Of a stretch of 64,000 nt of DNA, positions 1 to 64,000 are shown one piece after another. Each line of letters opens with the position of its first letter. Positions within the stretch are counted from its first letter, which is position 1. Position numbers and translations under genes: made by a program. The notes below the pieces were generated by a model. That model did no database searches, was not told the origin of the DNA, and was given only the letters and a program-made list of their open reading frames with translations. Origin of the DNA: Oceanispirochaeta sp. (GTDB lineage: Bacteria > Spirochaetota > Spirochaetia > DSM-2461); NCBI GenBank assembly GCA_963666275.2, contig CAXXOA010000001.1, forward strand, positions 448,001-512,000, written 5' to 3'.

Positions 1-268
1 TGTCCAGATTGTAGAACAGGCACTTGTTTTCCATCCCCCTTGTGGACTGGAATTTGCTGATGGCCTTCCTTCTCAGTTCCAGATCCAGAGCATAGAGCGC
101 CTTGTCACTGAACGCTTCATCCAGAAGAGAAAAAATACTCTCAAAGCCGCAATGCCTATAGTTCCTCAGTAGGGCTTCATACCCGAACACATCTCCCGTG
201 AAGCTGTTGACTATGGGCTGAAACGCATAATCCAGCCGGGCGGCCCTGTCCTTCCAGTTTTTTGTCAT
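1..268 (-). CDS. EAL-domain protein (c-di-GMP phosphodiesterase family), N-terminal part; runs off the window edge
   Basis: Manual translation gives MTKNWKDRAARLDYAFQPIVNSFTGDVFGYEALLR...LFYNLD, with the FQPI and YEALLR motifs. An alternative in-frame ATG lies at 310. Confidence 0.85.
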   Translation of the reverse strand, partial: MTKNWKDRAARLDYAFQPIVNSFTGDVFGYEALLRNYRHCGFESIFSLLDEAFSDKALYALDLELRRKAISKFQSTRGMENKCLFYNLD

Positions 269-519
269 ACTTAATTTTTCCGTTTGGAATATATTTTCTA
301 AAACAAGCATCAGCAGTCTACATCCACAATCAATGAGTTTTTCATTATTCTTTATCTTCCCCTCGAATTGTTAGCAATTGATGAGAATTTCTTTGCCGAT
401 TGGTTAAGTTGGGAAAAAGTTCTCCTGTCATCAATTAATAACAGGATATTGACCGGAATCTGACAATACCCGGGTAAAACCCTAACTGTGAATGATCAGA
501 TCAGAGAGGAGTTTCCGGA

Positions 520-1587
520 ATGAAGATAGTGTATGGTTGCAACGGAGAGGGAAATGGTCATGCCGCCAGGACAGCCGCCCTCTGGCCGGAGCTGAAAAAT
601 ACCCTTGATATGACAGTCTGGTGTCCCCCATCCATTGAGGGGTTTCTCAGAGAGAAGTGTCCGGATATTAAGATCCGGAGTATTCCGGGACTTCACTTTT
701 CCCTCAAAGATCACAAGGTGGATTACTGGGGTACTCTTCTTATGAACTCCTCCCTGCTGGGGAAGATGAACAGGATTGTCAGTGATCTGGCGGATCAAAT
801 GGTTCAAACCGGTGTGCAGGGAGTTCTCAGCGATTTTGAACCTCTTACGGCTCTGGCTGCGGCCAGGGCGGGGATCCCTCTGATTAACCTGAATCATCCT
901 GCTGTGGTCCGCAGATCAATTTCCCTGCTCCCCGATGCGCTGAGTGCCAAACTGGTGGCAACCTTCATGACCCCCCCGGCCCAGAAAAATCTGATCTGTT
1001 CTTTCTATGACGGCGATGTGGGGCCTATCCTGCGGGAGGAGATCAGAAGGGCCGTTCCTTCAAAAGGGAGGTATCTCCTTGTGTATGTCAAACAATCCTC
1101 CGAGGAGAGGATCCGTTCCATTCTGTCGGATTTTCCCGGCCGGGAGTTCCATTTCTTTCCCGATTCCCGCCGGAATTTTGTGACCTCCCTGGCAGGATGC
1201 GCCGGCGTCATTGCGCCGGCGGGGCATCAGCTCCTCTCTGAAGCTCTCTTTCTGAAAAAGCCTGTTCTGGCTATACCCCAGGAGGGCCAGTTCGAACAGC
1301 GCCTCAATGCGCGGATGCTCAGAGCCAGCGGCTGGGGCAGAGGGACGGATCTGAAAAATCTTAAAAAAGATCTCCCCCGGTTTCTGGATGACCTGGACTG
1401 CTTTCCCTTTCCCTCCGATCCTTTCTACCGTTTTCTTACAGAGGATTCCACCGCCCTGACCGCCGGGATTATCAGAGAGTTTTTTGAAATGGAAACGGTT
1501 CGGGAAAAACTCTCCCCCCGGGTGAGCTGCGATTTCCTCAGCTACATTCCCGAACGGGTCAGAAGGCTGCGGGAACTGACTGCCTAG
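520..1587 (+). CDS. GT-B glycosyltransferase (MJ1255/VC2487-like, GT1/GT28 type)
   Basis: N-terminal YGCNGEGNGHAAR, SDFEP, AGHQLLSEAL and GQFEQRLNA motifs. Confidence 0.8.
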   Translation: MKIVYGCNGEGNGHAARTAALWPELKNTLDMTVWCPPSIEGFLREKCPDIKIRSIPGLHFSLKDHKVDYWGTLLMNSSLLGKMNRIVSDLADQMVQTGVQGVLSDFEPLTALAAARAGIPLINLNHPAVVRRSISLLPDALSAKLVATFMTPPAQKNLICSFYDGDVGPILREEIRRAVPSKGRYLLVYVKQSSEERIRSILSDFPGREFHFFPDSRRNFVTSLAGCAGVIAPAGHQLLSEALFLKKPVLAIPQEGQFEQRLNARMLRASGWGRGTDLKNLKKDLPRFLDDLDCFPFPSDPFYRFLTEDSTALTAGIIREFFEMETVREKLSPRVSCDFLSYIPERVRRLRELTA

Positions 1588-1692
1588 TCCTCTAATTTTT
1601 CAAAAAGTTTTGAGATTTTCCGAAATTCTTATTATAGTAAACAGGGCTGTCTTTTATAATTCAGCTGTTGAGATAATAAGGAGCATTAGTAA

Positions 1693-2550
1693 ATGAAAAA
1701 AGTTGTATTCAGATTTTCAGTTTTAACACTGCTGGTTCTATGGCTGGCAGGATGCGGTTCCCTTCCCACGGGAGGAGGCCTCTCCCTTTCCGAGCTGGCG
1801 GGAAACAAAATATCCTCTGCTATGGGACTGGATGACCTGGCCGTGGAAATGCAGGCCATGGAGTTCTTTGCTCTCTATGCGGTTTACGGCTTTTACGGCG
1901 GCTACAGCTATGAAACGGGCTTTACCGAAGGAGAGGGAGTCAGATGGTCCCACCAGTCGGAAGATCCTGAGGGAGAGTCTGCAAGCAGTAAGTACGAACG
2001 GGTCTTTCTGAAGGACCTGGGCGAAGGCCGGGGCTGGTGGAGACTGACTGTAACCACCGAAGATGAGAGTTCCGAATATGAGTACCTTCTGACAGAAGAC
2101 TCGGATTTTGAGGTTGTCCGGTTCCGGGATCCCGATACGGGAGAGATTGTTGAATACAGACCAGAAGTGGATGAGAACGAAATGGACGAACAGGCCTTTG
2201 AAAAAGAACTGGATGAAGAGTATGATACAGAGTCCGATCTGAATGAAGAGTATGAAGATATGGAGGATTATGAAACCTACGATGAGGCTGAGTACTCCCA
2301 GTACAGCCTGGGAGAGGAACGGATCACTGTAGGGGCCGGGACTTTTACAGCGGAGCATATGGTTTCGGAATACAGAGATGATTCGGATCCTGAAAATATT
2401 GTTGATATCCGTTCAGACTGGTGGATCAGTGAATCCGTTCCGGGAGGCGTTGTCCGTTATCTCTGGGAGAACAGGGAAGAGGGGGGACTGCTGACAAGTG
2501 AACTGGATGAGATCCTCAGCGGACAAACCACAAAACTGGAGTCTTTTTAG
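1693..2550 (+). CDS. Acidic lipoprotein of unknown function
   Basis: Signal peptide with LAGC lipobox, AGGAG RBS and a very D/E-rich central tract. Confidence 0.75.
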   Translation: MKKVVFRFSVLTLLVLWLAGCGSLPTGGGLSLSELAGNKISSAMGLDDLAVEMQAMEFFALYAVYGFYGGYSYETGFTEGEGVRWSHQSEDPEGESASSKYERVFLKDLGEGRGWWRLTVTTEDESSEYEYLLTEDSDFEVVRFRDPDTGEIVEYRPEVDENEMDEQAFEKELDEEYDTESDLNEEYEDMEDYETYDEAEYSQYSLGEERITVGAGTFTAEHMVSEYRDDSDPENIVDIRSDWWISESVPGGVVRYLWENREEGGLLTSELDEILSGQTTKLESF

Positions 2551-2552
2551 CA

Positions 2553-3896
2553 TTGTTCAATAAAACAAAAGGTCCCTCCTACTGCCTCGTACTGAGCGGG
2601 GGCGGGGCCAAGGGTATTTATCATATCGGCGCCTGGAGGGCTCTGCAGGAGCTGGGTATCCGGGTAGACGCATTTATAGGCAACTCCATCGGCGCCATTA
2701 TCGCCGCTTTCCTGGCAGAAGGGAAAATCAGGGAGCTCGAGGATATCGGTGACAATATAGGCATCGATTTCATAATGAAGCTTCCTCCGGAACTGATCGA
2801 GAAGGGGGAACTGAAGGTGGGCTGGGAAAAACTGCCGGCTTTCCGCTCTTTCTACAGGAGTGTCATTCAGAACAAGGGGATCGATGTCTCCCCCCTGAGG
2901 GATCTTATATACAACAATCTGAGTGAAGAAGGGATCAGAAATTCGGGAAATGATCTGGGAGTCGTGACATTCAATGTTTCCGACATGAAACCTGTGCGAA
3001 CCTTCCTTGATGAAATGGAAGAGGGGACCGTTCTGGATTTCCTTCTGGCCAGTGCGGCAGTTCCCGGGCTGAAGCAGACCGAGATCAAAGGCAAGAAATT
3101 CATAGACGGCGGCGTATGGGACAACCTTCCCTATGATATGGCCCGGAACAGGGGATACAGAAATATCATCATCATTGATATCTCCGGGGTGGGGGTCAAC
3201 AGAAAGCCCTCCATAGAAGGCTCCAATACGGTGTATATCAAGAACTCCATCAATATGGGGGGACTCTTTGATTTTAACAGAGAGTTTCTGGACAACTACA
3301 GAATGCTGGGGTATCTGGACACACTGAAGACCTTCGACCGCCTGAAAGGATTTGACTATTTCTTTGTTCCCGATCCAAAGCAGGAGAAGAAACTGCTCCG
3401 CCTGCTTGAAGACCCTGATGTGGTTTCCTATCTGGAAGGGTTCATTCCCTATCAGAAGGATCGAGCCTGGTTCAGGAATGCCGACTGGCCGATCCGGAAG
3501 ATTCTGCCCGAAAGGATGCAGAAAAACAGGGACGTCCTCTACAGTATGGCAGACTGTGCGGCTGCGGTGTTTGCTCTGGAAAGGGTTAAAAAGTACAGCA
3601 TGGAAGACCTTATCCGGGAGGCGCAGAAACGGATTGATCTGGTAGAGAAAAAGCTGGATGAACTGAAGAAAACCATAACCAGATCAGAGGTAATGCAGCT
3701 GATAACAAAACTGACACTCTTCTTCAAGGAGACCAGAAACCCCGAAGAGGATGTGGAATCCCCCTACTACCACTACCGGCTGGTTCAGAACGTGCTGGAA
3801 CAGGATGATTCCTCCCTTCTTATGAAAGGAATGTTTTCCTATTACCCTGAATTACGGGGCGGTCTGATTTTTGTGAATCTTATGACAGACCTGTAG
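2553..3896 (+). CDS. Patatin-like phospholipase with helical C-terminal extension
   Basis: GGGAKG, GNSIG nucleophile elbow and DGG motifs; TTG start. Confidence 0.88.
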   Translation: MFNKTKGPSYCLVLSGGGAKGIYHIGAWRALQELGIRVDAFIGNSIGAIIAAFLAEGKIRELEDIGDNIGIDFIMKLPPELIEKGELKVGWEKLPAFRSFYRSVIQNKGIDVSPLRDLIYNNLSEEGIRNSGNDLGVVTFNVSDMKPVRTFLDEMEEGTVLDFLLASAAVPGLKQTEIKGKKFIDGGVWDNLPYDMARNRGYRNIIIIDISGVGVNRKPSIEGSNTVYIKNSINMGGLFDFNREFLDNYRMLGYLDTLKTFDRLKGFDYFFVPDPKQEKKLLRLLEDPDVVSYLEGFIPYQKDRAWFRNADWPIRKILPERMQKNRDVLYSMADCAAAVFALERVKKYSMEDLIREAQKRIDLVEKKLDELKKTITRSEVMQLITKLTLFFKETRNPEEDVESPYYHYRLVQNVLEQDDSSLLMKGMFSYYPELRGGLIFVNLMTDL

Positions 3897-3905
3897 ACAC
3901 TCTTT

Positions 3906-4661
3906 TCAGGAGCCCTGGGGGGGATCAAAAAACAGAATCGCTGTTTTGCTGTCGGTCTCTCTCAGGGGACGGATCCTCAGAACATAGGCGTTTCCTCTTA
4001 TCTCCAGAGCAAACCGGGCCTCTTTCCAGCCCTCTGCGAGCTCCCGGAGAATCCTCTCTTTTATCTCTTCAGGCAGTTCCGATCCCGCCGTTCCGGCTTC
4101 CACCGCTATTTTCAGATTATAGATATCATTGCTGATTCTGATGCTCAGATCTTCGTTCAGGACCACCGATGCCTGGGGCAGTACATTCAGAATCGCTGTC
4201 GAAAGGACCAGATCCTGATCCCGCGGTCTGTCTTCTCCATGATAGGCGGAAAGGATGACTTTCATGGATTCTCTATTGGCTTCGGCTGTGGTAAACCGTT
4301 CCTCACAGTCATGTATGGTTCTGATAAGATCCTTTTCGGTCCAGGGCTTCTGCAGGGAGGAGCAGATCTCTTTATCTCTGACAGCATCCAGAACCCCCCG
4401 GGAACCGGGGGAGGATGTCATCAGGCAGCGGACCGTATCGGGGTGACGGCTTTTCATCTGCTTCAGAAAGTCCAGACCTCCCTTTTCGGGAATCCCTTCA
4501 TCGCAGAGAAAAATATTCGGTTTATTCTTTCGTATAGAAAAGAAAGCTTCGGCAGCGGATGTCGCAGTATTTACTTTGTATTTCTCTTTTTTGAGACAGG
4601 AACGTATGAGATTTAACTGGTCAGAATCTTCATAAACGACTAAAACTAACGGTTTCCTCAC
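3906..4661 (-). CDS. Response regulator: REC domain plus uncharacterised, possibly PAS-like C-terminus
   Basis: REC fold pattern LVVYED...FLCDEG...MTS...KPW. Confidence 0.75.
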   Translation of the reverse strand: MRKPLVLVVYEDSDQLNLIRSCLKKEKYKVNTATSAAEAFFSIRKNKPNIFLCDEGIPEKGGLDFLKQMKSRHPDTVRCLMTSSPGSRGVLDAVRDKEICSSLQKPWTEKDLIRTIHDCEERFTTAEANRESMKVILSAYHGEDRPRDQDLVLSTAILNVLPQASVVLNEDLSIRISNDIYNLKIAVEAGTAGSELPEEIKERILRELAEGWKEARFALEIRGNAYVLRIRPLRETDSKTAILFFDPPQGS

Positions 4662-4760
4662 GAAAATTGTCCTTCAGAGAAATCTTAATAGCCTTTGTGA
4701 TGCTTATAATTATCTTATTTCCTGAAGAAAAAATCAAAAAAGAACCGAAAGTTATTCTTT

Positions 4761-6782
4761 TTATCTTTTCAGTTCATTTATTCTCTGTAGATAGACCTGG
4801 CTGGTTTTATCTTGGGGCATTATTTCAAGGAGTCTCAGGAACCCTGTACGGGCTTCCTCATAGGCGCCGCTGGTGAATGAAGCCAGGGCCTTGTAGAAGT
4901 CGGCTCTGCTCTGTCTTTTTGCCTCCAGTGTCTCCGGGTCATCGGTGTTGAACAGTTCATAAATAGGGACGGGCTCCTTTTTTCCCTTAACAAGAATCTG
5001 GCCGATATACCGCTCCTCAAGGAACTCTTTATCCGTCACAGCTTCCCAGGTGCATTCGCTCATGGCAATCAGGAGTCCGTAGTCTTTTGTCAGAGATTCA
5101 ATTCTGGCACAGAGGTTCACAGCATCCGAAATCACAGTGCTGTCCATCCTTTCGTTCTCACCGATGGTTCCCAGCATCATGCTCCCCGTATGGATCCCGA
5201 TTCCCAGCTGAATGCTGTTATATCCGCAGCTCTGGCGGTGCTTGTTGTAGATCTTGATCTGTTCCTGGATCTGAATGGCTGCTTTGACAGCTGTATCGGC
5301 GGTGCCGGGAAAAAGAGCCATAATCCCGTCTCCTACATATTTGTCTATAAAACCGCCGAACTGCCGGATTATGGGCCCGATCCTTTCCAGATAGGAGTTC
5401 AGAAAGAGGAAGTTCTCCCGGGGAGTGAGGTTTTCCGACAGGGTGGTGAACTCCCTGATGTCGCAGAACATGATTGTCATTTCCAGCTGGGTATGATCTC
5501 CCAGGTTTACATCGGCAATCTTCTGTTTGCCCAGGAATTTGAGGAACTCCTGGGGAACAAAGCGTTTGAGGGAGTTATTGGTCTGCTGGAGTTCCATGGA
5601 AAGGGCTTCGGACCGGGAAAACTCCCTTCCTATGTTCCAGCTCATCAGAGCCGCCTGTGACATGATGAAGAAGGACAGCCCGATGGGAACCAGATGGGCT
5701 GTCTGGATCACGCCCTGGGAATAGAGGATGTCATTGATAACCGTTCCGAAGAGGATTAGAAATCCGATGAGAGTGACCAGGGCGGAGCTGTTTTTCTGAA
5801 AGACCCTCTGAACTATCACAGCGAAAATAACAAGGCTTATCATGAGGGTGATCACCTGATAGTAGACAAGATAACGGGAGTAGATCCTGTGGGGGAAGAT
5901 CAGGATGAGAACCACGAAAATCAGGCTTGCAATGTTGACAGGATATTTAAAGATCCGGCTCCATTTGAAATCGTATTCGAAGGCTATGAACAGCAGGAAC
6001 AGGGGGACGGAGACACAGAAAGTCAGATAGCCGATCTTATTCTCCAGGGCAAGGGGAAATCCGGGGAACATGGTAAGAAGGGTGTGCTGTCCGTATATGA
6101 TGGTTCTCATTCCCAGGACAAGTGAGAAGAGCCCGAAAAACAGAGAGGATTTGTCATTCCGTTTATTGATGTAGAAACTCAGGTAGAGAAGGCCCGAGAT
6201 CATGAGGACCCCGAAAATAAAAGCATCCTGCCACTCTGTCCGTTTTTTATGAAGTTCCAGCTTTTCGTAGTTCCCGATCAGAAACGCGTCCATAATCCCC
6301 CCCCGGAGATCTTCAAAATTGGAGACCTGAACCAGCAGTTCCAGCTCGTTCAAAGGGGGGAGCTTATGGATCTGCAGCTGATCCCGGTTTCTGTTGGGGG
6401 TCCATTCCCGGGAAGGATTCCCGTTCTCTGCGATCAGGGACCCGTTGAGGAAAATTCTGTACTGGTTCTGGGTATACCTGGTTCTGAGTCCCAGCTCATA
6501 GTCCGTATCCGGCAGAAGAACCTTCAGCCTGTAGGTTCCGAAGCCGTGGCGGGGGTACTTATCATCGTCCATCCAGGATCCGGGAATCGACATAGAATCA
6601 GGATTGTCCGGAAGCGCTTCTCCCGGAGTCAGCAGCCTGTTCCAGTAAAACTCCCAGTTCCCCTCCAGTTTCGCCGGGTGTTCATAAAAGGAGGATTCTC
6701 TCAGATCCAGCAGGGCCTCTTCAGGAAATGCCTGAGAGAGTGAGATGAGGAGAGGCAGAAACAGCAATACTTTTTTTAACAT
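4761..6782 (-). CDS. Membrane adenylate/guanylate cyclase with 7TM-DISM-type sensor
   Basis: Class III cyclase motifs FCDIREFT, DKYVGDGIMALF, GIGIHTG and DAVNLCARIE; periplasmic GNWEFYW domain; about 7 TM helices. Confidence 0.9.
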   Translation of the reverse strand: MLKKVLLFLPLLISLSQAFPEEALLDLRESSFYEHPAKLEGNWEFYWNRLLTPGEALPDNPDSMSIPGSWMDDDKYPRHGFGTYRLKVLLPDTDYELGLRTRYTQNQYRIFLNGSLIAENGNPSREWTPNRNRDQLQIHKLPPLNELELLVQVSNFEDLRGGIMDAFLIGNYEKLELHKKRTEWQDAFIFGVLMISGLLYLSFYINKRNDKSSLFFGLFSLVLGMRTIIYGQHTLLTMFPGFPLALENKIGYLTFCVSVPLFLLFIAFEYDFKWSRIFKYPVNIASLIFVVLILIFPHRIYSRYLVYYQVITLMISLVIFAVIVQRVFQKNSSALVTLIGFLILFGTVINDILYSQGVIQTAHLVPIGLSFFIMSQAALMSWNIGREFSRSEALSMELQQTNNSLKRFVPQEFLKFLGKQKIADVNLGDHTQLEMTIMFCDIREFTTLSENLTPRENFLFLNSYLERIGPIIRQFGGFIDKYVGDGIMALFPGTADTAVKAAIQIQEQIKIYNKHRQSCGYNSIQLGIGIHTGSMMLGTIGENERMDSTVISDAVNLCARIESLTKDYGLLIAMSECTWEAVTDKEFLEERYIGQILVKGKKEPVPIYELFNTDDPETLEAKRQSRADFYKALASFTSGAYEEARTGFLRLLEIMPQDKTSQVYLQRINELKR

Positions 6783-6889
6783 GATTTTCCACTTTTGATT
6801 TTTGTATAGTAAAAATTATACTCTCTGTAACTTGCAGTTGTCCATGATGTTTGAAGGACACAGCCCATTAGAGGTATAATATTGTTCAT

Positions 6890-8143
6890 ATGAATGAGAA
6901 ACGATTCCTTTATCTGATCCTGACACTGATATTCCTACTGATGACCATCATGAATTCCCTTGTCATGATCAGCCAGATCCAGCGAGAGATGCATGACTTT
7001 CTGGGAGATACGGAGAAGCTCCTCTATGGATTCTACCAGTCCTATGTGGAGGGAGATATTCAGGATGAATCGTTTCCTCCGGAAATTCACGGGGTAGGGG
7101 TCTACAATTTCTACGGAGCGCCCCTGTTTACCCATGGTTCAGCACCCGACAGGGTGGATGCCGGAAAGCATCAGCAGCCCTATTTCAACAGAAAGAAGAA
7201 AACTGTCATCGTAACCCGGGACCTGCTGGATCCTTTTTCTCCGGGAATCAAGGATATTGATTCCATCGATACAGTCCATACCAGGATGCTGGAGGATGCC
7301 AGAGCCAGCTCGGAAGAGGAAAAAAAGCAGATGATCCGTCTGATTTTTATGGAAGTGACCGATTCTCCCCTGTCCTTCGTCAGAAGGCGTTACAGGATCT
7401 TTATGGGCTCCGTGACAGCCCTGCTGCTTATGATTGTCATCTATATAGGAGTCCTCTATCTGAGAAACCTGAAGTACAGGAACCAGATTGAATCCCAGCA
7501 GCGCCTTGTGATGCTGGGAACCGCTGCCAGAACCCTGACCCATGAAGTCAAAAATCCTCTGAGCAGTATCCGCCTTCAGACAAGCATCATACGCCGCTCG
7601 GGCTGCGAACTTCATGAGCCCTCCCTGAAGATCATTGAAGAGGAGGTTCAGAGACTTGCGGGTATGACCGAAAGGATCGGGGACTTTCTCCGGCACCCCG
7701 AAGGAAATCCCTGCCGCACCGAACTTTCCGCTGAGATCCGGAGCTCCCTGGACAAGGGACATCCCGGGATTTTTCCTCCCCGGCTGGAAGTCCCCACGGA
7801 ATTTCCCGTACTTATAGATCCGGAAAGATTCAGGTCCATTGTCGACAACCTTGTGAATAATGCCGTGGAAAGCGGAAGTCCCGCCGGAGACATCACTCTC
7901 TCTCTGGAGAGAAAGGGCCATGAGGTAATTCTGACCATAGCCGACAGAGGCTGCGGAATCTCCGGGGAGAATCTGAAACGGATACAGGATCCTTTTTTTA
8001 CAACCAAATCCCGCGGTTCCGGGGTGGGACTCTCTATTGTTCAGAACTTTATTCAGGCCGCAGGGGGGAGGATGGATATCCACTCCGCAGTCGATGAGGG
8101 AACGACAGTTCGTGTCTTCTTTCCTCTGATCAGGGAGGCTTAG
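6890..8143 (+). CDS. Membrane sensor histidine kinase
   Basis: Two TM segments; H-box LTHEVKNPL; N, G1, F and G2 boxes (NLVNNA, DRGCG, PFFTTK, GSGVGL). Confidence 0.93.
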   Translation: MNEKRFLYLILTLIFLLMTIMNSLVMISQIQREMHDFLGDTEKLLYGFYQSYVEGDIQDESFPPEIHGVGVYNFYGAPLFTHGSAPDRVDAGKHQQPYFNRKKKTVIVTRDLLDPFSPGIKDIDSIDTVHTRMLEDARASSEEEKKQMIRLIFMEVTDSPLSFVRRRYRIFMGSVTALLLMIVIYIGVLYLRNLKYRNQIESQQRLVMLGTAARTLTHEVKNPLSSIRLQTSIIRRSGCELHEPSLKIIEEEVQRLAGMTERIGDFLRHPEGNPCRTELSAEIRSSLDKGHPGIFPPRLEVPTEFPVLIDPERFRSIVDNLVNNAVESGSPAGDITLSLERKGHEVILTIADRGCGISGENLKRIQDPFFTTKSRGSGVGLSIVQNFIQAAGGRMDIHSAVDEGTTVRVFFPLIREA

Positions 8144-8144
8144 G

Positions 8145-9494
8145 ATGAGGATCCTTATTGTAGATGATGAAAAGAATATCAGAGACAGTCTGAAAATGAT
8201 TCTTCAGCAGGAAGGGTATGAAATCACCACCGCTGAGAATGGCCTTTCTGCACAGAGAATCCTGGAAACAAGCTCTTTTGACCTGGGAATCTTTGATCTG
8301 AAAATGCCCGGAATGGACGGATTGGAGCTTTTGAAATGGCTTAAAAGCGGAGAACGGGATTTCCCTGTCTATATGATCAGTGCCTTCGGACAGGTGGAAG
8401 ATGCCGTGAATGCCCTGAAAAGCGGAGCCGACGACTATATCACCAAACCTTTTGACCCGGATCTTCTGCTTGAAAAGGTCCGGATCATCGATTCGGTAAA
8501 AGTGTTGGAAAGCCGTATGGAAAAGGGCGGGGAGTCCCGGCAGACCGGCTACTTTCTGGGTCAGAGCCAGGGGGCGGAAAAGCTCTACCGCCGGATGGAA
8601 AGGATCGCCGCCACCCGGTCCAATATCCTGCTCACAGGGGAGAGCGGCGTCGGTAAGGAGGTCACCGCCCGGCTTATTCACGAATGGTCCGCCCGGCCCG
8701 AAGAACCCTTTGTGGCTCTGAATATCGGCGGAATACCCGAGAATCTGCTGGAGAGTGAACTCTTCGGGTATGAGAAGGGCGCTTTTACCGGCGCGGATAA
8801 AAGAAAACCGGGGCTCTTTGAAACCGCCCGGGGAGGCTCGCTGTTTCTGGATGAAATAGGGGAAATGCCTCTGCCCCTGCAGGTAAAGCTCCTCAGGGTT
8901 CTTCAGGACAGATCATTCCGCCGTCTGGGCGGGCTGGAGGATCTGAAGATCGAATCCAGGATTATAACCGCCACCAACCGGAACCTGGAGGAGATGGTCC
9001 TCTCCGGAGGATTCCGGGAAGACCTCTACTACCGCCTCAATGTGGCCCGTCTGGAGATCCCGCCCCTCCGGGAGAGGATGGATGAACTGCCCCGGCTCAC
9101 AGGATTCCTCCTGGAAAAACTGAACGGTAGAATGGCCATGTCCGTCAGAGGATTAACCCCGGGAGCCTGGAAAAAACTGGAGGATTACCGGTTTCCCGGG
9201 AATGTCAGGGAGCTGGAGAATATCCTGGAACGGGCCATGATCTTTGCCGAAGGGGATATGCTCACTCCCGGGGATATCGATATCCAGTCCGCTCCGGATC
9301 TGGCAACCCGTACATCCTCCCCGAGCGGTATCTCCGAACCGGGCAGGACCCTGAAGGAACTGGAACGGGACTCCATCGCCGCCGCCCTGCACCGCTGGGA
9401 AGGCAACCGCAGCAAGGCTGCAAAGGAACTGGGCATATCCCGGCGCACCATAATCAACAAGATCCAGGAGTACAACCTGGAAAACACCCCGTAA
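8145..9494 (+). CDS. NtrC-family sigma54-dependent response regulator
   Basis: REC domain, GESGVGKE, GAFTGA, FLDEIGE and a Fis-type HTH. Confidence 0.95.
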   Translation: MRILIVDDEKNIRDSLKMILQQEGYEITTAENGLSAQRILETSSFDLGIFDLKMPGMDGLELLKWLKSGERDFPVYMISAFGQVEDAVNALKSGADDYITKPFDPDLLLEKVRIIDSVKVLESRMEKGGESRQTGYFLGQSQGAEKLYRRMERIAATRSNILLTGESGVGKEVTARLIHEWSARPEEPFVALNIGGIPENLLESELFGYEKGAFTGADKRKPGLFETARGGSLFLDEIGEMPLPLQVKLLRVLQDRSFRRLGGLEDLKIESRIITATNRNLEEMVLSGGFREDLYYRLNVARLEIPPLRERMDELPRLTGFLLEKLNGRMAMSVRGLTPGAWKKLEDYRFPGNVRELENILERAMIFAEGDMLTPGDIDIQSAPDLATRTSSPSGISEPGRTLKELERDSIAAALHRWEGNRSKAAKELGISRRTIINKIQEYNLENTP

Positions 9495-9566
9495 GGCCCG
9501 ACAAAGACAGAACCCCCAAAGTTCGGGCAATTCAAGAATTGCCTCTATTCCCCCCCCTCCCATAAC

Positions 9567-9601
9567 TGTGCACATCTTTCCTCCTGCGCAAAATCTGCAC
9601 A
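9567..9601. promoter_or_regulatory. Candidate enhancer (UAS) for the sigma54 activator
   Basis: TGCGCA-AAATC-TGCACA dyad at 9585-9601, plus a TGTGCA half-site 18 bp upstream. Confidence 0.55.
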
Positions 9602-9654
9602 CTTCCTCCTCTCAGGCTGCCACTGAAACTGCACTGAACAAACTCTCCACCACT

Positions 9655-9670
9655 TGGCATGCTTCCTGCA
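9655..9670 (+). promoter_or_regulatory. sigma54 (-24/-12) promoter of the RND operon
   Basis: TGGCAT-GCTTC-CTGCA versus consensus TGGCAC-N5-TTGCA, with correct GG-N10-GC spacing. Confidence 0.75.
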
Positions 9671-9729
9671 TTAAGCCTTTTCACATATGACTGTCACATC
9701 AGACGGTTATAGAGGAAAGGAACTGAACA

Positions 9730-11037
9730 ATGAAAAAAAATATAGTGATTTTAAGTCTGATTCTCTTTTGGACAGCAGGGCTGACAGCCGAAACCGGCGC
9801 TCCTCTGGTGATTACAGAAAAGTCCGCTGTAGAACTGGCCCTGGAAAGGAATGTAAATCTTCAGACTGCTGATATCGATCGTGAAAGCGCAGAGGATTCC
9901 TTCCGGAACAGATGGAATGTTCTGCTCCCGGACTTGACTGCTTCCGGCGGTCTCTCCCGTTCGGATTCTCTTCTGGAAGAGTCCGCTGTCGATAGTACCT
10001 GGAGTGTGAACGGAACCCTGTCGGCCAAACTGGATCTCAATTTTTCCTCCGCCTATACCTTTGAGGATTCCGAACTTGCCTATCAGGCGGAAAATCTCAT
10101 TTTTGATGATACTGAAACCCAGCTCATTAGGAATGTGAAGAAACAGTTCTACTATCTTCTGGTTTCCAAGGAAAACCTGGCTCTTCAGGAGAGAAACCTT
10201 GAACTGGCCGAGAAAAGGTATCTGCAGGAAGAAACCAATTACTCCAATGGTCTGGCTTCCCAGCTGACTGTCCTGGAAGCCCGTAACTCTTTCGAAGGAC
10301 TGAAGCCTACCCTTCAGGAAACAAAGACATCCTATGAAACGCAGCTTATGTCATTTAAAAAACTCCTGGGACTGGATCTTGAGCAGCTCATTGATGTAGA
10401 GGGGACTCTGACAGGAATTGATCTTGAACTTAAAGGAGATGATCTTCTGGATGCATTTCTTATGCAGAGGAATGATATTCTCAGTGCGGTGAATGCCCTG
10501 AAATCCGCAGAAAATCAGCTGGCCATGACCAGCGCCGGCTATCTGAGTCCCTCTCTGTCACTCAGTTCCGGATGGACCAGTTCCGCTCCTGATGCAGCCA
10601 ATCCCGAATGGAGCAATAGTCTGACCCTGTCGGCCTCTCTCTCTCTGCCTCTGAACGGACTTATACCCGGATCTTCCGAATCCCTGGCCATAAAAGACGC
10701 CCGCAGAGCAGTAGAGCAGGCCCGGCTGAATCTGGAAGATACAGTTTTTACAGCGGAGCAGGATATCCGCACCATTCTGATGGAACTGGACGGTTACAGA
10801 GAAAACATCGAGATTACCGAACTGAGTGTGGATCTGGCACAGAAAACCTTTGATATGACAGAAGAGGCATATCTTCTGGGATCCCGAGAGGTTCTGGATG
10901 TGGAAGATGCACAGAACAACCTGCTGGAAGCGGAGCAGGATCTGCTTCTGAGCAGATATAACTATCTGGCTGGTCTTCTTGATCTTGAATATGCCCTGAA
11001 TGCAGATCTGGATGAAATACGGAATATAGGAGAATAA
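9730..11037 (+). CDS. TolC-family outer membrane efflux protein
   Basis: Signal peptide, two OEP-like helical repeats, first gene of the MFP-RND operon. Confidence 0.88.
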   Translation: MKKNIVILSLILFWTAGLTAETGAPLVITEKSAVELALERNVNLQTADIDRESAEDSFRNRWNVLLPDLTASGGLSRSDSLLEESAVDSTWSVNGTLSAKLDLNFSSAYTFEDSELAYQAENLIFDDTETQLIRNVKKQFYYLLVSKENLALQERNLELAEKRYLQEETNYSNGLASQLTVLEARNSFEGLKPTLQETKTSYETQLMSFKKLLGLDLEQLIDVEGTLTGIDLELKGDDLLDAFLMQRNDILSAVNALKSAENQLAMTSAGYLSPSLSLSSGWTSSAPDAANPEWSNSLTLSASLSLPLNGLIPGSSESLAIKDARRAVEQARLNLEDTVFTAEQDIRTILMELDGYRENIEITELSVDLAQKTFDMTEEAYLLGSREVLDVEDAQNNLLEAEQDLLLSRYNYLAGLLDLEYALNADLDEIRNIGE

Positions 11038-11040
11038 ACG

Positions 11041-11997
11041 ATGAATGATACAAAGAAAAGCAGAAAAGTTACAACAACAGGGATCATACTGGTCCTCTTA
11101 ATCCTTGCCGCCGGAGGTATTATCGGGTTCACCATGCTCAAACAGGACGCCCCCATTGCCGGTGGCCCCGGAAGCCCCGGGGGAGCCATGCCCGGAGGGG
11201 AAGAATCGGTGACCTATACAGTGGGAGCAGAAGAAATCGTTCCGGTTACCATGGAGGACTATCTGAAGTTCAACGGGGATGTGATTGCTGAAAACAGTGT
11301 GGATATCTACCCCGATGCGGCAGGTAAACTGATGAATCTCAATGTTTCTCTGGGGAGCTATGTTCGGAAAGGCCAGATCATAGCCCAAGTGGATCCCTCT
11401 CTGCCCGGCCAGGTCTATGAGGCCAGTCCGGTAAAATCCACCATAACAGGAACTGTAACGGATCTGCCCTTTAAAGTGGGAGCCACGATCTCTTCCACCA
11501 CAGTTCCCCTTGCAACGGTCGGGAATCTGGAGGATCTGCAGATCGTCAGCTATATTTCTGAAAAATATATGGCAGCGGCTGCTCTTGGACAGAGTGCGGA
11601 AGTTACTTTTGAACCCTACGGGAATCAGATCTTCTATGGAACTCTCACGGAGATAAGCCCGGTGGTGGATAAAAATTCACGAACCCTGGAGATCACAATA
11701 TCTCTGGATGAGTCGGACAGTCAGATTAAATCGGGAATGTTCGGTTCCGTCAGGCTTATTACGGATGTTAAAGAGAACATTTTTTCACTCCCCTCAGAGT
11801 GTATTCTGGATACTGCAGAAGGGGAGTTTGTCTATGTTGTTACTGATGATAATACAGTAAATCAGCGTTTTATCGAAAAGGGCCTTGAGATTGACGGATT
11901 TGTTGAGATCACTTCAGGCCTATCCGAAGGTGAACTGGTTGTGACCAGGGGGGTCTCCATGCTCAGAGAAGGATCTTCCGTCAGAATTGCTCAGTAG
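11041..11997 (+). CDS. RND efflux periplasmic adaptor (MFP) subunit
   Basis: N-terminal TM, lipoyl-like GSYVRKGQIIA, ISPVVD..SRT, KSGMF and VVTRG motifs. Confidence 0.9.
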   Translation: MNDTKKSRKVTTTGIILVLLILAAGGIIGFTMLKQDAPIAGGPGSPGGAMPGGEESVTYTVGAEEIVPVTMEDYLKFNGDVIAENSVDIYPDAAGKLMNLNVSLGSYVRKGQIIAQVDPSLPGQVYEASPVKSTITGTVTDLPFKVGATISSTTVPLATVGNLEDLQIVSYISEKYMAAAALGQSAEVTFEPYGNQIFYGTLTEISPVVDKNSRTLEITISLDESDSQIKSGMFGSVRLITDVKENIFSLPSECILDTAEGEFVYVVTDDNTVNQRFIEKGLEIDGFVEITSGLSEGELVVTRGVSMLREGSSVRIAQ

Positions 11998-12006
11998 GAG
12001 TCTTAA

Positions 12007-15000
12007 ATGAATTTAACAGAAACAGTAGTCCGCCGTCCTGTGACGGTAATTATATTATTTGCCCTTTTTATCGGGCTTGCGGCTTTTCTTGTCCCCTCAA
12101 TTCCGGTAGAGCTTTTTCCGGATATGGAAATGCCTGTTATTATGATCAATACCCAGTACACCGGAGCCGGTCCGGAGGATGTGGAACGCAATATCACGGA
12201 AGTTCTGGAACAGCAGCTCTCAAATGTGAGTGATCTTGAATCTATCTCCTCTACCTCATCCGAGGGGTACAGCAGAATCAGTATGGAGTTTGACTACTCC
12301 AAGGATCTTGACGAAGCAACCAGTGACATCCGGGATAAACTGGAGATGGTTTCGGGTATGCTGCCCGATGAAGCGGGGAGCCCCACTATATTTAAGATGA
12401 ACAGCGATAATATGCCTATTATGACTCTGGCTGTGCTGGGAGACCTTTCCCAGAACGAGCTGCGGTCCATTGCGGAAGACTCGGTAGAGCCCCTCCTAGA
12501 AAGGATCGGAGGTGTTGCATCTGTCTCTGTTCAGGGAGGACAGGATGAGATCATTCAGGTAAATGTATCTCAGAACCGTCTGGAAGCCTACAACCTGACC
12601 CTGACGAGTGTAGCCAGTGCTCTGGACAGTCAGAACTATCAGGTAGGTTCTGGGAGTATACGGGAAGGAATGACCGAATACCTGATCAGAACCGATGCCG
12701 AGTTTGATACACTGGAAGATATTGAAAACGTTGTGGTCAGTTATACCTCTGTCGGATCAGATTCGGATTTGAAGGAGATCCTTCTGAAGGATCTGGCCGA
12801 TGTGGTAAGAACCAATACGGATGAGGACAACCGGGTTTATATCAATAGCGAATACGGAGTAACCCTTTCTATTCAGAAAGAGTCGGATGCCAACAGTATC
12901 TCTGTTTCTGACAGCGTGACCGCCAGTCTGGTTTCAATCAGTGAGGATCTGCCCGACGGAGTGGATGTTCTGGTGCTTTCTGACGATTCCACCGAAGTGG
13001 AATCCATCATGCAGCAGACCTATATTTCTCTTTTTCAGGGAGTCCTTCTTGCGATGCTGGTACTGTTCCTCTTTCTCAGAAGTTGGTCCAGTACTCTTAT
13101 CATCGCTTTTTCCATCCCCCTGTCGATATTTATCACAATCCTTTTTATGTACTTCATGGGGCTGACAATCAACCTGATGACTTTGACTGGCCTGATTCTG
13201 GGACTGGGAATGGTTGTAGACGGTTCCATTGTTATCCAAGAGAATATTTTCAAGTTCCGGGAACGGGGAACCAAGCTGGCTTCATCGGCTATTCTGGGAA
13301 GCCGGGAAATGGTGATGTCCATTACCGCTTCAACTCTTACCACTGTCTGTGTATTTATTCCCATTATCCTGTTTGCGGATGATCTGGGCATGATCGGACA
13401 GATTTTCCGTTCCCTTTCCTGGACAATAATCATTGCCCTCTCAGTTTCACTTTTGGTGGCTCTGACATTTGTTCCTACCATGTCTGCCAACTATCTCAAG
13501 GTGTACACAAGAAAGCAGAGACCCCTGAAAGTCCGGGCGCTTGTCAAAGCGGATCAGGCTTTTGAAAAAGCCTTTGGCGGGCTGGATCGGGGATATGAGA
13601 AACTTCTGAGCCGACTGATGGATCATAAAGGAAAGGTCCTGATTCTGGTGGCTCTTCTTCTATTTCTGGCAATCCGCGGATTTGCCAATATGGGAATTAT
13701 TCTGGCGCCGCCTATGAGTGAGGACTCTGTTACGGTCTCCATGACTCTGCCTCAGGGAACTCCGCTGGATGAAACTGAGCAGTATATCCTGCAGCTGGCT
13801 TCGGTTGTGGAGGAAACAGGTGGATACGAGAACATGATTGTAACAGCAGGCGGTTCCAGCAGAATGGGAGGTAGTTCCAGCAGCAATGAAGCAACCATTG
13901 AAATCACTCTCCCAGAATATAAGGAACAAACTGTTAGTGCTACGGATCTCAAGAGTATCCTCCGGAGCCATTTTAATGACTTTCCTGCGGCAGAAGTGGA
14001 GTTTTCTTCCCGGGGACCCGGATTGGGAAATGATAATCCGGTGGATATTCTGATCAAGTCGGAAGACATGGACGGTGCTGTGGAGTTTGCGGAAGAACTG
14101 AAACAGATGATTACGGACAATCTGCCTGGTGTGACAGAACCGGCAACCGATATGGATGAAGGAATCCCTGAGCTGGAAGTGGTTATTGATCGTCAGCGGG
14201 CCTATAACCTGGGGCTGGATATGTATTCCGTTGCCAATGAAATCAGTGCCAGCATGAACGGAACGACCGCCACAACATACAGAGTCGGCGGAGAAGAGCT
14301 CGACGTAGAGCTGATACTGCAGGAAGAGGATAAAAGCAGTGTTCCCGATCTTAATAAGATATTTGTTGTGAACAGTTCCGGAACAAGTATTGCGGTCTCC
14401 AATGTAGCTTATCTTGAAAAATCAGTTGGTCCGGTCTCAATCAACAGAGAAGATGAAATGCGGACCGTCCATGTCACCGGCGGTCTCTCCGACGGGTATG
14501 CCTCTACGGATGCCCAGAGAGATATTATGGAAATGATAGAAACCAGGATGGTCGTTCCCGACGGGATCGTATACAGCCTGGGAGGAGACTTCAGGGACAT
14601 TTCCGAAACGGGAAGCCAGCTGATGATCGTCGGCGTCATTGCCATCCTGCTTGTTTTCGGTATCATGGCGGCCCAGTTCGAGTCCCTGAAGGATCCTTTT
14701 ATTATCTTCTTCACCATTCCCCTGATGCTCATCGGTGTGGTGGCGTTCTACACCTTTTCGGGGCAGACCTTCAGCCTGATGTCGGCGGTGGGGCTGGTTG
14801 TTCTTGTAGGACTGGTTGTGAACAGCGGTATCGTCCTTGTGGACTATACAAACCTGCTGCTGAAACGGGGCTATAAGCTGAGAGACGCCTGTATCGCCGC
14901 TGGAGGCAGCCGGCTGAGGCCCATTCTGATGACTACGGCTACGACCATACTGGGAATGTTCCCTCTGGCGTTTTTCGGCGCCGCCGGAACCGAGCAGGTT

Positions 15001-15108
15001 CAGCCCATTGCCCAGACTATTATCGGCGGTCTTCTGGCCAGTTCGATTATGACTCTATTTGTTACCCCCGTACTGTTCGCGGTTATGAACAGAAGGAAAT
15101 ATGCATGA
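12007..15108 (+). CDS. RND efflux transporter permease (AcrB/AcrD/AcrF family)
   Basis: 1033 aa with RRPVT start, GMVVDGSIV and SRLRPILMT motifs and a 12-TM layout. Confidence 0.95.
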   Translation: MNLTETVVRRPVTVIILFALFIGLAAFLVPSIPVELFPDMEMPVIMINTQYTGAGPEDVERNITEVLEQQLSNVSDLESISSTSSEGYSRISMEFDYSKDLDEATSDIRDKLEMVSGMLPDEAGSPTIFKMNSDNMPIMTLAVLGDLSQNELRSIAEDSVEPLLERIGGVASVSVQGGQDEIIQVNVSQNRLEAYNLTLTSVASALDSQNYQVGSGSIREGMTEYLIRTDAEFDTLEDIENVVVSYTSVGSDSDLKEILLKDLADVVRTNTDEDNRVYINSEYGVTLSIQKESDANSISVSDSVTASLVSISEDLPDGVDVLVLSDDSTEVESIMQQTYISLFQGVLLAMLVLFLFLRSWSSTLIIAFSIPLSIFITILFMYFMGLTINLMTLTGLILGLGMVVDGSIVIQENIFKFRERGTKLASSAILGSREMVMSITASTLTTVCVFIPIILFADDLGMIGQIFRSLSWTIIIALSVSLLVALTFVPTMSANYLKVYTRKQRPLKVRALVKADQAFEKAFGGLDRGYEKLLSRLMDHKGKVLILVALLLFLAIRGFANMGIILAPPMSEDSVTVSMTLPQGTPLDETEQYILQLASVVEETGGYENMIVTAGGSSRMGGSSSSNEATIEITLPEYKEQTVSATDLKSILRSHFNDFPAAEVEFSSRGPGLGNDNPVDILIKSEDMDGAVEFAEELKQMITDNLPGVTEPATDMDEGIPELEVVIDRQRAYNLGLDMYSVANEISASMNGTTATTYRVGGEELDVELILQEEDKSSVPDLNKIFVVNSSGTSIAVSNVAYLEKSVGPVSINREDEMRTVHVTGGLSDGYASTDAQRDIMEMIETRMVVPDGIVYSLGGDFRDISETGSQLMIVGVIAILLVFGIMAAQFESLKDPFIIFFTIPLMLIGVVAFYTFSGQTFSLMSAVGLVVLVGLVVNSGIVLVDYTNLLLKRGYKLRDACIAAGGSRLRPILMTTATTILGMFPLAFFGAAGTEQVQPIAQTIIGGLLASSIMTLFVTPVLFAVMNRRKYA

Positions 15109-15401
15109 CACGACTGGAAATTATTGCCAATAATTCGGTGGAAGCGGATATCCGGGACGCCCTGAACCGGGTGGAACAGGATTTTCATTTTTCAAGGCTC
15201 AATGCGGTTCACGGCCGGGGGGGCAGCGATCCCAAAGAGGGGAACGCCGTCTGGCCCGAGGAGAACTTCATCTACATAATTTATACGGATGATGAAACAG
15301 CCGGGAAGTTTCTTGAAGCCCTCAGGGAAGTGAAGAAACAGTTCACTCTGGAGGGAATCAAGGTGTTCGCCATCCCCTTCGCAGAGCCTGTGGATATTTA
15401 G
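15105..15401 (+). CDS. P-II-like small transporter-associated protein (PG0541-like)
   Basis: 98 aa with VHGRGGSDPKEGNAVWP motif; ATGA overlap with the RND stop codon. Confidence 0.7.
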   Translation: MTRLEIIANNSVEADIRDALNRVEQDFHFSRLNAVHGRGGSDPKEGNAVWPEENFIYIIYTDDETAGKFLEALREVKKQFTLEGIKVFAIPFAEPVDI

Positions 15402-15409
15402 CTTTCCTT

Positions 15410-15440
15410 CCGGCCCCTCTCCTGCAGGGTGAGGGGCCGG
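15410..15440. repeat. GC-rich palindrome after the RND operon (possible terminator or REP-like unit)
   Basis: CCGGCCCCTC-N11-GAGGGGCCGG. Confidence 0.6.
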
Positions 15441-15444
15441 GATC

Positions 15445-15816
15445 TCTGAGGATAAGAGACGCGATGAATCGCGTCTGTACGGGGGGCATGGCTGATAAGA
15501 TATCTTCTGGAAAGTGAGCTGCTTTTTTCCCTCTCCTTTCATCCCCCGGTTTCTCTCCTGCAGAGAGAGGGAAGATTTCTGAGGATAAGAGACGCGATTC
15601 ATCGCGTCTGTACGGGGGGCATAGCTGATAAGATATCTTCTGGAAAGTGAGCTGCTTTTTTCCCTCTCCTTTCATCCCCCGGTTTCTCTCCTGCTGAGAG
15701 AGGGAAGATTTCTGAGGATAAGAGACGCGATGAATCGCGTCTGTACGGGGGGCATGGCTGATAAGATATCTTCTGGAAAGTGAGCTGCTTTTTTTCCTCT
15801 CCTTTCATCCCCCGGT
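15445..15816. repeat. Tandem array of about 2.8 x 133-bp units containing REP-like palindromes
   Basis: Near-identical units start at 15445, 15578 and 15711; each contains AGACGCGAT(GA/TC)ATCGCGTCTGTAC. Confidence 0.95.
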
Positions 15817-15892
15817 CCCTGAGCGGAGCCGAGAGTGGCTTTCTGTTGCCTTCATTCCTTTTATCCCCGGTCCCTGAGCGGAGCCGAAGGGG
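15810..15892. repeat. Two direct copies of the CCCCGGTCCCTGAGCGGAGCCGA motif
   Basis: Copies at 15810-15832 and 15865-15887. Confidence 0.85.
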
Positions 15893-15958
15893 AGTCTTAT
15901 GTTTATAAAGCAATGATTTGCTTGTAATCTTCTGCTGATTGTGGGTATTTTTAAGTAT

Positions 15959-16675
15959 ATGGAACCGAAAAGCACAAAGATCTATCACTATCTGGAGCGT
16001 AAAATCATCAAAGGGGACTATAAACCCGGCGACAAGCTTCCCTCGGAGTCAGAACTTTGTAAAAAATTTAAAGTCTCCCGGGGGCCTGTGAGGGCTGCTC
16101 TGGATCAATTGACCGCCATAGGACTGGTGTCCAAGAAGAAGGGCGGGGGATCCTTTGTCTGTGAGCAGGACTCTTCCAGTTATTTCAACTCTGTTCTCCC
16201 GACGCTTCGGTTCAATACAAGGGATTACAGGGAGATCCTGGAACTCCGCTGTTCCCTGGATAAAATGAGCATAGAACTGTGCCTTGAAAATCATAATGCC
16301 AACGACTACTCCGAGCTGGCTGAGATTATGGCAGCCATGGAAAGAGAGCACACCATAGACGAATATTTCAGTCTGGACAGAACTTTTCATACTATCCTGT
16401 CGGGCCTGTCGGGCAACCGGCTGCTCCATAACTTCAATCTCCTTATCTGGGATCTTCTTCAGCACTGTCCCAGAGAGGAGTACTATGCGGAAAGCCGGGA
16501 GGTCAGGGTCGCTGAACATCGCAGAATCTATGACAGTATCCGGGACAATGATGCGGAACTGGCCGTCCTCTACACCCTCAGGCATCTGAAAAGGATGCTC
16601 AATCAGGATCAGCAGCAGCAGGATCCTTCCGAAGATTCCCACAGATGGAATCCCTGGCTCTACGATACCCTTTAA
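15959..16675 (+). CDS. GntR/FadR-family transcriptional regulator
   Basis: PGDKLPSESEL...VSRGPVRAAL wHTH plus FCD domain (DRTFH, EHRRIY). The ORF track start is GTG 15941; ATG 15959 is preferred. Confidence 0.92.
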   Translation: MEPKSTKIYHYLERKIIKGDYKPGDKLPSESELCKKFKVSRGPVRAALDQLTAIGLVSKKKGGGSFVCEQDSSSYFNSVLPTLRFNTRDYREILELRCSLDKMSIELCLENHNANDYSELAEIMAAMEREHTIDEYFSLDRTFHTILSGLSGNRLLHNFNLLIWDLLQHCPREEYYAESREVRVAEHRRIYDSIRDNDAELAVLYTLRHLKRMLNQDQQQQDPSEDSHRWNPWLYDTL

Positions 16676-16793
16676 GTTCACAGCTTTTACTCTTCGAATC
16701 CTCCCTTTTTTTCTCATTATCAGTGAACCAACCCGGTCAAAAATGAATTTTACAGAATTAATTTTACAGGATAGAAAAACCCATGATATTATC

Positions 16794-16870
16794 AACTTGT
16801 AGTACAGGTTTAAATAAAAAGGGGCTTTATTCTCTCTCTTTGGAGTAAAGTTTGTGATCTGTATTACAGA
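16794..16870. promoter_or_regulatory. Two FadR-type operator palindromes upstream of the GntP permeases
   Basis: AACTTGT-AGT-ACAGGTT (16794-16810) and TCTGT-ATT-ACAGA (16858-16870), resembling the FadR TNGT-N3-ACNA pattern. Confidence 0.65.
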
Positions 16871-16897
16871 AAAAACCGTTTTTGGAGGATTTATTGT

Positions 16898-18283
16898 ATG
16901 GGTTTAGTAATGATCCTGCTCCTTGTCGTCTCGATTATCCTAATCGTGGTGGCTACTTCTGTTTATAAGCTGCATCCTTTCATTGCCCTGATTTTTGCAG
17001 CCCTTTTTGTCGGTCTGGGAGCGTCTGCTCTGGGACAGTTCGATGTCATGGAGGTTGAGGCCACGATCCGGTCCGGTTTCGGAGGCATCCTCGCCTATAT
17101 CGGTATTGTGATTGTTCTGGGAACAATCATCGGTGTATTCCTGGAAAAATCCGGTGCCGCATTGAAAATGGCCGACACTATTCTGAAAGCAGTGGGGCCT
17201 AAAAGACCGGGACTGGCCATGAGCATCATCGGATGGTTTGTATCCATTCCTGTTTTCTGCGACTCCGGTTATGTCATCCTTTCCGCTCTGAGAAAGTCTG
17301 TAACTCATAAAGCCAAAGTCTCTGCGACTATGATGAGTGTGGCTCTGGCAACAGGTCTGTATGCTTCCCATACTCTTGTTCCTCCCACGCCCGGCCCCAT
17401 TGCGGCCGCAGGAAACCTGGGCCTGGAAGACAGCCTGGGTCTGGTTATTATCTTCGGCGGAATCATCTCCATTTTCACCATGCTGGCCGGTTTCTTCTGG
17501 GCTAAATACATCGGCGGTAAAATCCAGATTCAGGAAGATCTGGACAACGCGGAAGCCTGGAAAAAGGGTCTGGATCTGGAAGAAGAGCTGATTGAAGAAA
17601 AATACGGCAAACTGCCCTCGGGTTTTATGGCATTTGCTCCTATCCTCATTCCCATTATTCTCATTGCCCTGGGAACCATAGCCTCTTTCCCCGGAAACCT
17701 GATGGGAACCGGATTTATCGCAAACTTCTTCAAGTTCTTCGGTAAGCCCGTTATGGCGCTTCTTGTGGGATTTTTCTTTGCTCTGGGACTGGCTCCCAAG
17801 CTGAACGAAGAAGTGCTTATGAAATGGATTGGAGAAGGCATCAAGATCGCCGGTCCCATTATCCTGATCACCGGAGCCGGCGGTGCTTTCGGAGCTATAA
17901 TCAAAGCCACTCCCGTGGCCGCCTATCTGGGTGATTCCATGAGCGGATGGAGCGTTGGTATCCTTGTTCCCTTCTTTATCGCGGCAGCTCTTAAAACCGC
18001 CCAGGGTTCTTCTACCACGGCGCTGGTGACAACCTCTGCTCTGATGGCTCCGCTCCTGGGATCACTGGGACTGGATTCCACCATCGGCGCGGTTCTGACA
18101 GTTATGAGTATTGGTGCGGGAGCCATGACAGTTTCTCATGCCAACGACTCCTACTTCTGGGTTGTGGCCCAGTTTACAGGTATGGATGTTAAAACGGCCT
18201 ATAAGTCTCAGACCATGGCGACCCTCATTCAGGGTGTGGTGACCATTATTATTGTCACAATCCTGTCGTTTATTCTGCTGTAA
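16898..18283 (+). CDS. GntP-family permease (copy 1)
   Basis: KLHPFIAL, SIPVFCDSG, LVPPTPGP, KTAQGSST and SHANDSYFW motifs. Confidence 0.92.
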   Translation: MGLVMILLLVVSIILIVVATSVYKLHPFIALIFAALFVGLGASALGQFDVMEVEATIRSGFGGILAYIGIVIVLGTIIGVFLEKSGAALKMADTILKAVGPKRPGLAMSIIGWFVSIPVFCDSGYVILSALRKSVTHKAKVSATMMSVALATGLYASHTLVPPTPGPIAAAGNLGLEDSLGLVIIFGGIISIFTMLAGFFWAKYIGGKIQIQEDLDNAEAWKKGLDLEEELIEEKYGKLPSGFMAFAPILIPIILIALGTIASFPGNLMGTGFIANFFKFFGKPVMALLVGFFFALGLAPKLNEEVLMKWIGEGIKIAGPIILITGAGGAFGAIIKATPVAAYLGDSMSGWSVGILVPFFIAAALKTAQGSSTTALVTTSALMAPLLGSLGLDSTIGAVLTVMSIGAGAMTVSHANDSYFWVVAQFTGMDVKTAYKSQTMATLIQGVVTIIIVTILSFILL

Positions 18284-18306
18284 AAGAGAAAATCATTTGT
18301 AATCAG

Positions 18307-18342
18307 GGGCTATGACGGGAAACTGTCATAGCCCTTTTTTTT
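18307..18342 (+). terminator. Rho-independent terminator between the two permease genes
   Basis: GGGCTATGACGG-GAAA-CTGTCATAGCCC followed by a T run. Confidence 0.8.
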
Positions 18343-18483
18343 CTGCATTCTCTATATTTAACATGCCGGGAGAGGTGGAAAGGGTCTTAAGACGGAGTTT
18401 CACTTCCCATCAGCGCAATATTCCGTTTTCAATAGAAAAATCTGTGTTACCATGGTTAGAAAATAGAGAAAACGGAGGAATAA

Positions 18484-19863
18484 ATGGGTCTGGTTCTGGT
18501 ACTCCTTCTAGTGGCTTCGATTGCTTTGCTGGTGGCGGCCACTTCAATTTTAAAGCTGCATCCCTTTATCTCTCTCATTTTTGCCTCTCTTCTGCTGGGG
18601 CTCGGTTCCGCCGCCTTCGGCATTATTGATATCATGACTGTTGAATCCTCTATCCGGGAAGGGTTTGGAACGATACTGAGCCATATCGGGATTGTGATTG
18701 TTCTGGGTTCCATCATCGGGGTGTTTCTGGAAAAGTCCGGAGGGGCTATCAGAATTGCCGATACGGTTATCCGGATCCTCGGGCCGAAACATCCCGAACT
18801 GGCAATGAGTATCATCGGATGGCTTGTTTCCATTCCGGTTTTCTGTGATTCGGGCTTTATTATTCTCAATGCCATGAGAAAGTCTCTGACCAGAAAAACA
18901 CATGCCAGAGCCGCCGGTATGAGCATCGCTCTGGCTTCAGGACTCTATGCTTCCCATACTCTGGTTCCCCCGACTCCCGGGCCCGTCGCCGCAGCAGGAA
19001 ATCTGGGGCTTCAGAACAGTCTGGGGTCGGTGGTCCTTTTCGGGATTTTCATCTCTTTGATTCCCATGCTGGGAGGGTTCTTCTGGGCCCGGTTCATAGG
19101 ACGCCGGGTGGAAACCAGGGAAGATCTTATCAATGCAGAATTCTTCCGCAGCGGTTTGAATAAAGAGAGGGAGGTTACCAGCCTTTATGGAACCCTGCCT
19201 TCGGCCTTCCTCTCATTCTGTCCTATTGTTATTCCCATTTTTCTGATTGCCCTGGGTACCATTGTGACCATTCCCTCCGTGCAGAGCTCTCTGGGCGTTG
19301 TATCGGGAGTACTCCTGTTTCTGGGAAATCCTTTTACAGCCCTGCTCATCGGTTTTCTTTTTGCCCTGGCTCTGGCTCCCGGTCTGAACGAAGAGGTCCT
19401 TATGAAGTGGATCGGATCGGGCATCAAAATCGCCGGACCCATCATTCTTATCACCGGAGCCGGAGGGGCCTTCGGGGCTATCATCAAATCCACCCCCATC
19501 GCCTATTACCTGGGCACCAGCATGAGCCGCTGGCATCTGGGGATATTTCTTCCCTTTCTTCTGGCGGCAGCCTTAAAAACAGCCCAGGGGTCTACAACCA
19601 CCACCATGGTGACAGCCTCTGCTCTTATGGCACCCCTTCTGGACTCTCTGGGGCTCGGCACTCCCGTAGGAACTCTCCTTACCGTTATGAGCATCGGAGC
19701 GGGAGCTATGACTGTCTCCCATGCCAATGATTCCTACTTCTGGGTGGTGGCCGAGTTTACAGGAATGGATATCAAGTCGGCCTATAAATCCCATACCACA
19801 GCCACGGCCATTCAGGGAGGGCTCTCGTTCCTGACAGTCCTGTTTCTTTCTGTGGTCCTCTGA
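18484..19863 (+). CDS. GntP-family permease (copy 2, tandem paralogue)
   Basis: Same motifs as copy 1, with long stretches identical to it. Confidence 0.92.
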   Translation: MGLVLVLLLVASIALLVAATSILKLHPFISLIFASLLLGLGSAAFGIIDIMTVESSIREGFGTILSHIGIVIVLGSIIGVFLEKSGGAIRIADTVIRILGPKHPELAMSIIGWLVSIPVFCDSGFIILNAMRKSLTRKTHARAAGMSIALASGLYASHTLVPPTPGPVAAAGNLGLQNSLGSVVLFGIFISLIPMLGGFFWARFIGRRVETREDLINAEFFRSGLNKEREVTSLYGTLPSAFLSFCPIVIPIFLIALGTIVTIPSVQSSLGVVSGVLLFLGNPFTALLIGFLFALALAPGLNEEVLMKWIGSGIKIAGPIILITGAGGAFGAIIKSTPIAYYLGTSMSRWHLGIFLPFLLAAALKTAQGSTTTTMVTASALMAPLLDSLGLGTPVGTLLTVMSIGAGAMTVSHANDSYFWVVAEFTGMDIKSAYKSHTTATAIQGGLSFLTVLFLSVVL

Positions 19864-19944
19864 TTTTTCTCTTATACTTTATGAGAAAGGGAATCCTTTA
19901 AAAAATACAATAAAACCGCAGGAGATACCGGAGGGGAATCTGAA

Positions 19945-22668
19945 ATGGGAAATGTCAACTTGAGGATTGATGGGAAGAATATCACTGCCAGGGAGGGATC
20001 CTCCGTTCTGGAAACCGCCCGGGAAAACGGCATAGATATACCCTCTCTCTGTTTTATGAAGGAACTGATCCCATCCGGTTCCTGCCGCATGTGCGTGGTT
20101 CAGGTCAAAGGGATGGCCGCCTACAAAAGCGCCTGTACCCTGGAGGTCCGGGAGGGGATGGACATTACCACTGCATCCCCGGAGATTGATAAAGTCCGCC
20201 GTACAAATCTGGAACTCCTCTTGTGGGATCATGATTATGACTGCTCTGTCTGCCATCAGAACGGTGAATGCCGCCTGCAGGATCTGGGATACCGCTATCA
20301 GATCGGGATAAAACTCAACAGGCGCCTCGACCAGGGAGATCATGACCATCATGGCAGGCCCGACGGGTCCTCTCCTGTTCTGATTTTCCGGCCCGATAAA
20401 TGCATCCGCTGCGGTATCTGCATCGGTTCCTGCCGGGATCTGCAGGGAAAAGGCGTTCTGGATTTTGTCGAGCGGGGGATGGAGGCCTATCCCTCTCCCG
20501 AATATGTCCGATGGAAAGACTCCTCCTGCGACGGCTGCGGTGAGTGTGTCCAGAACTGTCCCACCGGGGCTCTCAGGGAGAAAGCTCTGAACGGACAGTA
20601 CCGAAAGATGGATCTGGACAGGATTATCCGGACGACCTGCGGCTACTGCGGTGTGGGATGTCAGATGGATCTCTGGATAAAGGATAACCGGGTTGTCAGA
20701 ATCCGGGGAGCCGAAAAAGAGACTCTGCCCAACCGGGGCCGTCTCTGTGTGAAAGGGCGCTTCGGCTACGAGTTTCTGAGCAGCCCCGACAGGCTTACAG
20801 CCCCTCTCATCAGAGAAGGGGAGGGGTTCCGTAAGGCCTCCTGGGAAGAGGCTCTTACTCTGGCTGCAGAAAAATTCACTGCCATTAAAAAGGAGTCGGG
20901 CCCCCGGGCCCTGGCAGGGCTGTCTTCCGCCCGGTGCACCAATGAAGAAAACTATCTTTTTCAGAAATTCATCCGCTCCTGCTTTGGTACCAATGCGGTG
21001 GACCACTGCGCCAGGCTCTGCCATGCCCCTACAGTGGCCGGCCTGGTGGGAGCTTTCGGATCCGGGGCCATGACCAACCCCATCGGCGATCTGGCCGGAG
21101 CCGACTGTATCCTCATAACAGGGGCCAATGTTTCGGAAACCCATCCCGTCACAGCCACCTACATCCGGAACGCCCGGGACAGGGGAGCCCGGATCATTGT
21201 GATCGATCCCAGAAAGATCGACCTGGCCAGGCGGGCGGATCTGCATCTGCAGCAGAAACCGGGAACCGATGTGGCCTGGATTAACGGGCTGATCCATATC
21301 ATCCTGAAAGAGGGATGGGCGGATAGGCAGTTCATAAAGGACCGGACCGAGAACATGGAAGCTCTTGAAAAATCCGTAGAGCCCTTCACGCCGGAACGGG
21401 TGGAGGCCATAAGCGGCATTCCCGCAGAGGATTTGAGAAGGGCTGCTGAAATCTATGCGTGCAGTGAAAAATCGGCCATTGTCTTTGCCATGGGGATCAC
21501 ACAGCATACTACAGGAACAGACAATGTACTCTCCCTGGCCAATCTGGCCATGCTCTGCGGTCAGGTGGGCCGGGAGTCTACCGGTGTAAATCCTCTGAGA
21601 GGGCAGAACAATGTGCAGGGAGCCTGTGATCTGGGAGCCCTCCCCAATGTCTATCCGGGGTATCAGAAAGTGGACAGTCCGGAGATCCGGGATAAATTCC
21701 ACCGGGCCTGGGCGGTCGACTCCCTTTCGGATCAGCCGGGGCTGACTGTGGTGGAAATGATGAGAGCCGCTCATAAAGGGGAGCTCCGGGGGATGTATAT
21801 CATGGGTGAGAATCCCATGCTTTCCGACCCCAATCTCTCCCATGTGGAAGAGTCTCTGAAAAACCTGGATTTTCTGGTTGTTCAGGATATATTCCTGACC
21901 GAAACCGCCCGGCTTGCGGATATTGTCCTTCCCGCTGCGGCGTTTGCCGAAAAAGAAGGGACATTTACCAACTCGGGCCGCCGGATTCAGAGGGTCCGCA
22001 AAGGGGTGGAGCCCCCCGGAGAGGCCCGGGAGGACGGGCATATCATCTGTGACCTTGCCGGCAGGATGGGATTTCCCATGGCCTATGATTCGGCGGCATC
22101 CGTCATGGACGAGATCGCATCACTGACTCCCCAGTACGGAGGCATCTCCTACCGGAGACTGGATGGTGAGGGCCTTCAGTGGCCCTGTCCCGATCCTGAC
22201 CATCCGGGGACGCCGGTCCTTCACCAAGGGACATTCACCAGAGGCCGGGGCAGGTTCCATCCCGTGGATTTTATCCCTCCCGCGGAGCTGCCTGACCGGG
22301 AGTTTCCGCTTGTTCTCACCACCGGCCGGATGCTCTACCATTACCATACAGGAACCATGACAAGGCGTTCGGCCCCCCTGAATACCTTTGCTCCCGGAGC
22401 CTATGCGGAAGTTCATCCTTCCGATCTGGAGGCTCTGGGGATCCGGAACGGAGACGTTCTGGGGCTGCGGACCCGGCGGGGCAGAATCTCCGTTCCCGCC
22501 AGGGCCAGTGACAGGGTGGCTCCCGGAGTGGTCTTTGTGCCCTTCCATTTTGCCGAGTCTCCGGCCAATGCCCTGACAAACGATGAACTGGATCCGAAAT
22601 CCAAAATCCCGGAGCTGAAGGTCGCTGCCTGCAGGATCGAGAAAATGAACAATCCCGGGGTCAAATAA
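19945..22668 (+). CDS. fdhF: Formate dehydrogenase alpha subunit (FdhF-like, Mo/W-bisPGD, Cys form) with N-terminal Fe-S domains
   Basis: N-terminal 2Fe-2S/4Fe-4S Cys motifs, TTCGYCGVGC, DHCARLCHAPT, PLRGQNNVQG and LTTGRMLYHYH. Confidence 0.9.
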   Translation: MGNVNLRIDGKNITAREGSSVLETARENGIDIPSLCFMKELIPSGSCRMCVVQVKGMAAYKSACTLEVREGMDITTASPEIDKVRRTNLELLLWDHDYDCSVCHQNGECRLQDLGYRYQIGIKLNRRLDQGDHDHHGRPDGSSPVLIFRPDKCIRCGICIGSCRDLQGKGVLDFVERGMEAYPSPEYVRWKDSSCDGCGECVQNCPTGALREKALNGQYRKMDLDRIIRTTCGYCGVGCQMDLWIKDNRVVRIRGAEKETLPNRGRLCVKGRFGYEFLSSPDRLTAPLIREGEGFRKASWEEALTLAAEKFTAIKKESGPRALAGLSSARCTNEENYLFQKFIRSCFGTNAVDHCARLCHAPTVAGLVGAFGSGAMTNPIGDLAGADCILITGANVSETHPVTATYIRNARDRGARIIVIDPRKIDLARRADLHLQQKPGTDVAWINGLIHIILKEGWADRQFIKDRTENMEALEKSVEPFTPERVEAISGIPAEDLRRAAEIYACSEKSAIVFAMGITQHTTGTDNVLSLANLAMLCGQVGRESTGVNPLRGQNNVQGACDLGALPNVYPGYQKVDSPEIRDKFHRAWAVDSLSDQPGLTVVEMMRAAHKGELRGMYIMGENPMLSDPNLSHVEESLKNLDFLVVQDIFLTETARLADIVLPAAAFAEKEGTFTNSGRRIQRVRKGVEPPGEAREDGHIICDLAGRMGFPMAYDSAASVMDEIASLTPQYGGISYRRLDGEGLQWPCPDPDHPGTPVLHQGTFTRGRGRFHPVDFIPPAELPDREFPLVLTTGRMLYHYHTGTMTRRSAPLNTFAPGAYAEVHPSDLEALGIRNGDVLGLRTRRGRISVPARASDRVAPGVVFVPFHFAESPANALTNDELDPKSKIPELKVAACRIEKMNNPGVK

Positions 22669-22873
22669 GGTTCCCGTAGACCGGTACTCAAAGGGCTGCG
22701 GTTTCTCCGATTTTTCTTCTGGGAAAAAATCTCCATATCCGGTACTCTTAGGGGAGTCTGAAATTCAAAAAAATCTCAGATCTGCAATTTGAATACACCT
22801 GCCATCAGGCCGTCGGGATCTGCCCCGGGAGAGCTTTTTTCAGTGGATGATAGCAGAGGCGAGGGGAAAGTCT

Positions 22874-23626
22874 ATGAGCCAGAAAATTGAGAAAGCCGTA
22901 AAGATGATCAGAGAGGCAGAGAATATCCTTGTATTCACAGGGGCAGGAGTCAGTACGGCCAGCGGGATAGCCGACTTCAGAGGGCCCGACGGACTCTACA
23001 AATGGGCAGAAGAGAAATACTATCTCCCCTATCCGGAAGCCCTTTTTGATCTGAATTACTTTGCTGATGATCCCCGGCCATTTTTTGACCTGAGTAAGAA
23101 TCTTTTTCTTCTGGACAGTCAGCCCGGGAAATGCCATAAGCTGATCGCCCGGCTGGAAGATCTGGGTAAAGTGAATACAGTGGTTACCCAGAACATTGAT
23201 ATGCTCCATCAGAAAGCGGGGTCTCGCAATGTGGTGGCCTGTCATGGTTCCTACGAAAAAGCCCACTGTCTGGGCTGCCGGAAAAGTTACGAACTCCAGG
23301 ACATTGAAAAGGATATTCTGGAGGACCGCATACCCCGCTGCTCCTGCGGCGGTGTTATCAAACCGGATGTTGTCTTTTTCGGGGAGGCCCTGCCGCAGGA
23401 GTTCTATACCCTTATGGACAATCCTCCCGAAACAGACCTGGTTCTGATTCTGGGAACATCTCTCAAGGTGCAGCCGGCCGCCCAGTTCGCCCTGAATATG
23501 GCAGCCTCTCATCCGGCAATTCTGGTGAACCTGGTGGAAACGGGATACGAAGAAGCGATGGAACTTTTCCTTCCAATGAATCTGGAGTCCTTTGCAGAGG
23601 CTGTTTCAGAGGCTCTGGAGGAGTAG
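22874..23626 (+). CDS. Sir2-family NAD-dependent protein deacylase
   Basis: TGAGVSTASGIADFRG, TQNID, HGS, CxxC...CxC, KPDVVFFGE and GTSLKVQPA. Alternative start at 22847. Confidence 0.93.
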   Translation: MSQKIEKAVKMIREAENILVFTGAGVSTASGIADFRGPDGLYKWAEEKYYLPYPEALFDLNYFADDPRPFFDLSKNLFLLDSQPGKCHKLIARLEDLGKVNTVVTQNIDMLHQKAGSRNVVACHGSYEKAHCLGCRKSYELQDIEKDILEDRIPRCSCGGVIKPDVVFFGEALPQEFYTLMDNPPETDLVLILGTSLKVQPAAQFALNMAASHPAILVNLVETGYEEAMELFLPMNLESFAEAVSEALEE

Positions 23627-24133
23627 GATCAGCTTTTCCGTCAGAAGGGCACTCTTCTCTCTGCGGGAAGGATCAATCTCAAAAAGTTCCGCCGAGGGCC
23701 ATCTGGCCAGAGCCTGATCAGTGAGCTCCGGACGGACCACTATGACAGAGAGCCGGTCTCTGCTCCGGTCCATCCTTTCCATACCTCCGGTCCATCCCCC
23801 GTTCTTTTTAAACTCCAGAATCCCCGCTTCATCCAGAATAAAGAGATCCGAAGGGGACGCCTTCTGAATCTGACGATTCCCCCATTCCAGTGTTTCAGGA
23901 CGGAAGTCCCAGCGGCGGGTTTTCAGATTACCTGTTGTGCCGGGATGATTGTATATAGCCAGTTCTCTCTCTGATTGCCCATCCAGGTCTCTGGCAGTGA
24001 GCCGGACTCCTCTTTCCGTGAGGGTCAGAATCCCGCAGACCGAATATCCCTCCTGTTCCGCCCGGGAGGCCAGATCCAGGCAGAAAGTTGTTTTTCCCGC
24101 TTCCCTGGGGCCAGTCAAAACGACCTGTTTCAA
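23606..24133 (-). CDS. Small P-loop NTPase (NTPase_1/DUF2478-like)
   Basis: LTGPREAGKTT Walker A and FILDEAGILE Walker B; TTG start overlapping the ABC ATPase stop. Confidence 0.75.
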   Translation of the reverse strand: MKQVVLTGPREAGKTTFCLDLASRAEQEGYSVCGILTLTERGVRLTARDLDGQSERELAIYNHPGTTGNLKTRRWDFRPETLEWGNRQIQKASPSDLFILDEAGILEFKKNGGWTGGMERMDRSRDRLSVIVVRPELTDQALARWPSAELFEIDPSRREKSALLTEKLILLLQSL

Positions 24134-24924
24134 TTCTCCTCATCTCCCCAGATCAGGACTCTCCGTCCCTCCGACTCGGTGATTCTTACCGGAACCTGAT
24201 AGAGCCGGGACAGGTTGGTCTGGTTCAGCACATCCGATGCCCTGCCTGTCTGGACAACCGATCCCTTTTTGAGCAGAACCGCATGATCCGCCAGACGCAG
24301 AACCAGTTCGGGATCGTGGGAGGTGAAAAAGAGGGAGATCCCCCGGGTTCTCAGTTTTTTCAGAATCCTCAGAATCTTCTCTTTGTTGTGAAGATCCAGA
24401 TGGGAGGCCGGTTCATCCAGGAGCAGAAGCCGGGGCTGCTGGGTGAGAGCCCGGGCCAGCAGGACCAGCTGCCTTTCGCCGCCGCTGAGCCGGGACACTG
24501 TCCGTCCCGCCAGATCAGAGATTCCTGTCTCTTCCAGGGAGGTCATGGCTATCTCTCTGTCTTTCCGCCCCGGATTTCCCAGGGGAGGAAGGTAGGGGGC
24601 TCTTCCCAGAAGGATGTACTCCATGACCGAGTACTCAAAGGGAATCTTCTCATCCTGGGGAACCAGCGCCATAAAGCGTCCTCTCGCTCTGTTTCCCCAT
24701 TTTTCCAGTGCCTTCCCCTCAAGATAGACCTCTCCCTTCCGGGGAGCGCGCCAGCCCAGAGATATGTCCATTATGGTTGTTTTGCCCGCACCATTGGGAC
24801 CCAGCAGGGCTGTGGCACTGCCCGAAGGGACCTGAAAATTCAGACTCTCGAAGAGAGTGTGTTCCTGATCCTGCCAGCGGAAGGTTATGTCACGGAATTC
24901 CAGTATGCCCCGCTCTGTTTTCAT
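24130..24924 (-). CDS. ABC transporter ATP-binding protein (FecE/BtuD type)
   Basis: GPNGAGKTT, LSGGERQ, LLLLDEP and SHD motifs. Confidence 0.93.
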   Translation of the reverse strand: MKTERGILEFRDITFRWQDQEHTLFESLNFQVPSGSATALLGPNGAGKTTIMDISLGWRAPRKGEVYLEGKALEKWGNRARGRFMALVPQDEKIPFEYSVMEYILLGRAPYLPPLGNPGRKDREIAMTSLEETGISDLAGRTVSRLSGGERQLVLLARALTQQPRLLLLDEPASHLDLHNKEKILRILKKLRTRGISLFFTSHDPELVLRLADHAVLLKKGSVVQTGRASDVLNQTNLSRLYQVPVRITESEGRRVLIWGDEEN

Positions 24925-25919
24925 ATGTGCCTCGTCAGGGGGGAGTGGATCATGAGAATCATAAAGATGAGGGCTCCTGCCAGGGAGGTCAGGATCCCCA
25001 GAGGGATCTCACCGGAGCTGACAGTCCTGGCCAGGTCATCACTGATCAGGGTGAACAGACTTCCTGTCAGCAGGGCCGTGGGAACCGCCCTGGCTGTGTC
25101 GCTTCCCGCCAGCCGTCTGGCTATATGGGGAACGATCAGACCAATCCAGCCTATGATGCCGCAGTAGGCGACGATCGTAGCACTTATCATAACCGCTGCC
25201 AGAAGAAACAGATTTTTTTCCAGTACGGGAGATATGCCCAGAGAGTGGGCTGTTCTATCCCCCATGGAGAGGAGATTCAGCCTCCAGCGGAACAGATAAA
25301 GCAGTCCTGTCAGAGGAAGGGAGAGGGGGAGGATTATTTTCAGTTCGGGCCAGCCGATGCCTGTGAGTCCTCCCAGCATCCAGAAGGTGATCTCCTGAAG
25401 CTGACTTCGCGGATCTGCCAGGTATTTCAGAATTCCCAGGCCCGAGGAGAACAGGGCGGATATGATAATTCCCGCCAGAATCAGCCGGATGATCCATCCT
25501 CCGTAGCGGATGGCCCGGGCCAGAAATCCTGTGAGCATCAGGGCGGCAAAGGCAAAAATCCCCGCTGACAGAGGGACCGCCAGAGGAAAGGAAATATTCA
25601 GGATAATCATCAGGGCAGCGCCGAAGGCTGCTCCCTGGGAGACTCCCAGAAATCCCGGTTCCACCAGGGGGTTTCCCAGAATGGTCTGAAATACCAGGCC
25701 CGCCAGAGCCAGGGTACTCCCCAGAAGGAGGGCCGTAATCACCCTGGGCAGCCGCAGATTGATCAGAATGTTCCGGCCCACAGGATCACCCAGCATTTCT
25801 GCGGGCCCTGTAAAACCGGGCGTGGGGTATCGCCCCAGAAGGAGGGATCCCAGGCTTAGCAGAATCAGCAGAATGAGCAGCAGTATGTTTACAGAACCTG
25901 GTCGCCCCCGATTTATCAC
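24921..25919 (-). CDS. FecCD-family ABC permease
   Basis: LRLPRV, NPLVEPGFLGVS, GIIGWIGLIVPHIAR and EIPLGILT motifs. Confidence 0.93.
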   Translation of the reverse strand: MINRGRPGSVNILLLILLILLSLGSLLLGRYPTPGFTGPAEMLGDPVGRNILINLRLPRVITALLLGSTLALAGLVFQTILGNPLVEPGFLGVSQGAAFGAALMIILNISFPLAVPLSAGIFAFAALMLTGFLARAIRYGGWIIRLILAGIIISALFSSGLGILKYLADPRSQLQEITFWMLGGLTGIGWPELKIILPLSLPLTGLLYLFRWRLNLLSMGDRTAHSLGISPVLEKNLFLLAAVMISATIVAYCGIIGWIGLIVPHIARRLAGSDTARAVPTALLTGSLFTLISDDLARTVSSGEIPLGILTSLAGALIFMILMIHSPLTRHI

Positions 25920-25921
25920 AG

Positions 25922-27022
25922 TTACCTGAGTCCTTCCAGGACAGGTTCAATTCCCCTGTCATAGGAGGCGTCGTTCATATTGTAGAACTCTTTGAAAAAA
26001 GTTCTGGCTTCCCGGTCCATGTCCATGTCGGCAAAGGCTTCGCCATTCAGGGTTCCCGCCATCCACTGCAGTCCCAGAAGCCAGCGGGGATCGGGCTGAT
26101 CCCAGCTGTGATAGTCCATGGGAAAGGGATAGACTTCCCCGTTTCTGTAGGCGTTCAGTTCGTTCCAGTAGCCGCTGTTCTCCATCATTGTGAAAATCTC
26201 ATCATATCCGGTCCGGTAGGATATCAGAAATATCAGATCAGGATTCCAGGAGGCAATCTGTTCAAAGCTGACTTTTGTCCAGCGTTTTCCCAGATCCGCG
26301 TCTTTCCATACAGGCTCGGCTCCCGCCATTTCAAGCATGGTGGTCTGAATAAAAGTCAGAGGGGGTACCTGAAAGGCTCCGGTTCCGTCTTTTTCCGAGT
26401 AATAGAGGATCAGCGCCCGGTCTTCGTCCGCTGAAGCTGAGACCGCTTCTGTTACTCTGCTGATCCTCTCCTGAAACATCGTCCGAAGCTCTTCAGCCCT
26501 TTCCGGATTGCCGAACACCTCTCCCAGTGTGACCAGATCTTTGTCCCAGCCTTCGGGAGATTCCAGATTCAGATAGACCACGGGAATGCCCATTTTCTGG
26601 AATTCCTGATCATATTGACTGAAGAGAAAATCTTTCATAATCACAAGATCCGGCCTGGCAGCCAGAATCTCTTCCATATTGATCCGGCGGGAAAGGATCG
26701 TTTTCTGACCGTAAAGTTCATCCACATGAGGAAGAAAATAACCGCGCCCCTGATTGCTGTCGGCAATGGCGGCCACCCGCTCTGCCGCTTCGGGAAAGAG
26801 GAAAAGGGCATCATTGATAATAAAGGCGGATGATCCGGCCTGAACAATCCTCCGGGGAGGTTCCTTCAGGGTGACTTCCCTGCCCAGGGCATCGACAATT
26901 GTCAGGGAAGTATCAGGAGTAACAGCCGCAGGTTCAGGAGAGGAAGCTTCCTGAGAGCCTCCCGACCACAGACAGATATTGACCAGCAGAACTGGCAGAA
27001 TGAGGAAATTTTTGATTTTCAT
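25922..27022 (-). CDS. Class III (helical backbone) ABC substrate-binding protein
   Basis: DALGREVTL...PPRRIV, EEILAARPDLV and EQIASWNPD motifs; likely start MKIKNF at 27022. Confidence 0.88.
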   Translation of the reverse strand: MKIKNFLILPVLLVNICLWSGGSQEASSPEPAAVTPDTSLTIVDALGREVTLKEPPRRIVQAGSSAFIINDALFLFPEAAERVAAIADSNQGRGYFLPHVDELYGQKTILSRRINMEEILAARPDLVIMKDFLFSQYDQEFQKMGIPVVYLNLESPEGWDKDLVTLGEVFGNPERAEELRTMFQERISRVTEAVSASADEDRALILYYSEKDGTGAFQVPPLTFIQTTMLEMAGAEPVWKDADLGKRWTKVSFEQIASWNPDLIFLISYRTGYDEIFTMMENSGYWNELNAYRNGEVYPFPMDYHSWDQPDPRWLLGLQWMAGTLNGEAFADMDMDREARTFFKEFYNMNDASYDRGIEPVLEGLR

Positions 27023-27143
27023 CAGAAAAGAATAGCCACTACAGGGGGGATTGTAAATAGAAGAAAAAAATGGACAGACAACTTTTATTCTCTGATCCAT
27101 CCTCTCCCGGAAGAGCCCTGATCTGGAAGAAAGCTTAAGAGAT

Positions 27144-27173
27144 AAAAAAAGGGATTCCCCGGCAGGAATCCCT
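27144..27173 (-). terminator. Terminator after lpdA
   Basis: AGGGATTCC...GGAATCCCT stem followed by a T run on the minus strand. Confidence 0.7.
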
Positions 27174-27180
27174 CTGTGAA

Positions 27181-28593
27181 TTATTTTTTGGGAGGCATCA
27201 GGTCCGTGATGGTTCCTTCCGCCATTTCCGCGGCCAGAGCGAAGGTTTCCGCCAGGGTGGGGTGGGCATGGATGGTCAGAGATACATCTTCCAGATCGCT
27301 TCCCATTTCCACTGCCAGGCTTGCTTCGGCAATGAGTTCTCCCGCATTATTTCCTGTGATTCCCGCTCCCAGAACCCGTTTGGTTTCAGGATCGTAGAGG
27401 ACTTTGGTCATACCCTCATTCCGGCCGTTGCTCAGAGAGCGTCCGCTGGCGGCCCAGGGGAACACTCCCTTCTCATAAGCGATACCCCGCTGGGCCGCCT
27501 CTTTTTCGGTCAGTCCGGTCCAGGCAATTTCCGGATCCGTATAGGCCACGCTGGGAATGCAGCTGGGAGAGAATTCCGCAGGCTCTCCCGCAATCACTTC
27601 GGCCGCCACTTTTCCCTCGCTCACAGCTTTATGGGCCAGCATGGGCTGACCTGTCACATCTCCGATGGCATAAATGTGGGGAACCGAGGTCTGTCTCTTT
27701 TCGTTGACAGCTATAAAGCCCCGTTCATCCGCAGAAAGTCCCAGGGCATCCAGGCCGATCTCTTCGGTATTGGGTTTCCGTCCTATACTGACAAGAATCC
27801 TGTCGAAGAGTTCCTGCTCGGGGGCTTTCTTTCCTTCAAAACTCACAAGAATCCCTTCTGACTGGGCTTCCACTTTTGTCACCTTGGTGGAGGTGTAGAC
27901 TTTCTTCACTCTTTTTGTGAGCATTCTGGTCAGGGGTTTTACAAGATCCTCATCCGCCGGGGGAATCAGCTGGTCCATAAGCTCCACCACTGTCACTTCC
28001 GAGCCGAAAGCGCTGTAGACCGTGGCCATCTCCAGGCCGATAATTCCTCCTCCCACTATAAGGAGTTTTGCCGGGATTTCATCCAGTCCCAGGGCATCGG
28101 TAGAATCCATGACCCGGGGGTCGTCAAAGGGAAACATGGGCAGCTGAAATACCCGGGAACCCGACGCGATGATCGCATTTTTAAAGGTGATAACCGCTTC
28201 CTCTTCTCCGCTGGTTTCCAGGGTGTTGGGGCCTGTGAACTTTCCCGTTCCTCTGACAACCTGAACCTTTCTCTGTTTTGCCAGTGCACCCAGCCCTTTG
28301 GTCAGGGAACCTACCACTTTATCCCGATGCCCCCGGATTCCCTCCAGGTCGAGTTTCGGTTTTTCATAGGTGATTCCGAACTTTCCCGCCTCATCGGCTT
28401 CACTGATGATGGAAGCCAGGTGGAGCAGAGATTTGGAGGGGATGCATCCTTCGTTCAGACAGACCCCCCCGAGGGTGTCTCTTTTTTCTACAAGTGCCAC
28501 ACTCTGTCCCAGGTCCGCCGCTCGGAACGCTGCTGTGTAGCCGCCGGGGCCGCCTCCCAGAACCAGGGTATCTATATTGATTGTTTCAGCCAT
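27181..28593 (-). CDS. lpdA: Dihydrolipoamide dehydrogenase (E3)
   Basis: GGGPGGY, GGVCLNEGCIPSK and HAHPTLAE motifs. Confidence 0.96.
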   Translation of the reverse strand: MAETINIDTLVLGGGPGGYTAAFRAADLGQSVALVEKRDTLGGVCLNEGCIPSKSLLHLASIISEADEAGKFGITYEKPKLDLEGIRGHRDKVVGSLTKGLGALAKQRKVQVVRGTGKFTGPNTLETSGEEEAVITFKNAIIASGSRVFQLPMFPFDDPRVMDSTDALGLDEIPAKLLIVGGGIIGLEMATVYSAFGSEVTVVELMDQLIPPADEDLVKPLTRMLTKRVKKVYTSTKVTKVEAQSEGILVSFEGKKAPEQELFDRILVSIGRKPNTEEIGLDALGLSADERGFIAVNEKRQTSVPHIYAIGDVTGQPMLAHKAVSEGKVAAEVIAGEPAEFSPSCIPSVAYTDPEIAWTGLTEKEAAQRGIAYEKGVFPWAASGRSLSNGRNEGMTKVLYDPETKRVLGAGITGNNAGELIAEASLAVEMGSDLEDVSLTIHAHPTLAETFALAAEMAEGTITDLMPPKK

Positions 28594-28675
28594 TATTACT
28601 CCTCGTGGTCCGGTCCGGCGAATCCAATGACATTGTGAATCCTCCAGACCGGCTATTCATTATTTTCCGGGCCTA

Positions 28676-29983
28676 TTATAGCAGGATTTTTTTCATATCT
28701 TCCAGCAACTCGGCCAGGTATCTGGTGAACCGCGCCGCCAGAGCTCCGTCGATGACCCGGTGGTCATAGGATAGACTCAGGGGCAGCATCAGCCGGGGAA
28801 CGAATTCCCCGTCCTCCCAGACGGGCTGCATACTGGAACGGGACAGTCCCAGGATCGCCACTTCCGGAGGATTTATGATCGGAGTAAAAGCCGTTCCCCC
28901 GATACCGCCCAGGTTGGAGATGGATATCCCCGCGCCCTGAAGATCCTTCGGAGAGAGTTTCCCGTCCCGGCCTTTTCCCGCCAGGTCTGTAATATCCTGA
29001 ACAATTTCAGTGAGAGTTTTCTTATCCACATCTTTGATCACAGGGACCAGAAGGCCCTGAGGTGTATCCACGGCAATCCCGATATTGTAATACTTTCTTA
29101 TCAGAAGGGTTCCCGAAGGCCCGTCCAGGACAGAATTGAACCGGGGGAATTCCTCCACCGCCTTATAGAGGGCTTTCACCACAAAAGCCAGAGCACTGAA
29201 TTTGACGCCGTGGATCCCTTTGTTATTCAGCTCTTTACGCCAGGTTTCCAGGTTGGTTATATCGGCCTGATCAAAATGGGTGACATGGGGTATGTTGACC
29301 CAGCTGGCATGGAGATGGGGACCCGAGATTTTCTGTATCCTTGTGAGTTCCACCTCTTCCACCGGTCCGAACTGGGAGGGATCGGACTGGGGCAGGGAAG
29401 GCAGGCCTGAAATACCGCCTGTCTGACCGGGGTTCTGAAGAACCTTTTTAATATAGTTCTGAACATCCTCTTTTTTTATCCGCCCCTTGGGGCCGGTCCC
29501 TTTCACCTGTCTCAGATCCGCGCCCAGTTCCCGGGCAAAGTGTCTGACCGAGGGGCTGGCGTGGGGCATTTTCCCTTTAGGCCTTTCCGGCGCCGGAGCA
29601 GGGGGGGGAGAGGAGGGAGCCGGCTTTTCCTTTTGGGGAGCGGGCTGTTCGGATTTAACCTCTTCCGCCGGCTTCGTCTCTTCTGCCGCGGGAGGGGTTT
29701 TCTCTTCAGCAGCCGGGGCTTTCTCCTCAGCTGAGGCTCCCTCTTCCGCTTCGGCGGTGGCAATCAGATCCCCTGTCTTCAGTTCATCCCCTTCCGCTGC
29801 CTTTATCTCTTTGATAACACAGTCAAAGGGGGCCGGGATCTCCATCACAGCCTTATCGCTTTCCAGAGCCAGGAGGGGCTCCTCTTTCTTTACACTCTGA
29901 CCGGGGGTCACAAATATTTCCGCTACAGGAATTGCATCGGAGGTTCCCAGATCAGGGACTAGTATGTCTTTTAATGCAGCCAT
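28676..29983 (-). CDS. aceF: Dihydrolipoamide acetyltransferase (E2), single lipoyl domain
   Basis: LESDKA lipoyl site, HASPSVR E3-binding domain and SYDHRVIDGA. Confidence 0.94.
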   Translation of the reverse strand: MAALKDILVPDLGTSDAIPVAEIFVTPGQSVKKEEPLLALESDKAVMEIPAPFDCVIKEIKAAEGDELKTGDLIATAEAEEGASAEEKAPAAEEKTPPAAEETKPAEEVKSEQPAPQKEKPAPSSPPPAPAPERPKGKMPHASPSVRHFARELGADLRQVKGTGPKGRIKKEDVQNYIKKVLQNPGQTGGISGLPSLPQSDPSQFGPVEEVELTRIQKISGPHLHASWVNIPHVTHFDQADITNLETWRKELNNKGIHGVKFSALAFVVKALYKAVEEFPRFNSVLDGPSGTLLIRKYYNIGIAVDTPQGLLVPVIKDVDKKTLTEIVQDITDLAGKGRDGKLSPKDLQGAGISISNLGGIGGTAFTPIINPPEVAILGLSRSSMQPVWEDGEFVPRLMLPLSLSYDHRVIDGALAARFTRYLAELLEDMKKILL

Positions 29984-29999
29984 AGTTTCTTTTCCCTCC

Positions 30000-32666
30000 T
30001 TATAAAGTCATGGGATTGGGTTTTGACGGATCAATTTTGTACTTTTTCACTGCTTTTGCCGCAACAGAGGCTTCCAGGTCTCCCTGGTCAGCCAGTCCTT
30101 TCAGGGCGGCAACGGTGATGTAGTATCTGTCTATTTCAAAGAATTTCCGCAGCTGTTCTCTCGAATCACTTCGTCCGTACCCGTCTGTTCCCAGGATGGT
30201 CAGGTTTCCGGGGATAAACCGCCTGATCTGTTCGGGATAGGCTCGAATATAGTCTGTACTGATCACCACGGGGCCCTGATGACCTTTCATCTGCTGCGTG
30301 AGATAGGGCTCTTTGGGAGTCTTGTCCGGATGTGTCAGATTCCATCGTTCACATTCCGCCCCCTCTCTGGCAAGCTGGTTGATTCCCGGGACTGACCAGA
30401 TTTCCGATTCCACATCCCAGTCCTCCTTCAGAAGGACTGCTGCCGCAAGAACTTCCTGCAGGATACTTCCGCTTCCCATAAGCTGAACGGTTTTTCCTTT
30501 TCCTTCGGCTTTCCGGAACAGATAGGCTCCCTGACGGATCCCTTCCTCCACGCCTTCGGGCATGGCCGGCTGAGGATAGTTTTCATTGGTTATGGCGATA
30601 TAGTAGAAAACACTTTCCATATCTTCGTACATCCGTTTAAGCCCGTCCTGAATAATCACGGCCAGTTCGTATCCGAAGGAAGGATCGTAAGACAGGCAGG
30701 AGGGTATGGTCGCCGCCATGATGAGGCTGTGTCCGTCTTCATGCTGCAGCCCCTCTCCGTTCAGGGTTGTCCTTCCCGAGGTAGCTCCCAGCAGGAAGCC
30801 TTTGGCCCGGATATCTCCGGCCGCCCAGGCCAGATCTCCGATCCTCTGAAAACCGAACATGGAGTAGAAAATATAGAAGGGGATCATATTGATTCCGTAG
30901 TGGGAGTAGGCCGTTCCGGCTGCCAGCCAGGAGGACATGGATCCGGCTTCGTTGATTCCCTCTTCCAGGATCTGTCCGTTCTTCTCTTCCTTGTACCACA
31001 TGACCGAATCCGAATCCTGCGGTTCATAGAGCTGACCGAAGGGGGCGTAGATTCCCAGCTGTCGGAACATACCCTCCATTCCGAAGGTCCTGGCTTCATC
31101 GGGAACGATGGGAACAACATTCTTCCCTATCTGTTTGTCCCTGGCCAGAGTACTCAGGAGCCTCACAAACGCCATGGTTGTGGACATATCTTTATCACCC
31201 GAACCTTTCAGGATGGAAGAAAAGTTTTCCAGCGGAATGGCTTTGATGGGATTGCATTCGGTATTCCGTGCGGGAAGGGGCCCGCCCAGTTTCTCTCTTG
31301 TCTCCTGCAGAAACTTCATGACTTTGCTGTCAGGTTCAGGTTTGATAAAGGGAAGATCATACACTTCATCGTCCTTCAGAGGCAGATGGAAACGGTCTCT
31401 GAATCCCTTCAGGGACTCCATGTCCATCTTTTTCTGAGAGTGGGTGGCATTGGCCGCTTCTCCCGCTGCCCCCATACCGAATCCCTTGACGGTTTTGGCA
31501 AGGATCACAGTAGGCTGACCCTTATGTTTTACAGCCGAAGCATAGGCGGCATAGACCTTCCGGGGGTCGTGTCCACCCCGGCTCAGCTTGAATATATCGT
31601 TATCACTCAGGTCCTTCACCAGCTCCAGGAGTTCCGGGTATTTACCGAAAAAGTGCTCTCTGGCGTAGGCGCCGCCCCGGGCTTTGTAGGACTGGTACTC
31701 TCCGTCAACGACTTCGTTCATCCGTTTTACCAGCAGTCCGGACTTGTCCTTTGCCAGAAGGGAATCCCATTCGGTTCCCCAGATGACTTTGATCACATTC
31801 CATCCGGCTCCCCGGAAGTTCCCTTCCAGTTCCTGGATGATTTTGCCGTTTCCCCGGACGGGGCCGTCCAGACGCTGCAGATTGCAGTTTACAACAAATA
31901 TCAGGTTATCCAGTTTCTCCCGGGCCGCCAAAGCTATGGCTCCCTGGGTTTCCGGTTCATCCGTCTCACCGTCTCCCAGGAAGGCCCATACTTTCCGTTC
32001 TCCCACATCGGCAAATCCCCGGGCTTCCATGTATTTCATGAAGCGGGCCTGATAGATGGCCTGTATCGGGCCAAGCCCCATGGATACAGTGGGGAACTGC
32101 CAGAAGTCGGGCATCAGCCAGGGATGGGGATAGGAGGACAGCCCTTTCCCCTCGGTTTCCTCTCTGAAATGATTCAGCTGTTCTTCCGTCAGCCGCCCTT
32201 CCAGAAAGGCTCTTGAATACATTCCCGGTGAGGAGTGCCCCTGAAAAAAGATCAGGTCGCTGCCGTTTTCCGCTTTGGGGCCTTTGAAAAAATAGTCAAA
32301 TCCCACTTCGTAAAGGGCCGCGCTGGAAGCGAAACTGGCGATGTGCCCTCCCAGGCCTGTTCCTTTTCTGTTGGCTTTGACAACCATGGCCATGGCATTC
32401 CATCTCACATAGGAGGCCAGGTCCCGGGCAAGCAGCGTATCACCGGGCATCTTTTCAGACTGATCCGGTGGAATCGTATTTATATAGGGGGTTGTGGCCT
32501 TGTAGGGAATCTTAATACCCATTTTTCTGGCCTGATCTATAAGATTCTGAATAAGGTAATGGGCTTTCTCATTTCCTTCTTCTGCAATAACCGCTTCGAG
32601 AGCTTCCAGCCATTCTCTGGTTTCTTCAGGATCGATATCCTCAAATAGTTCGTTGTAATCCGACAT
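30000..32666 (-). CDS. aceE: Pyruvate dehydrogenase E1, homodimeric AceE type
   Basis: DIDPEETREWL, SSYPHPWLMPDFWQFPTVSMGLGP, GDGETDEPE and GRTTLNGEGLQH; start MSDYNE at 32666. Confidence 0.96.
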   Translation of the reverse strand: MSDYNELFEDIDPEETREWLEALEAVIAEEGNEKAHYLIQNLIDQARKMGIKIPYKATTPYINTIPPDQSEKMPGDTLLARDLASYVRWNAMAMVVKANRKGTGLGGHIASFASSAALYEVGFDYFFKGPKAENGSDLIFFQGHSSPGMYSRAFLEGRLTEEQLNHFREETEGKGLSSYPHPWLMPDFWQFPTVSMGLGPIQAIYQARFMKYMEARGFADVGERKVWAFLGDGETDEPETQGAIALAAREKLDNLIFVVNCNLQRLDGPVRGNGKIIQELEGNFRGAGWNVIKVIWGTEWDSLLAKDKSGLLVKRMNEVVDGEYQSYKARGGAYAREHFFGKYPELLELVKDLSDNDIFKLSRGGHDPRKVYAAYASAVKHKGQPTVILAKTVKGFGMGAAGEAANATHSQKKMDMESLKGFRDRFHLPLKDDEVYDLPFIKPEPDSKVMKFLQETREKLGGPLPARNTECNPIKAIPLENFSSILKGSGDKDMSTTMAFVRLLSTLARDKQIGKNVVPIVPDEARTFGMEGMFRQLGIYAPFGQLYEPQDSDSVMWYKEEKNGQILEEGINEAGSMSSWLAAGTAYSHYGINMIPFYIFYSMFGFQRIGDLAWAAGDIRAKGFLLGATSGRTTLNGEGLQHEDGHSLIMAATIPSCLSYDPSFGYELAVIIQDGLKRMYEDMESVFYYIAITNENYPQPAMPEGVEEGIRQGAYLFRKAEGKGKTVQLMGSGSILQEVLAAAVLLKEDWDVESEIWSVPGINQLAREGAECERWNLTHPDKTPKEPYLTQQMKGHQGPVVISTDYIRAYPEQIRRFIPGNLTILGTDGYGRSDSREQLRKFFEIDRYYITVAALKGLADQGDLEASVAAKAVKKYKIDPSKPNPMTL

Positions 32667-32942
32667 TTTTTCCTCTCGTTGTTGTGGATTTAAGGATTGG
32701 AGATTAATTACTATCATCCTTATAGTCATAAAGGATGAGATATAAATATCTGTAATTCAAATTTTTATCCGGAAAAAAGGGGGATTTCCTCGCTTCGAAA
32801 GCAATATATTACGAAAATACTACTATTTTGTGTCTTTTCTGCAGAAACCGGACTCCTGAAGGGATTTCCCGAAAGGGCGTGTCTAAAAGGAAGAGGTCCT
32901 GTATAATTAATAGGAATGCCCAGTCCAAGGAGAATATTTTTT

Positions 32943-34787
32943 ATGAGACATTCCAGAGTCCAGAGAAAGAATCCGGTTCTTTCCGGTATCTTTTTATTAC
33001 TGCTTTCGGTTTTATTTTTCACATCCTGTGCCAGTTCTGAAGCCAGAGCCGCCAGAAGGGGAGACCTGGATGCGGTAAAGGAATTTATCGATGACGGAGG
33101 AGATGTCAATGAACGGCAGAGAGGAGGGATGACCCTTCTTATGTACGCCTCCGCCGGCGGACAGGTCCCTACCATCGATTACCTTGTCAGTGTGGGAGCT
33201 GATGTCCACATGAAAGATGACAACGGACTGACGGCTCTGATACACGGTGCCTCCTCCGGTCAGAACGGTTCGGTCAACTCCCTTCTTTCCCATGGTTCCG
33301 ATGTGAATGCCGTAACCAATTCCGGGCAGAGTGCCCTGCTGATTGCCGCATCCAGTGATTACTCCGCTCTGGTTCAGACTCTGCTGGCCGCCGGGGGGGA
33401 TTTCCGGAAAATGGATAATGCCGGATGGAACCCCCTGCTGAAGGGACTGCAGAAAAGTGCCGGCGATCCATCGGGTATCAATCAGTCTTCCATGCTGCTT
33501 TTTCAGGCCGGCGCGGATTTCCGGGTCGACGAGAAACCTGTGAGCACCGTAGCCTTCACAGCGGCCGGTTCGGGCAACCGGGATGTTTTTCAGCTCCTTC
33601 TGGACCGGGGGCTTAATCCCGGCATGACTGACAGCAAGGGAAACACTCTTCTCCATGCGGCGGCAGCCCGTCCGGAAATGCTTTCCTTCCTTATGGATCT
33701 GGGGCTGAATCCGAATATGCAGAATTCCCAGGGAGAAACCCCTCTGGTCACGGCAGTGCAGAAGGGAAATCAGAAATCCATTGAGACACTTCTGTTCAGG
33801 GGTGCCAATACGGAAATTCCCGATAAAAACAGAAAAACACCCCTCCTTCACGGAGCGCAGAGTTCTAATGTGGAAATCGTGCGGCTCCTCCTGATGAGCG
33901 GTGCCAATCCCTATATTGCAGACAATCAGGGCAACAGCGCTCTTCACCTGGCGGCCGCCGGGGGCAATACCGAAACCGTAAGACTCCTGCTGACAGCGGG
34001 AATCTTTGTGGATGCCAGGAATCTGGCAGGCCAGACCGCCTATGATCTTTCCTTTGAAAATCAGCAGTATGGTGAACAGATCCGGCAGCTCCTGATTTCA
34101 GCCGGTGCCACTGTTCCTGTTGATCCGGCTCAGGCTACCCAGGCGGCACCCGCGACCTCCGGTCCGGCGGGTTTCTCCTCCTCCGCAGCAGCGTCATCGG
34201 CAGGTCCTGCAGGGAGTGCCTCTGCTCCTTCAGCACCATCCTCAGCGGCATCTCAGCCCCAGGCTCCCACTGCGTCTTCTCAGGCTCCTGCAGCATCTAC
34301 ACAGGCTCCTGCGGCAACTACACAGGCCCCGGCAGCAACTACACAGGCTCCGACAGCAACTCAGGCCCCTGCAGCAACTACACAGGCCCCTGCAGCAACT
34401 ACACCGGCACCGACAGCAACTACACCGGCACCTGCGGCTCCTGTCGCCTTAACTTATTCCGTCCGATTCAGCTGGCCCCGGATCAATCCCTCCAGAGCCA
34501 GAGGATGGAACAACAGCGATAAAATCACAGATCAGGCTGTCCTGTCTCTTGTTTATACCGATGGAGGGAACCTTCTCTCTGAAACAGTGACAATCCCCCT
34601 GAAAGGTGTCAATGCCGATGCCTTCTATCTGGACCGGAGAGTTACCATAGAGTCGGGAAGGAGCGTGACAGGGACAGTTTCCATCAGAACCAGAATGGGC
34701 GGGACTTTAACAGGCCGGGTCAGCTCCAGTGCCGGAGAAGGCGGCAGCCTGAATCTCTCTTTCGAATCTTTTCAATACTCCCGATAA
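32943..34787 (+). CDS. Ankyrin-repeat lipoprotein with Pro/Ala/Thr-rich linker and unknown C-terminal domain
   Basis: FTSC lipobox, about 10 ankyrin repeats (G.TPL..A) and QAPAATT repeats. Start uncertain (32916 or 32943). Confidence 0.85.
   Translation: MRHSRVQRKNPVLSGIFLLLLSVLFFTSCASSEARAARRGDLDAVKEFIDDGGDVNERQRGGMTLLMYASAGGQVPTIDYLVSVGADVHMKDDNGLTALIHGASSGQNGSVNSLLSHGSDVNAVTNSGQSALLIAASSDYSALVQTLLAAGGDFRKMDNAGWNPLLKGLQKSAGDPSGINQSSMLLFQAGADFRVDEKPVSTVAFTAAGSGNRDVFQLLLDRGLNPGMTDSKGNTLLHAAAARPEMLSFLMDLGLNPNMQNSQGETPLVTAVQKGNQKSIETLLFRGANTEIPDKNRKTPLLHGAQSSNVEIVRLLLMSGANPYIADNQGNSALHLAAAGGNTETVRLLLTAGIFVDARNLAGQTAYDLSFENQQYGEQIRQLLISAGATVPVDPAQATQAAPATSGPAGFSSSAAASSAGPAGSASAPSAPSSAASQPQAPTASSQAPAASTQAPAATTQAPAATTQAPTATQAPAATTQAPAATTPAPTATTPAPAAPVALTYSVRFSWPRINPSRARGWNNSDKITDQAVLSLVYTDGGNLLSETVTIPLKGVNADAFYLDRRVTIESGRSVTGTVSIRTRMGGTLTGRVSSSAGEGGSLNLSFESFQYSR
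34260..34439 (+). repeat. Intragenic 21-bp tandem repeat (QAPAATT), about 9 degenerate units
   Basis: CAGGC(T/C)CC(T/G)GCAGCAACTACA-like units, including one 18-bp unit. Confidence 0.9.
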
Positions 34788-34795
34788 ATCCATCT

Positions 34796-34840
34796 TGCAT
34801 GTGTATTTGCCCGAAATCGGGTAAATACACATGCGAAAAA
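34796..34840. terminator. Long hairpin after the ankyrin gene (terminator-like)
   Basis: GCATGTGTATTTGCCCGA-AA-TCGGGTAAATACACATGC. Confidence 0.55.
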
Positions 34841-34901
34841 GCCCTTTTTCTGCCAGATGAATGGAAAATGACCGATATCTGATGTATACAGGGTATTGTA
34901 T

Positions 34902-35174
34902 ATGGCTGAAATTGATCTGGATGAACAGTTTAAAAACTACCTTCTCACAACCTATCCTCTTTCAGAGTCTCTCCTTATGAACATTCTTGATGATCTGGGG
35001 GAGTATTTCGGAACCTCTTTGGAGGAGTATATCCCCGCAAGGCAGCGGGAACTCCATCAGCAGGGAAAGAAGAATGATGAGATTTACAGGATTATTCAGG
35101 AAGAAGTGAAGGGGAAACTGTTTCCCGGTCCAGATCTTTCCATAAGACAGATACGAAGAGCCATTTACGGTTGA
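34902..35174 (+). CDS. Small hypothetical protein upstream of glmS
   Basis: 90-aa helical ORF ending LSIRQIRRAIYG, 27 bp before glmS. Confidence 0.75.
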   Translation: MAEIDLDEQFKNYLLTTYPLSESLLMNILDDLGEYFGTSLEEYIPARQRELHQQGKKNDEIYRIIQEEVKGKLFPGPDLSIRQIRRAIYG

Positions 35175-35201
35175 ATTTGCCTATAAAAACAGGAGAAAAG
35201 T

Positions 35202-37034
35202 ATGTGCGGTATTGTTGGATATCTGGGTAACAGGGACGCTGTTCCCGTTCTGATGCAGGGGCTGAAACAGCTGGAGTACAGAGGGTATGATTCATCGGGA
35301 ATCGGAGTGCTCCATAGAAAGAAAATCCGTGTTGTCAAAGAGAAAGGCAAACTGGATATGCTGGAGAAGAAACTGACCGAAGGCCTGGGATCCAATATCG
35401 GAATCGCCCATACAAGATGGGCAACCCATGGCGGGGTTACCACGGAAAATGCCCATCCCCATAGCGGACCGAAAGGCCTGGTTGCCGTGGTTCATAACGG
35501 TATCATTGATAACTTCGCTGTTCTGAAACAGGAACTGGAAGAGATGGGAAACACCTTCATCAGCGAAACAGACTCGGAAGTGGTGGCCCACCTTGTGGAA
35601 GCTTATATGGAACTGGGGCCTGAGCAGGCTGTCTCCAAAGCCCTCTCCCGTCTGGACGGAACCTATGGAATGCTCTTTCTTTTCCGGGATCATCCCGATC
35701 TGATTATAGGCGCCCGTAACGGAAGTCCTCTTGTTATCGGAATCGGCAAGGACGAAATGTTTTTCGCTTCCGATGCCCTGGCATTTGCCGGATACACCCA
35801 TCATGCCGTTTTTGTGGATGACGGAGAGATGGTCATCATGAACAGCAAAACCTACCGCGTTGTGAACCGGAACAATATCGTCATTGACAAGAGCGTGGAG
35901 GAACTGGTTCATCTGAAATCCAATGTGAAAGACAAGGGGAAGTACGACAGCTTCCTTGAAAAAGAGATCTTCGAGCAGCCCGACTCTGTTTTCCGTGCCA
36001 TGGGGCAGGGGGGACGGCTCCTTCCGGATTTCGGTACCGCCCTGTTAGGGGGCCTCAATATGGAGAAGCGGGAGTTTTATGACATCCGGAAAATCCATAT
36101 ACTGGCTATGGGAACTGCCATGCATGCGGGGGACCTGGCTAAATATATTATAGAAGATCTTGCACGCATTCCCGTGGAGGTCTCCGATGCTTCGGAGCTC
36201 TGCGGCGTCAATCCCATAGTCGATAAGGACACCCTTTTTATCGCCATCAGCCAGTCCGGTGAAACCCGGGATACCATCGCGGCTGTTCAGGAGATCAAAC
36301 AGAAAGGGGGCCGGGTCCTGGGAGTGATCAATGCGGTGGGTTCCACCCTGGCAAGACTGACCGACGGGGGAGCCTATATCCATGCGGGTGCCGAATACTC
36401 GGTGGCCAGTACCAAGGCTTTTACAAGTCAGGTTACAGTCCTGACCCTGCTGGCTTTGATGATCGGCCGGACAAGGGATATCTCCCTGAACAGAGGGAAG
36501 GAACTTGTCAGCGAGCTGATGCAGATTCCCGATAAAATCCGACAGATCCTGAGCCGGACCGATGAGATTAAAAAGATGGGTGAGTTCCTCAAGGATTACC
36601 AGAGTATCCTTTATATGGGACGGGGACTGAACTATCCCATTGCCAAAGAAGCGGCCCTGAAACTGAAGGAAGTTACCTATATCCATGCGGAGGCCTACAG
36701 TGCGGGCTCTCTGAAGCACGGTCCTCTGGCTCTGATCAGCGAAGAGATGCCTTCGGTCTTTATCTGTACCCGGGGAGAGTATCAGGAAAAAACCATAAGC
36801 AATATCCAGGAGGTCCGGGCCCGGAATGGCAAAGTCCTTGTGATTTCCAACTATGAGGATGAAAACCTGAGAAGTGTAGCGGATCAGCTCTTTGTGGTTC
36901 CCGAATCGGATCCTCTGCTGTCCCCGCTGCTTACCATGATCCCCTGCCAGCTGCTGGGGCTGTATGCGGCCGAAGCCCTGGGCCGGGATGTGGACCAGCC
37001 CAGAAACCTGGCCAAGTCGGTTACCACGGACTGA
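35202..37034 (+). CDS. glmS: Glutamine--fructose-6-phosphate aminotransferase
   Basis: MCGIVG, HTRWATHG, SQSGET, VASTKAFT, LKHGP and PRNLAKSVT motifs. Confidence 0.96.
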   Translation: MCGIVGYLGNRDAVPVLMQGLKQLEYRGYDSSGIGVLHRKKIRVVKEKGKLDMLEKKLTEGLGSNIGIAHTRWATHGGVTTENAHPHSGPKGLVAVVHNGIIDNFAVLKQELEEMGNTFISETDSEVVAHLVEAYMELGPEQAVSKALSRLDGTYGMLFLFRDHPDLIIGARNGSPLVIGIGKDEMFFASDALAFAGYTHHAVFVDDGEMVIMNSKTYRVVNRNNIVIDKSVEELVHLKSNVKDKGKYDSFLEKEIFEQPDSVFRAMGQGGRLLPDFGTALLGGLNMEKREFYDIRKIHILAMGTAMHAGDLAKYIIEDLARIPVEVSDASELCGVNPIVDKDTLFIAISQSGETRDTIAAVQEIKQKGGRVLGVINAVGSTLARLTDGGAYIHAGAEYSVASTKAFTSQVTVLTLLALMIGRTRDISLNRGKELVSELMQIPDKIRQILSRTDEIKKMGEFLKDYQSILYMGRGLNYPIAKEAALKLKEVTYIHAEAYSAGSLKHGPLALISEEMPSVFICTRGEYQEKTISNIQEVRARNGKVLVISNYEDENLRSVADQLFVVPESDPLLSPLLTMIPCQLLGLYAAEALGRDVDQPRNLAKSVTTD

Positions 37035-37122
37035 TCTATTAGAGTTCCACTTCTGCTTCCATGGATATCTTTCCAGCGGAAGGGGATATCCTGATATTCA
37101 TTCAGAACCAAATAATTAGATA

Positions 37123-37154
37123 GGGGAATCTGCCGGTGCAGGTTCCCTTTTTTT
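37123..37154 (+). terminator. Rho-independent terminator after glmS
   Basis: GGGGAATCTGC-CGGT-GCAGGTTCCC followed by a T run. Confidence 0.75.
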
Positions 37155-37241
37155 CTTTCTTTTTTGAATCCCCCAATAATATCTATTACAATGAATTTAT
37201 ATATTACAAATATAATAATATATTTAAAGGTGAGGTACTAT

Positions 37242-37754
37242 ATGAAAAAAATACTGACACTGATTCATAACGATTTTGAAGATCTGGAATACTGGTACCC
37301 TGTTCTGCGGCTCAGGGAAGCCGGCTATACCGTTGACGTTGCCGGAGAAGAGAAGGATTTCAAATACATAGGCAAGTACGGAGTACCCGCATTTTCCAAT
37401 TTTGCCTACACAGATGTGAATGCATCCGAATATGATGGGCTCCTTATTCCCGGGGGATGGGCGCCTGATAAAATCCGGAGATTTCCGGAAGTTCTGGAAC
37501 TGGTGAGGCAGATGGATGAAGAGGGAAAGGTTATCGGCCAGATCTGCCATGCCGGATGGGTGACCATTTCGGCGGGAATCCTGCAAGGACGGGTTGTTAC
37601 AAGTACACCGGGAATCCGGGATGATATGGAAAATGCCGGAGCCCACTGGCAGGATGAACCGGTCGTTGTGGATAAAAATCTGGTCTCCAGCCGACGGCCC
37701 CCGGATATCCCGGCTTATATGAAGGCGTATCTGGAGGTTTTGGAAGCTTTATAG
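37242..37754 (+). CDS. PfpI/DJ-1 family protein (type 1 glutamine amidotransferase-like)
   Basis: FEDLE, IPGGWAPD, ICHAGW and SSRRPPD motifs; GAGG RBS. Confidence 0.92.
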   Translation: MKKILTLIHNDFEDLEYWYPVLRLREAGYTVDVAGEEKDFKYIGKYGVPAFSNFAYTDVNASEYDGLLIPGGWAPDKIRRFPEVLELVRQMDEEGKVIGQICHAGWVTISAGILQGRVVTSTPGIRDDMENAGAHWQDEPVVVDKNLVSSRRPPDIPAYMKAYLEVLEAL

Positions 37755-38188
37755 ACAGATCCTCTATCTCCTTAAGGCGATCTCTTCCAAAACAGACTAC
37801 CATGGCCTCTCTTTCTTTTTCTGCCGGCAAAGCCTTTTCAGGACGGATCCTCCGGACAGGATAACTTTTGCAGCAAACTGAGTGTAAAGAGGTGATTCTC
37901 CTTCTTCCTTTGAACAACCATCCCATTGGACAGAAAAACTGTATCCCCCCTAAAATGGTACTTAAATGTATATTTTACGAATACGATAAACGAATATAAA
38001 TACGATGGTATCTATAGAATACGTTTAATATACTTTAAAATATCCGAAAAACATATTTTCCTATTGATTAAAACAGAGGAAATCAGTATTCTGGCAAAAT
38101 ATTTTTTGAATTATGAGTGTATAAATATTCATAATTCCTTCCGGGTAAGTGTCTTTCCCGGTTTTTTATTCTAAGTTACGAGGGTTTT

Positions 38189-38968
38189 ATGTATAAAACA
38201 GCCAAAGATGTTCGACAGGCCTGCAGAGTTCAGGAATGGACAGGCCCTACAGCCGGTCTGGCCAGGGGGCATGTTCAGGCCAACCTGGCTATTCTTCCGG
38301 CCGACTGGGCACAGGATTTTCTCCTGTTCGCCCAGAGAAATCCTAAACCCTGTCCTGTCCTTGAAGTAGGAGAGGCCGGTTCTCCCCTTACAAGTATCAT
38401 TGCGGAAAACGCCAATATCTGCACGGATCTTCCCAAATACCGTGTGTACAGGGACGGAGAACTCACCGAGGAGTGCTCTGACATTTCAGATCTGTGGCAG
38501 GATGACTTTGTTTTTTTCCTTATCGGATGCAGTTTTTCCTTTGAACAGGCACTCCTGGCGGATGGCCTGGAAGTCCGTCATATTACGGAAAATGTGAATG
38601 TACCCATGTACAGAACCAATCTGATGTGCCGGGATGCGGGACGTTTCAAAGAGGTTCCCATGGTTGTGAGCATGCGGCCCTATGAACCGAAAGATGCTAT
38701 CCGCTCCATAGAAATTACCCGGGATTTTCCTGCGGTACATGGAAGCCCCGTACACATTGCCAAACCGGAAATGATAGGCATTTCGGATATTAACACTCCC
38801 GATTACGGAGACGCTGTGACAATTAAAGAGAATGAAATACCCGTTTTCTGGGCCTGCGGTGTTACCCCCCAGTCTGCTGCGGTTGTGGCAAAGCCCCCCC
38901 TTATGATTACCCACGCACCGGGACATATGTTTATAGGAGATCTTTATGACAACGACTTTAAAATCTGA
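38189..38968 (+). CDS. Putative hydro-lyase / D-glutamate cyclase family (DUF1445, YcsI-like)
   Basis: QANLAILP, RNPKPCPVL, GCSFSFE, FWACGVTPQ and THAPGHMF motifs. Confidence 0.9.
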   Translation: MYKTAKDVRQACRVQEWTGPTAGLARGHVQANLAILPADWAQDFLLFAQRNPKPCPVLEVGEAGSPLTSIIAENANICTDLPKYRVYRDGELTEECSDISDLWQDDFVFFLIGCSFSFEQALLADGLEVRHITENVNVPMYRTNLMCRDAGRFKEVPMVVSMRPYEPKDAIRSIEITRDFPAVHGSPVHIAKPEMIGISDINTPDYGDAVTIKENEIPVFWACGVTPQSAAVVAKPPLMITHAPGHMFIGDLYDNDFKI

Positions 38969-39851
38969 GTCTGTGAAGAGTCATGCCGATCAGGCCCGAT
39001 TCATAGAAAATCTGATTCAGCAGGACCCCGGAAAAAGGGGACTGGCAAACTGGGCTGTCCGGAATCATATCCTCCCGGCGACCGAGTCCCTGATGGGGGG
39101 AGAACACATCCTTCTGACTACAGGCTTTTTCATTAAAAATGCGGGGGTTATCGAGACTGACGGACCTCCCGGGGCCATTATCCTGGCGGATGCCCTCATC
39201 AAACTGGGTAAGTCTGTCACCATCATAGTGGATTCCCACTCTGTGGATATCATGAAAGCGGGATTTTCTTCCATCAACAGGGATATTGAGATCATCGGTT
39301 ATGACAGGGATGACAATCTTCTGGAGAAAAATCCTGTCCGCCCCGACACGACCCATTTTATTGCCATAGAGCGTCCCGGTCAGGCTGCGGACGGGAAATA
39401 CTACAATTTCAGAGGAGACGACATCTCTGCGGCTGTGTCTCCGGTGGATCAGCTTTTCCGCTACTGTTCCGGGAAGGGAATCGTGACCATCGGTATCGGC
39501 GACGGCGGGAATGAACTGGGTATGGGAATTGTTTCGGGCAATGTGGATCTCCATGTGGCTCCCGGCAGGGCTTTCAGCTGTAAAACCGATGCCCTCCACT
39601 GTGTGTGCGCCGGAGTCAGCAACTGGGCCGGTTACGGCAAAGCGGCTCTTCTCTCTCTGATGGCGGAAGAGAACCTTCTTCCCAGTCCCGAAGTCTTCGC
39701 CCGTATCCTGAATGCGGTGGTCGATGCAGGGGCGGTGGATGGCGTCAGCGGACGGCGGGAAGCCACTGTGGATGGCCTTGACGCCTCCTGGGAGTTCAAT
39801 CTGTTCGGACAGATGTACGATCTGGCATCCACCGCAGGAAAGGCCTGCTGA
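38946..39851 (+). CDS. DUF4392 protein (D-glutamate cyclase-like C-terminal domain)
   Basis: TTGF...ETDGPPGA, IAIERPG, IGIGDGGNELGMG, GVSNWAGYG and VDG motifs. Confidence 0.88.
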   Translation: MTTTLKSESVKSHADQARFIENLIQQDPGKRGLANWAVRNHILPATESLMGGEHILLTTGFFIKNAGVIETDGPPGAIILADALIKLGKSVTIIVDSHSVDIMKAGFSSINRDIEIIGYDRDDNLLEKNPVRPDTTHFIAIERPGQAADGKYYNFRGDDISAAVSPVDQLFRYCSGKGIVTIGIGDGGNELGMGIVSGNVDLHVAPGRAFSCKTDALHCVCAGVSNWAGYGKAALLSLMAEENLLPSPEVFARILNAVVDAGAVDGVSGRREATVDGLDASWEFNLFGQMYDLASTAGKAC

Positions 39852-39852
39852 T

Positions 39853-40473
39853 ATGAAGATCTATCCGCTGGGAGACTCCTGCCTGTGCTGGTCCCTGTCC
39901 GATGGGATAGACCAGAAGATTTCAGCCAGAATCCTCGCTGTCTACCGCTTCCTCAAAGAGAGCGGCAGGGAAGAGAAGGGGATCCTCGATCTGGTCCCCT
40001 CCTATAATGCCCTGGCTGTGCATTTTGATCCTCTGACAACAGACAGCCAGGCACTGGAAGCCTATGTCTCCTCTGTGTTTGAAAGGGATTTTTCCGATGG
40101 AGCATTGGCCGGGAAAACCGTTGAAATTCCGGTCCGTTATGACGGAGAGGATCTTCAGCGGGTGGCGGATCTGCACAATATGACAGTGAGAGAGGTGATC
40201 GATCGACACAAGGGGAGTACCTTTACTGTTGCCATGGTGGGATTCCTTCCCAACTTTCCCTATCTGATAGGGCTGGATCCGGAACTGGAAACTCCCCGTC
40301 TCGACAGTCCCCGGGTCAAAGTGCCTGCCGGAGCTGTTGCCATCGGAGGCGCCCAGACAGGGATTTATCCGGCAGAATCCCCGGGAGGATGGAATCTCAT
40401 AGGATCCACCGATCCGGCTCATCTCTTATCCATCCAGCCGGGAGATACAGTCATTATGAAGGAGATAGATTGA
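39853..40473 (+). CDS. pxpB: 5-oxoprolinase subunit B
   Basis: PLGDS, LVPSYN, IPVRYDGEDL, GFLPNFPYL and IYPAESPGGWNLIG motifs. Confidence 0.88.
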   Translation: MKIYPLGDSCLCWSLSDGIDQKISARILAVYRFLKESGREEKGILDLVPSYNALAVHFDPLTTDSQALEAYVSSVFERDFSDGALAGKTVEIPVRYDGEDLQRVADLHNMTVREVIDRHKGSTFTVAMVGFLPNFPYLIGLDPELETPRLDSPRVKVPAGAVAIGGAQTGIYPAESPGGWNLIGSTDPAHLLSIQPGDTVIMKEID

Positions 40474-41201
40474 TGCATATCAATTGCGATATAGGAGAAA
40501 GGGGTGCTGACCATCCCGTCGATAGAGAGCTGATGAATCACATCAGCCTGGCCAATATTGCCTGCGGAGGCCATGCGGGAGACAGGGAGAGCATTGAGGC
40601 TTTCCTCGCTCTGGCAAAGAAAAACAAGGTTTCTGTGTCTGCTCATTTATCCTATCCCGACAGGGAGAATTTCGGAAGATTTTCCATGGACATTTCAACC
40701 CGGGATCTTCTGAAGAGCCTGGACGATCAGTTTGCCCTGATGGGCGGGGCGGAAATGGTGAAATTCCATGGGGCTCTCTATAACGACTGCTGGGTAAACC
40801 GGGATCTCTCCAGAGATCTGGCCTCCTGGCTGAACAGTCAGGGTGTAAAGACAGTGGTCACTCCCTATCAGTCCTGTCTGGCCGAAGAGAGCCTGAATCT
40901 GGGAATGGATGTTTTATACGAAGCCTTTGCTGAGAGACGCTATGCCTATGATCCTGAAAAGGGGCAGCTGACCCTTGTCAGCCGGAATCTGGATTATGCG
41001 TCCATTCATGATCTGGATGAGGCCGTTTCCCACGCTATGCATATTCTGACCAATAAGGAAGTGGAGGGGCACATCTCTCTGGCGGATGGTTCGGTCAGAA
41101 AAGAACCCGTTGAGATCAAGGCCGATACGATCTGTATTCATTCGGATTCTCCTATTTCACTCGAACTGGCACAGCGGCTTTCGGGGCAGAACGCAGGCTG
41201 A
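40473..41201 (+). CDS. pxpA: 5-oxoprolinase subunit A (LamB/YcsF family)
   Basis: NCDIGE, ANIACGGHAGD, AHLSYPDRENFGR, KFHGALYN and TICIHSD motifs. Confidence 0.88.
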   Translation: MHINCDIGERGADHPVDRELMNHISLANIACGGHAGDRESIEAFLALAKKNKVSVSAHLSYPDRENFGRFSMDISTRDLLKSLDDQFALMGGAEMVKFHGALYNDCWVNRDLSRDLASWLNSQGVKTVVTPYQSCLAEESLNLGMDVLYEAFAERRYAYDPEKGQLTLVSRNLDYASIHDLDEAVSHAMHILTNKEVEGHISLADGSVRKEPVEIKADTICIHSDSPISLELAQRLSGQNAG

Positions 41202-41202
41202 T

Positions 41203-42060
41203 ATGTTCAAGATCAGAAAACAGGGTTTATACAAAACAGTCTCTCTTCCGGCTTTCGGAAATCAGGACGTGGGGATTACTCCGGGCGGAGCCATGGATCT
41301 TTTCGCCTATCAGACGGGAAATGTACTGCTGGATAACAGGCGGGATGCCCCGGCTCTGGAAATGCTTTTTCCCCCCACCCTGGAATTTGAACAGGACACT
41401 TTTTTTGTCCTGACCGGCTCCTCCTGTTTGGGAGTCCGGCTTTCTGGTCCCGGGGGAGAGCAGACTATCCATCACGGAGAGGTTTCTCTGGCCCGGGCCG
41501 GGAGCGTCCTCTCTTTCGGAAAGAGGAATTACGGATTCCGAACCTACCTCTGCTACCGCTCAGCCCGGGAGCTTTCCGGCTCGGAAAATCCCGTGGGAAG
41601 GAAGAGAGGCTCCATAGGAGAGATTGCCCGCTGGATGGATCCGAAAGGCTATATCCGAGTGGTTGAAGGGCCTGAATATGATTCTTTGAATGATAAAGAA
41701 CTCTTTTTCAGAGAATCCTGGAGAATCTCACCCGAGACAAGCGATATGGGAATGCGGCTGGAAAATCCCTGTCTCCCCCTGAGTGTCTCCATGGGGAATA
41801 TGGTTTCAGAGGCCGTCGCTTCCGGTACGGTTCAGCTGACTCCCAAAGGTCCGATCATTCTTATGAAACACAGACAGACTGTGGGAGGCTATCCCCGTAT
41901 TTTCAATGTCATATCAGCGGATCTGGATCTGCTGGGGCAGGTGATGCCGGGGCAGAAACTCAGTTTCAGAAAAGTCACTCACGAAGAAGCGGTAGATATT
42001 CTGCGTAGGCAGAAAGAAGATATTGAAACATTGCAAAAAAGGTTCCTTGTGGAGGTCTAG
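41203..42060 (+). CDS. pxpC: 5-oxoprolinase subunit C
   Basis: GITPGGAMD, GFRTYL, SDMGMRL, GTVQL and QTVGGYP motifs. Confidence 0.85.
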   Translation: MFKIRKQGLYKTVSLPAFGNQDVGITPGGAMDLFAYQTGNVLLDNRRDAPALEMLFPPTLEFEQDTFFVLTGSSCLGVRLSGPGGEQTIHHGEVSLARAGSVLSFGKRNYGFRTYLCYRSARELSGSENPVGRKRGSIGEIARWMDPKGYIRVVEGPEYDSLNDKELFFRESWRISPETSDMGMRLENPCLPLSVSMGNMVSEAVASGTVQLTPKGPIILMKHRQTVGGYPRIFNVISADLDLLGQVMPGQKLSFRKVTHEEAVDILRRQKEDIETLQKRFLVEV

Positions 42061-42062
42061 TT

Positions 42063-42923
42063 ATGGGAATTTATTATATCGACGGGAAATTTGTTCCTGA
42101 AAATGAAACGACAGTATTGGCGAAGGATATAGCTGTTTTGCGCGGTTATGGTGTTTTTGATTTTATGCGGACATACAACAGGCGTCCCTTTCATCTGGAA
42201 GATCATATCGCCAGACTCCGGAATTCCGCCGATCTGATCGGTCTGGAGCTGAGATGGTCCGATGAGGAAATCGCTCAGGCTGTTTACGATACCATGGATA
42301 AAAATCCCGGGTATGAAGAAGCGAATATCCGTATTGTTGTGACCGGAGGAGAGAGTTCCAACGGTGTTCTTCCCGAAGGAAAGGGAAAGCTCATTGTCAT
42401 GGTTACGGAAAAGCACTCCCTCCCTGACTGGTGGTACACAGACGGCGCTCCCGTTATTACCGTGGATATTGAACGGTATATTCCCGAAGCCAAAAGTATC
42501 AACTATATGAATGCGGTTATGGCTCAGCAGAAAGCTGTCAAAGCCAAGAGCATTGAAGCGATTTATGTCGATAAGGACAACCGGGTTCTGGAAGGAACCA
42601 CAACCAATATTTTCTGCTTCAAAGGCAATAAAATCATCACTCCCGGAAAGGATATTCTCAACGGGATCACAAGAAAAGTCGTCCTGGAAATGGTAGGGGA
42701 TATGTACGATCTTGAAATCCGGGATATCCTGAAGGATGAACTGAAAGATTTTGATGAAATTTTCATTACCGCATCCAACAAGGAGATCGTTCCTGTAAAC
42801 AGAATTGATGATCTTGTGATCGGAAATGGAAAACCCGGTCCCAAAACCCTGGCTGTTATGGATGCCTTCAGAGAGCTGACCGGAGCTTATGGAAAAGCTG
42901 AGCTCGAAGCCGCCGCGGTTTAA
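42063..42923 (+). CDS. PLP fold-IV aminotransferase, probably a D-amino-acid aminotransferase
   Basis: LRGYGVFD, IRIVVTGG, AKSINY, EGTTTN, ILNGITR and TASNKE motifs; adjacent to alr. Confidence 0.85.
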   Translation: MGIYYIDGKFVPENETTVLAKDIAVLRGYGVFDFMRTYNRRPFHLEDHIARLRNSADLIGLELRWSDEEIAQAVYDTMDKNPGYEEANIRIVVTGGESSNGVLPEGKGKLIVMVTEKHSLPDWWYTDGAPVITVDIERYIPEAKSINYMNAVMAQQKAVKAKSIEAIYVDKDNRVLEGTTTNIFCFKGNKIITPGKDILNGITRKVVLEMVGDMYDLEIRDILKDELKDFDEIFITASNKEIVPVNRIDDLVIGNGKPGPKTLAVMDAFRELTGAYGKAELEAAAV

Positions 42924-42926
42924 GCT

Positions 42927-44060
42927 ATGCTTCCTGAGCATGTGATACAGGCGGATATTGATCTGTCTGCTGTTCAGCACAATGTCACTGTTTTAAAGGG
43001 GCACATTGGTCCTGCTGTTAAACTGGCGGCTGTGGTGAAGGCCAATGCCTACGGGCACGGGGCTGTGGAAGTGGCGGAAGCCGCTGTCCTGGGCGGTGCT
43101 GAATACCTTGCGGTTGCAAGGTATTCGGAGGCACTGGAACTGCGGGAAGGGGGCATAAAGGCTCCTGTCCTGATCTTCGGCCATACCCCTCCCGTTCTGG
43201 CAGAGACTATTGCCCGGTACGGCCTGACGCCGGTGGTCAATTCCCTCCAGGAGGCCCGGACGCTCTGTGAAGCGGCGGCTGCCCTGGAGGAAATCATCAC
43301 AGTTCATGTCAAAATCGATACGGGTATGGGCCGTGTGGGCCTGCCCGGCGCTTCTGTTGAAGAGACTGTTGCGGATGTGCTGAGGATCCATGATCTTCCC
43401 GCTCTCCACCTGGAGGGTATCTTTACCCATTTTGCCAATGCTGATTCAGCGGATAAAACTCATGTAAAAGAACAGTTCTCCCTGTTCTCCCGGATTCTGG
43501 ACTCTCTGGAGGAGAGGGGATTGAGGATTCCCATCCGTCATGCCGCCAACAGTGCGGCAACCCTAGAGTTCCCCGAGTCTCATCTGGATATGGTCCGTCC
43601 CGGGATTGTCCTCTACGGGCTGGCCCCTTCGAAAGATGTGGACATGACGCGTCTGCCTTTAAAACCTGTGATGTCTCTGAAGACAAAGATCATTCATCTG
43701 AAAAAAGTCCCGTCGGACTTTAAAATCAGTTACGGCAGTACCCATGTCACTGAGCGATCAACAAGGATCGCCACAGTCCCTATCGGCTATGCAGACGGGT
43801 TCAGCCGGCTTCTCTCTTCAAAGGGATTCATGCTTGTCAAAGGCAAAAGAGTTCCTATTGTCGGAAGGGTCTGTATGGATCTTACCATGATCGATGTCGG
43901 GGATGTTGAAAATGTCAGGGTGGGGGATGAAGTCGTCGTATTCGGTCCCCAGGAGGATCAGTATCTTGCTGCTGATGAACAGGCGGATCTGGAAGGAACC
44001 ATCAATTATGAAGTGGTCTCCACTCTGACATCCAGGGTTCCCCGGGTGTATCTCCGCTAG
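42927..44060 (+). CDS. alr: Alanine racemase
   Basis: AVVKANAYGHG, KIDTGMGR, MVRPGIVLYG, ISYG, GYADG and GRVCMD motifs. Confidence 0.95.
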   Translation: MLPEHVIQADIDLSAVQHNVTVLKGHIGPAVKLAAVVKANAYGHGAVEVAEAAVLGGAEYLAVARYSEALELREGGIKAPVLIFGHTPPVLAETIARYGLTPVVNSLQEARTLCEAAAALEEIITVHVKIDTGMGRVGLPGASVEETVADVLRIHDLPALHLEGIFTHFANADSADKTHVKEQFSLFSRILDSLEERGLRIPIRHAANSAATLEFPESHLDMVRPGIVLYGLAPSKDVDMTRLPLKPVMSLKTKIIHLKKVPSDFKISYGSTHVTERSTRIATVPIGYADGFSRLLSSKGFMLVKGKRVPIVGRVCMDLTMIDVGDVENVRVGDEVVVFGPQEDQYLAADEQADLEGTINYEVVSTLTSRVPRVYLR

Positions 44061-44099
44061 TCCCGGTTCAAACCGTCCGAGGGGCCCCCGGATAGGGGG

Positions 44100-44984
44100 T
44101 CACTCCAGAATCAGCTCTTTCAGAAATTTCAGACAGCTGTGAACCGCCGGCTGGTCGGAGAGTTCAAAAGCCTCTTTCAGTGATACCACCTTCCGGAGTC
44201 TCTCCTCTCTTTCATCCCACTGCTTTCTCAGCTTGCTCACCTCGATGGGAAAGGCAAGCATATTGATATAGTCGCTTCCTCTTTTGTAGGGAATCCTGAT
44301 GGGACGATGGGTCACGGTCCCTTCCACTCCGGCCTCTTCGTAGGCTTCCAGCAGGGCCACTTCTTCAAAGGTTTTCCGGCTCTCCTGATGGCCTTTGGGA
44401 AAAATCCAGTGATGGTTGTTCCGTTTCGTTACCAGAATGACCCGGAGTTTTCCTTTCTTCCAGAAGTAGGGAATCGTACCCACAACTCCCTTGTTCATTC
44501 CCGAGGGGAGGAGCTGATGGAGCTGATGAGCATCGATCCTGGCGAGGGAGCGGTTCATATACCTTTTGTCAAAGGTTACCTCTTCGCCGAAATAGGGCGG
44601 CGGCTGGAATAGGGCTGCTTCTTTTTTATCAACGAATTCCACTTCCGCAGTGTACAGCCCCTGCAGGGAGCCCTGGTAGGCATCAATTTCCACTTCCATT
44701 TCCTGCCATAGGGTTGTATAGCGGATTTTCTCAAGACGAAGCCCTTCCGTTGCTTCCCAGAAAAGGTCAAACTGGGACTGGCTTATTTCCGTTTCCAGCT
44801 CCTTCCGGCGGAGACCCGATCCGATTTTCACAGTCTGGTAACAGGTCTTCTCTTTCTGACGGAGCCGGACTTCTCTGTCCTTTTCCAAAGCCAGATATCC
44901 CTGTTTTATCCGGGCTTTCTGTATATATTTCAAATCCTCCGGGAGCGTCTCCAGTAGAAATTTTCTTTCAATTTCATGATTCAT
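44100..44984 (-). CDS. CYTH domain - NUDIX hydrolase fusion
   Basis: EIERKFL, QGYL, EKIRY and AEVEF (CYTH), then WIFPKG...EAYEEAG (Nudix box); AGGAG RBS before ATG 44984. Confidence 0.85.
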   Translation of the reverse strand: MNHEIERKFLLETLPEDLKYIQKARIKQGYLALEKDREVRLRQKEKTCYQTVKIGSGLRRKELETEISQSQFDLFWEATEGLRLEKIRYTTLWQEMEVEIDAYQGSLQGLYTAEVEFVDKKEAALFQPPPYFGEEVTFDKRYMNRSLARIDAHQLHQLLPSGMNKGVVGTIPYFWKKGKLRVILVTKRNNHHWIFPKGHQESRKTFEEVALLEAYEEAGVEGTVTHRPIRIPYKRGSDYINMLAFPIEVSKLRKQWDEREERLRKVVSLKEAFELSDQPAVHSCLKFLKELILE

Positions 44985-45162
44985 ACTCCTACTATATAAA
45001 AAATAAATCACTTGGTCTTTACTTGTCTGCCTGGAAATCTTCCAACATTTCATCTCTTCCTCTCATCAGAGAGGAAATAAGAATCCTTTTCCGGATGGAA
45101 TGTGAATATTTACATAATAATTGGTCTATATATAACTATAAAAATATAATGATAAAAAAATA

Positions 45163-45192
45163 TTGACAACTCCTGAATGGTGCTGTTTAAAT
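45163..45192 (+). promoter_or_regulatory. Candidate sigma70 promoter of the Mrp-Mbx operon
   Basis: TTGACA at 45163 and TTAAAT at 45187 (18-bp spacer, TG upstream), within an AT-rich region. Confidence 0.45.
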
Positions 45193-45377
45193 AGTAATTA
45201 CACAATATATATTTCCTTTAATATTTATAAACACCAGGATTGAATCTTAAAATCTGCTTTTAAAAAAAAAGGAGTTTTTCTTTCGCAACAGATTTTAAAG
45301 GATTACGATTAAAGGAATAGCCTACCCCGATTTACTTATAACTGGAAACTTTACTACTAAAAAAATGGAGGAATTCT

Positions 45378-45869
45378 GTGAAGTTTAAAACCGCCGTTAT
45401 TTCGCTTGTGTTGGGCCTGCTGTTCTGGCTCGGTCTGAACGGCAGTTCTGATCCGGGAGTACTTATTGCAGGGGCTGCCGTTGCGTTCATCGCGGCGTCA
45501 TTCCATGTGAAATCTCCTGTCCTGGGAGATCTAAGGCTCACACCCAAAGCGCTCTTCGCCTTCCTGGCCTGGATGTTTGTTTTTGCTTTTGAACTGATCA
45601 AATCCAATATCGACGTGATGTTCCGGGTTATCTCTCCCCGGGTAAGGATCAATCCGGCCATTGTGGAAGTCAAAACCAGGCTGAAGTCTCCTCTGGGACG
45701 ACTGGCCCTGGCAAATTCCATCACTCTCACACCGGGAACACTCACGGCGGATATCAGGGATGACAGCCTTTTTATCCACTGGATCGATGCCTCCACCACC
45801 AATGTGGAAGAGGCCACTGATGCTATCGTGGCAAAGTTCGAAAAACATCTGGAGGTGATCTTTGGCTGA
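45378..45869 (+). CDS. mnhE: Na+/H+ antiporter module subunit MnhE (MbxA-like)
   Basis: INPAIVEVKT and LANSITLTPGTLT motifs. Confidence 0.9.
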   Translation: MKFKTAVISLVLGLLFWLGLNGSSDPGVLIAGAAVAFIAASFHVKSPVLGDLRLTPKALFAFLAWMFVFAFELIKSNIDVMFRVISPRVRINPAIVEVKTRLKSPLGRLALANSITLTPGTLTADIRDDSLFIHWIDASTTNVEEATDAIVAKFEKHLEVIFG

Positions 45870-46122
45870 CCAGATTCTTATGATTGCGGTCCTGATCTCC
45901 CTGGGGAGCATCGGGATCATTCTTATCCGGTTTATACTGGGACCTTCTGTTCTGGACAGGGTCGTGGCCTTTGATGCAGCCGGTATCATCGGGATTTCCC
46001 TGATTGTTCTGCTCTCCCATTTTCTGGAAAGGGTCATCTATGTGGATGTGGCTCTTGTTTATGGCCTGCTCAGTTTTATCGGTGTCCTGGTTGTGGCCAG
46101 GTATCACGAAAGGGGGCTTTGA
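45862..46122 (+). CDS. mnhF: MnhF-like subunit (MbxB)
   Basis: GPSVLDRVVAFD motif, 3 TM helices. Confidence 0.88.
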   Translation: MADQILMIAVLISLGSIGIILIRFILGPSVLDRVVAFDAAGIIGISLIVLLSHFLERVIYVDVALVYGLLSFIGVLVVARYHERGL

Positions 46123-46458
46123 ATGGAAATGTTAGGCGCAATCCTTGCCCTGATGGGATCAATAATCTTTCTGATCAGTGCTTTGGGATTAATCCGTATG
46201 CCCGACCTGTACAACAGGATTCAGACGGGAACCAAAGCCACCACCCTGGGAACCATACTCCTTGCGGTGGGGCTCTGTCTTGTTCACCCCGCATGGACGG
46301 GAAAGCTAGTAATCCTGATGCTTTTTATACTGCTGACCAACCCGATCTCCTCTCATGTGGTGGCCAGGGGAGCCCATTACAGCGGTCAGGAAATGACAGA
46401 GAAAACCATTAATGACGCTCTGGCGGAGGAAGATCCTCAGAAGGAGGTGACAGCATGA
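46123..46458 (+). CDS. mnhG: MnhG-like subunit (MbxC)
   Basis: RMPDLYNR, TKATTLG and TNPISSH motifs. Confidence 0.9.
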   Translation: MEMLGAILALMGSIIFLISALGLIRMPDLYNRIQTGTKATTLGTILLAVGLCLVHPAWTGKLVILMLFILLTNPISSHVVARGAHYSGQEMTEKTINDALAEEDPQKEVTA

Positions 46459-46700
46459 CTGTGATTTTTCTTATCGTGGCACTCTTTACGCTTGTTCTGG
46501 CTCTTTATGCGGTTCTGACAAAAGACAGAACCGTGGCCGTCCTGTCGGCGGGAGCTGCCGGGCTGTTCGCTTCGATCCTGTTTATCATGATGGCTGCTCC
46601 GGATGTGGCCATGACCGAAGCGGCCATCGGAAGCGGTTTGACCACATTTATCTTTTTCTTTGCTCTGAAAAAAGTGAAAAGGGGGCAGGGGAATGGTTAG
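46455..46700 (+). CDS. MbhD/MbxD-like subunit (DUF4040)
   Basis: APDVAMTEAAIG motif. Confidence 0.85.
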   Translation: MTVIFLIVALFTLVLALYAVLTKDRTVAVLSAGAAGLFASILFIMMAAPDVAMTEAAIGSGLTTFIFFFALKKVKRGQGNG

Positions 46701-47394
46701 GAAAGGTTTTATTCTTCTTATGATCCTGGCCCTGGGAGCTCTTTTCTGGGATTTTGCAGGGGAATACGCAAGCCGTCAGGTTCTGCCTGAAGTCTCCGCC
46801 CACTATGTGGAACAGGGACCGGAAGAGCTGGGAGCACCCAATGTGGTTACCTCCGTGGTTGTAACCTACCGGGGGCTGGATACCCTGGGAGAAGTGACGA
46901 TCCTTTTTGCCGCCGCAGCGGTAGTGGGTCTTCTGCTCCATCTCAAGGGAAATGAAAACGAAAAAAGGCGGGAGGGGAGTGAGCTGCTGCAGACCGGAGC
47001 AGCCCTTCTGTTTCCTCTGATCCTGCTGTTCGGCGTGTATGTCTTTATGAACGGGCATCTTACACCGGGGGGTGGTTTTCAGGGCGGCGCCATCATCGCA
47101 TCGGCTGTGGTCCTGTCAGCTCTTGCCCATCCCGACAGAAAGGGGAATCACACTGTCCTTTCTCTGATCGAATCCCTCTCCGGGCTGAGTTATGTCATCC
47201 TGGGGGCGGCGGGAGTCTTCCTGACAGTCAATGGGTTTCTGGATAATCGGATCCTCCCTCTGGGCAGGTATGGTTCCCTCTTCAGCGCCGGGCTGATCCC
47301 TGTGATCTACTCTGTGGTGGGGCTCAAAGTCGGTGCGGAGCTCAGCTCCGTGGTGGTTTCTCTGAAAGGAGAACCCGGGGAGGAGAGGGTATGA
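46693..47394 (+). CDS. mnhB: MnhB-like subunit (MbhE/F-type fusion)
   Basis: NVVTSVVVTYRGLDTLGE and GHLTPGGGFQGG motifs. Confidence 0.9.
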   Translation: MVRKGFILLMILALGALFWDFAGEYASRQVLPEVSAHYVEQGPEELGAPNVVTSVVVTYRGLDTLGEVTILFAAAAVVGLLLHLKGNENEKRREGSELLQTGAALLFPLILLFGVYVFMNGHLTPGGGFQGGAIIASAVVLSALAHPDRKGNHTVLSLIESLSGLSYVILGAAGVFLTVNGFLDNRILPLGRYGSLFSAGLIPVIYSVVGLKVGAELSSVVVSLKGEPGEERV

Positions 47395-47741
47395 TAGGTA
47401 ATATTGCCCTTGTAACCGGGGTTCTGCTGATCCTTATCGGACTGTGGGGACTCCTGACCAACAAAGATATGATCCGCATGATTGTGGGATGCTCTCTTTT
47501 TGACCTGGGTGTGCATATTGTGATGCTCAGTGTGGGATACATAAGCGGCGGCACGGCCCCGATTGTCGAAAAGCTTGCAGATCCAGGTAAAACCTATGTG
47601 GACCCGGTTCCCCAGGCTCTTGTGCTGACTGCTATTGTGATCGGCCTGGGAATCACCGCTTTCATGCTGACCTATGCGGTGAGTCTCTATGAAAAAAAAG
47701 GGACCCTGGACATTGACAGGTTTGAGGAGCTGAAATGGTAA
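47391..47741 (+). CDS. mnhC: MnhC-like subunit (MbxG)
   Basis: DPVPQALVLTAIVIG motif. Confidence 0.9.
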   Translation: MIGNIALVTGVLLILIGLWGLLTNKDMIRMIVGCSLFDLGVHIVMLSVGYISGGTAPIVEKLADPGKTYVDPVPQALVLTAIVIGLGITAFMLTYAVSLYEKKGTLDIDRFEELKW

Positions 47742-50700
47742 ATCCGATTTTTCTCATAGTAATTGCCCTGGGTACCGCGTTTCTCCTCGGCCTGTTTCGA
47801 AAAGCCTCTGTATCCCTCCGGTCGGGACTGACCCTGCTGGCCCTGGCTGCCATGACAGCGGTTTCGGCCTTGTGGGTGTATGGTATCTTCTCCGGGAGCA
47901 CCCCGGGAATGGATGTTTTCACAGCGGGCTTCAAACCGCCCCTTTCCATTAGCCTCTCCCTGGGAAAGACAGAGGCTGTTCTTCTTCTGCTTGTCAATCT
48001 GACAGCTTTTATGAGCATGCTGTTCCTCAGAAAAGAGGTTCAATCCACATCGGTCTATATGCTGATGCTGCTGATGGTCTTTGTGACCGGTCTGAACGCT
48101 GTGGTTATGACAAGGGATCTGTTCAATCTTTTCGTGTTTATTGAAATTGTCAGCATCGCCTCTGCAGGTCTCATTGCCCTTAAAAGTGATCTCAGGCAGC
48201 TGAGCGCGGGATTCAAGTTTGTCATTGCCGGGGCCCTGGCCAGCGGATTCATGCTGCTGGGGATTATATTCGTCTACTACAGCACGGGATCCCTCAATCT
48301 GGATGTGATTGCCTCCACCCTGCCTGCGGCTCTGGCCTCCGCCGGGTTTGCGGGAATCTTTCTGGTTTTTATCGGAATGATCATGGAGCTGAAACCTTTT
48401 CCCGTGAACGGATGGGGACTGGATGTCTATGAAGCGGCCCAGCCTCCTGTGGCGGCTCTTGTGGCGGCCGGAACCGGCAGCGTTATGTTCTACGCCTTCA
48501 TTAAAGTTATGGCAGTCCTGGGCGGTCATTTTACAGGTGCCGCCATTGTGATCGGCGGGGCCACCTTCGTGGGCATGAATATTCTGGCCCTGAAACAGGA
48601 AAAGGCCCGCCGGCTCCTGGGATACTCCTCCATCAGCCAGATGGGCCTCCTTGTCATGGCCTACGGTCTTCTGAGGCAGACCGGAGCCCCCCGGCCGGAT
48701 GTTATCCTCTTCGGTCTCCTCATAACCCATGCCCTGGCCAAGGCCGGGCTCTTCTGGATCGCCGGTCTTGTGGAAAAGGAGAATATCCGGGACTGGGCAC
48801 TTATCCGGAGAAATCCGGCGGCTCTACTGGCTATGATCCTGGCTGTCTTCGGCCTCACCGCCTTTCCTCCTTTCCCTTCGTTTTTTGCCAAATGGGAACT
48901 GGTTATGGCCCTGGCGGGAAAAGGAGGATTCGGTTTCATCGCTGTGATTCTGGTGGGATCTTTCCTGGAAGCGGTCTATCTCTTCCGCTGGCTGGGATAT
49001 GCTCTGAAACTGGATTTCAGCAGGGATGAGCCCTTTAATACCTCGTCTCTTTCTGCTGTGCCCTCTCTTCTGTTCGGCCTGATTCTGGTGGGGCTCGGTT
49101 ACTTTATGGGCACCCCCTACGGAATCTCCTGGATCCCCCTTGGGGCGGTACTGGGTTTTCTGGTTCTGGACAGGCTGGATTCCCGGATCAAGAATACCTT
49201 TGCCCTGATCGTGATCGGTGCGTTCGGGTACCTGAACTACACCCACTATATGGGTGACCTTTTCAAGGTGATTTTTGCCGGTGTTTTTATTGGCGGCGCC
49301 TTTCTGACCACCCTGTCGGGATACTACTACAAAGGCCGAAGAGCCGGCTTCCATGCCTCTACCATGTCCATGTTTTTCGGGCTGTTCATGCTCCTTTCGG
49401 CGCAAACGATGCTGCAGTTCTTCTATGCCTGGGAGTTTATGGCCATCGGTTCCTACTTTCTGCTGATCCGGGGAAAGAAATCCATGCCCCACGGCTACAG
49501 CTATCTGATGTTCAGCATCGGCGGTTCCTTTGCCATGCTTATGGGCTTTGCCATGGCCTATCTTTCCAGCGGATCGGCGGGGATGGATGCGCTGCATCAT
49601 ATATCCGTGTATCCCGCCGTGGCCTACTCTCTGCTGCTTATCGGTTTTATGACCAAAACCGCCACCATGGGGTTCCATACCTGGCTTCCCGGAGCTCACG
49701 GTGAAGCTGTCGCGGACATTCACTTTATGGCTTCGGCGATCCTGCTGAAAGCGGGAGTCCTGGGAATCATCTACGTGCTTCTGGGAATGGACCTTAATAC
49801 GGCCTACAGTCACTGGATCCTGCTGACCCTGGGATGGCTGGGAATCCTCAGCTCCCTTATAGGCAATGTGAATGCCGCTTTTCAGGAGAGTGCCAAGAGG
49901 CTCCTGGCCTGGTCCAGTATCGGACAGCTGGGATACATTGTGTTCGGTCTGTCCACCATGAGTCATATGGGCTGGCTCATCGCCCTCTCCCTTTCGATCA
50001 CCCACTTCCTGTACAAGGGAATCCTCTTCCTTATAATCGGGGGGATCTCTCTGAAACTCGGTACACCCATGATGTATAAGATGGGCGGTATGATCCGGAA
50101 AATGCCCTTCAGCTTTCTGGCTGTTCTGATCGCCATTATCACCCTGTCGGGCATTCCTCCCCTGGTGGGATTCACAGCCAAGTGGATTCTCTACAATGTC
50201 ACCGTAGGCAACGGCCTCTATTTTCAGGGCGTTATTGCCTCCTTTGCCGGGCTCGTGGCGTTCCTCTATCTGTTCCGTCTGATCTTCTCCATCTTTCTGG
50301 GACAGCTGAAGGACGAACACCGGAAGGTGGGGGAGATCAATATCTGGTTTCTCATTCCCGTCTATCTTCTGATTACCTATATCATTGTGGTCTCCTTTCT
50401 GCCGGGAACCCTCCTGGGACCCATCGGAGACAAACTGATGGCCTTCTTTCCGGAAAACCCGATTATCTGGGAAGGCTATCTGGCTAAATCGGAACTGGGC
50501 TACTTCAACGGAACCATGATTATGAATGTCTTCATGACCCTCTTTGTGGTGAACTTCCTGATCCTCTTCCTTATGAACAGAAAAAGAGCCCAGAAGGTGG
50601 AACAGTTCAATATCGTCTATGCGGCGGAACGGCCGGCCAGGCCCGAAACCACTCATTTCGCCTACAACTTCTTCGCTCCCTACAGAAGGGCCGTGGGGGT

Positions 50701-50866
50701 ACTGGAATATCCTTTTGTCACCCGGTTCTGGAGCGGCCTCAGTGATATCCTTCACGCCCTGAGCGGTTTCTTCCGGAGGGTTTATACGGGAAACGGACAG
50801 ACCTATCTGCTGCAGATGGTCGTATTTGTGGTCGTCACCTATATGCTGACCAGAGGAGGAGTGTGA
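47735..50866 (+). CDS. Tandem fusion of two NuoL/M/N-type proton-conducting antiporter modules (MbxH-H'-like)
   Basis: Two copies of the module (DLFNLFVFIE / FFYAWE; LLGYSSISQMG / LLAWSSIGQLG; PPFPSFFAKW / PPLVGFTAKW). Confidence 0.88.
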   Translation: MVNPIFLIVIALGTAFLLGLFRKASVSLRSGLTLLALAAMTAVSALWVYGIFSGSTPGMDVFTAGFKPPLSISLSLGKTEAVLLLLVNLTAFMSMLFLRKEVQSTSVYMLMLLMVFVTGLNAVVMTRDLFNLFVFIEIVSIASAGLIALKSDLRQLSAGFKFVIAGALASGFMLLGIIFVYYSTGSLNLDVIASTLPAALASAGFAGIFLVFIGMIMELKPFPVNGWGLDVYEAAQPPVAALVAAGTGSVMFYAFIKVMAVLGGHFTGAAIVIGGATFVGMNILALKQEKARRLLGYSSISQMGLLVMAYGLLRQTGAPRPDVILFGLLITHALAKAGLFWIAGLVEKENIRDWALIRRNPAALLAMILAVFGLTAFPPFPSFFAKWELVMALAGKGGFGFIAVILVGSFLEAVYLFRWLGYALKLDFSRDEPFNTSSLSAVPSLLFGLILVGLGYFMGTPYGISWIPLGAVLGFLVLDRLDSRIKNTFALIVIGAFGYLNYTHYMGDLFKVIFAGVFIGGAFLTTLSGYYYKGRRAGFHASTMSMFFGLFMLLSAQTMLQFFYAWEFMAIGSYFLLIRGKKSMPHGYSYLMFSIGGSFAMLMGFAMAYLSSGSAGMDALHHISVYPAVAYSLLLIGFMTKTATMGFHTWLPGAHGEAVADIHFMASAILLKAGVLGIIYVLLGMDLNTAYSHWILLTLGWLGILSSLIGNVNAAFQESAKRLLAWSSIGQLGYIVFGLSTMSHMGWLIALSLSITHFLYKGILFLIIGGISLKLGTPMMYKMGGMIRKMPFSFLAVLIAIITLSGIPPLVGFTAKWILYNVTVGNGLYFQGVIASFAGLVAFLYLFRLIFSIFLGQLKDEHRKVGEINIWFLIPVYLLITYIIVVSFLPGTLLGPIGDKLMAFFPENPIIWEGYLAKSELGYFNGTMIMNVFMTLFVVNFLILFLMNRKRAQKVEQFNIVYAAERPARPETTHFAYNFFAPYRRAVGVLEYPFVTRFWSGLSDILHALSGFFRRVYTGNGQTYLLQMVVFVVVTYMLTRGGV

Positions 50867-50867
50867 G

Positions 50868-51806
50868 ATGGAATTCAAATACATCCATATCCTGTATGCA
50901 GCCATTACCATCTTTCTGACCATAAACTACGGTCTTCTGCTGCAGGGTATCATAGGAAAAATCTATGCCCGGGTGGGCAAAAGAATCGGCATCAGGATCT
51001 ATCAGCCCTGGATCAATATTATCCGTCAGTGGGTGACCCGGTCATCCATTCATCACGGGGTCATGTACTATCTGGGGCCGGTCTTCCGTTTTACAGGGGG
51101 CGGCGGAATCCTCATCTTTCTGCCTCTGGTGTACGGCGTGCCCCTGTTCTCCTCCTTTGTGGGAACAGGAGATCTGCTGCTGATCCTCTACTTTATGTTT
51201 ATAGGAACCCTGGGGATGGCCCTGGGAGGCGGAGAAGCGGGGCATCCCTATTCGGCCATCGCGGTTACCCGGGGACTCAGCCAGGTGACTGCCGCGGAGG
51301 TTCCTCTGGTTCTGGCTATCTTCTCCATTTCCATCCAGTACGGAACCATGGATATTATGAAGATTGTGGGTGCTCAGCAGGGGAGCGTTCTCAACTGGAC
51401 CCTCTTTACCAACCCCCTGGCCACGGCTGCGGCTATGATCGCCTTTCTGGGATCCATGATGCGGAGCCCCTTTGATGTGGTCATAGCTCCCCAGGAGATC
51501 CCCATCGGACCTCCCACGGAGTATCAGTCCCAGTTTCTGGCTATGCTTATGACCAACAGGACCATCTTTCCGGTAGCAAAGACTGTCTTTTATGTGAACC
51601 TCTTTTTCGGAGGAGTGGCTCTTTATGACAGCTACCTTCTGACGTTTCTTGTTTTCTTCCTCAAGACCTTCTTCGTTTACATGTGGTCTGTGTTCGTCGG
51701 TGTCTCCTTCCCCCGGTTCCGGGTGGAACAGAGTATCCGGTTCTTCCTGAAATGGCCTCTCCTGATCGGAGCGGCAGCCGTTATTGCGGCTCAGATAAGG
51801 TATTGA
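50868..51806 (+). CDS. NuoH-like membrane subunit (MbxM)
   Basis: ARVGKRIG...QPW, PFDVVIAPQEIPIGPPTEY and PRFRVEQ motifs. Confidence 0.88.
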   Translation: MEFKYIHILYAAITIFLTINYGLLLQGIIGKIYARVGKRIGIRIYQPWINIIRQWVTRSSIHHGVMYYLGPVFRFTGGGGILIFLPLVYGVPLFSSFVGTGDLLLILYFMFIGTLGMALGGGEAGHPYSAIAVTRGLSQVTAAEVPLVLAIFSISIQYGTMDIMKIVGAQQGSVLNWTLFTNPLATAAAMIAFLGSMMRSPFDVVIAPQEIPIGPPTEYQSQFLAMLMTNRTIFPVAKTVFYVNLFFGGVALYDSYLLTFLVFFLKTFFVYMWSVFVGVSFPRFRVEQSIRFFLKWPLLIGAAAVIAAQIRY

Positions 51807-51808
51807 TT

Positions 51809-52474
51809 ATGGCAAAGATGAATTATGGAAAACGCAAAGCCGATCTGGAAAGACGGACTGTGACGGGACCCGACGGGGAAACCTTTGAAGTGGATCCCAT
51901 GAAAGACTACTTTTCCCAGGAGCCCCCGAAGGTCTACGAACCTTCCAGGCTGACTCCCATGGAAAAATTCTACAACTGGTGCCGGGCCGAATCCATCTAT
52001 ATCCTGGGGTTCGGAACCGGATGCGGCGCCATCGAGATGCGGCCCCTTATGAGCCCCATGTACGATGCCTACCGCTACGGTATCCACTGGCGTCCCACGC
52101 CCCGGCAGTCCACGGTTTTTGTGATCGGCGGTTATGCCTCGGTCAAAACCATCAAAAGGATTGTCCGCAGCTATGAACAGATGCCCGGACCCAAATACGT
52201 TCTGGCTGTCTGCAGCTGCACCATCAACGGCGGCATGTACTGGGACTCCTACAACACAATCAACCGGCTGGATCACTACATACCAGTGGATGTTTATGTC
52301 ACAGGCTGTATGCCCCGGCCCGAAGCGATTCTGGATTCTGTAGAGACTCTGAAAAAAAGGATCAAAGAGGGACGGGCCGAAGGGCAGAATAAATATGCGG
52401 AAAATTTCGACTGGTACAAGGCGAATCAGAAGAAAATCATAAAAGACTGGGATATGCCCGACTACAACTGGTAA
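51809..52474 (+). CDS. NuoB-like Fe-S subunit (MbxJ)
   Basis: FGTGCGAIE, PRQS, YEQMPGPKYV, CSCTINGG and GCMPRPEA motifs. Confidence 0.88.
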   Translation: MAKMNYGKRKADLERRTVTGPDGETFEVDPMKDYFSQEPPKVYEPSRLTPMEKFYNWCRAESIYILGFGTGCGAIEMRPLMSPMYDAYRYGIHWRPTPRQSTVFVIGGYASVKTIKRIVRSYEQMPGPKYVLAVCSCTINGGMYWDSYNTINRLDHYIPVDVYVTGCMPRPEAILDSVETLKKRIKEGRAEGQNKYAENFDWYKANQKKIIKDWDMPDYNW

Positions 52475-52486
52475 GGAGGTTCACCG

Positions 52487-53035
52487 ATGGAAACAGTCAT
52501 TAAAAATGTACGGAAACAGTTTGAATTGTCCGATGTCACCTCCGCCCACGGGTACTTTGTTACCTGTGAAAAGAAGGATGCCGTCAGTGTCCTGTCCTAT
52601 CTGAAGAGCAGTGAGGGCTTTACCCATCTGGTCCTGATCACTGCGGTGGACTGGATCGAGGAGGGCAGGTTTCAGCTGACCTATCTTCTCAACAATCCGG
52701 TAATGAAAAAGGAGCTGGGAGTCAGGACTTTTATTGAAAGGAGCGTCTGGCCGGCAGAGTCGGAAATGTTTACGGCCCATCATCTCTGGCCGGCGGCAAA
52801 AACCTATCAGAGGGAACTCCACGAAATGTTCGGCATCGACTTTCCCGGGAGCCCCGAGATCGACGAACCCCTGATACTGGAATACTGGGATGATATTCCC
52901 CCCTACAGAAGGGACTTCGACACGAAAAAGTACTCCGAAGAGACCTACTTTCCCCGTGAGGGACGGAGCACCAGTGATCCGGCTGAGTATATGAAAGAGA
53001 AGCTCTACCCCCGGGAAGGAGAGAAGAATGCTTGA
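52487..53035 (+). CDS. NuoC-like subunit (MbxK)
   Basis: ITAVDW, QRELHEMFGIDFPG and PPYRRDF motifs. Confidence 0.88.
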   Translation: METVIKNVRKQFELSDVTSAHGYFVTCEKKDAVSVLSYLKSSEGFTHLVLITAVDWIEEGRFQLTYLLNNPVMKKELGVRTFIERSVWPAESEMFTAHHLWPAAKTYQRELHEMFGIDFPGSPEIDEPLILEYWDDIPPYRRDFDTKKYSEETYFPREGRSTSDPAEYMKEKLYPREGEKNA

Positions 53036-54209
53036 TTACGGAGAAAAGAACAGAGAGCTGTTTCCTGAGACAAAGAGTGACGGTACCGTGGACATCGATC
53101 TCTCCAGCGGGAAGTTCACCAAGCTCTGGCACGGCCCCAACCATCCTGGAATCACAGGGAACATGTCCCTGGAACTGACCCTTCTGGGGGACGAAATCAT
53201 GGAGTCCAAAACCCACGTGGGATACCTTCACCGGGGGTTTGAGAAACTTATGGAGCGGCGCCGGTTTATCAACAACTTCCCCCTGGTCTGCCGGGTCTGC
53301 GTTCCAGAGCCTGACTTCAACGAGTACTGCTACGCCGCGGCCCTGGAGGAACTGGCAGGGGTGGAAATCCCTGAAAATGCCCAGTGGATCCGGACCCTTA
53401 TCCTGGAGATGGCCCGGCTCCAGTCCTATCTGATGTGGATCGGCGGTCAGGCCGGTGCTTTCGGTATGGGAATGATTGGCCAGTGGACCCTCTGGGCCCG
53501 CGACCGGGTTCTGCAGATGTTCGAAGAGCTCTCGGGGGGGAGGATCTATCATATCTTCATCATTCCCGGGGGAGTCAGGAATAATCTGACCGACGGTTTC
53601 AAGGGACGGATGCTGGAATGCCTGGCCGATGTGACATCCATTCTGGATGATGTGGAACGGGTACTCTTCAACAATGCGGTCTTCAAAAAACGGACTGTCG
53701 GACTGGCCGTGATCGATCCCGACTGGGTGGATGAGTACGGCATCACCGGCCCCAATGCCCGGGCGGCGGGTGTTCCCAAAGACGTTAGGAAGGACAATCC
53801 CTATCTGAAATACCCTGAACTGGATTTTGAAGCTGTCACCGGCACCGATTCGGATGTCTACACCCGGGCGAGAGTCCGCTTTGACGACTGCCGGCAGACT
53901 GTGGATCTGATCCGCCAGATTCTGGAGAGAACTCCCGAGTCGGGAGAGTTCAAGGCGAAGATGCCCAGTATGCTCCACTGGAAAATCCCTGCGGGAGAGA
54001 CCTATAAAAAGGCCGAGTGTACCCGGGGGGAATACGGCTATTACATTGTCACAGACGGCTCGGGCTATCCCCGGAGGGTGAATGTCCGTGGTCCATCCTA
54101 TACCCATGCGGTCACTCTGGCCGAAAAAATGCTGGTTAATGCCAACCTTGCGGACGTGGCGGGGACCCTGGTCTCCCTCCATACCTATCCGCCCGAAGTG
54201 GAGAGATAA
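53028..54209 (+). CDS. NuoD-like catalytic subunit without a complete NiFe site (MbxL)
   Basis: GPNHPG, GYLHRGFEKL and CRVCVPE motifs; C-terminus YPPEVER has no Cys. Confidence 0.88.
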   Translation: MLDYGEKNRELFPETKSDGTVDIDLSSGKFTKLWHGPNHPGITGNMSLELTLLGDEIMESKTHVGYLHRGFEKLMERRRFINNFPLVCRVCVPEPDFNEYCYAAALEELAGVEIPENAQWIRTLILEMARLQSYLMWIGGQAGAFGMGMIGQWTLWARDRVLQMFEELSGGRIYHIFIIPGGVRNNLTDGFKGRMLECLADVTSILDDVERVLFNNAVFKKRTVGLAVIDPDWVDEYGITGPNARAAGVPKDVRKDNPYLKYPELDFEAVTGTDSDVYTRARVRFDDCRQTVDLIRQILERTPESGEFKAKMPSMLHWKIPAGETYKKAECTRGEYGYYIVTDGSGYPRRVNVRGPSYTHAVTLAEKMLVNANLADVAGTLVSLHTYPPEVER

Positions 54210-54210
54210 G

Positions 54211-56067
54211 ATGGGAAAATCGAGTAAAACAAGCTTTAAGGACGTTCTGTATCCGTTTACCACATGGAAAAATATCCTGAAGGAGCCGGTGACCATCCGG
54301 CATCCTGAAAAAAGGGAGGGCTCCGACCGGTACAGGGGATTCCATACCAACGATATTGATAAATGCATAGGCTGCGGCACCTGTGAAGAGATCTGCCAGA
54401 ATGCGGCGATCGACCTGGTTCCTTGCGAGGGAGTTGAAACCAAACCGGGAGATTCGGGCCTCCGGCCCCGGGTGGACTACGGCCGCTGCTGCTGGTGCGC
54501 CCTCTGTGTGGATGTATGCACAACCAACTCTCTGGGAATGTCCAACAACTTCCGCTGGTCCGTGGAGGGGGAGAACAAAGAGGACGTTCTCACAGGTTCT
54601 TCAGGGTCTCCCGACGACTACCGATTTATCATCGGTGCGGAGGGGAAGTACTGGGACAAGGCGGAAAAAGGGTATAAAAAGCCCGAAGATTACGATCTGA
54701 CACCCCCCGAGCGGGTGGGGATGGATCATCTCTCTGTAGAGGAGAGGGGCGAATCCTTTGTGGAAATGATGAAGGGCTATTCGAAGGAGCAGGCCCTGAA
54801 AGAAGCGGACCGCTGTGTGGAGTGCGGTATCTGCACCGCCACCTGCCCGGCCCATATGGGAATTCCCGCCTATATAAAAGCCATCCGGGAGGATGATCTG
54901 GAAGAGGGGCTGAGGATCCTTTACGAAACGAACCCTCTGCCCGAAGTGTGCGGACGGATCTGTACCCACAAGTGCGAAACAGTCTGTTCCATCGGACATA
55001 AGGGGGATCCCCTCTCTATCCGCTGGCTCAAGCGCTATATCGCTGACAATGTGCCGGCTGAAAAATATAAGGAGATCCTGGGGACTTCGGACATCGCAAA
55101 AAACGGCTGGAAAGTGGCAGTGGTGGGATCCGGGCCTTCCGGGCTGTCAGCGGCTCACTACCTGTCTCTTATGGGCTATCAGGTGACAATCTTTGAAGCC
55201 CTGCCCCGGGCGGGAGGGATGATGAGATACGGAATCCCCGAATACCGTATGCCCTACGATCAGATCGACAAGGATATCAGCTATATTACCTCTCTGGGCG
55301 TGGAGATCCGGACAAACTGCAAAGTGGGGAAGGAGATAACTCTGGATGAGCTGAAGGAGCAGTACGATGCAGTCTTCGCCGGAACGGGCCTCCATCTGGG
55401 CCGGTCTACCCGGATCGAAAATTCCGACCATAAGAAGGTCTATCAGTCCATCGATCTGCTGCGGCAGATTACCCTGGGAGAAGATATTTATGTTCCCGAA
55501 AAAATTGTGATCATCGGAGGAGGGAATGTGGCTATGGATATAACCCGCTCCCTGGCCCGGAAGCAGAGACAGAAGTACGGTAAGGTGGACATCGTTACCA
55601 CCTGTCTGGAACCGGCCGACGGCATGCTGGCAGATGATGAAGAGGTGGAGGAAGCCCGGGAAGAAGGAGCTGTTATTACTCCCTCCTACGGCCCCCAGAG
55701 TATCGAGATCATCGATGAGGAATGGGTAAAAGGCCTTCATGTGGCGAAATGTCTGCATATTTTTGACGAAGAAGGACGGTTCAATCCTGCCTTTGACAGG
55801 GAGAACTCCCGGTTTTATGAGGCTGATATGATCATAGAATCGATCGGTCAGGCTTCGGATATTTCCTACATTCCCGAGAGCCTGCAGAACAGCCTGGAAT
55901 TCAATCCCCGCCGGCAGATCCTGGCCGATCCGGATTTTCAGGTGAAGGGGCAGCCCTGGCTCTTTGTGGGCGGGGATATCGCCAGAGGGCCGGATGTCAT
56001 AAACGGGATCGCTACCGGTCATCTGGCGGCCGTGGGAATCGACAGATACCTGAAGGAGGAGTCTTGA
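54211..56067 (+). CDS. NuoI/MbxN 2x[4Fe-4S] domain fused to a GltD/SudA-like FAD/NAD(P)H oxidoreductase
   Basis: YRGFH...CIGCGTCEEIC and CCWCALCVDVC, then EADRCVECGICTATCP, CGRICTHKCE, GSGPSG, GGGNVAMD and GGD. Confidence 0.9.
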   Translation: MGKSSKTSFKDVLYPFTTWKNILKEPVTIRHPEKREGSDRYRGFHTNDIDKCIGCGTCEEICQNAAIDLVPCEGVETKPGDSGLRPRVDYGRCCWCALCVDVCTTNSLGMSNNFRWSVEGENKEDVLTGSSGSPDDYRFIIGAEGKYWDKAEKGYKKPEDYDLTPPERVGMDHLSVEERGESFVEMMKGYSKEQALKEADRCVECGICTATCPAHMGIPAYIKAIREDDLEEGLRILYETNPLPEVCGRICTHKCETVCSIGHKGDPLSIRWLKRYIADNVPAEKYKEILGTSDIAKNGWKVAVVGSGPSGLSAAHYLSLMGYQVTIFEALPRAGGMMRYGIPEYRMPYDQIDKDISYITSLGVEIRTNCKVGKEITLDELKEQYDAVFAGTGLHLGRSTRIENSDHKKVYQSIDLLRQITLGEDIYVPEKIVIIGGGNVAMDITRSLARKQRQKYGKVDIVTTCLEPADGMLADDEEVEEAREEGAVITPSYGPQSIEIIDEEWVKGLHVAKCLHIFDEEGRFNPAFDRENSRFYEADMIIESIGQASDISYIPESLQNSLEFNPRRQILADPDFQVKGQPWLFVGGDIARGPDVINGIATGHLAAVGIDRYLKEES

Positions 56068-56068
56068 A

Positions 56069-56506
56069 ATGGGTGAAATGCGGATCTCTGATATTCTGAA
56101 ATATTCCATAAAAATCGAGCATGAGAGCATGCTGTTTTATGACAGTGCGGAACCCCGGGCCTCTTCCGAGGAAACCAGAACCCTTTTAAAAGATCTGGCG
56201 GCGGAAGAGGTAAAGCATGAAAACCGGCTGTCCGAACTTCTCAATGGTATAGAAGACGGTGCGGCCCGGGGTTTTGACCATACCAGTCTGGAGAACCTGA
56301 TACGGAACCGGGAGATACCAGAAGGGGCTGATCAGGAGACTATTCTGAAAATAGCTCTGGAGAGGGAGGAACACACCAGGGATTTCTACAGTCAGGTTCT
56401 GACCCTGACGAATCTGGAAGCCAATGTGGTCGATGTTTTTGATATGCTCCATAAGCAGGAGTCGGGGCATGTGACACGTATTATAGGTCTTCTGGGTAAT
56501 CTCTGA
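56069..56506 (+). CDS. Ferritin-like / rubrerythrin-type diiron protein
   Basis: Duplicated E...FY...ExxH helix pairs (EEVKHE, QESGHV). Confidence 0.82.
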   Translation: MGEMRISDILKYSIKIEHESMLFYDSAEPRASSEETRTLLKDLAAEEVKHENRLSELLNGIEDGAARGFDHTSLENLIRNREIPEGADQETILKIALEREEHTRDFYSQVLTLTNLEANVVDVFDMLHKQESGHVTRIIGLLGNL

Positions 56507-56526
56507 GACAGTCTCACTTCACAGCA

Positions 56527-56556
56527 GGGGCTTCCGCCGGACGGAAGCCTTTTTTT
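56527..56556 (+). terminator. Rho-independent terminator closing the Mrp-Mbx operon
   Basis: GGCTTCCG-CCGGA-CGGAAGCC followed by T7. Confidence 0.85.
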
Positions 56557-56622
56557 ATAAAAAATTGTGTTCTCAAATATAGAAAATAATCTATACTCAG
56601 GTTAAGGGGATGTAGTTTTAAA

Positions 56623-58164
56623 ATGGCTTTACTTTCAATGAAGATAACCCTCGTTCTAACCCTTCTGGCAGTCATCTCTCTCTATCTGTCTGCCTGGTCA
56701 TTTACACGGCGGAATCAGGTTTCGGGAGCTCTTGAATTTTCCCTCTTTCTGCTGACTGTCGCCCTTTATGATTTCGGCTATGCCATTGAAATCAATTGCG
56801 ATACCCTGGAGGAAATCTACTGGGCTCTGAGAATCCAGTACCTTGGTCTGCCTTTCATGACAGTATTCTATTTTCTCTTTTCCATGCGTTTTGTATTTGA
56901 AAAGGATTTTCCCCGTCCCTTGAAGGACCTGCTGTTTCTGATTCCCTTTGTGACAGTCCTTCTTGTGTTTACTCTGGGACATCACAATCTGTTTTATAAA
57001 GAGGCCACTGTTATCTCTGCTTCGGGGATACGTCTTCTCTACTATAAACCGGGAATCTGGTACATTATCCATTTTATTTCCCTGATAGGTCTCTCTCTGG
57101 CTGGAGAAGTTGTTCTGTTTATGGGATTTCTCCGCTTTCAGGGGATTAAACGAAAGCAGGTCCTTCTTATTTTTATTTCCGGCCTGATCCCTCTCATTAC
57201 CGGTATATTCACTCCCGGCAGATTCTATTATTTTGATATTCAGCCCTTTTCCCTGGCAACCATGGGGATCTTTCTGAGCATTGCCATTTACAAGCACAGG
57301 CTCCTGGAGCTGGTCCCCCAGGCACGGGAGCTGGCATTTGACTCTATCAATGAGTATCTGATTGTTCTGGACCATTCGGGAAAGATCCGGGACATGAATG
57401 TTTCCGCCAGAACTTCCGAACTTTTTAAGGATATGAAAAATGATGACCACCTGATGGAACGGTCTCCATTCTGCGATTTCCTGCCTGATCTTCTGAAAAT
57501 GACAGAGGAGCAGGAATTTCAACAGGAATACCGGTTCCGCTTTCTGGAATATCATTTTTATATGAAGGTTTATGCGGTTAAAGCTCCTCAGCTTGATAGT
57601 CTGGGGTTTATCCTGATTATCCGGGAAACCACTGAGACTGTTAAACTGATGAATGAACTGAAAGAGCAGGCTATTTACGATGAGCTTACAGGGCTGTTCA
57701 ACCGCAGACAGATTTTCAGCCTGGCGGAACGGGAAGTCCTCCTTGCGAAAAGGACAGGTTCCCATACGGGGATTATCCTTATGGATCTGGACCGGTTCAA
57801 GATCATAAATGACAACTACGGGCACCTGGCGGGAGATCGAGTCCTTTCCTCTGTTTCACAGGCCCTGCAGAAGGCAATGCGGTCTACTGATCTTATTGGC
57901 CGGTACGGCGGAGAAGAGTTCGTGGTGATCTGCCCCTGCACGGACTCTGAGACTTCCCGGCAGATTGCCGAAAGGCTCCGAAGGAGTATCGAGTCTCTGG
58001 ATATTGAATATGAAGGGAACAGAATCTCGGTTTCTGCCAGTTTCGGAGTCAAATCCGGAGTCTTCGGAGCGGATGCCACTCTCTGTGATTTTCTTGAATC
58101 CGCGGATAGAGCTCTGTATACAGCTAAAAGGGAAGGCCGGAACAGAGTCGTTCTTTCGGACTGA
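56623..58164 (+). CDS. Diguanylate cyclase with N-terminal 7TM (HisKA_7TM-like) and PAS-like domains
   Basis: DELTGLFNRR, DLDRFKIIND and RSTD-x5-GGEEF (RxxD I-site) motifs. Confidence 0.92.
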   Translation: MALLSMKITLVLTLLAVISLYLSAWSFTRRNQVSGALEFSLFLLTVALYDFGYAIEINCDTLEEIYWALRIQYLGLPFMTVFYFLFSMRFVFEKDFPRPLKDLLFLIPFVTVLLVFTLGHHNLFYKEATVISASGIRLLYYKPGIWYIIHFISLIGLSLAGEVVLFMGFLRFQGIKRKQVLLIFISGLIPLITGIFTPGRFYYFDIQPFSLATMGIFLSIAIYKHRLLELVPQARELAFDSINEYLIVLDHSGKIRDMNVSARTSELFKDMKNDDHLMERSPFCDFLPDLLKMTEEQEFQQEYRFRFLEYHFYMKVYAVKAPQLDSLGFILIIRETTETVKLMNELKEQAIYDELTGLFNRRQIFSLAEREVLLAKRTGSHTGIILMDLDRFKIINDNYGHLAGDRVLSSVSQALQKAMRSTDLIGRYGGEEFVVICPCTDSETSRQIAERLRRSIESLDIEYEGNRISVSASFGVKSGVFGADATLCDFLESADRALYTAKREGRNRVVLSD

Positions 58165-58179
58165 CAGTTTGATTTTCTT

Positions 58180-59943
58180 TTATAGAAGGATTACAGACTG
58201 TTTTCGGCGGACCGAGTTTATCAGATAGATCTCTTCGGCCTCCTTCAGATCCTCCTTGTAGAGGATCTTTTCTTCCAGTTCTCCTTTCTGCAGAAGTTCG
58301 TTCCGATAGGTGCCCGCAAGCAGGCCCGACGCCACCGGAGGCGTATAGGCGACCCCGCCCATTACAATGACAAGATTTCCGATACAAGACTCGGTCAGTT
58401 CGCCCCTCTGGTTCCATAACAGAACATCATCTGCCCGGGGGGAAAGAGATTTCAGATGCCTGTAGATCTCGCGATGGGTTGTTTTATGATAGAGAAACCT
58501 ATTCTCTGAAGACACCGGTTTTTCTGCCAGAGCCAGTGTCCAGGAGCTGTAAGGGCCCGGAGTTGACTCTTCAAAGGAGAAGACCCCCGATCTGTTCATA
58601 ACAAGGCGGATCCTCAGGGATGACCCATTGAAGTGAGACTCTTTTGCCGCCATCAGATCCCTGAGAGTCTCTTCATCAAAGGGGAAGCCGAAATAGGCTG
58701 CTGAAGTTTTCATACGGTCAATATGTCTTTCCAGCAGAAAATACCCTGTAGGCTCCTCCCATAGAAGGGTCTCCAGTAGGCTGAAAGAGGGAACTCTCTC
58801 TGTCAGAACCCTGGCTTTGGCAAGGGTTTCGCTGTACTCCTCATCTGTTTTCGAGTCCCAGGTAATCCCGCCTCCGGTGCCGTACTGAGCCTCCCGGGAG
58901 CTGTTGTTGATAACAGCCGTCCTGATGGCCACATTGAACTGAGCCCTCCGGGAAGGCCCCATATAGCCGATCGTCCCGGTATAGAGCCCTCTCGGAGTCG
59001 ATTCAAGATTCTCTATGATCTCCATGGTTTTACACTTGGGGGCCCCCGTTATGGAGGCGCAGGGGAAAAGGGCTCTGAACACAGAGGGAATATCTGCTTC
59101 CGTTCCGGCTTCCACCAGGCTCGTCATCTGCCAGACAGTAGGGTATCTCTCCAGAGTAAACAGTTCCGGAACTTTCACAGATCCCGGCCGGGCTATACGG
59201 CCCAGGTCGTTTCTTATCATATCCACAATCATCAGATTTTCCGCCCTGTTTTTCTCTGAATTCCCGAGCCATTCGGCCCGCAGCTGATCTTCCGCCGCTT
59301 CCGGAGCCCGGGGAACCGTTCCCTTCATGGGGCGGGAAATAATTTTATCTCCCTGCAGTGAAAAAAACAGTTCCGGCGAGGCGCTGCAGACTGTCCATTC
59401 CCCAGTCTGGATATAGGCGCCGTAGCGGGCCTTCTGGGCTGCCTGAATCTGAAGGAAAAAGGGCCAGAAGTCTCCGGTCATTTGGGTATGGAGTCTGTAG
59501 GTAAAGTTCACCTGATAGCTGTTGCCGGCGGCAATCTGCGCTTTAACTGCTTCGATCTGCCGGTAAAACTCCTCCTCTGTAACAGAGGGAACCCAGTCCG
59601 GAGTGATTGATTCCCCGGGAGGAGAGGGCAGATCAATCGACTCAGGAGCATCATAAAGACCGAACCAGAGAAGGGGGAAATCGCCTGAAGGATGCACAGA
59701 TAAAGAGGCATCAAATGCCGGAGATGCATCGTAGCTGACAAATCCGGCGGCATAAAGTCTGGTATTGTCAATTTTCTTTTGTATCTCTTCCATCAGGGGA
59801 AGGACCTCTTCCATTCTGCCTGCCTGATAGATCTGTCTGGGGTTGCTGAAATTCAGCCATCTGCCGGCAGCCGCATCATGGAGGATGACGCTGCCGGTTC
59901 CGGGTGCATTCAAAAGGGTCTCCTTGAGGAATAATACAAGCAC
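58180..59943 (-). CDS. pabB: Aminodeoxychorismate synthase component I fused to an ADC-lyase-like fold-IV domain
   Basis: SPELFF, PMKGT, AENLMIVDMIRND and SITGAPK motifs, then LLETL, HKTT.R and GLLAGTYR. Confidence 0.9.
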   Translation of the reverse strand: MLVLFLKETLLNAPGTGSVILHDAAAGRWLNFSNPRQIYQAGRMEEVLPLMEEIQKKIDNTRLYAAGFVSYDASPAFDASLSVHPSGDFPLLWFGLYDAPESIDLPSPPGESITPDWVPSVTEEEFYRQIEAVKAQIAAGNSYQVNFTYRLHTQMTGDFWPFFLQIQAAQKARYGAYIQTGEWTVCSASPELFFSLQGDKIISRPMKGTVPRAPEAAEDQLRAEWLGNSEKNRAENLMIVDMIRNDLGRIARPGSVKVPELFTLERYPTVWQMTSLVEAGTEADIPSVFRALFPCASITGAPKCKTMEIIENLESTPRGLYTGTIGYMGPSRRAQFNVAIRTAVINNSSREAQYGTGGGITWDSKTDEEYSETLAKARVLTERVPSFSLLETLLWEEPTGYFLLERHIDRMKTSAAYFGFPFDEETLRDLMAAKESHFNGSSLRIRLVMNRSGVFSFEESTPGPYSSWTLALAEKPVSSENRFLYHKTTHREIYRHLKSLSPRADDVLLWNQRGELTESCIGNLVIVMGGVAYTPPVASGLLAGTYRNELLQKGELEEKILYKEDLKEAEEIYLINSVRRKQSVILL

Positions 59944-59993
59944 TCTAACATTTTTTAATGAATTTTATACAGAGCTCCGGCGATAATCGAGGC

Positions 59994-60293
59994 ATGAAGG
60001 AGCCGCCCGGATACTATGTTCCGGATCTGACAGACTATGCCCTATCCGACAGTGGAGGAGGAAGCGGCTATTTCTTCTCAACAACCAGAACTCTTCCGGA
60101 AGACTCGCCCCTGCGGTATTACTTCAACAGAGCCTGCCTTTTTTTACAGAAAGGGATAGCCCCCGAGAAAACAGCCGCTCATCTGGGTTTTACCGATTAT
60201 GAGAATTTTGCCCTCCAATTCAGGGATTACACGGGAGTTTCTCCCGGGGAATACAGGAATTGGATAATTCGAAAAAAATATCCCCCCGATTAG
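59994..60293 (+). CDS. Small protein with an AraC-type C-terminal HTH
   Basis: AAHLGFTDYENFALQFRDYTGVSPGEYR; start uncertain (59958 or 59994). Confidence 0.6.
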   Translation: MKEPPGYYVPDLTDYALSDSGGGSGYFFSTTRTLPEDSPLRYYFNRACLFLQKGIAPEKTAAHLGFTDYENFALQFRDYTGVSPGEYRNWIIRKKYPPD

Positions 60294-60441
60294 GAATATG
60301 TCTGGTAAAATAGCAGTTTTCATGATTTTTTTTCCTTTTTCCTGCCTATCCCTCCACCTAGACAGCTTGTCATAAAATACACATATCAATATACTGTCAA
60401 GCAAATTAGATAATTTAGTATTTATTCCACGGAGGATACAA

Positions 60442-61470
60442 ATGGGTAAAGTTAGAGTTGGATTTAACGGAATGGGAAGAATCGGTAAAAACGTAATGCG
60501 TGTTATCACTTCTCAGTTCAATGACCAAATTGAAATCGTAGCAGGTAACGACCTGGTTTCTGCCGCAGAAATTGCAGCAGGTCTTCCTAAAGATTCAATC
60601 CACGGAAAATTCCCTGTAGATGTAAAACTGATCAGTGACAATGTCATCCAGATCGGTGAACACAAAGTTACAGTATACGCAGAAAAAGATGCAAACAACA
60701 TTCCCTGGGGAAAACACGATGTTGATGTAGTACTGGAATGTACCGGTTTCTACCTGTCAACTGATAAAGCTCAGGCTCACATCAACGCAGGAGCAAAAAA
60801 AGTTATCATTTCCGCTCCCTGTAAAGATGACACCAAAACTGTTGTAATCGGTGTTAACAGCGACACACTGACCGCTGCCGACAAAATCGTTTCCAACGCT
60901 TCCTGTACAACCAACTGTCTGGCTCCCCTGACAAAAGCTGTTGATGATTCTTTCAAAGTAATCACCGGTCTGATGTGTACCACTCACGCCGCAACTGCTA
61001 CTCAGAGAGTACAGGACTTCTTCGGTGGCGGTAAAAACAGAGCTACCGGAAACAACATCATCCCCGCTTCCACCGGTGCTGCTATCGCCGTTGGTAAAGT
61101 ACTTCCCCACCTGAACGGTAAACTGAACGGAACTGCTCTTCGTGTTCCCACCGATACCGGTTCTGTAGTTGAAGTTGTTTACCTGCTCGAAGGAAAACAC
61201 AGCAAAGACGAAATCAACGCTGCCGTTGCTGAGAACGCCAAAAAAATCAACGCCATGTCTGTAACCGGTAAGGTTCTGGATGTAAGCGACTACTACGAAT
61301 GTTCAAGAGACTGTGTAGGCGAAGGCTGGACCTCTATGATGATCCCCGGTAACACTCAGGTAACTGAAGCCGGAGAAAACACACTGGTTAAAATGACTTC
61401 TTTCTACGACAACGAAATGGGTTACTCAACCAAAATGGCTGAGCTGGCTCAGATCTTCTCTGCCCTGTAA
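60442..61470 (+). CDS. gap: Type I glyceraldehyde-3-phosphate dehydrogenase
   Basis: NGMGRIG, SNASCTTNCLAP, STGAA, RVPT and YDNEMGYS motifs; strongly biased codon usage typical of high expression. Confidence 0.93.
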   Translation: MGKVRVGFNGMGRIGKNVMRVITSQFNDQIEIVAGNDLVSAAEIAAGLPKDSIHGKFPVDVKLISDNVIQIGEHKVTVYAEKDANNIPWGKHDVDVVLECTGFYLSTDKAQAHINAGAKKVIISAPCKDDTKTVVIGVNSDTLTAADKIVSNASCTTNCLAPLTKAVDDSFKVITGLMCTTHAATATQRVQDFFGGGKNRATGNNIIPASTGAAIAVGKVLPHLNGKLNGTALRVPTDTGSVVEVVYLLEGKHSKDEINAAVAENAKKINAMSVTGKVLDVSDYYECSRDCVGEGWTSMMIPGNTQVTEAGENTLVKMTSFYDNEMGYSTKMAELAQIFSAL

Positions 61471-61500
61471 GATTTACTTTCAGGCAAACTGAAGAAATAG

Positions 61501-61533
61501 AAAAAAGGATCGCTTCGGCGATCCTTTTTTTTT
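61501..61533. terminator. Bidirectional Rho-independent terminator after gap
   Basis: AAAAAAGGATCGC-TTCG-GCGATCCTTTTTTTTT. Confidence 0.9.
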
Positions 61534-61558
61534 GTCCTATCATACTTCATCTTTTTAT

Positions 61559-61668
61559 GGGGACGGAGGAAGGTATTTTTTATGGGGACGGAGGAAGTAA
61601 TGATGAAGCAATAAGGAAGAAATTGTTGTATCAGACAGGGACGGTGTATTAGACAGGGACGGAGGAAG
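61559..61668 (+). repeat. Left cluster of GGGACGGAGGAAG repeats
   Basis: Copies at 61559, 61584 and 61656, plus a partial copy at 61638. Confidence 0.85.
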
Positions 61669-61981
61669 GAAAAAGAGGAAGGAAAAAGAAATAAAATGAA
61701 AGAAACAGGCTGTCAGCTAGGGGGAAATACCGCGAAAGGGCCGTTTTCTCTGCAATATATAATTGATGAGGCCATTTTATTCCATTCTTTTAGGAGACTG
61801 CTCTTGCCGTACAGAAAATTCAGTTTCCGATAGGATAAGTATTGTTTATTTATATAAAAACTGGGTGGTTTTAATAGAAAATTATAATATCCGAAAGGAT
61901 ATTGGAGCATAGCTCAATTATCAAAAATATATTTGGGAGTTTCCGGAATTAGAAAAGATGCAGAAGAAAACTGATTTCCCT

Positions 61982-62473
61982 TTATATAATCAGTTTTACC
62001 CATTCATCCGGCGGATCCATAAGTCGATACCGGCCTTTTTTGAGTTCATATAGTCCTCCCCAGTAATAATCAGCCGCATTTTTGCACATCCCGGCTTTGA
62101 CAGGATTCTCTGATATGTAGTTGAAGGTATTCACAAGCTGGCGGAAGCTTGTAATTATTTTGCTTTTAAACCGGTCATACCATACATGGCCGTTCCGGCC
62201 GAATCTTTTGTTCAGACGTAAAGCAAAAACACCCAGGATCCACTGCATCATCACAGAGAGGTTTGTGTCTTTTCCCGGCTGAACTAATAAGTGTATATGA
62301 TTAGTCATTACACTGTATTGTTTTAGATGACATTTGTGTTTTTTCTTCGCTTCATTTACAACAGAAACAAACAGTTCTTTTACTTCATCCGAATACAGGA
62401 TGAACTCTCCTCTGTTTGACTTGGCAGTCACATGGTAGGTCGCTCCTTCCTGGAGTTGTCTTCTTTTTCTCAT
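61982..62473 (-). mobile_element. REP-associated tyrosine transposase (RAYT, Y1 HUH family)
   Basis: YHVT, MTNHIHLL (HUH), GHVWYDRF and YISENPVKAG motifs. Confidence 0.9.
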
Positions 62474-62552
62474 ACATGCTTATACAGAAGTTTTGCCGGC
62501 AGTGCTTCAATTACACGGACTATTTTTTATCAAAGTTTTTTCCTGAAGCTTT

Positions 62553-62695
62553 TTCCTCCGTCCCCAATAATAAATAATATTTTCAATAATGAATAAAGCC
62601 AGATTCCATGTTTTCTACCTCTATTTTCTTCCTCCGTCCTATTTTCTTCCTCCGTCCTATTTTCTTCCTCCGTCCTATTTTCTTCCTCCGTCCCC
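62553..62695 (-). repeat. Right cluster: inverted copies of the same motif, including a 4 x 18-bp perfect tandem repeat
   Basis: TTCCTCCGTCCCC at 62553; (CTATTTTCTTCCTCCGTC)x4 at 62621-62692. Confidence 0.9.
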
Positions 62696-62821
62696 GTGCC
62701 GGGGATAAATCTTTTCAGTACAAGCGTTGACTGAGCGGATGGTTGCTAGCGAAGTCGAAGTAGCCGAAGCTCAAGGGAATAAAGCCTGTTGTCTGCAGCT
62801 GTCTTTCGGTATAATTACCCT

Positions 62822-63985
62822 ATGACAGCAAAGGCATACCAACTGGAAAAAATCATCACATTCCGCCGGGAACTACACAGGCATCCGGAACTATCCGGAC
62901 AGGAGCAGGAGACGGCCCGCCGGGTCGAGGATATGCTCAAGGAATCCGAGCCTGATCAGATACTATCCGGTCTGGGTGGGCATGGTGTGGCGGCTGTTTA
63001 CAGGGGCATCCATCCCGGTCCGGATCTGATGTTCCGCTGCGAGCTGGATGCTCTTCCTGTAAGAGAAGCTTCCGGGTTCGATTATGACTCTCTCGCTCCC
63101 GGTATTTCCCATAAATGCGGCCACGACGGTCATATGGCTATACTCGCCGGGATTGCTGGAGCCATGAAGGGCTATCGGGACTTTTCAGGCCGACTGATCC
63201 TGCTTTTCCAGCCCGCCGAAGAGACCGGTGCCGGAGCCGCCGCTGTCGTAAAGGATCCCCTGTATGATTTGATCCGCCCGGATTTTATTTTTGCTCTCCA
63301 CAACTGGCCGGGGTATCCTCAGGGGCATCTGGTTCTCCGGGAAGGGACTATGTTTTCCGCTTCGCTGGGGCTTCAGCTGGAGTTTACCGGTGAGTCGGCC
63401 CATGCTATGGCCCCTGAAGAGGGCAGGAGCCCTATTGAGGCCATCAAAACCCTGCACGCACAGCTGGGGCATCTGCATAATCCTGATAAAGACTCCGACG
63501 AGTTCAGCCTGATTACCACCGTGGGGTTGAATATCGGAGGAGATGATCATGGGGTGTCTCCGGGTCGGGGTAAGCTCTCACTGACTTTACGGGCTTACTG
63601 TCAGGATATACTGGACACCCTGACAGCCCGGGTACTGGCGGAAGCAGAAAAAACAGCTGCTTCCCACTCGCTGAGGTTGGATATCTCTACAGAAGATGTT
63701 TTTCCCGAAACCCGCAACCATCCTGCCTGTGTGGCAGTTCTGAAAAAGGCGGCTTCCATGGAGGGAATCCCTATGATTGAAAAGAAAAAGGGGCTGGCCA
63801 GCTCTGAAGATGCGGGAGTTCTCTTCCGGACTGCCCGGACAGGAGGAGCCATCTTCCTCCTGGGGAACGGGGAGGATTCCGCTCCTCTCCACTCCTTTGA
63901 TTATGATTTTAATGATTCTCTTTTAGAGTCTGGAATTGCCATTTTCTCCCGGATTTTTGCAGATATCCTGAAGATGAAGATGTAA
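62822..63985 (+). CDS. M20D-family amidohydrolase
   Basis: RRELHRHPELSGQE, RCELDALP, HKCGHDGH, FQPAEETG, SEDAG and LHS motifs. Confidence 0.92.
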   Translation: MTAKAYQLEKIITFRRELHRHPELSGQEQETARRVEDMLKESEPDQILSGLGGHGVAAVYRGIHPGPDLMFRCELDALPVREASGFDYDSLAPGISHKCGHDGHMAILAGIAGAMKGYRDFSGRLILLFQPAEETGAGAAAVVKDPLYDLIRPDFIFALHNWPGYPQGHLVLREGTMFSASLGLQLEFTGESAHAMAPEEGRSPIEAIKTLHAQLGHLHNPDKDSDEFSLITTVGLNIGGDDHGVSPGRGKLSLTLRAYCQDILDTLTARVLAEAEKTAASHSLRLDISTEDVFPETRNHPACVAVLKKAASMEGIPMIEKKKGLASSEDAGVLFRTARTGGAIFLLGNGEDSAPLHSFDYDFNDSLLESGIAIFSRIFADILKMKM

Positions 63986-64000
63986 AAGGGGGACTTAGAA

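Follow-up and report, generated by a model that had tools for sequence, protein, structure and literature searches.

A Seven-Gene Oceanispirochaeta Cassette That May Convert D-Glutamate to L-Glutamate by Way of 5-Oxoproline

What task could bring together genes for the two halves of the mammalian D-glutamate cyclase DGLUCY, the three 5-oxoprolinase subunits, a fold-IV aminotransferase, and alanine racemase? An initial annotation of this locus from Oceanispirochaeta, a free-living spirochete, read the set as a chain from 5-oxo-D-proline through D-Glu to Ala, operating without glutamate racemase. Here we describe the locus, its recurrence, and the features of its proteins, and argue tentatively for a route in which D-Glu would be closed to its lactam and recovered as L-Glu.

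A Recurrent, Tightly Packed Gene Cassette

The cassette lies within the window, the whole 64,000-nucleotide stretch of DNA that was analyzed. Seven intact ORFs on the + strand follow one another in the order DUF1445, DUF4392, pxpB, pxpA, pxpC, fold-IV aminotransferase, and alr, separated by gaps of −23, +1, −1, +1, +2, and +3 bp. The encoded proteins exceed the Pfam gathering scores of PF07286, PF14336, PF02682, PF03746, PF02626, PF01063, PF01168, and PF00842, bearing out the initial description of seven co-directional, closely spaced genes with these identities. The spacing by itself suggests that all seven are co-transcribed. A 434-bp gap lies upstream of the operon, and candidate σ70-type promoters are located in this AT-rich gap, on the + strand at 37927 to 37956 (10/12 consensus match) and 38106 to 38135 (9/12); such sites, which are consensus matches only, number 19 in the 8.4-kb region compared with 8.5 ± 3.1 in shuffles. 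Downstream, a convergent gene ends 39 bp away, terminator-like sites in the region are no more numerous than chance predicts (8 vs. 9.2 expected), and the hairpin 3′ of alr is unremarkable (z of −0.92).

The initial annotation had proposed searching for recurrence of the gene set, and the complete order was indeed found in 7 further genomes, 1 of them assigned outside the phylum, with 3 more lacking alr. Because the same gene order is embedded in unrelated flanks, the cassette is more than a chance arrangement. Comparison of the flanks of the cassette loci revealed no conserved regulator or transporter gene. In the family to which Oceanispirochaeta belongs, DUF1445 occurs in nine genomes, in every case as part of the cassette together with the transaminase. 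Membership of alr, assumed at the outset, holds for this operon; of the 11 cassettes that were read to their downstream end, 3 lack the gene, which is best viewed as optional. At a syntenic spot in genomes G305 and G308, and at a second site in G307, the transaminase is found without the five-gene block. A class-wide search around G338 located DUF4392 in just 2/122 genomes, and the transaminase and alr were near DUF4392 at 0/80 other DUF4392 loci; the link of these two genes to DUF4392 is clade-specific. A second lineage (G180 and G265) has an independent arrangement, with a group I-like D-transaminase beside DUF4392 and pxpA; these two genomes carry DUF1445, DUF4392, and the D-transaminase alongside an ordinary Pxp. 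The expectation that the full set was undescribed was supported, as the literature matches listed and the accessible papers contain no description joining these genes, nor, among the matches listed, one of any oxoproline racemase.

A Probable D-Transaminase and an Alanine Racemase

The aminotransferase (42063 to 42923, + strand; catalytic Lys144) reaches the cut-off of no NCBIfam aminotransferase model. In 10/10 cassette copies it has Arg27 and Arg90, which correspond to the R-[RK] dyad of motifs 1 and 2 in D-amino-acid transaminases of group II, the non-canonical type (Table 1 of PMC12429042). As in the group II enzymes Halhy (7P7X) and AmicoTA (8AHR), Arg27 is first-shell, Arg90 is second-shell, and there is no branched-chain Tyr motif. 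Unlike Halhy, the cassette transaminase is missing the extra Arg179, and it has an Arg at motif 1 position 36, as does DestiTA. Identity as a branched-chain aminotransferase (IlvE) was rejected: although archaeal BCATs head the PDB list, the Tyr that starts motif 1 and the YxR of motif 2 are absent. A true ilvE, above cut-off, is present elsewhere in the genome. By its motifs, the enzyme is predicted fairly firmly to be D-specific, in agreement with the initial annotation. D-Glu is the preferred amino donor of the Halhy enzyme (PMC8401098), and a related monomeric fold-IV enzyme catalyzed half-reactions only (PMC11673721).

The alr product (42927 to 44060, + strand, 377 aa) scores above the TIGR00492 cut-off (400.9 vs. 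168) and below those of the VanT and DadX models. Together, the last two cassette genes supply the chemistry of an established MurI-independent D-Glu supply by Alr and D-transaminase, as set out in PMC8401098. Oceanispirochaeta differs in having a murI over cut-off and a second alr elsewhere in its genome, which rules out the operon as a needed MurI substitute here. For this genome, the earlier suggestion of a pathway without glutamate racemase is thus unsupported, and that of a MurI substitute is rejected. murI is likewise present in 9/9 cassette-bearing genomes of the family; genome searches gave no murI match in G338 and G339, two genomes of unstated completeness, and in G223 and G338 no alr turned up apart from that of the cassette.

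The DUF4392 Protein as a Putative Cyclase

The DUF4392 gene (38946 to 39851, + strand, 301 aa; PF14336, GLUCM-like_C) encodes the counterpart of the DGLUCY C-terminal half, a putative D-glutamate cyclase. Its ORF overlaps that of DUF1445 by 23 bp, and the two encode separate polypeptides. The acidic Mn site is intact: E70, D72, E142, D186, E190, D265, and D276 are invariant in 28/28 sequences, and E70 and D186 align with E59 and D157 of TON_0340, both of which are essential in that protein, which has weak Mn-dependent phosphatase activity (PMC5132392). DUF4392 is tied to D-amino acids in three settings, by the group II transaminase of the cassette, the group I-like transaminase of G180 and G265, and a D-aminoacylase at locus L045. 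γ-Glutamyltranspeptidase adjoins DUF4392 in 8/80 loci, and other DUF4392 genes lie beside unrelated genes. Among 120 listed matches are at least four DUF4392–PxpB fusions, at least one of which (L038) is a plain read-through of neighboring genes.

For the L pair, the equilibrium constant [Glu]/[5-oxoproline] is ∼0.035 (PMC13274462), from which we computed a cost of +8.3 kJ/mol for lactam opening. In the mouse DGLUCY knockout, D-Glu builds up (PMC5339696). Taken together, these two observations suggest that the cyclase normally runs toward the lactam.

The DUF1445 Protein as a Candidate Two-Cysteine Racemase

The DUF1445 protein (YcsI/UPF0317; 38189 to 38968, + strand, 259 aa, PF07286), the counterpart of the DGLUCY N-terminal half, passes its NCBIfam cut-off (399.6 vs. 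324) and is a putative 5-oxoproline racemase. Among homologs covering each position, Cys114 is retained in 251/260 and Cys223 in 236/241, and the model (pLDDT of 97) locates both between the end of a strand and the beginning of a helix. Two conserved cysteines at helix starts, a feature of cofactor-independent two-cysteine racemases, are thus present by alignment and model; amino-acid racemases usually employ two Cys residues as their pair of bases (PMC8142540). Partial ferredoxin-like matches divide the model close to residues 112 and 223, so that each of the two crossovers in a two-lobed protein would carry one Cys. In the fold search, the nearest relative beyond the family itself was an NrpR domain (3NEK; Z of 9.3, rmsd of 4.1, 167 aligned residues), and among the fold matches listed only 3NEK and DUF1445's own family reached a Z of 5. 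The NrpR domain binds 2-oxoglutarate. Homology to known racemases, although conceivable, finds no support in the matches listed from VIA-align, Foldseek, profile-vs.-PDB, and Atlas searches, which include no known racemase or epimerase and neither the glutamate racemase fold nor that of DAP epimerase and proline racemase. Racemase activity, possibly on a fold unlike that of any known racemase, is our proposal for DUF1445. Deep support in the DUF1445 tree is weak; no donor is claimed from it.

Gene fusions also bear on function. In a hand count of 120 listed of 146 long homologs, DUF1445 is fused to DUF4392 in at least 56, to PxpC or PxpBC in at least 7, and to an unrelated hydantoinase/OplA-type oxoprolinase in at least 23; MurD-like fusions of the DUF domains number at least 7 among the 120 listed. 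By these fusions, DUF1445 appears tied to oxoprolinases independently of DUF4392. Animal-like DUF1445 fusions among the homologs listed retain both cysteines.

A Divergent PxpABC

The genes pxpB (39853 to 40473, 206 aa), pxpA (LamB/YcsF; 40473 to 41201, 242 aa), and pxpC (41203 to 42060, 285 aa), all on the + strand, bring the three subunit types (LamB/YcsF, CT_C_D, and CT_A_B) together. The proteins form a divergent clade that misses the NCBIfam cut-offs (PxpB, 141.4 vs. 145.55; PxpA, 183.5 vs. 213; PxpC, 149.9 vs. 230.2), and within one family cassette-type PxpA scores 165 to 187 bits compared with 283 to 324 for ordinary PxpA. The Asp/Glu/His/Lys core of PxpA is retained, with D6, E9, H34, H58, K97, H99, and H223 unchanged in all 8 cassette sequences compared as well as in 3 ordinary ones; we take these core residues to be metal ligands. 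Of the PxpC columns that are at least 80% conserved among 13 outgroup sequences, 17 persist in no more than 15% of 120 clade members, the last of the 17 being an artefact of fused DUF1445 tails. Cassette PxpC has a deleted loop, with Asp in place of Arg at position 181 and His in place of Asp at position 223; the residues that it has lost are conserved in 11 to 12 of the 13 outgroup sequences. Given these losses, L-specificity, and even ATP use, is not assured. The cassette Pxp is the sole oxoprolinase found in this genome, which suggests that it handles the L form. In G316, the same clade occurs as a free-standing pxpBAC with no adjoining DUF or transaminase genes. Complex prediction of PxpB and PxpC with DUF4392 as partner scored 0.22, against a mark of 0.32, and is given no weight here.

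Discussion

We propose, with a probability of roughly 45%, that the transaminase, DUF4392, DUF1445, and Pxp act in series to turn D-Glu into L-Glu via the lactam. Alr would interconvert L-Ala and D-Ala, a step that is firm at the family level, and the group II transaminase would give D-Glu by amino-group transfer between D-amino acids and 2-oxoglutarate, which is fairly firm at the motif level. By analogy with DGLUCY, DUF4392 with its Mn site, perhaps aided by DUF1445, would then close D-Glu to 5-oxo-D-proline in the downhill direction. DUF1445 would convert this to 5-oxo-L-proline with Cys114 and Cys223 as an acid–base pair, the weakest step. Finally, PxpABC, assigned by family although from a divergent clade, would use ATP to yield L-Glu and so make the route one-way, the net reaction being D-Glu + ATP + H2O → L-Glu + ADP + Pi. 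Such a shunt could capture D-amino-acid nitrogen and vent surplus from the D-Glu pool. Its genes could also repair 5-oxoproline that forms spontaneously, whether D or L, and where the cassette alr is the sole alr and murI is absent, the first two steps may provide cell-wall D-Ala and D-Glu. The more general proposition, that DUF1445/YcsI is a two-cysteine 5-oxoproline racemase built on the NrpR-ligand-domain fold and unrelated to known racemases, that DUF4392 alone is the cyclase, and that with an oxoprolinase they form an ATP-driven, one-way D-Glu-to-L-Glu route fed here by D-transaminase and Alr, is plausible but falls short of even odds.

Energetics favor ring closure, and the Dgc pathway (DgcN N-acetyltransferase and DgcA N-acetyl-D-Glu racemase; PMC12363236) offers a known case of a costly, irreversible, indirect racemization of D-Glu, in which the amine is likewise masked as an amide, racemized, and hydrolyzed. 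The two have no genes in common, dgcN and dgcA being absent from the seven, and in the shunt an intramolecular lactam and ATP would replace acetylation. Against the shunt, the reported product of mouse DGLUCY, which has both domains, is 5-oxo-D-proline (PMC5339696), and the animal-like fusions keep both cysteines. The shunt would also form a futile, ATP-burning cycle with MurI, or with Alr and the transaminase, unless controlled. The genome encodes MurI, alanine dehydrogenase, and a DgcN/DgcA-like pair (contig C2, below cut-offs), so that a further D-to-L route would be partly redundant. The residue losses of PxpC and the clade-specific link to transaminase and alr weigh against it as well.

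Three other readings were considered. The five-gene block may simply lie upstream of a housekeeping transaminase (and alr), with Pxp as ordinary L-lactam repair; 5-oxo-D-proline would be a dead-end overflow product of the cyclase, as in mammals, which excrete it, or the DUF pair would act on another γ-D-glutamyl or lactam substrate. The transaminase without the five genes in three places, the optional alr, and the DUF4392 genes beside γ-glutamyltranspeptidase or unrelated genes all fit such a view, which nevertheless seems unlikely because the transaminase shares the cassette in every family genome with DUF1445 and because another D-transaminase has come to adjoin DUF4392 and pxpA independently in a second lineage. 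Slightly less probable is an ATP-driven D-oxoprolinase, whether through a D-specific or both-handed Pxp or through activation of the D lactam by PxpBC and hydrolysis by DUF4392 (Mn), which with a DUF1445 racemase would synthesize D-Glu from either lactam and in effect substitute for MurI. The low PxpA scores, the clade-wide PxpC swaps and loop deletion, the DUF4392–PxpB and MurD-like fusions, TON_0340's phosphatase activity, and the absent murI match in G338 point this way; however, the divergent clade stands alone in G316, G180 and G265 pair the DUF and D-transaminase genes with ordinary Pxp, the L038 fusion is a read-through, and murI is kept in all nine cassette genomes of the family.

The chain of the initial annotation ranks lowest and is improbable: DUF1445 and DUF4392 as a split cyclase would run in reverse without ATP, pulled by transaminase and Alr to L-Ala and 2-oxoglutarate, with Pxp acting separately on the L lactam. 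Its gene identities stand, the halves overlap and are often fused, every step is reversible, and D-Glu is the donor preferred by Halhy. The ATP-free direction is doubtful, being ∼8 kJ/mol uphill; the knockout accumulates D-Glu, and murI-bearing cells would need to hold D-Glu under ∼3.5% of the lactam. It also leaves unexplained the DUF1445–oxoprolinase fusions without DUF4392 (at least 30 of 120 listed), and no importer conserved in the cassette was found. The alternative offered originally, that the DUF proteins include an oxoproline epimerase, fits better than this main chain.

The Bacillus subtilis pxp operon, whose complete order we take to be pxpA-ycsG-ycsI-pxpB-pxpC, may be set beside the cassette. 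Both unite three Pxp subunits with a YcsI/DUF1445 gene (PMC13274462, PMC8453981, and PMC10448178); the cassette differs in its divergent Pxp below NCBIfam cut-offs, in having no transporter or regulator, and in adding DUF4392, D-transaminase, and alr. With mammalian DGLUCY (C14orf159; PMC5339696) it shares both Pfam domains and, in the DUF4392 half, the intact acidic metal site, but here the protein is split into two genes set among those for Pxp, transaminase, and alr. DGLUCY homologs tabulated from gut bacteria (six split, zero full-length) appear without cassette context in the accessible part of PMC12547972.

If the proposed shunt is true, it would explain why pxp operons of the B. subtilis type contain ycsI and would assign separate tasks within animal DGLUCY, with a proposed role for each half. 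The proposal gives testable functions to two widespread families, YcsI/DUF1445 and DUF4392, so far named only after the mammalian fusion, and draws attention to a divergent Pxp clade overlooked by family models. For the bacteria, the shunt would provide a fate for 5-oxo-D-proline and a new recycling route for D-amino-acid nitrogen.

The Cassette Is Compact and Recurs across Genomes

The cassette consists of seven intact ORFs on the + strand (38189–44060), with intergenic gaps of −23, +1, −1, +1, +2 and +3 bp. It is preceded by a 434-bp gap, and a convergent gene lies 39 bp beyond its end. Their Pfam names are, in order, DUF1445 (D-Glu_cyclase), DUF4392 (GLUCM-like_C), CT_C_D, LamB/YcsF, CT_A_B, Aminotran_4 and alanine racemase. 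The NCBIfam cut-offs were passed by DUF1445 and alr, but by neither the aminotransferase nor any of the three Pxp subunits. The host is a spirochaete; in its 97%-complete genome, tblastn detected a single copy of every one of the first five genes. Elsewhere in the window, 32916–34787 (+) encodes an ankyrin-repeat protein, after which comes a long linker of low-complexity Ala/Thr/Pro/Gln repeats. The product of 44100–45053 (−) has a C-terminal NUDIX domain and an N-terminal part that lacks a Pfam match and presumably resembles a CYTH domain. The genes at 45378–52474 (+) encode what we take to be small and large membrane proteins resembling Mrp/Mnh antiporter subunits, then hydrogenase/complex-I-like subunits. 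A 587-aa ORF at 58180–59943 (−) with an Aminotran_4 match at its C-terminal end is, we assume, similar to a PabB-PabC fusion.

The neighborhood check proposed in the initial annotation revealed the full seven-gene order in seven other genomes (loci L011, L012, L013, L030, L033, L034 and L038, the last with DUF4392 and pxpB fused) and the first six genes, without alr, in three (L035, L036 and L037); at L014 the cassette is interrupted by the contig end. Within the family, DUF1445 is present in 9 of 38 genomes, every time within the cassette, and DUF4392 in 10 of 38; in the phylum sample, DUF4392 was found in 5/301. The flanks vary between genomes, and no conserved transporter or regulator lies beside the cassette among the loci compared. 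Because the transaminase alone, lacking the five upstream genes, occupies the L035–L037 flanks in genomes G305 and G308 and at a second site of G307, those five genes appear to come and go as a block. One seven-gene carrier, L012, belongs to another phylum by its record title (Thermodesulfobacteriota). Its DUF4392 is 64% identical to the window copy, versus 53–56% for four same-genus copies, which suggests that the cassette may have moved laterally, with modest tree support. The pxp–ycsI linkage (PMC10448178) and split DGLUCY homologs of gut bacteria (PMC12547972) are already reported. Among the literature matches listed, with subscription papers outside the scope, none described this combination of genes or an oxoproline racemase.

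DUF4392 Has Repeated Links to D-Amino Acids

The neighborhoods of DUF4392 were compared at the best 80 of 524 confirmed metagenome loci; 27 of these 80 extended 3 kb to either side. DUF1445 was a neighbor at 17 of the 80, pxpA at 7, OplA-type oxoprolinases and pxpC at 6 each, and pxpB at 5. Neither a fold-IV aminotransferase nor alr was found near any of these 80, and the transaminase/alr link is therefore specific to the cassette clade. An independent echo of the transaminase–DUF4392 link is provided by genomes G180 and G265, in which a group I-like D-transaminase, DUF4392 and an ordinary pxpA lie together, with a pxpBC fusion and DUF1445 elsewhere. A third link of DUF4392 to D-amino acids is the three-gene run at L045:5603–8834 (gaps of 2 and 8 bp), where a D-aminoacylase/N-acyl-D-glutamate deacylase homolog precedes DUF1445 and DUF4392, with no pxp within 8 kb. 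Other DUF4392 neighbors in the best 80 loci were γ-glutamyltranspeptidase (8), class III aminotransferase (13) and an α-amylase-family gene (11), at loci that include L073, L078, L094, L100, L109, L112, L114 and L123.

The Aminotransferase and Alr in Their Hosts

Aligned to the Halhy enzyme, the cassette aminotransferase has Arg27 and Arg90 at the positions of R28 and R90; it lacks the extra R179 of Halhy. An R-[RK] dyad is described as the hallmark of group II D-amino-acid transaminases (PMC12429042, PMC8401098). The dyad is present in all 10 aligned cassette aminotransferases, and the branched-chain motif is carried by the host ilvE. Thus, at the motif level, an L-branched-chain enzyme, which would have undercut a D-amino-acid pathway, gives way to a predicted D-specific one.

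The initial annotation envisaged D-amino acid salvage without glutamate racemase, a view that is not supported for this host: murI scores above the cut-off in the host and has a match in 37 of 38 family genomes, including all nine cassette holders. The second alr that was to be sought is likewise present, as are alanine dehydrogenase, another fold-IV aminotransferase that carries the Arg dyad (G000:C1:2514608–2515408, L007; 42% identical to that of the cassette) and a DgcN/DgcA-like pair scoring below the cut-offs. A run of threonine-synthase-like, DgcN-like and DgcA/dipeptide-epimerase-like genes lies at G000:C2:563835–567425 (L130) in the host and at L011:13261–16447. L011 coincides in position with the same-genus genome G311, where this run starts 153 bp downstream of the cassette alr and is co-directional with it. 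In G223, which has murI, and in G338, a genome of unstated completeness with no match to murI or an Asp/Glu racemase, no alr other than that of the cassette was found; the last two cassette genes can therefore be housekeeping genes in some hosts.

DUF4392 Probably Carries the Cyclase Site and DUF1445 Has a Candidate Cysteine Pair

E70 and D186 of the cassette DUF4392 align with E59 and D157 of TON_0340, both reportedly required for its Mn-dependent activity (PMC5132392), and 28/28 homologs share the same residue at each of seven acidic positions. The mouse DGLUCY fusion is reported to convert D-Glu to 5-oxo-D-proline, with D-Glu accumulating in the knockout, and invertebrates to keep DUF4392 but not DUF1445 (PMC5339696). 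On the basis of the retained acidic/Mn site, the mouse chemistry and this retention, we infer that the site of cyclization lies in DUF4392.

DUF1445 fusions were counted by hand among 120 listed of 146 long homologs, with domains checked on a subset. The partners were DUF4392 (56), hydantoinase/OplA domains (23), PxpC or PxpBC (7), a DNA-binding O6-methylguanine-methyltransferase domain (12, e.g., P0148, P0200 and P0243, one named from a protist) and MurD-like domains (7: P0144, P0157, P0167, P0168, P0171, P0176 and P0177). That DUF1445 is joined to two unrelated oxoprolinases in proteins lacking DUF4392 suggests that 5-oxoproline is its substrate or product. In the MurD-like fusions, DUF4392 is followed by MurD-like N-terminal and middle domains and then DUF1445, with no match to the Mur ligase C-terminal domain in the two proteins scanned; by domain composition, they tie the putative cyclase halves to a D-Glu-ligase scaffold. 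Of the 264 homologs examined, 260 cover position 114, and 251 of these retain Cys114; for Cys223 the corresponding figures are 236 of 241. In the DUF1445 model (pLDDT 97), both cysteines are placed between the end of a strand and the start of a helix. Cofactor-independent amino-acid racemases are described as usually relying on a pair of cysteines as their bases (PMC8142540), so that the anatomy of DUF1445 allows, without demonstrating, a racemase. The structural search returned its own family (2PIF, Z 36.2), an NrpR domain (3NEK, Z 9.3, rmsd 4.1, 167 aligned) and, beyond these, only partial matches, ferredoxin-like and each confined to one of the two lobes; no racemase was among the matches listed, and profile and Atlas searches added nothing.

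A One-Way Route from D-Glu to L-Glu Is the Preferred Reading

Keq for 5-oxoproline ring opening is ∼0.035 (PMC13274462), equivalent to +8.3 kJ/mol and the same for either enantiomer. Because ring opening is uphill, a cyclase working in a cell that has MurI would be expected to pull D-Glu towards 5-oxo-D-proline, not to replenish it. The ATP-free conversion of 5-oxo-D-proline to D-Glu proposed initially is therefore doubtful, and we consider it quite unlikely. Another reading is an ATP-driven D-oxoprolinase, and the cassette Pxp is divergent: PxpA scores 165–187 bits against PF03746 in 10 genomes versus 283–324 for three ordinary copies, although its conserved core is intact. PxpC defines a clade of 334 hits out of 2433 candidates, of which the 120 listed are 44–71% identical with the self-match set aside. 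Compared with 13 outgroup sequences and Escherichia coli YbgK, this clade lacks a Gly/Ser/Thr-rich loop and carries Arg→Asp at 181 and Asp→His at 223, changes that may matter because PxpB and PxpC are reported to form the ATP-hydrolysing part (PMC8453981). However, this clade occurs alone, without DUF1445, DUF4392 or transaminase, in G316 (L131:7389–9578), and it is the only oxoprolinase found in the cassette genomes; these observations favor a predicted ordinary L-lactam activity, and we consider a D-oxoprolinase quite unlikely. In another genome, pxpA is seemingly in pieces, with an internal TAG (G337:C1:441569–441810).

We therefore prefer, at a probability of roughly 45%, a route in which D-Glu would be converted to L-Glu via the lactam, a racemase and ATP-driven Pxp. 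Its weaknesses are that it could run as a futile cycle, that MurI and the Dgc-like genes make it partly redundant, and that a D product is reported for the mouse enzyme. We consider it unlikely that the genes form no closed pathway. The Dgc route is reported to be likewise irreversible and energy-costly (PMC12363236), but shares no gene with the preferred route. The identity, order, conservation and motifs of the genes are observed; each activity and the direction are inferred, the racemase step most tentatively of all. In the preferred route, the transaminase would feed the D-Glu pool from D-Ala and other D-amino acids, the cyclase would drain it to 5-oxo-D-proline, and a DUF1445 racemase step with ATP-driven Pxp would turn that drain into a one-way path to L-Glu. 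We regard the cassette as genuine and conserved: a putative pathway module, built from known families, that has apparently escaped description.
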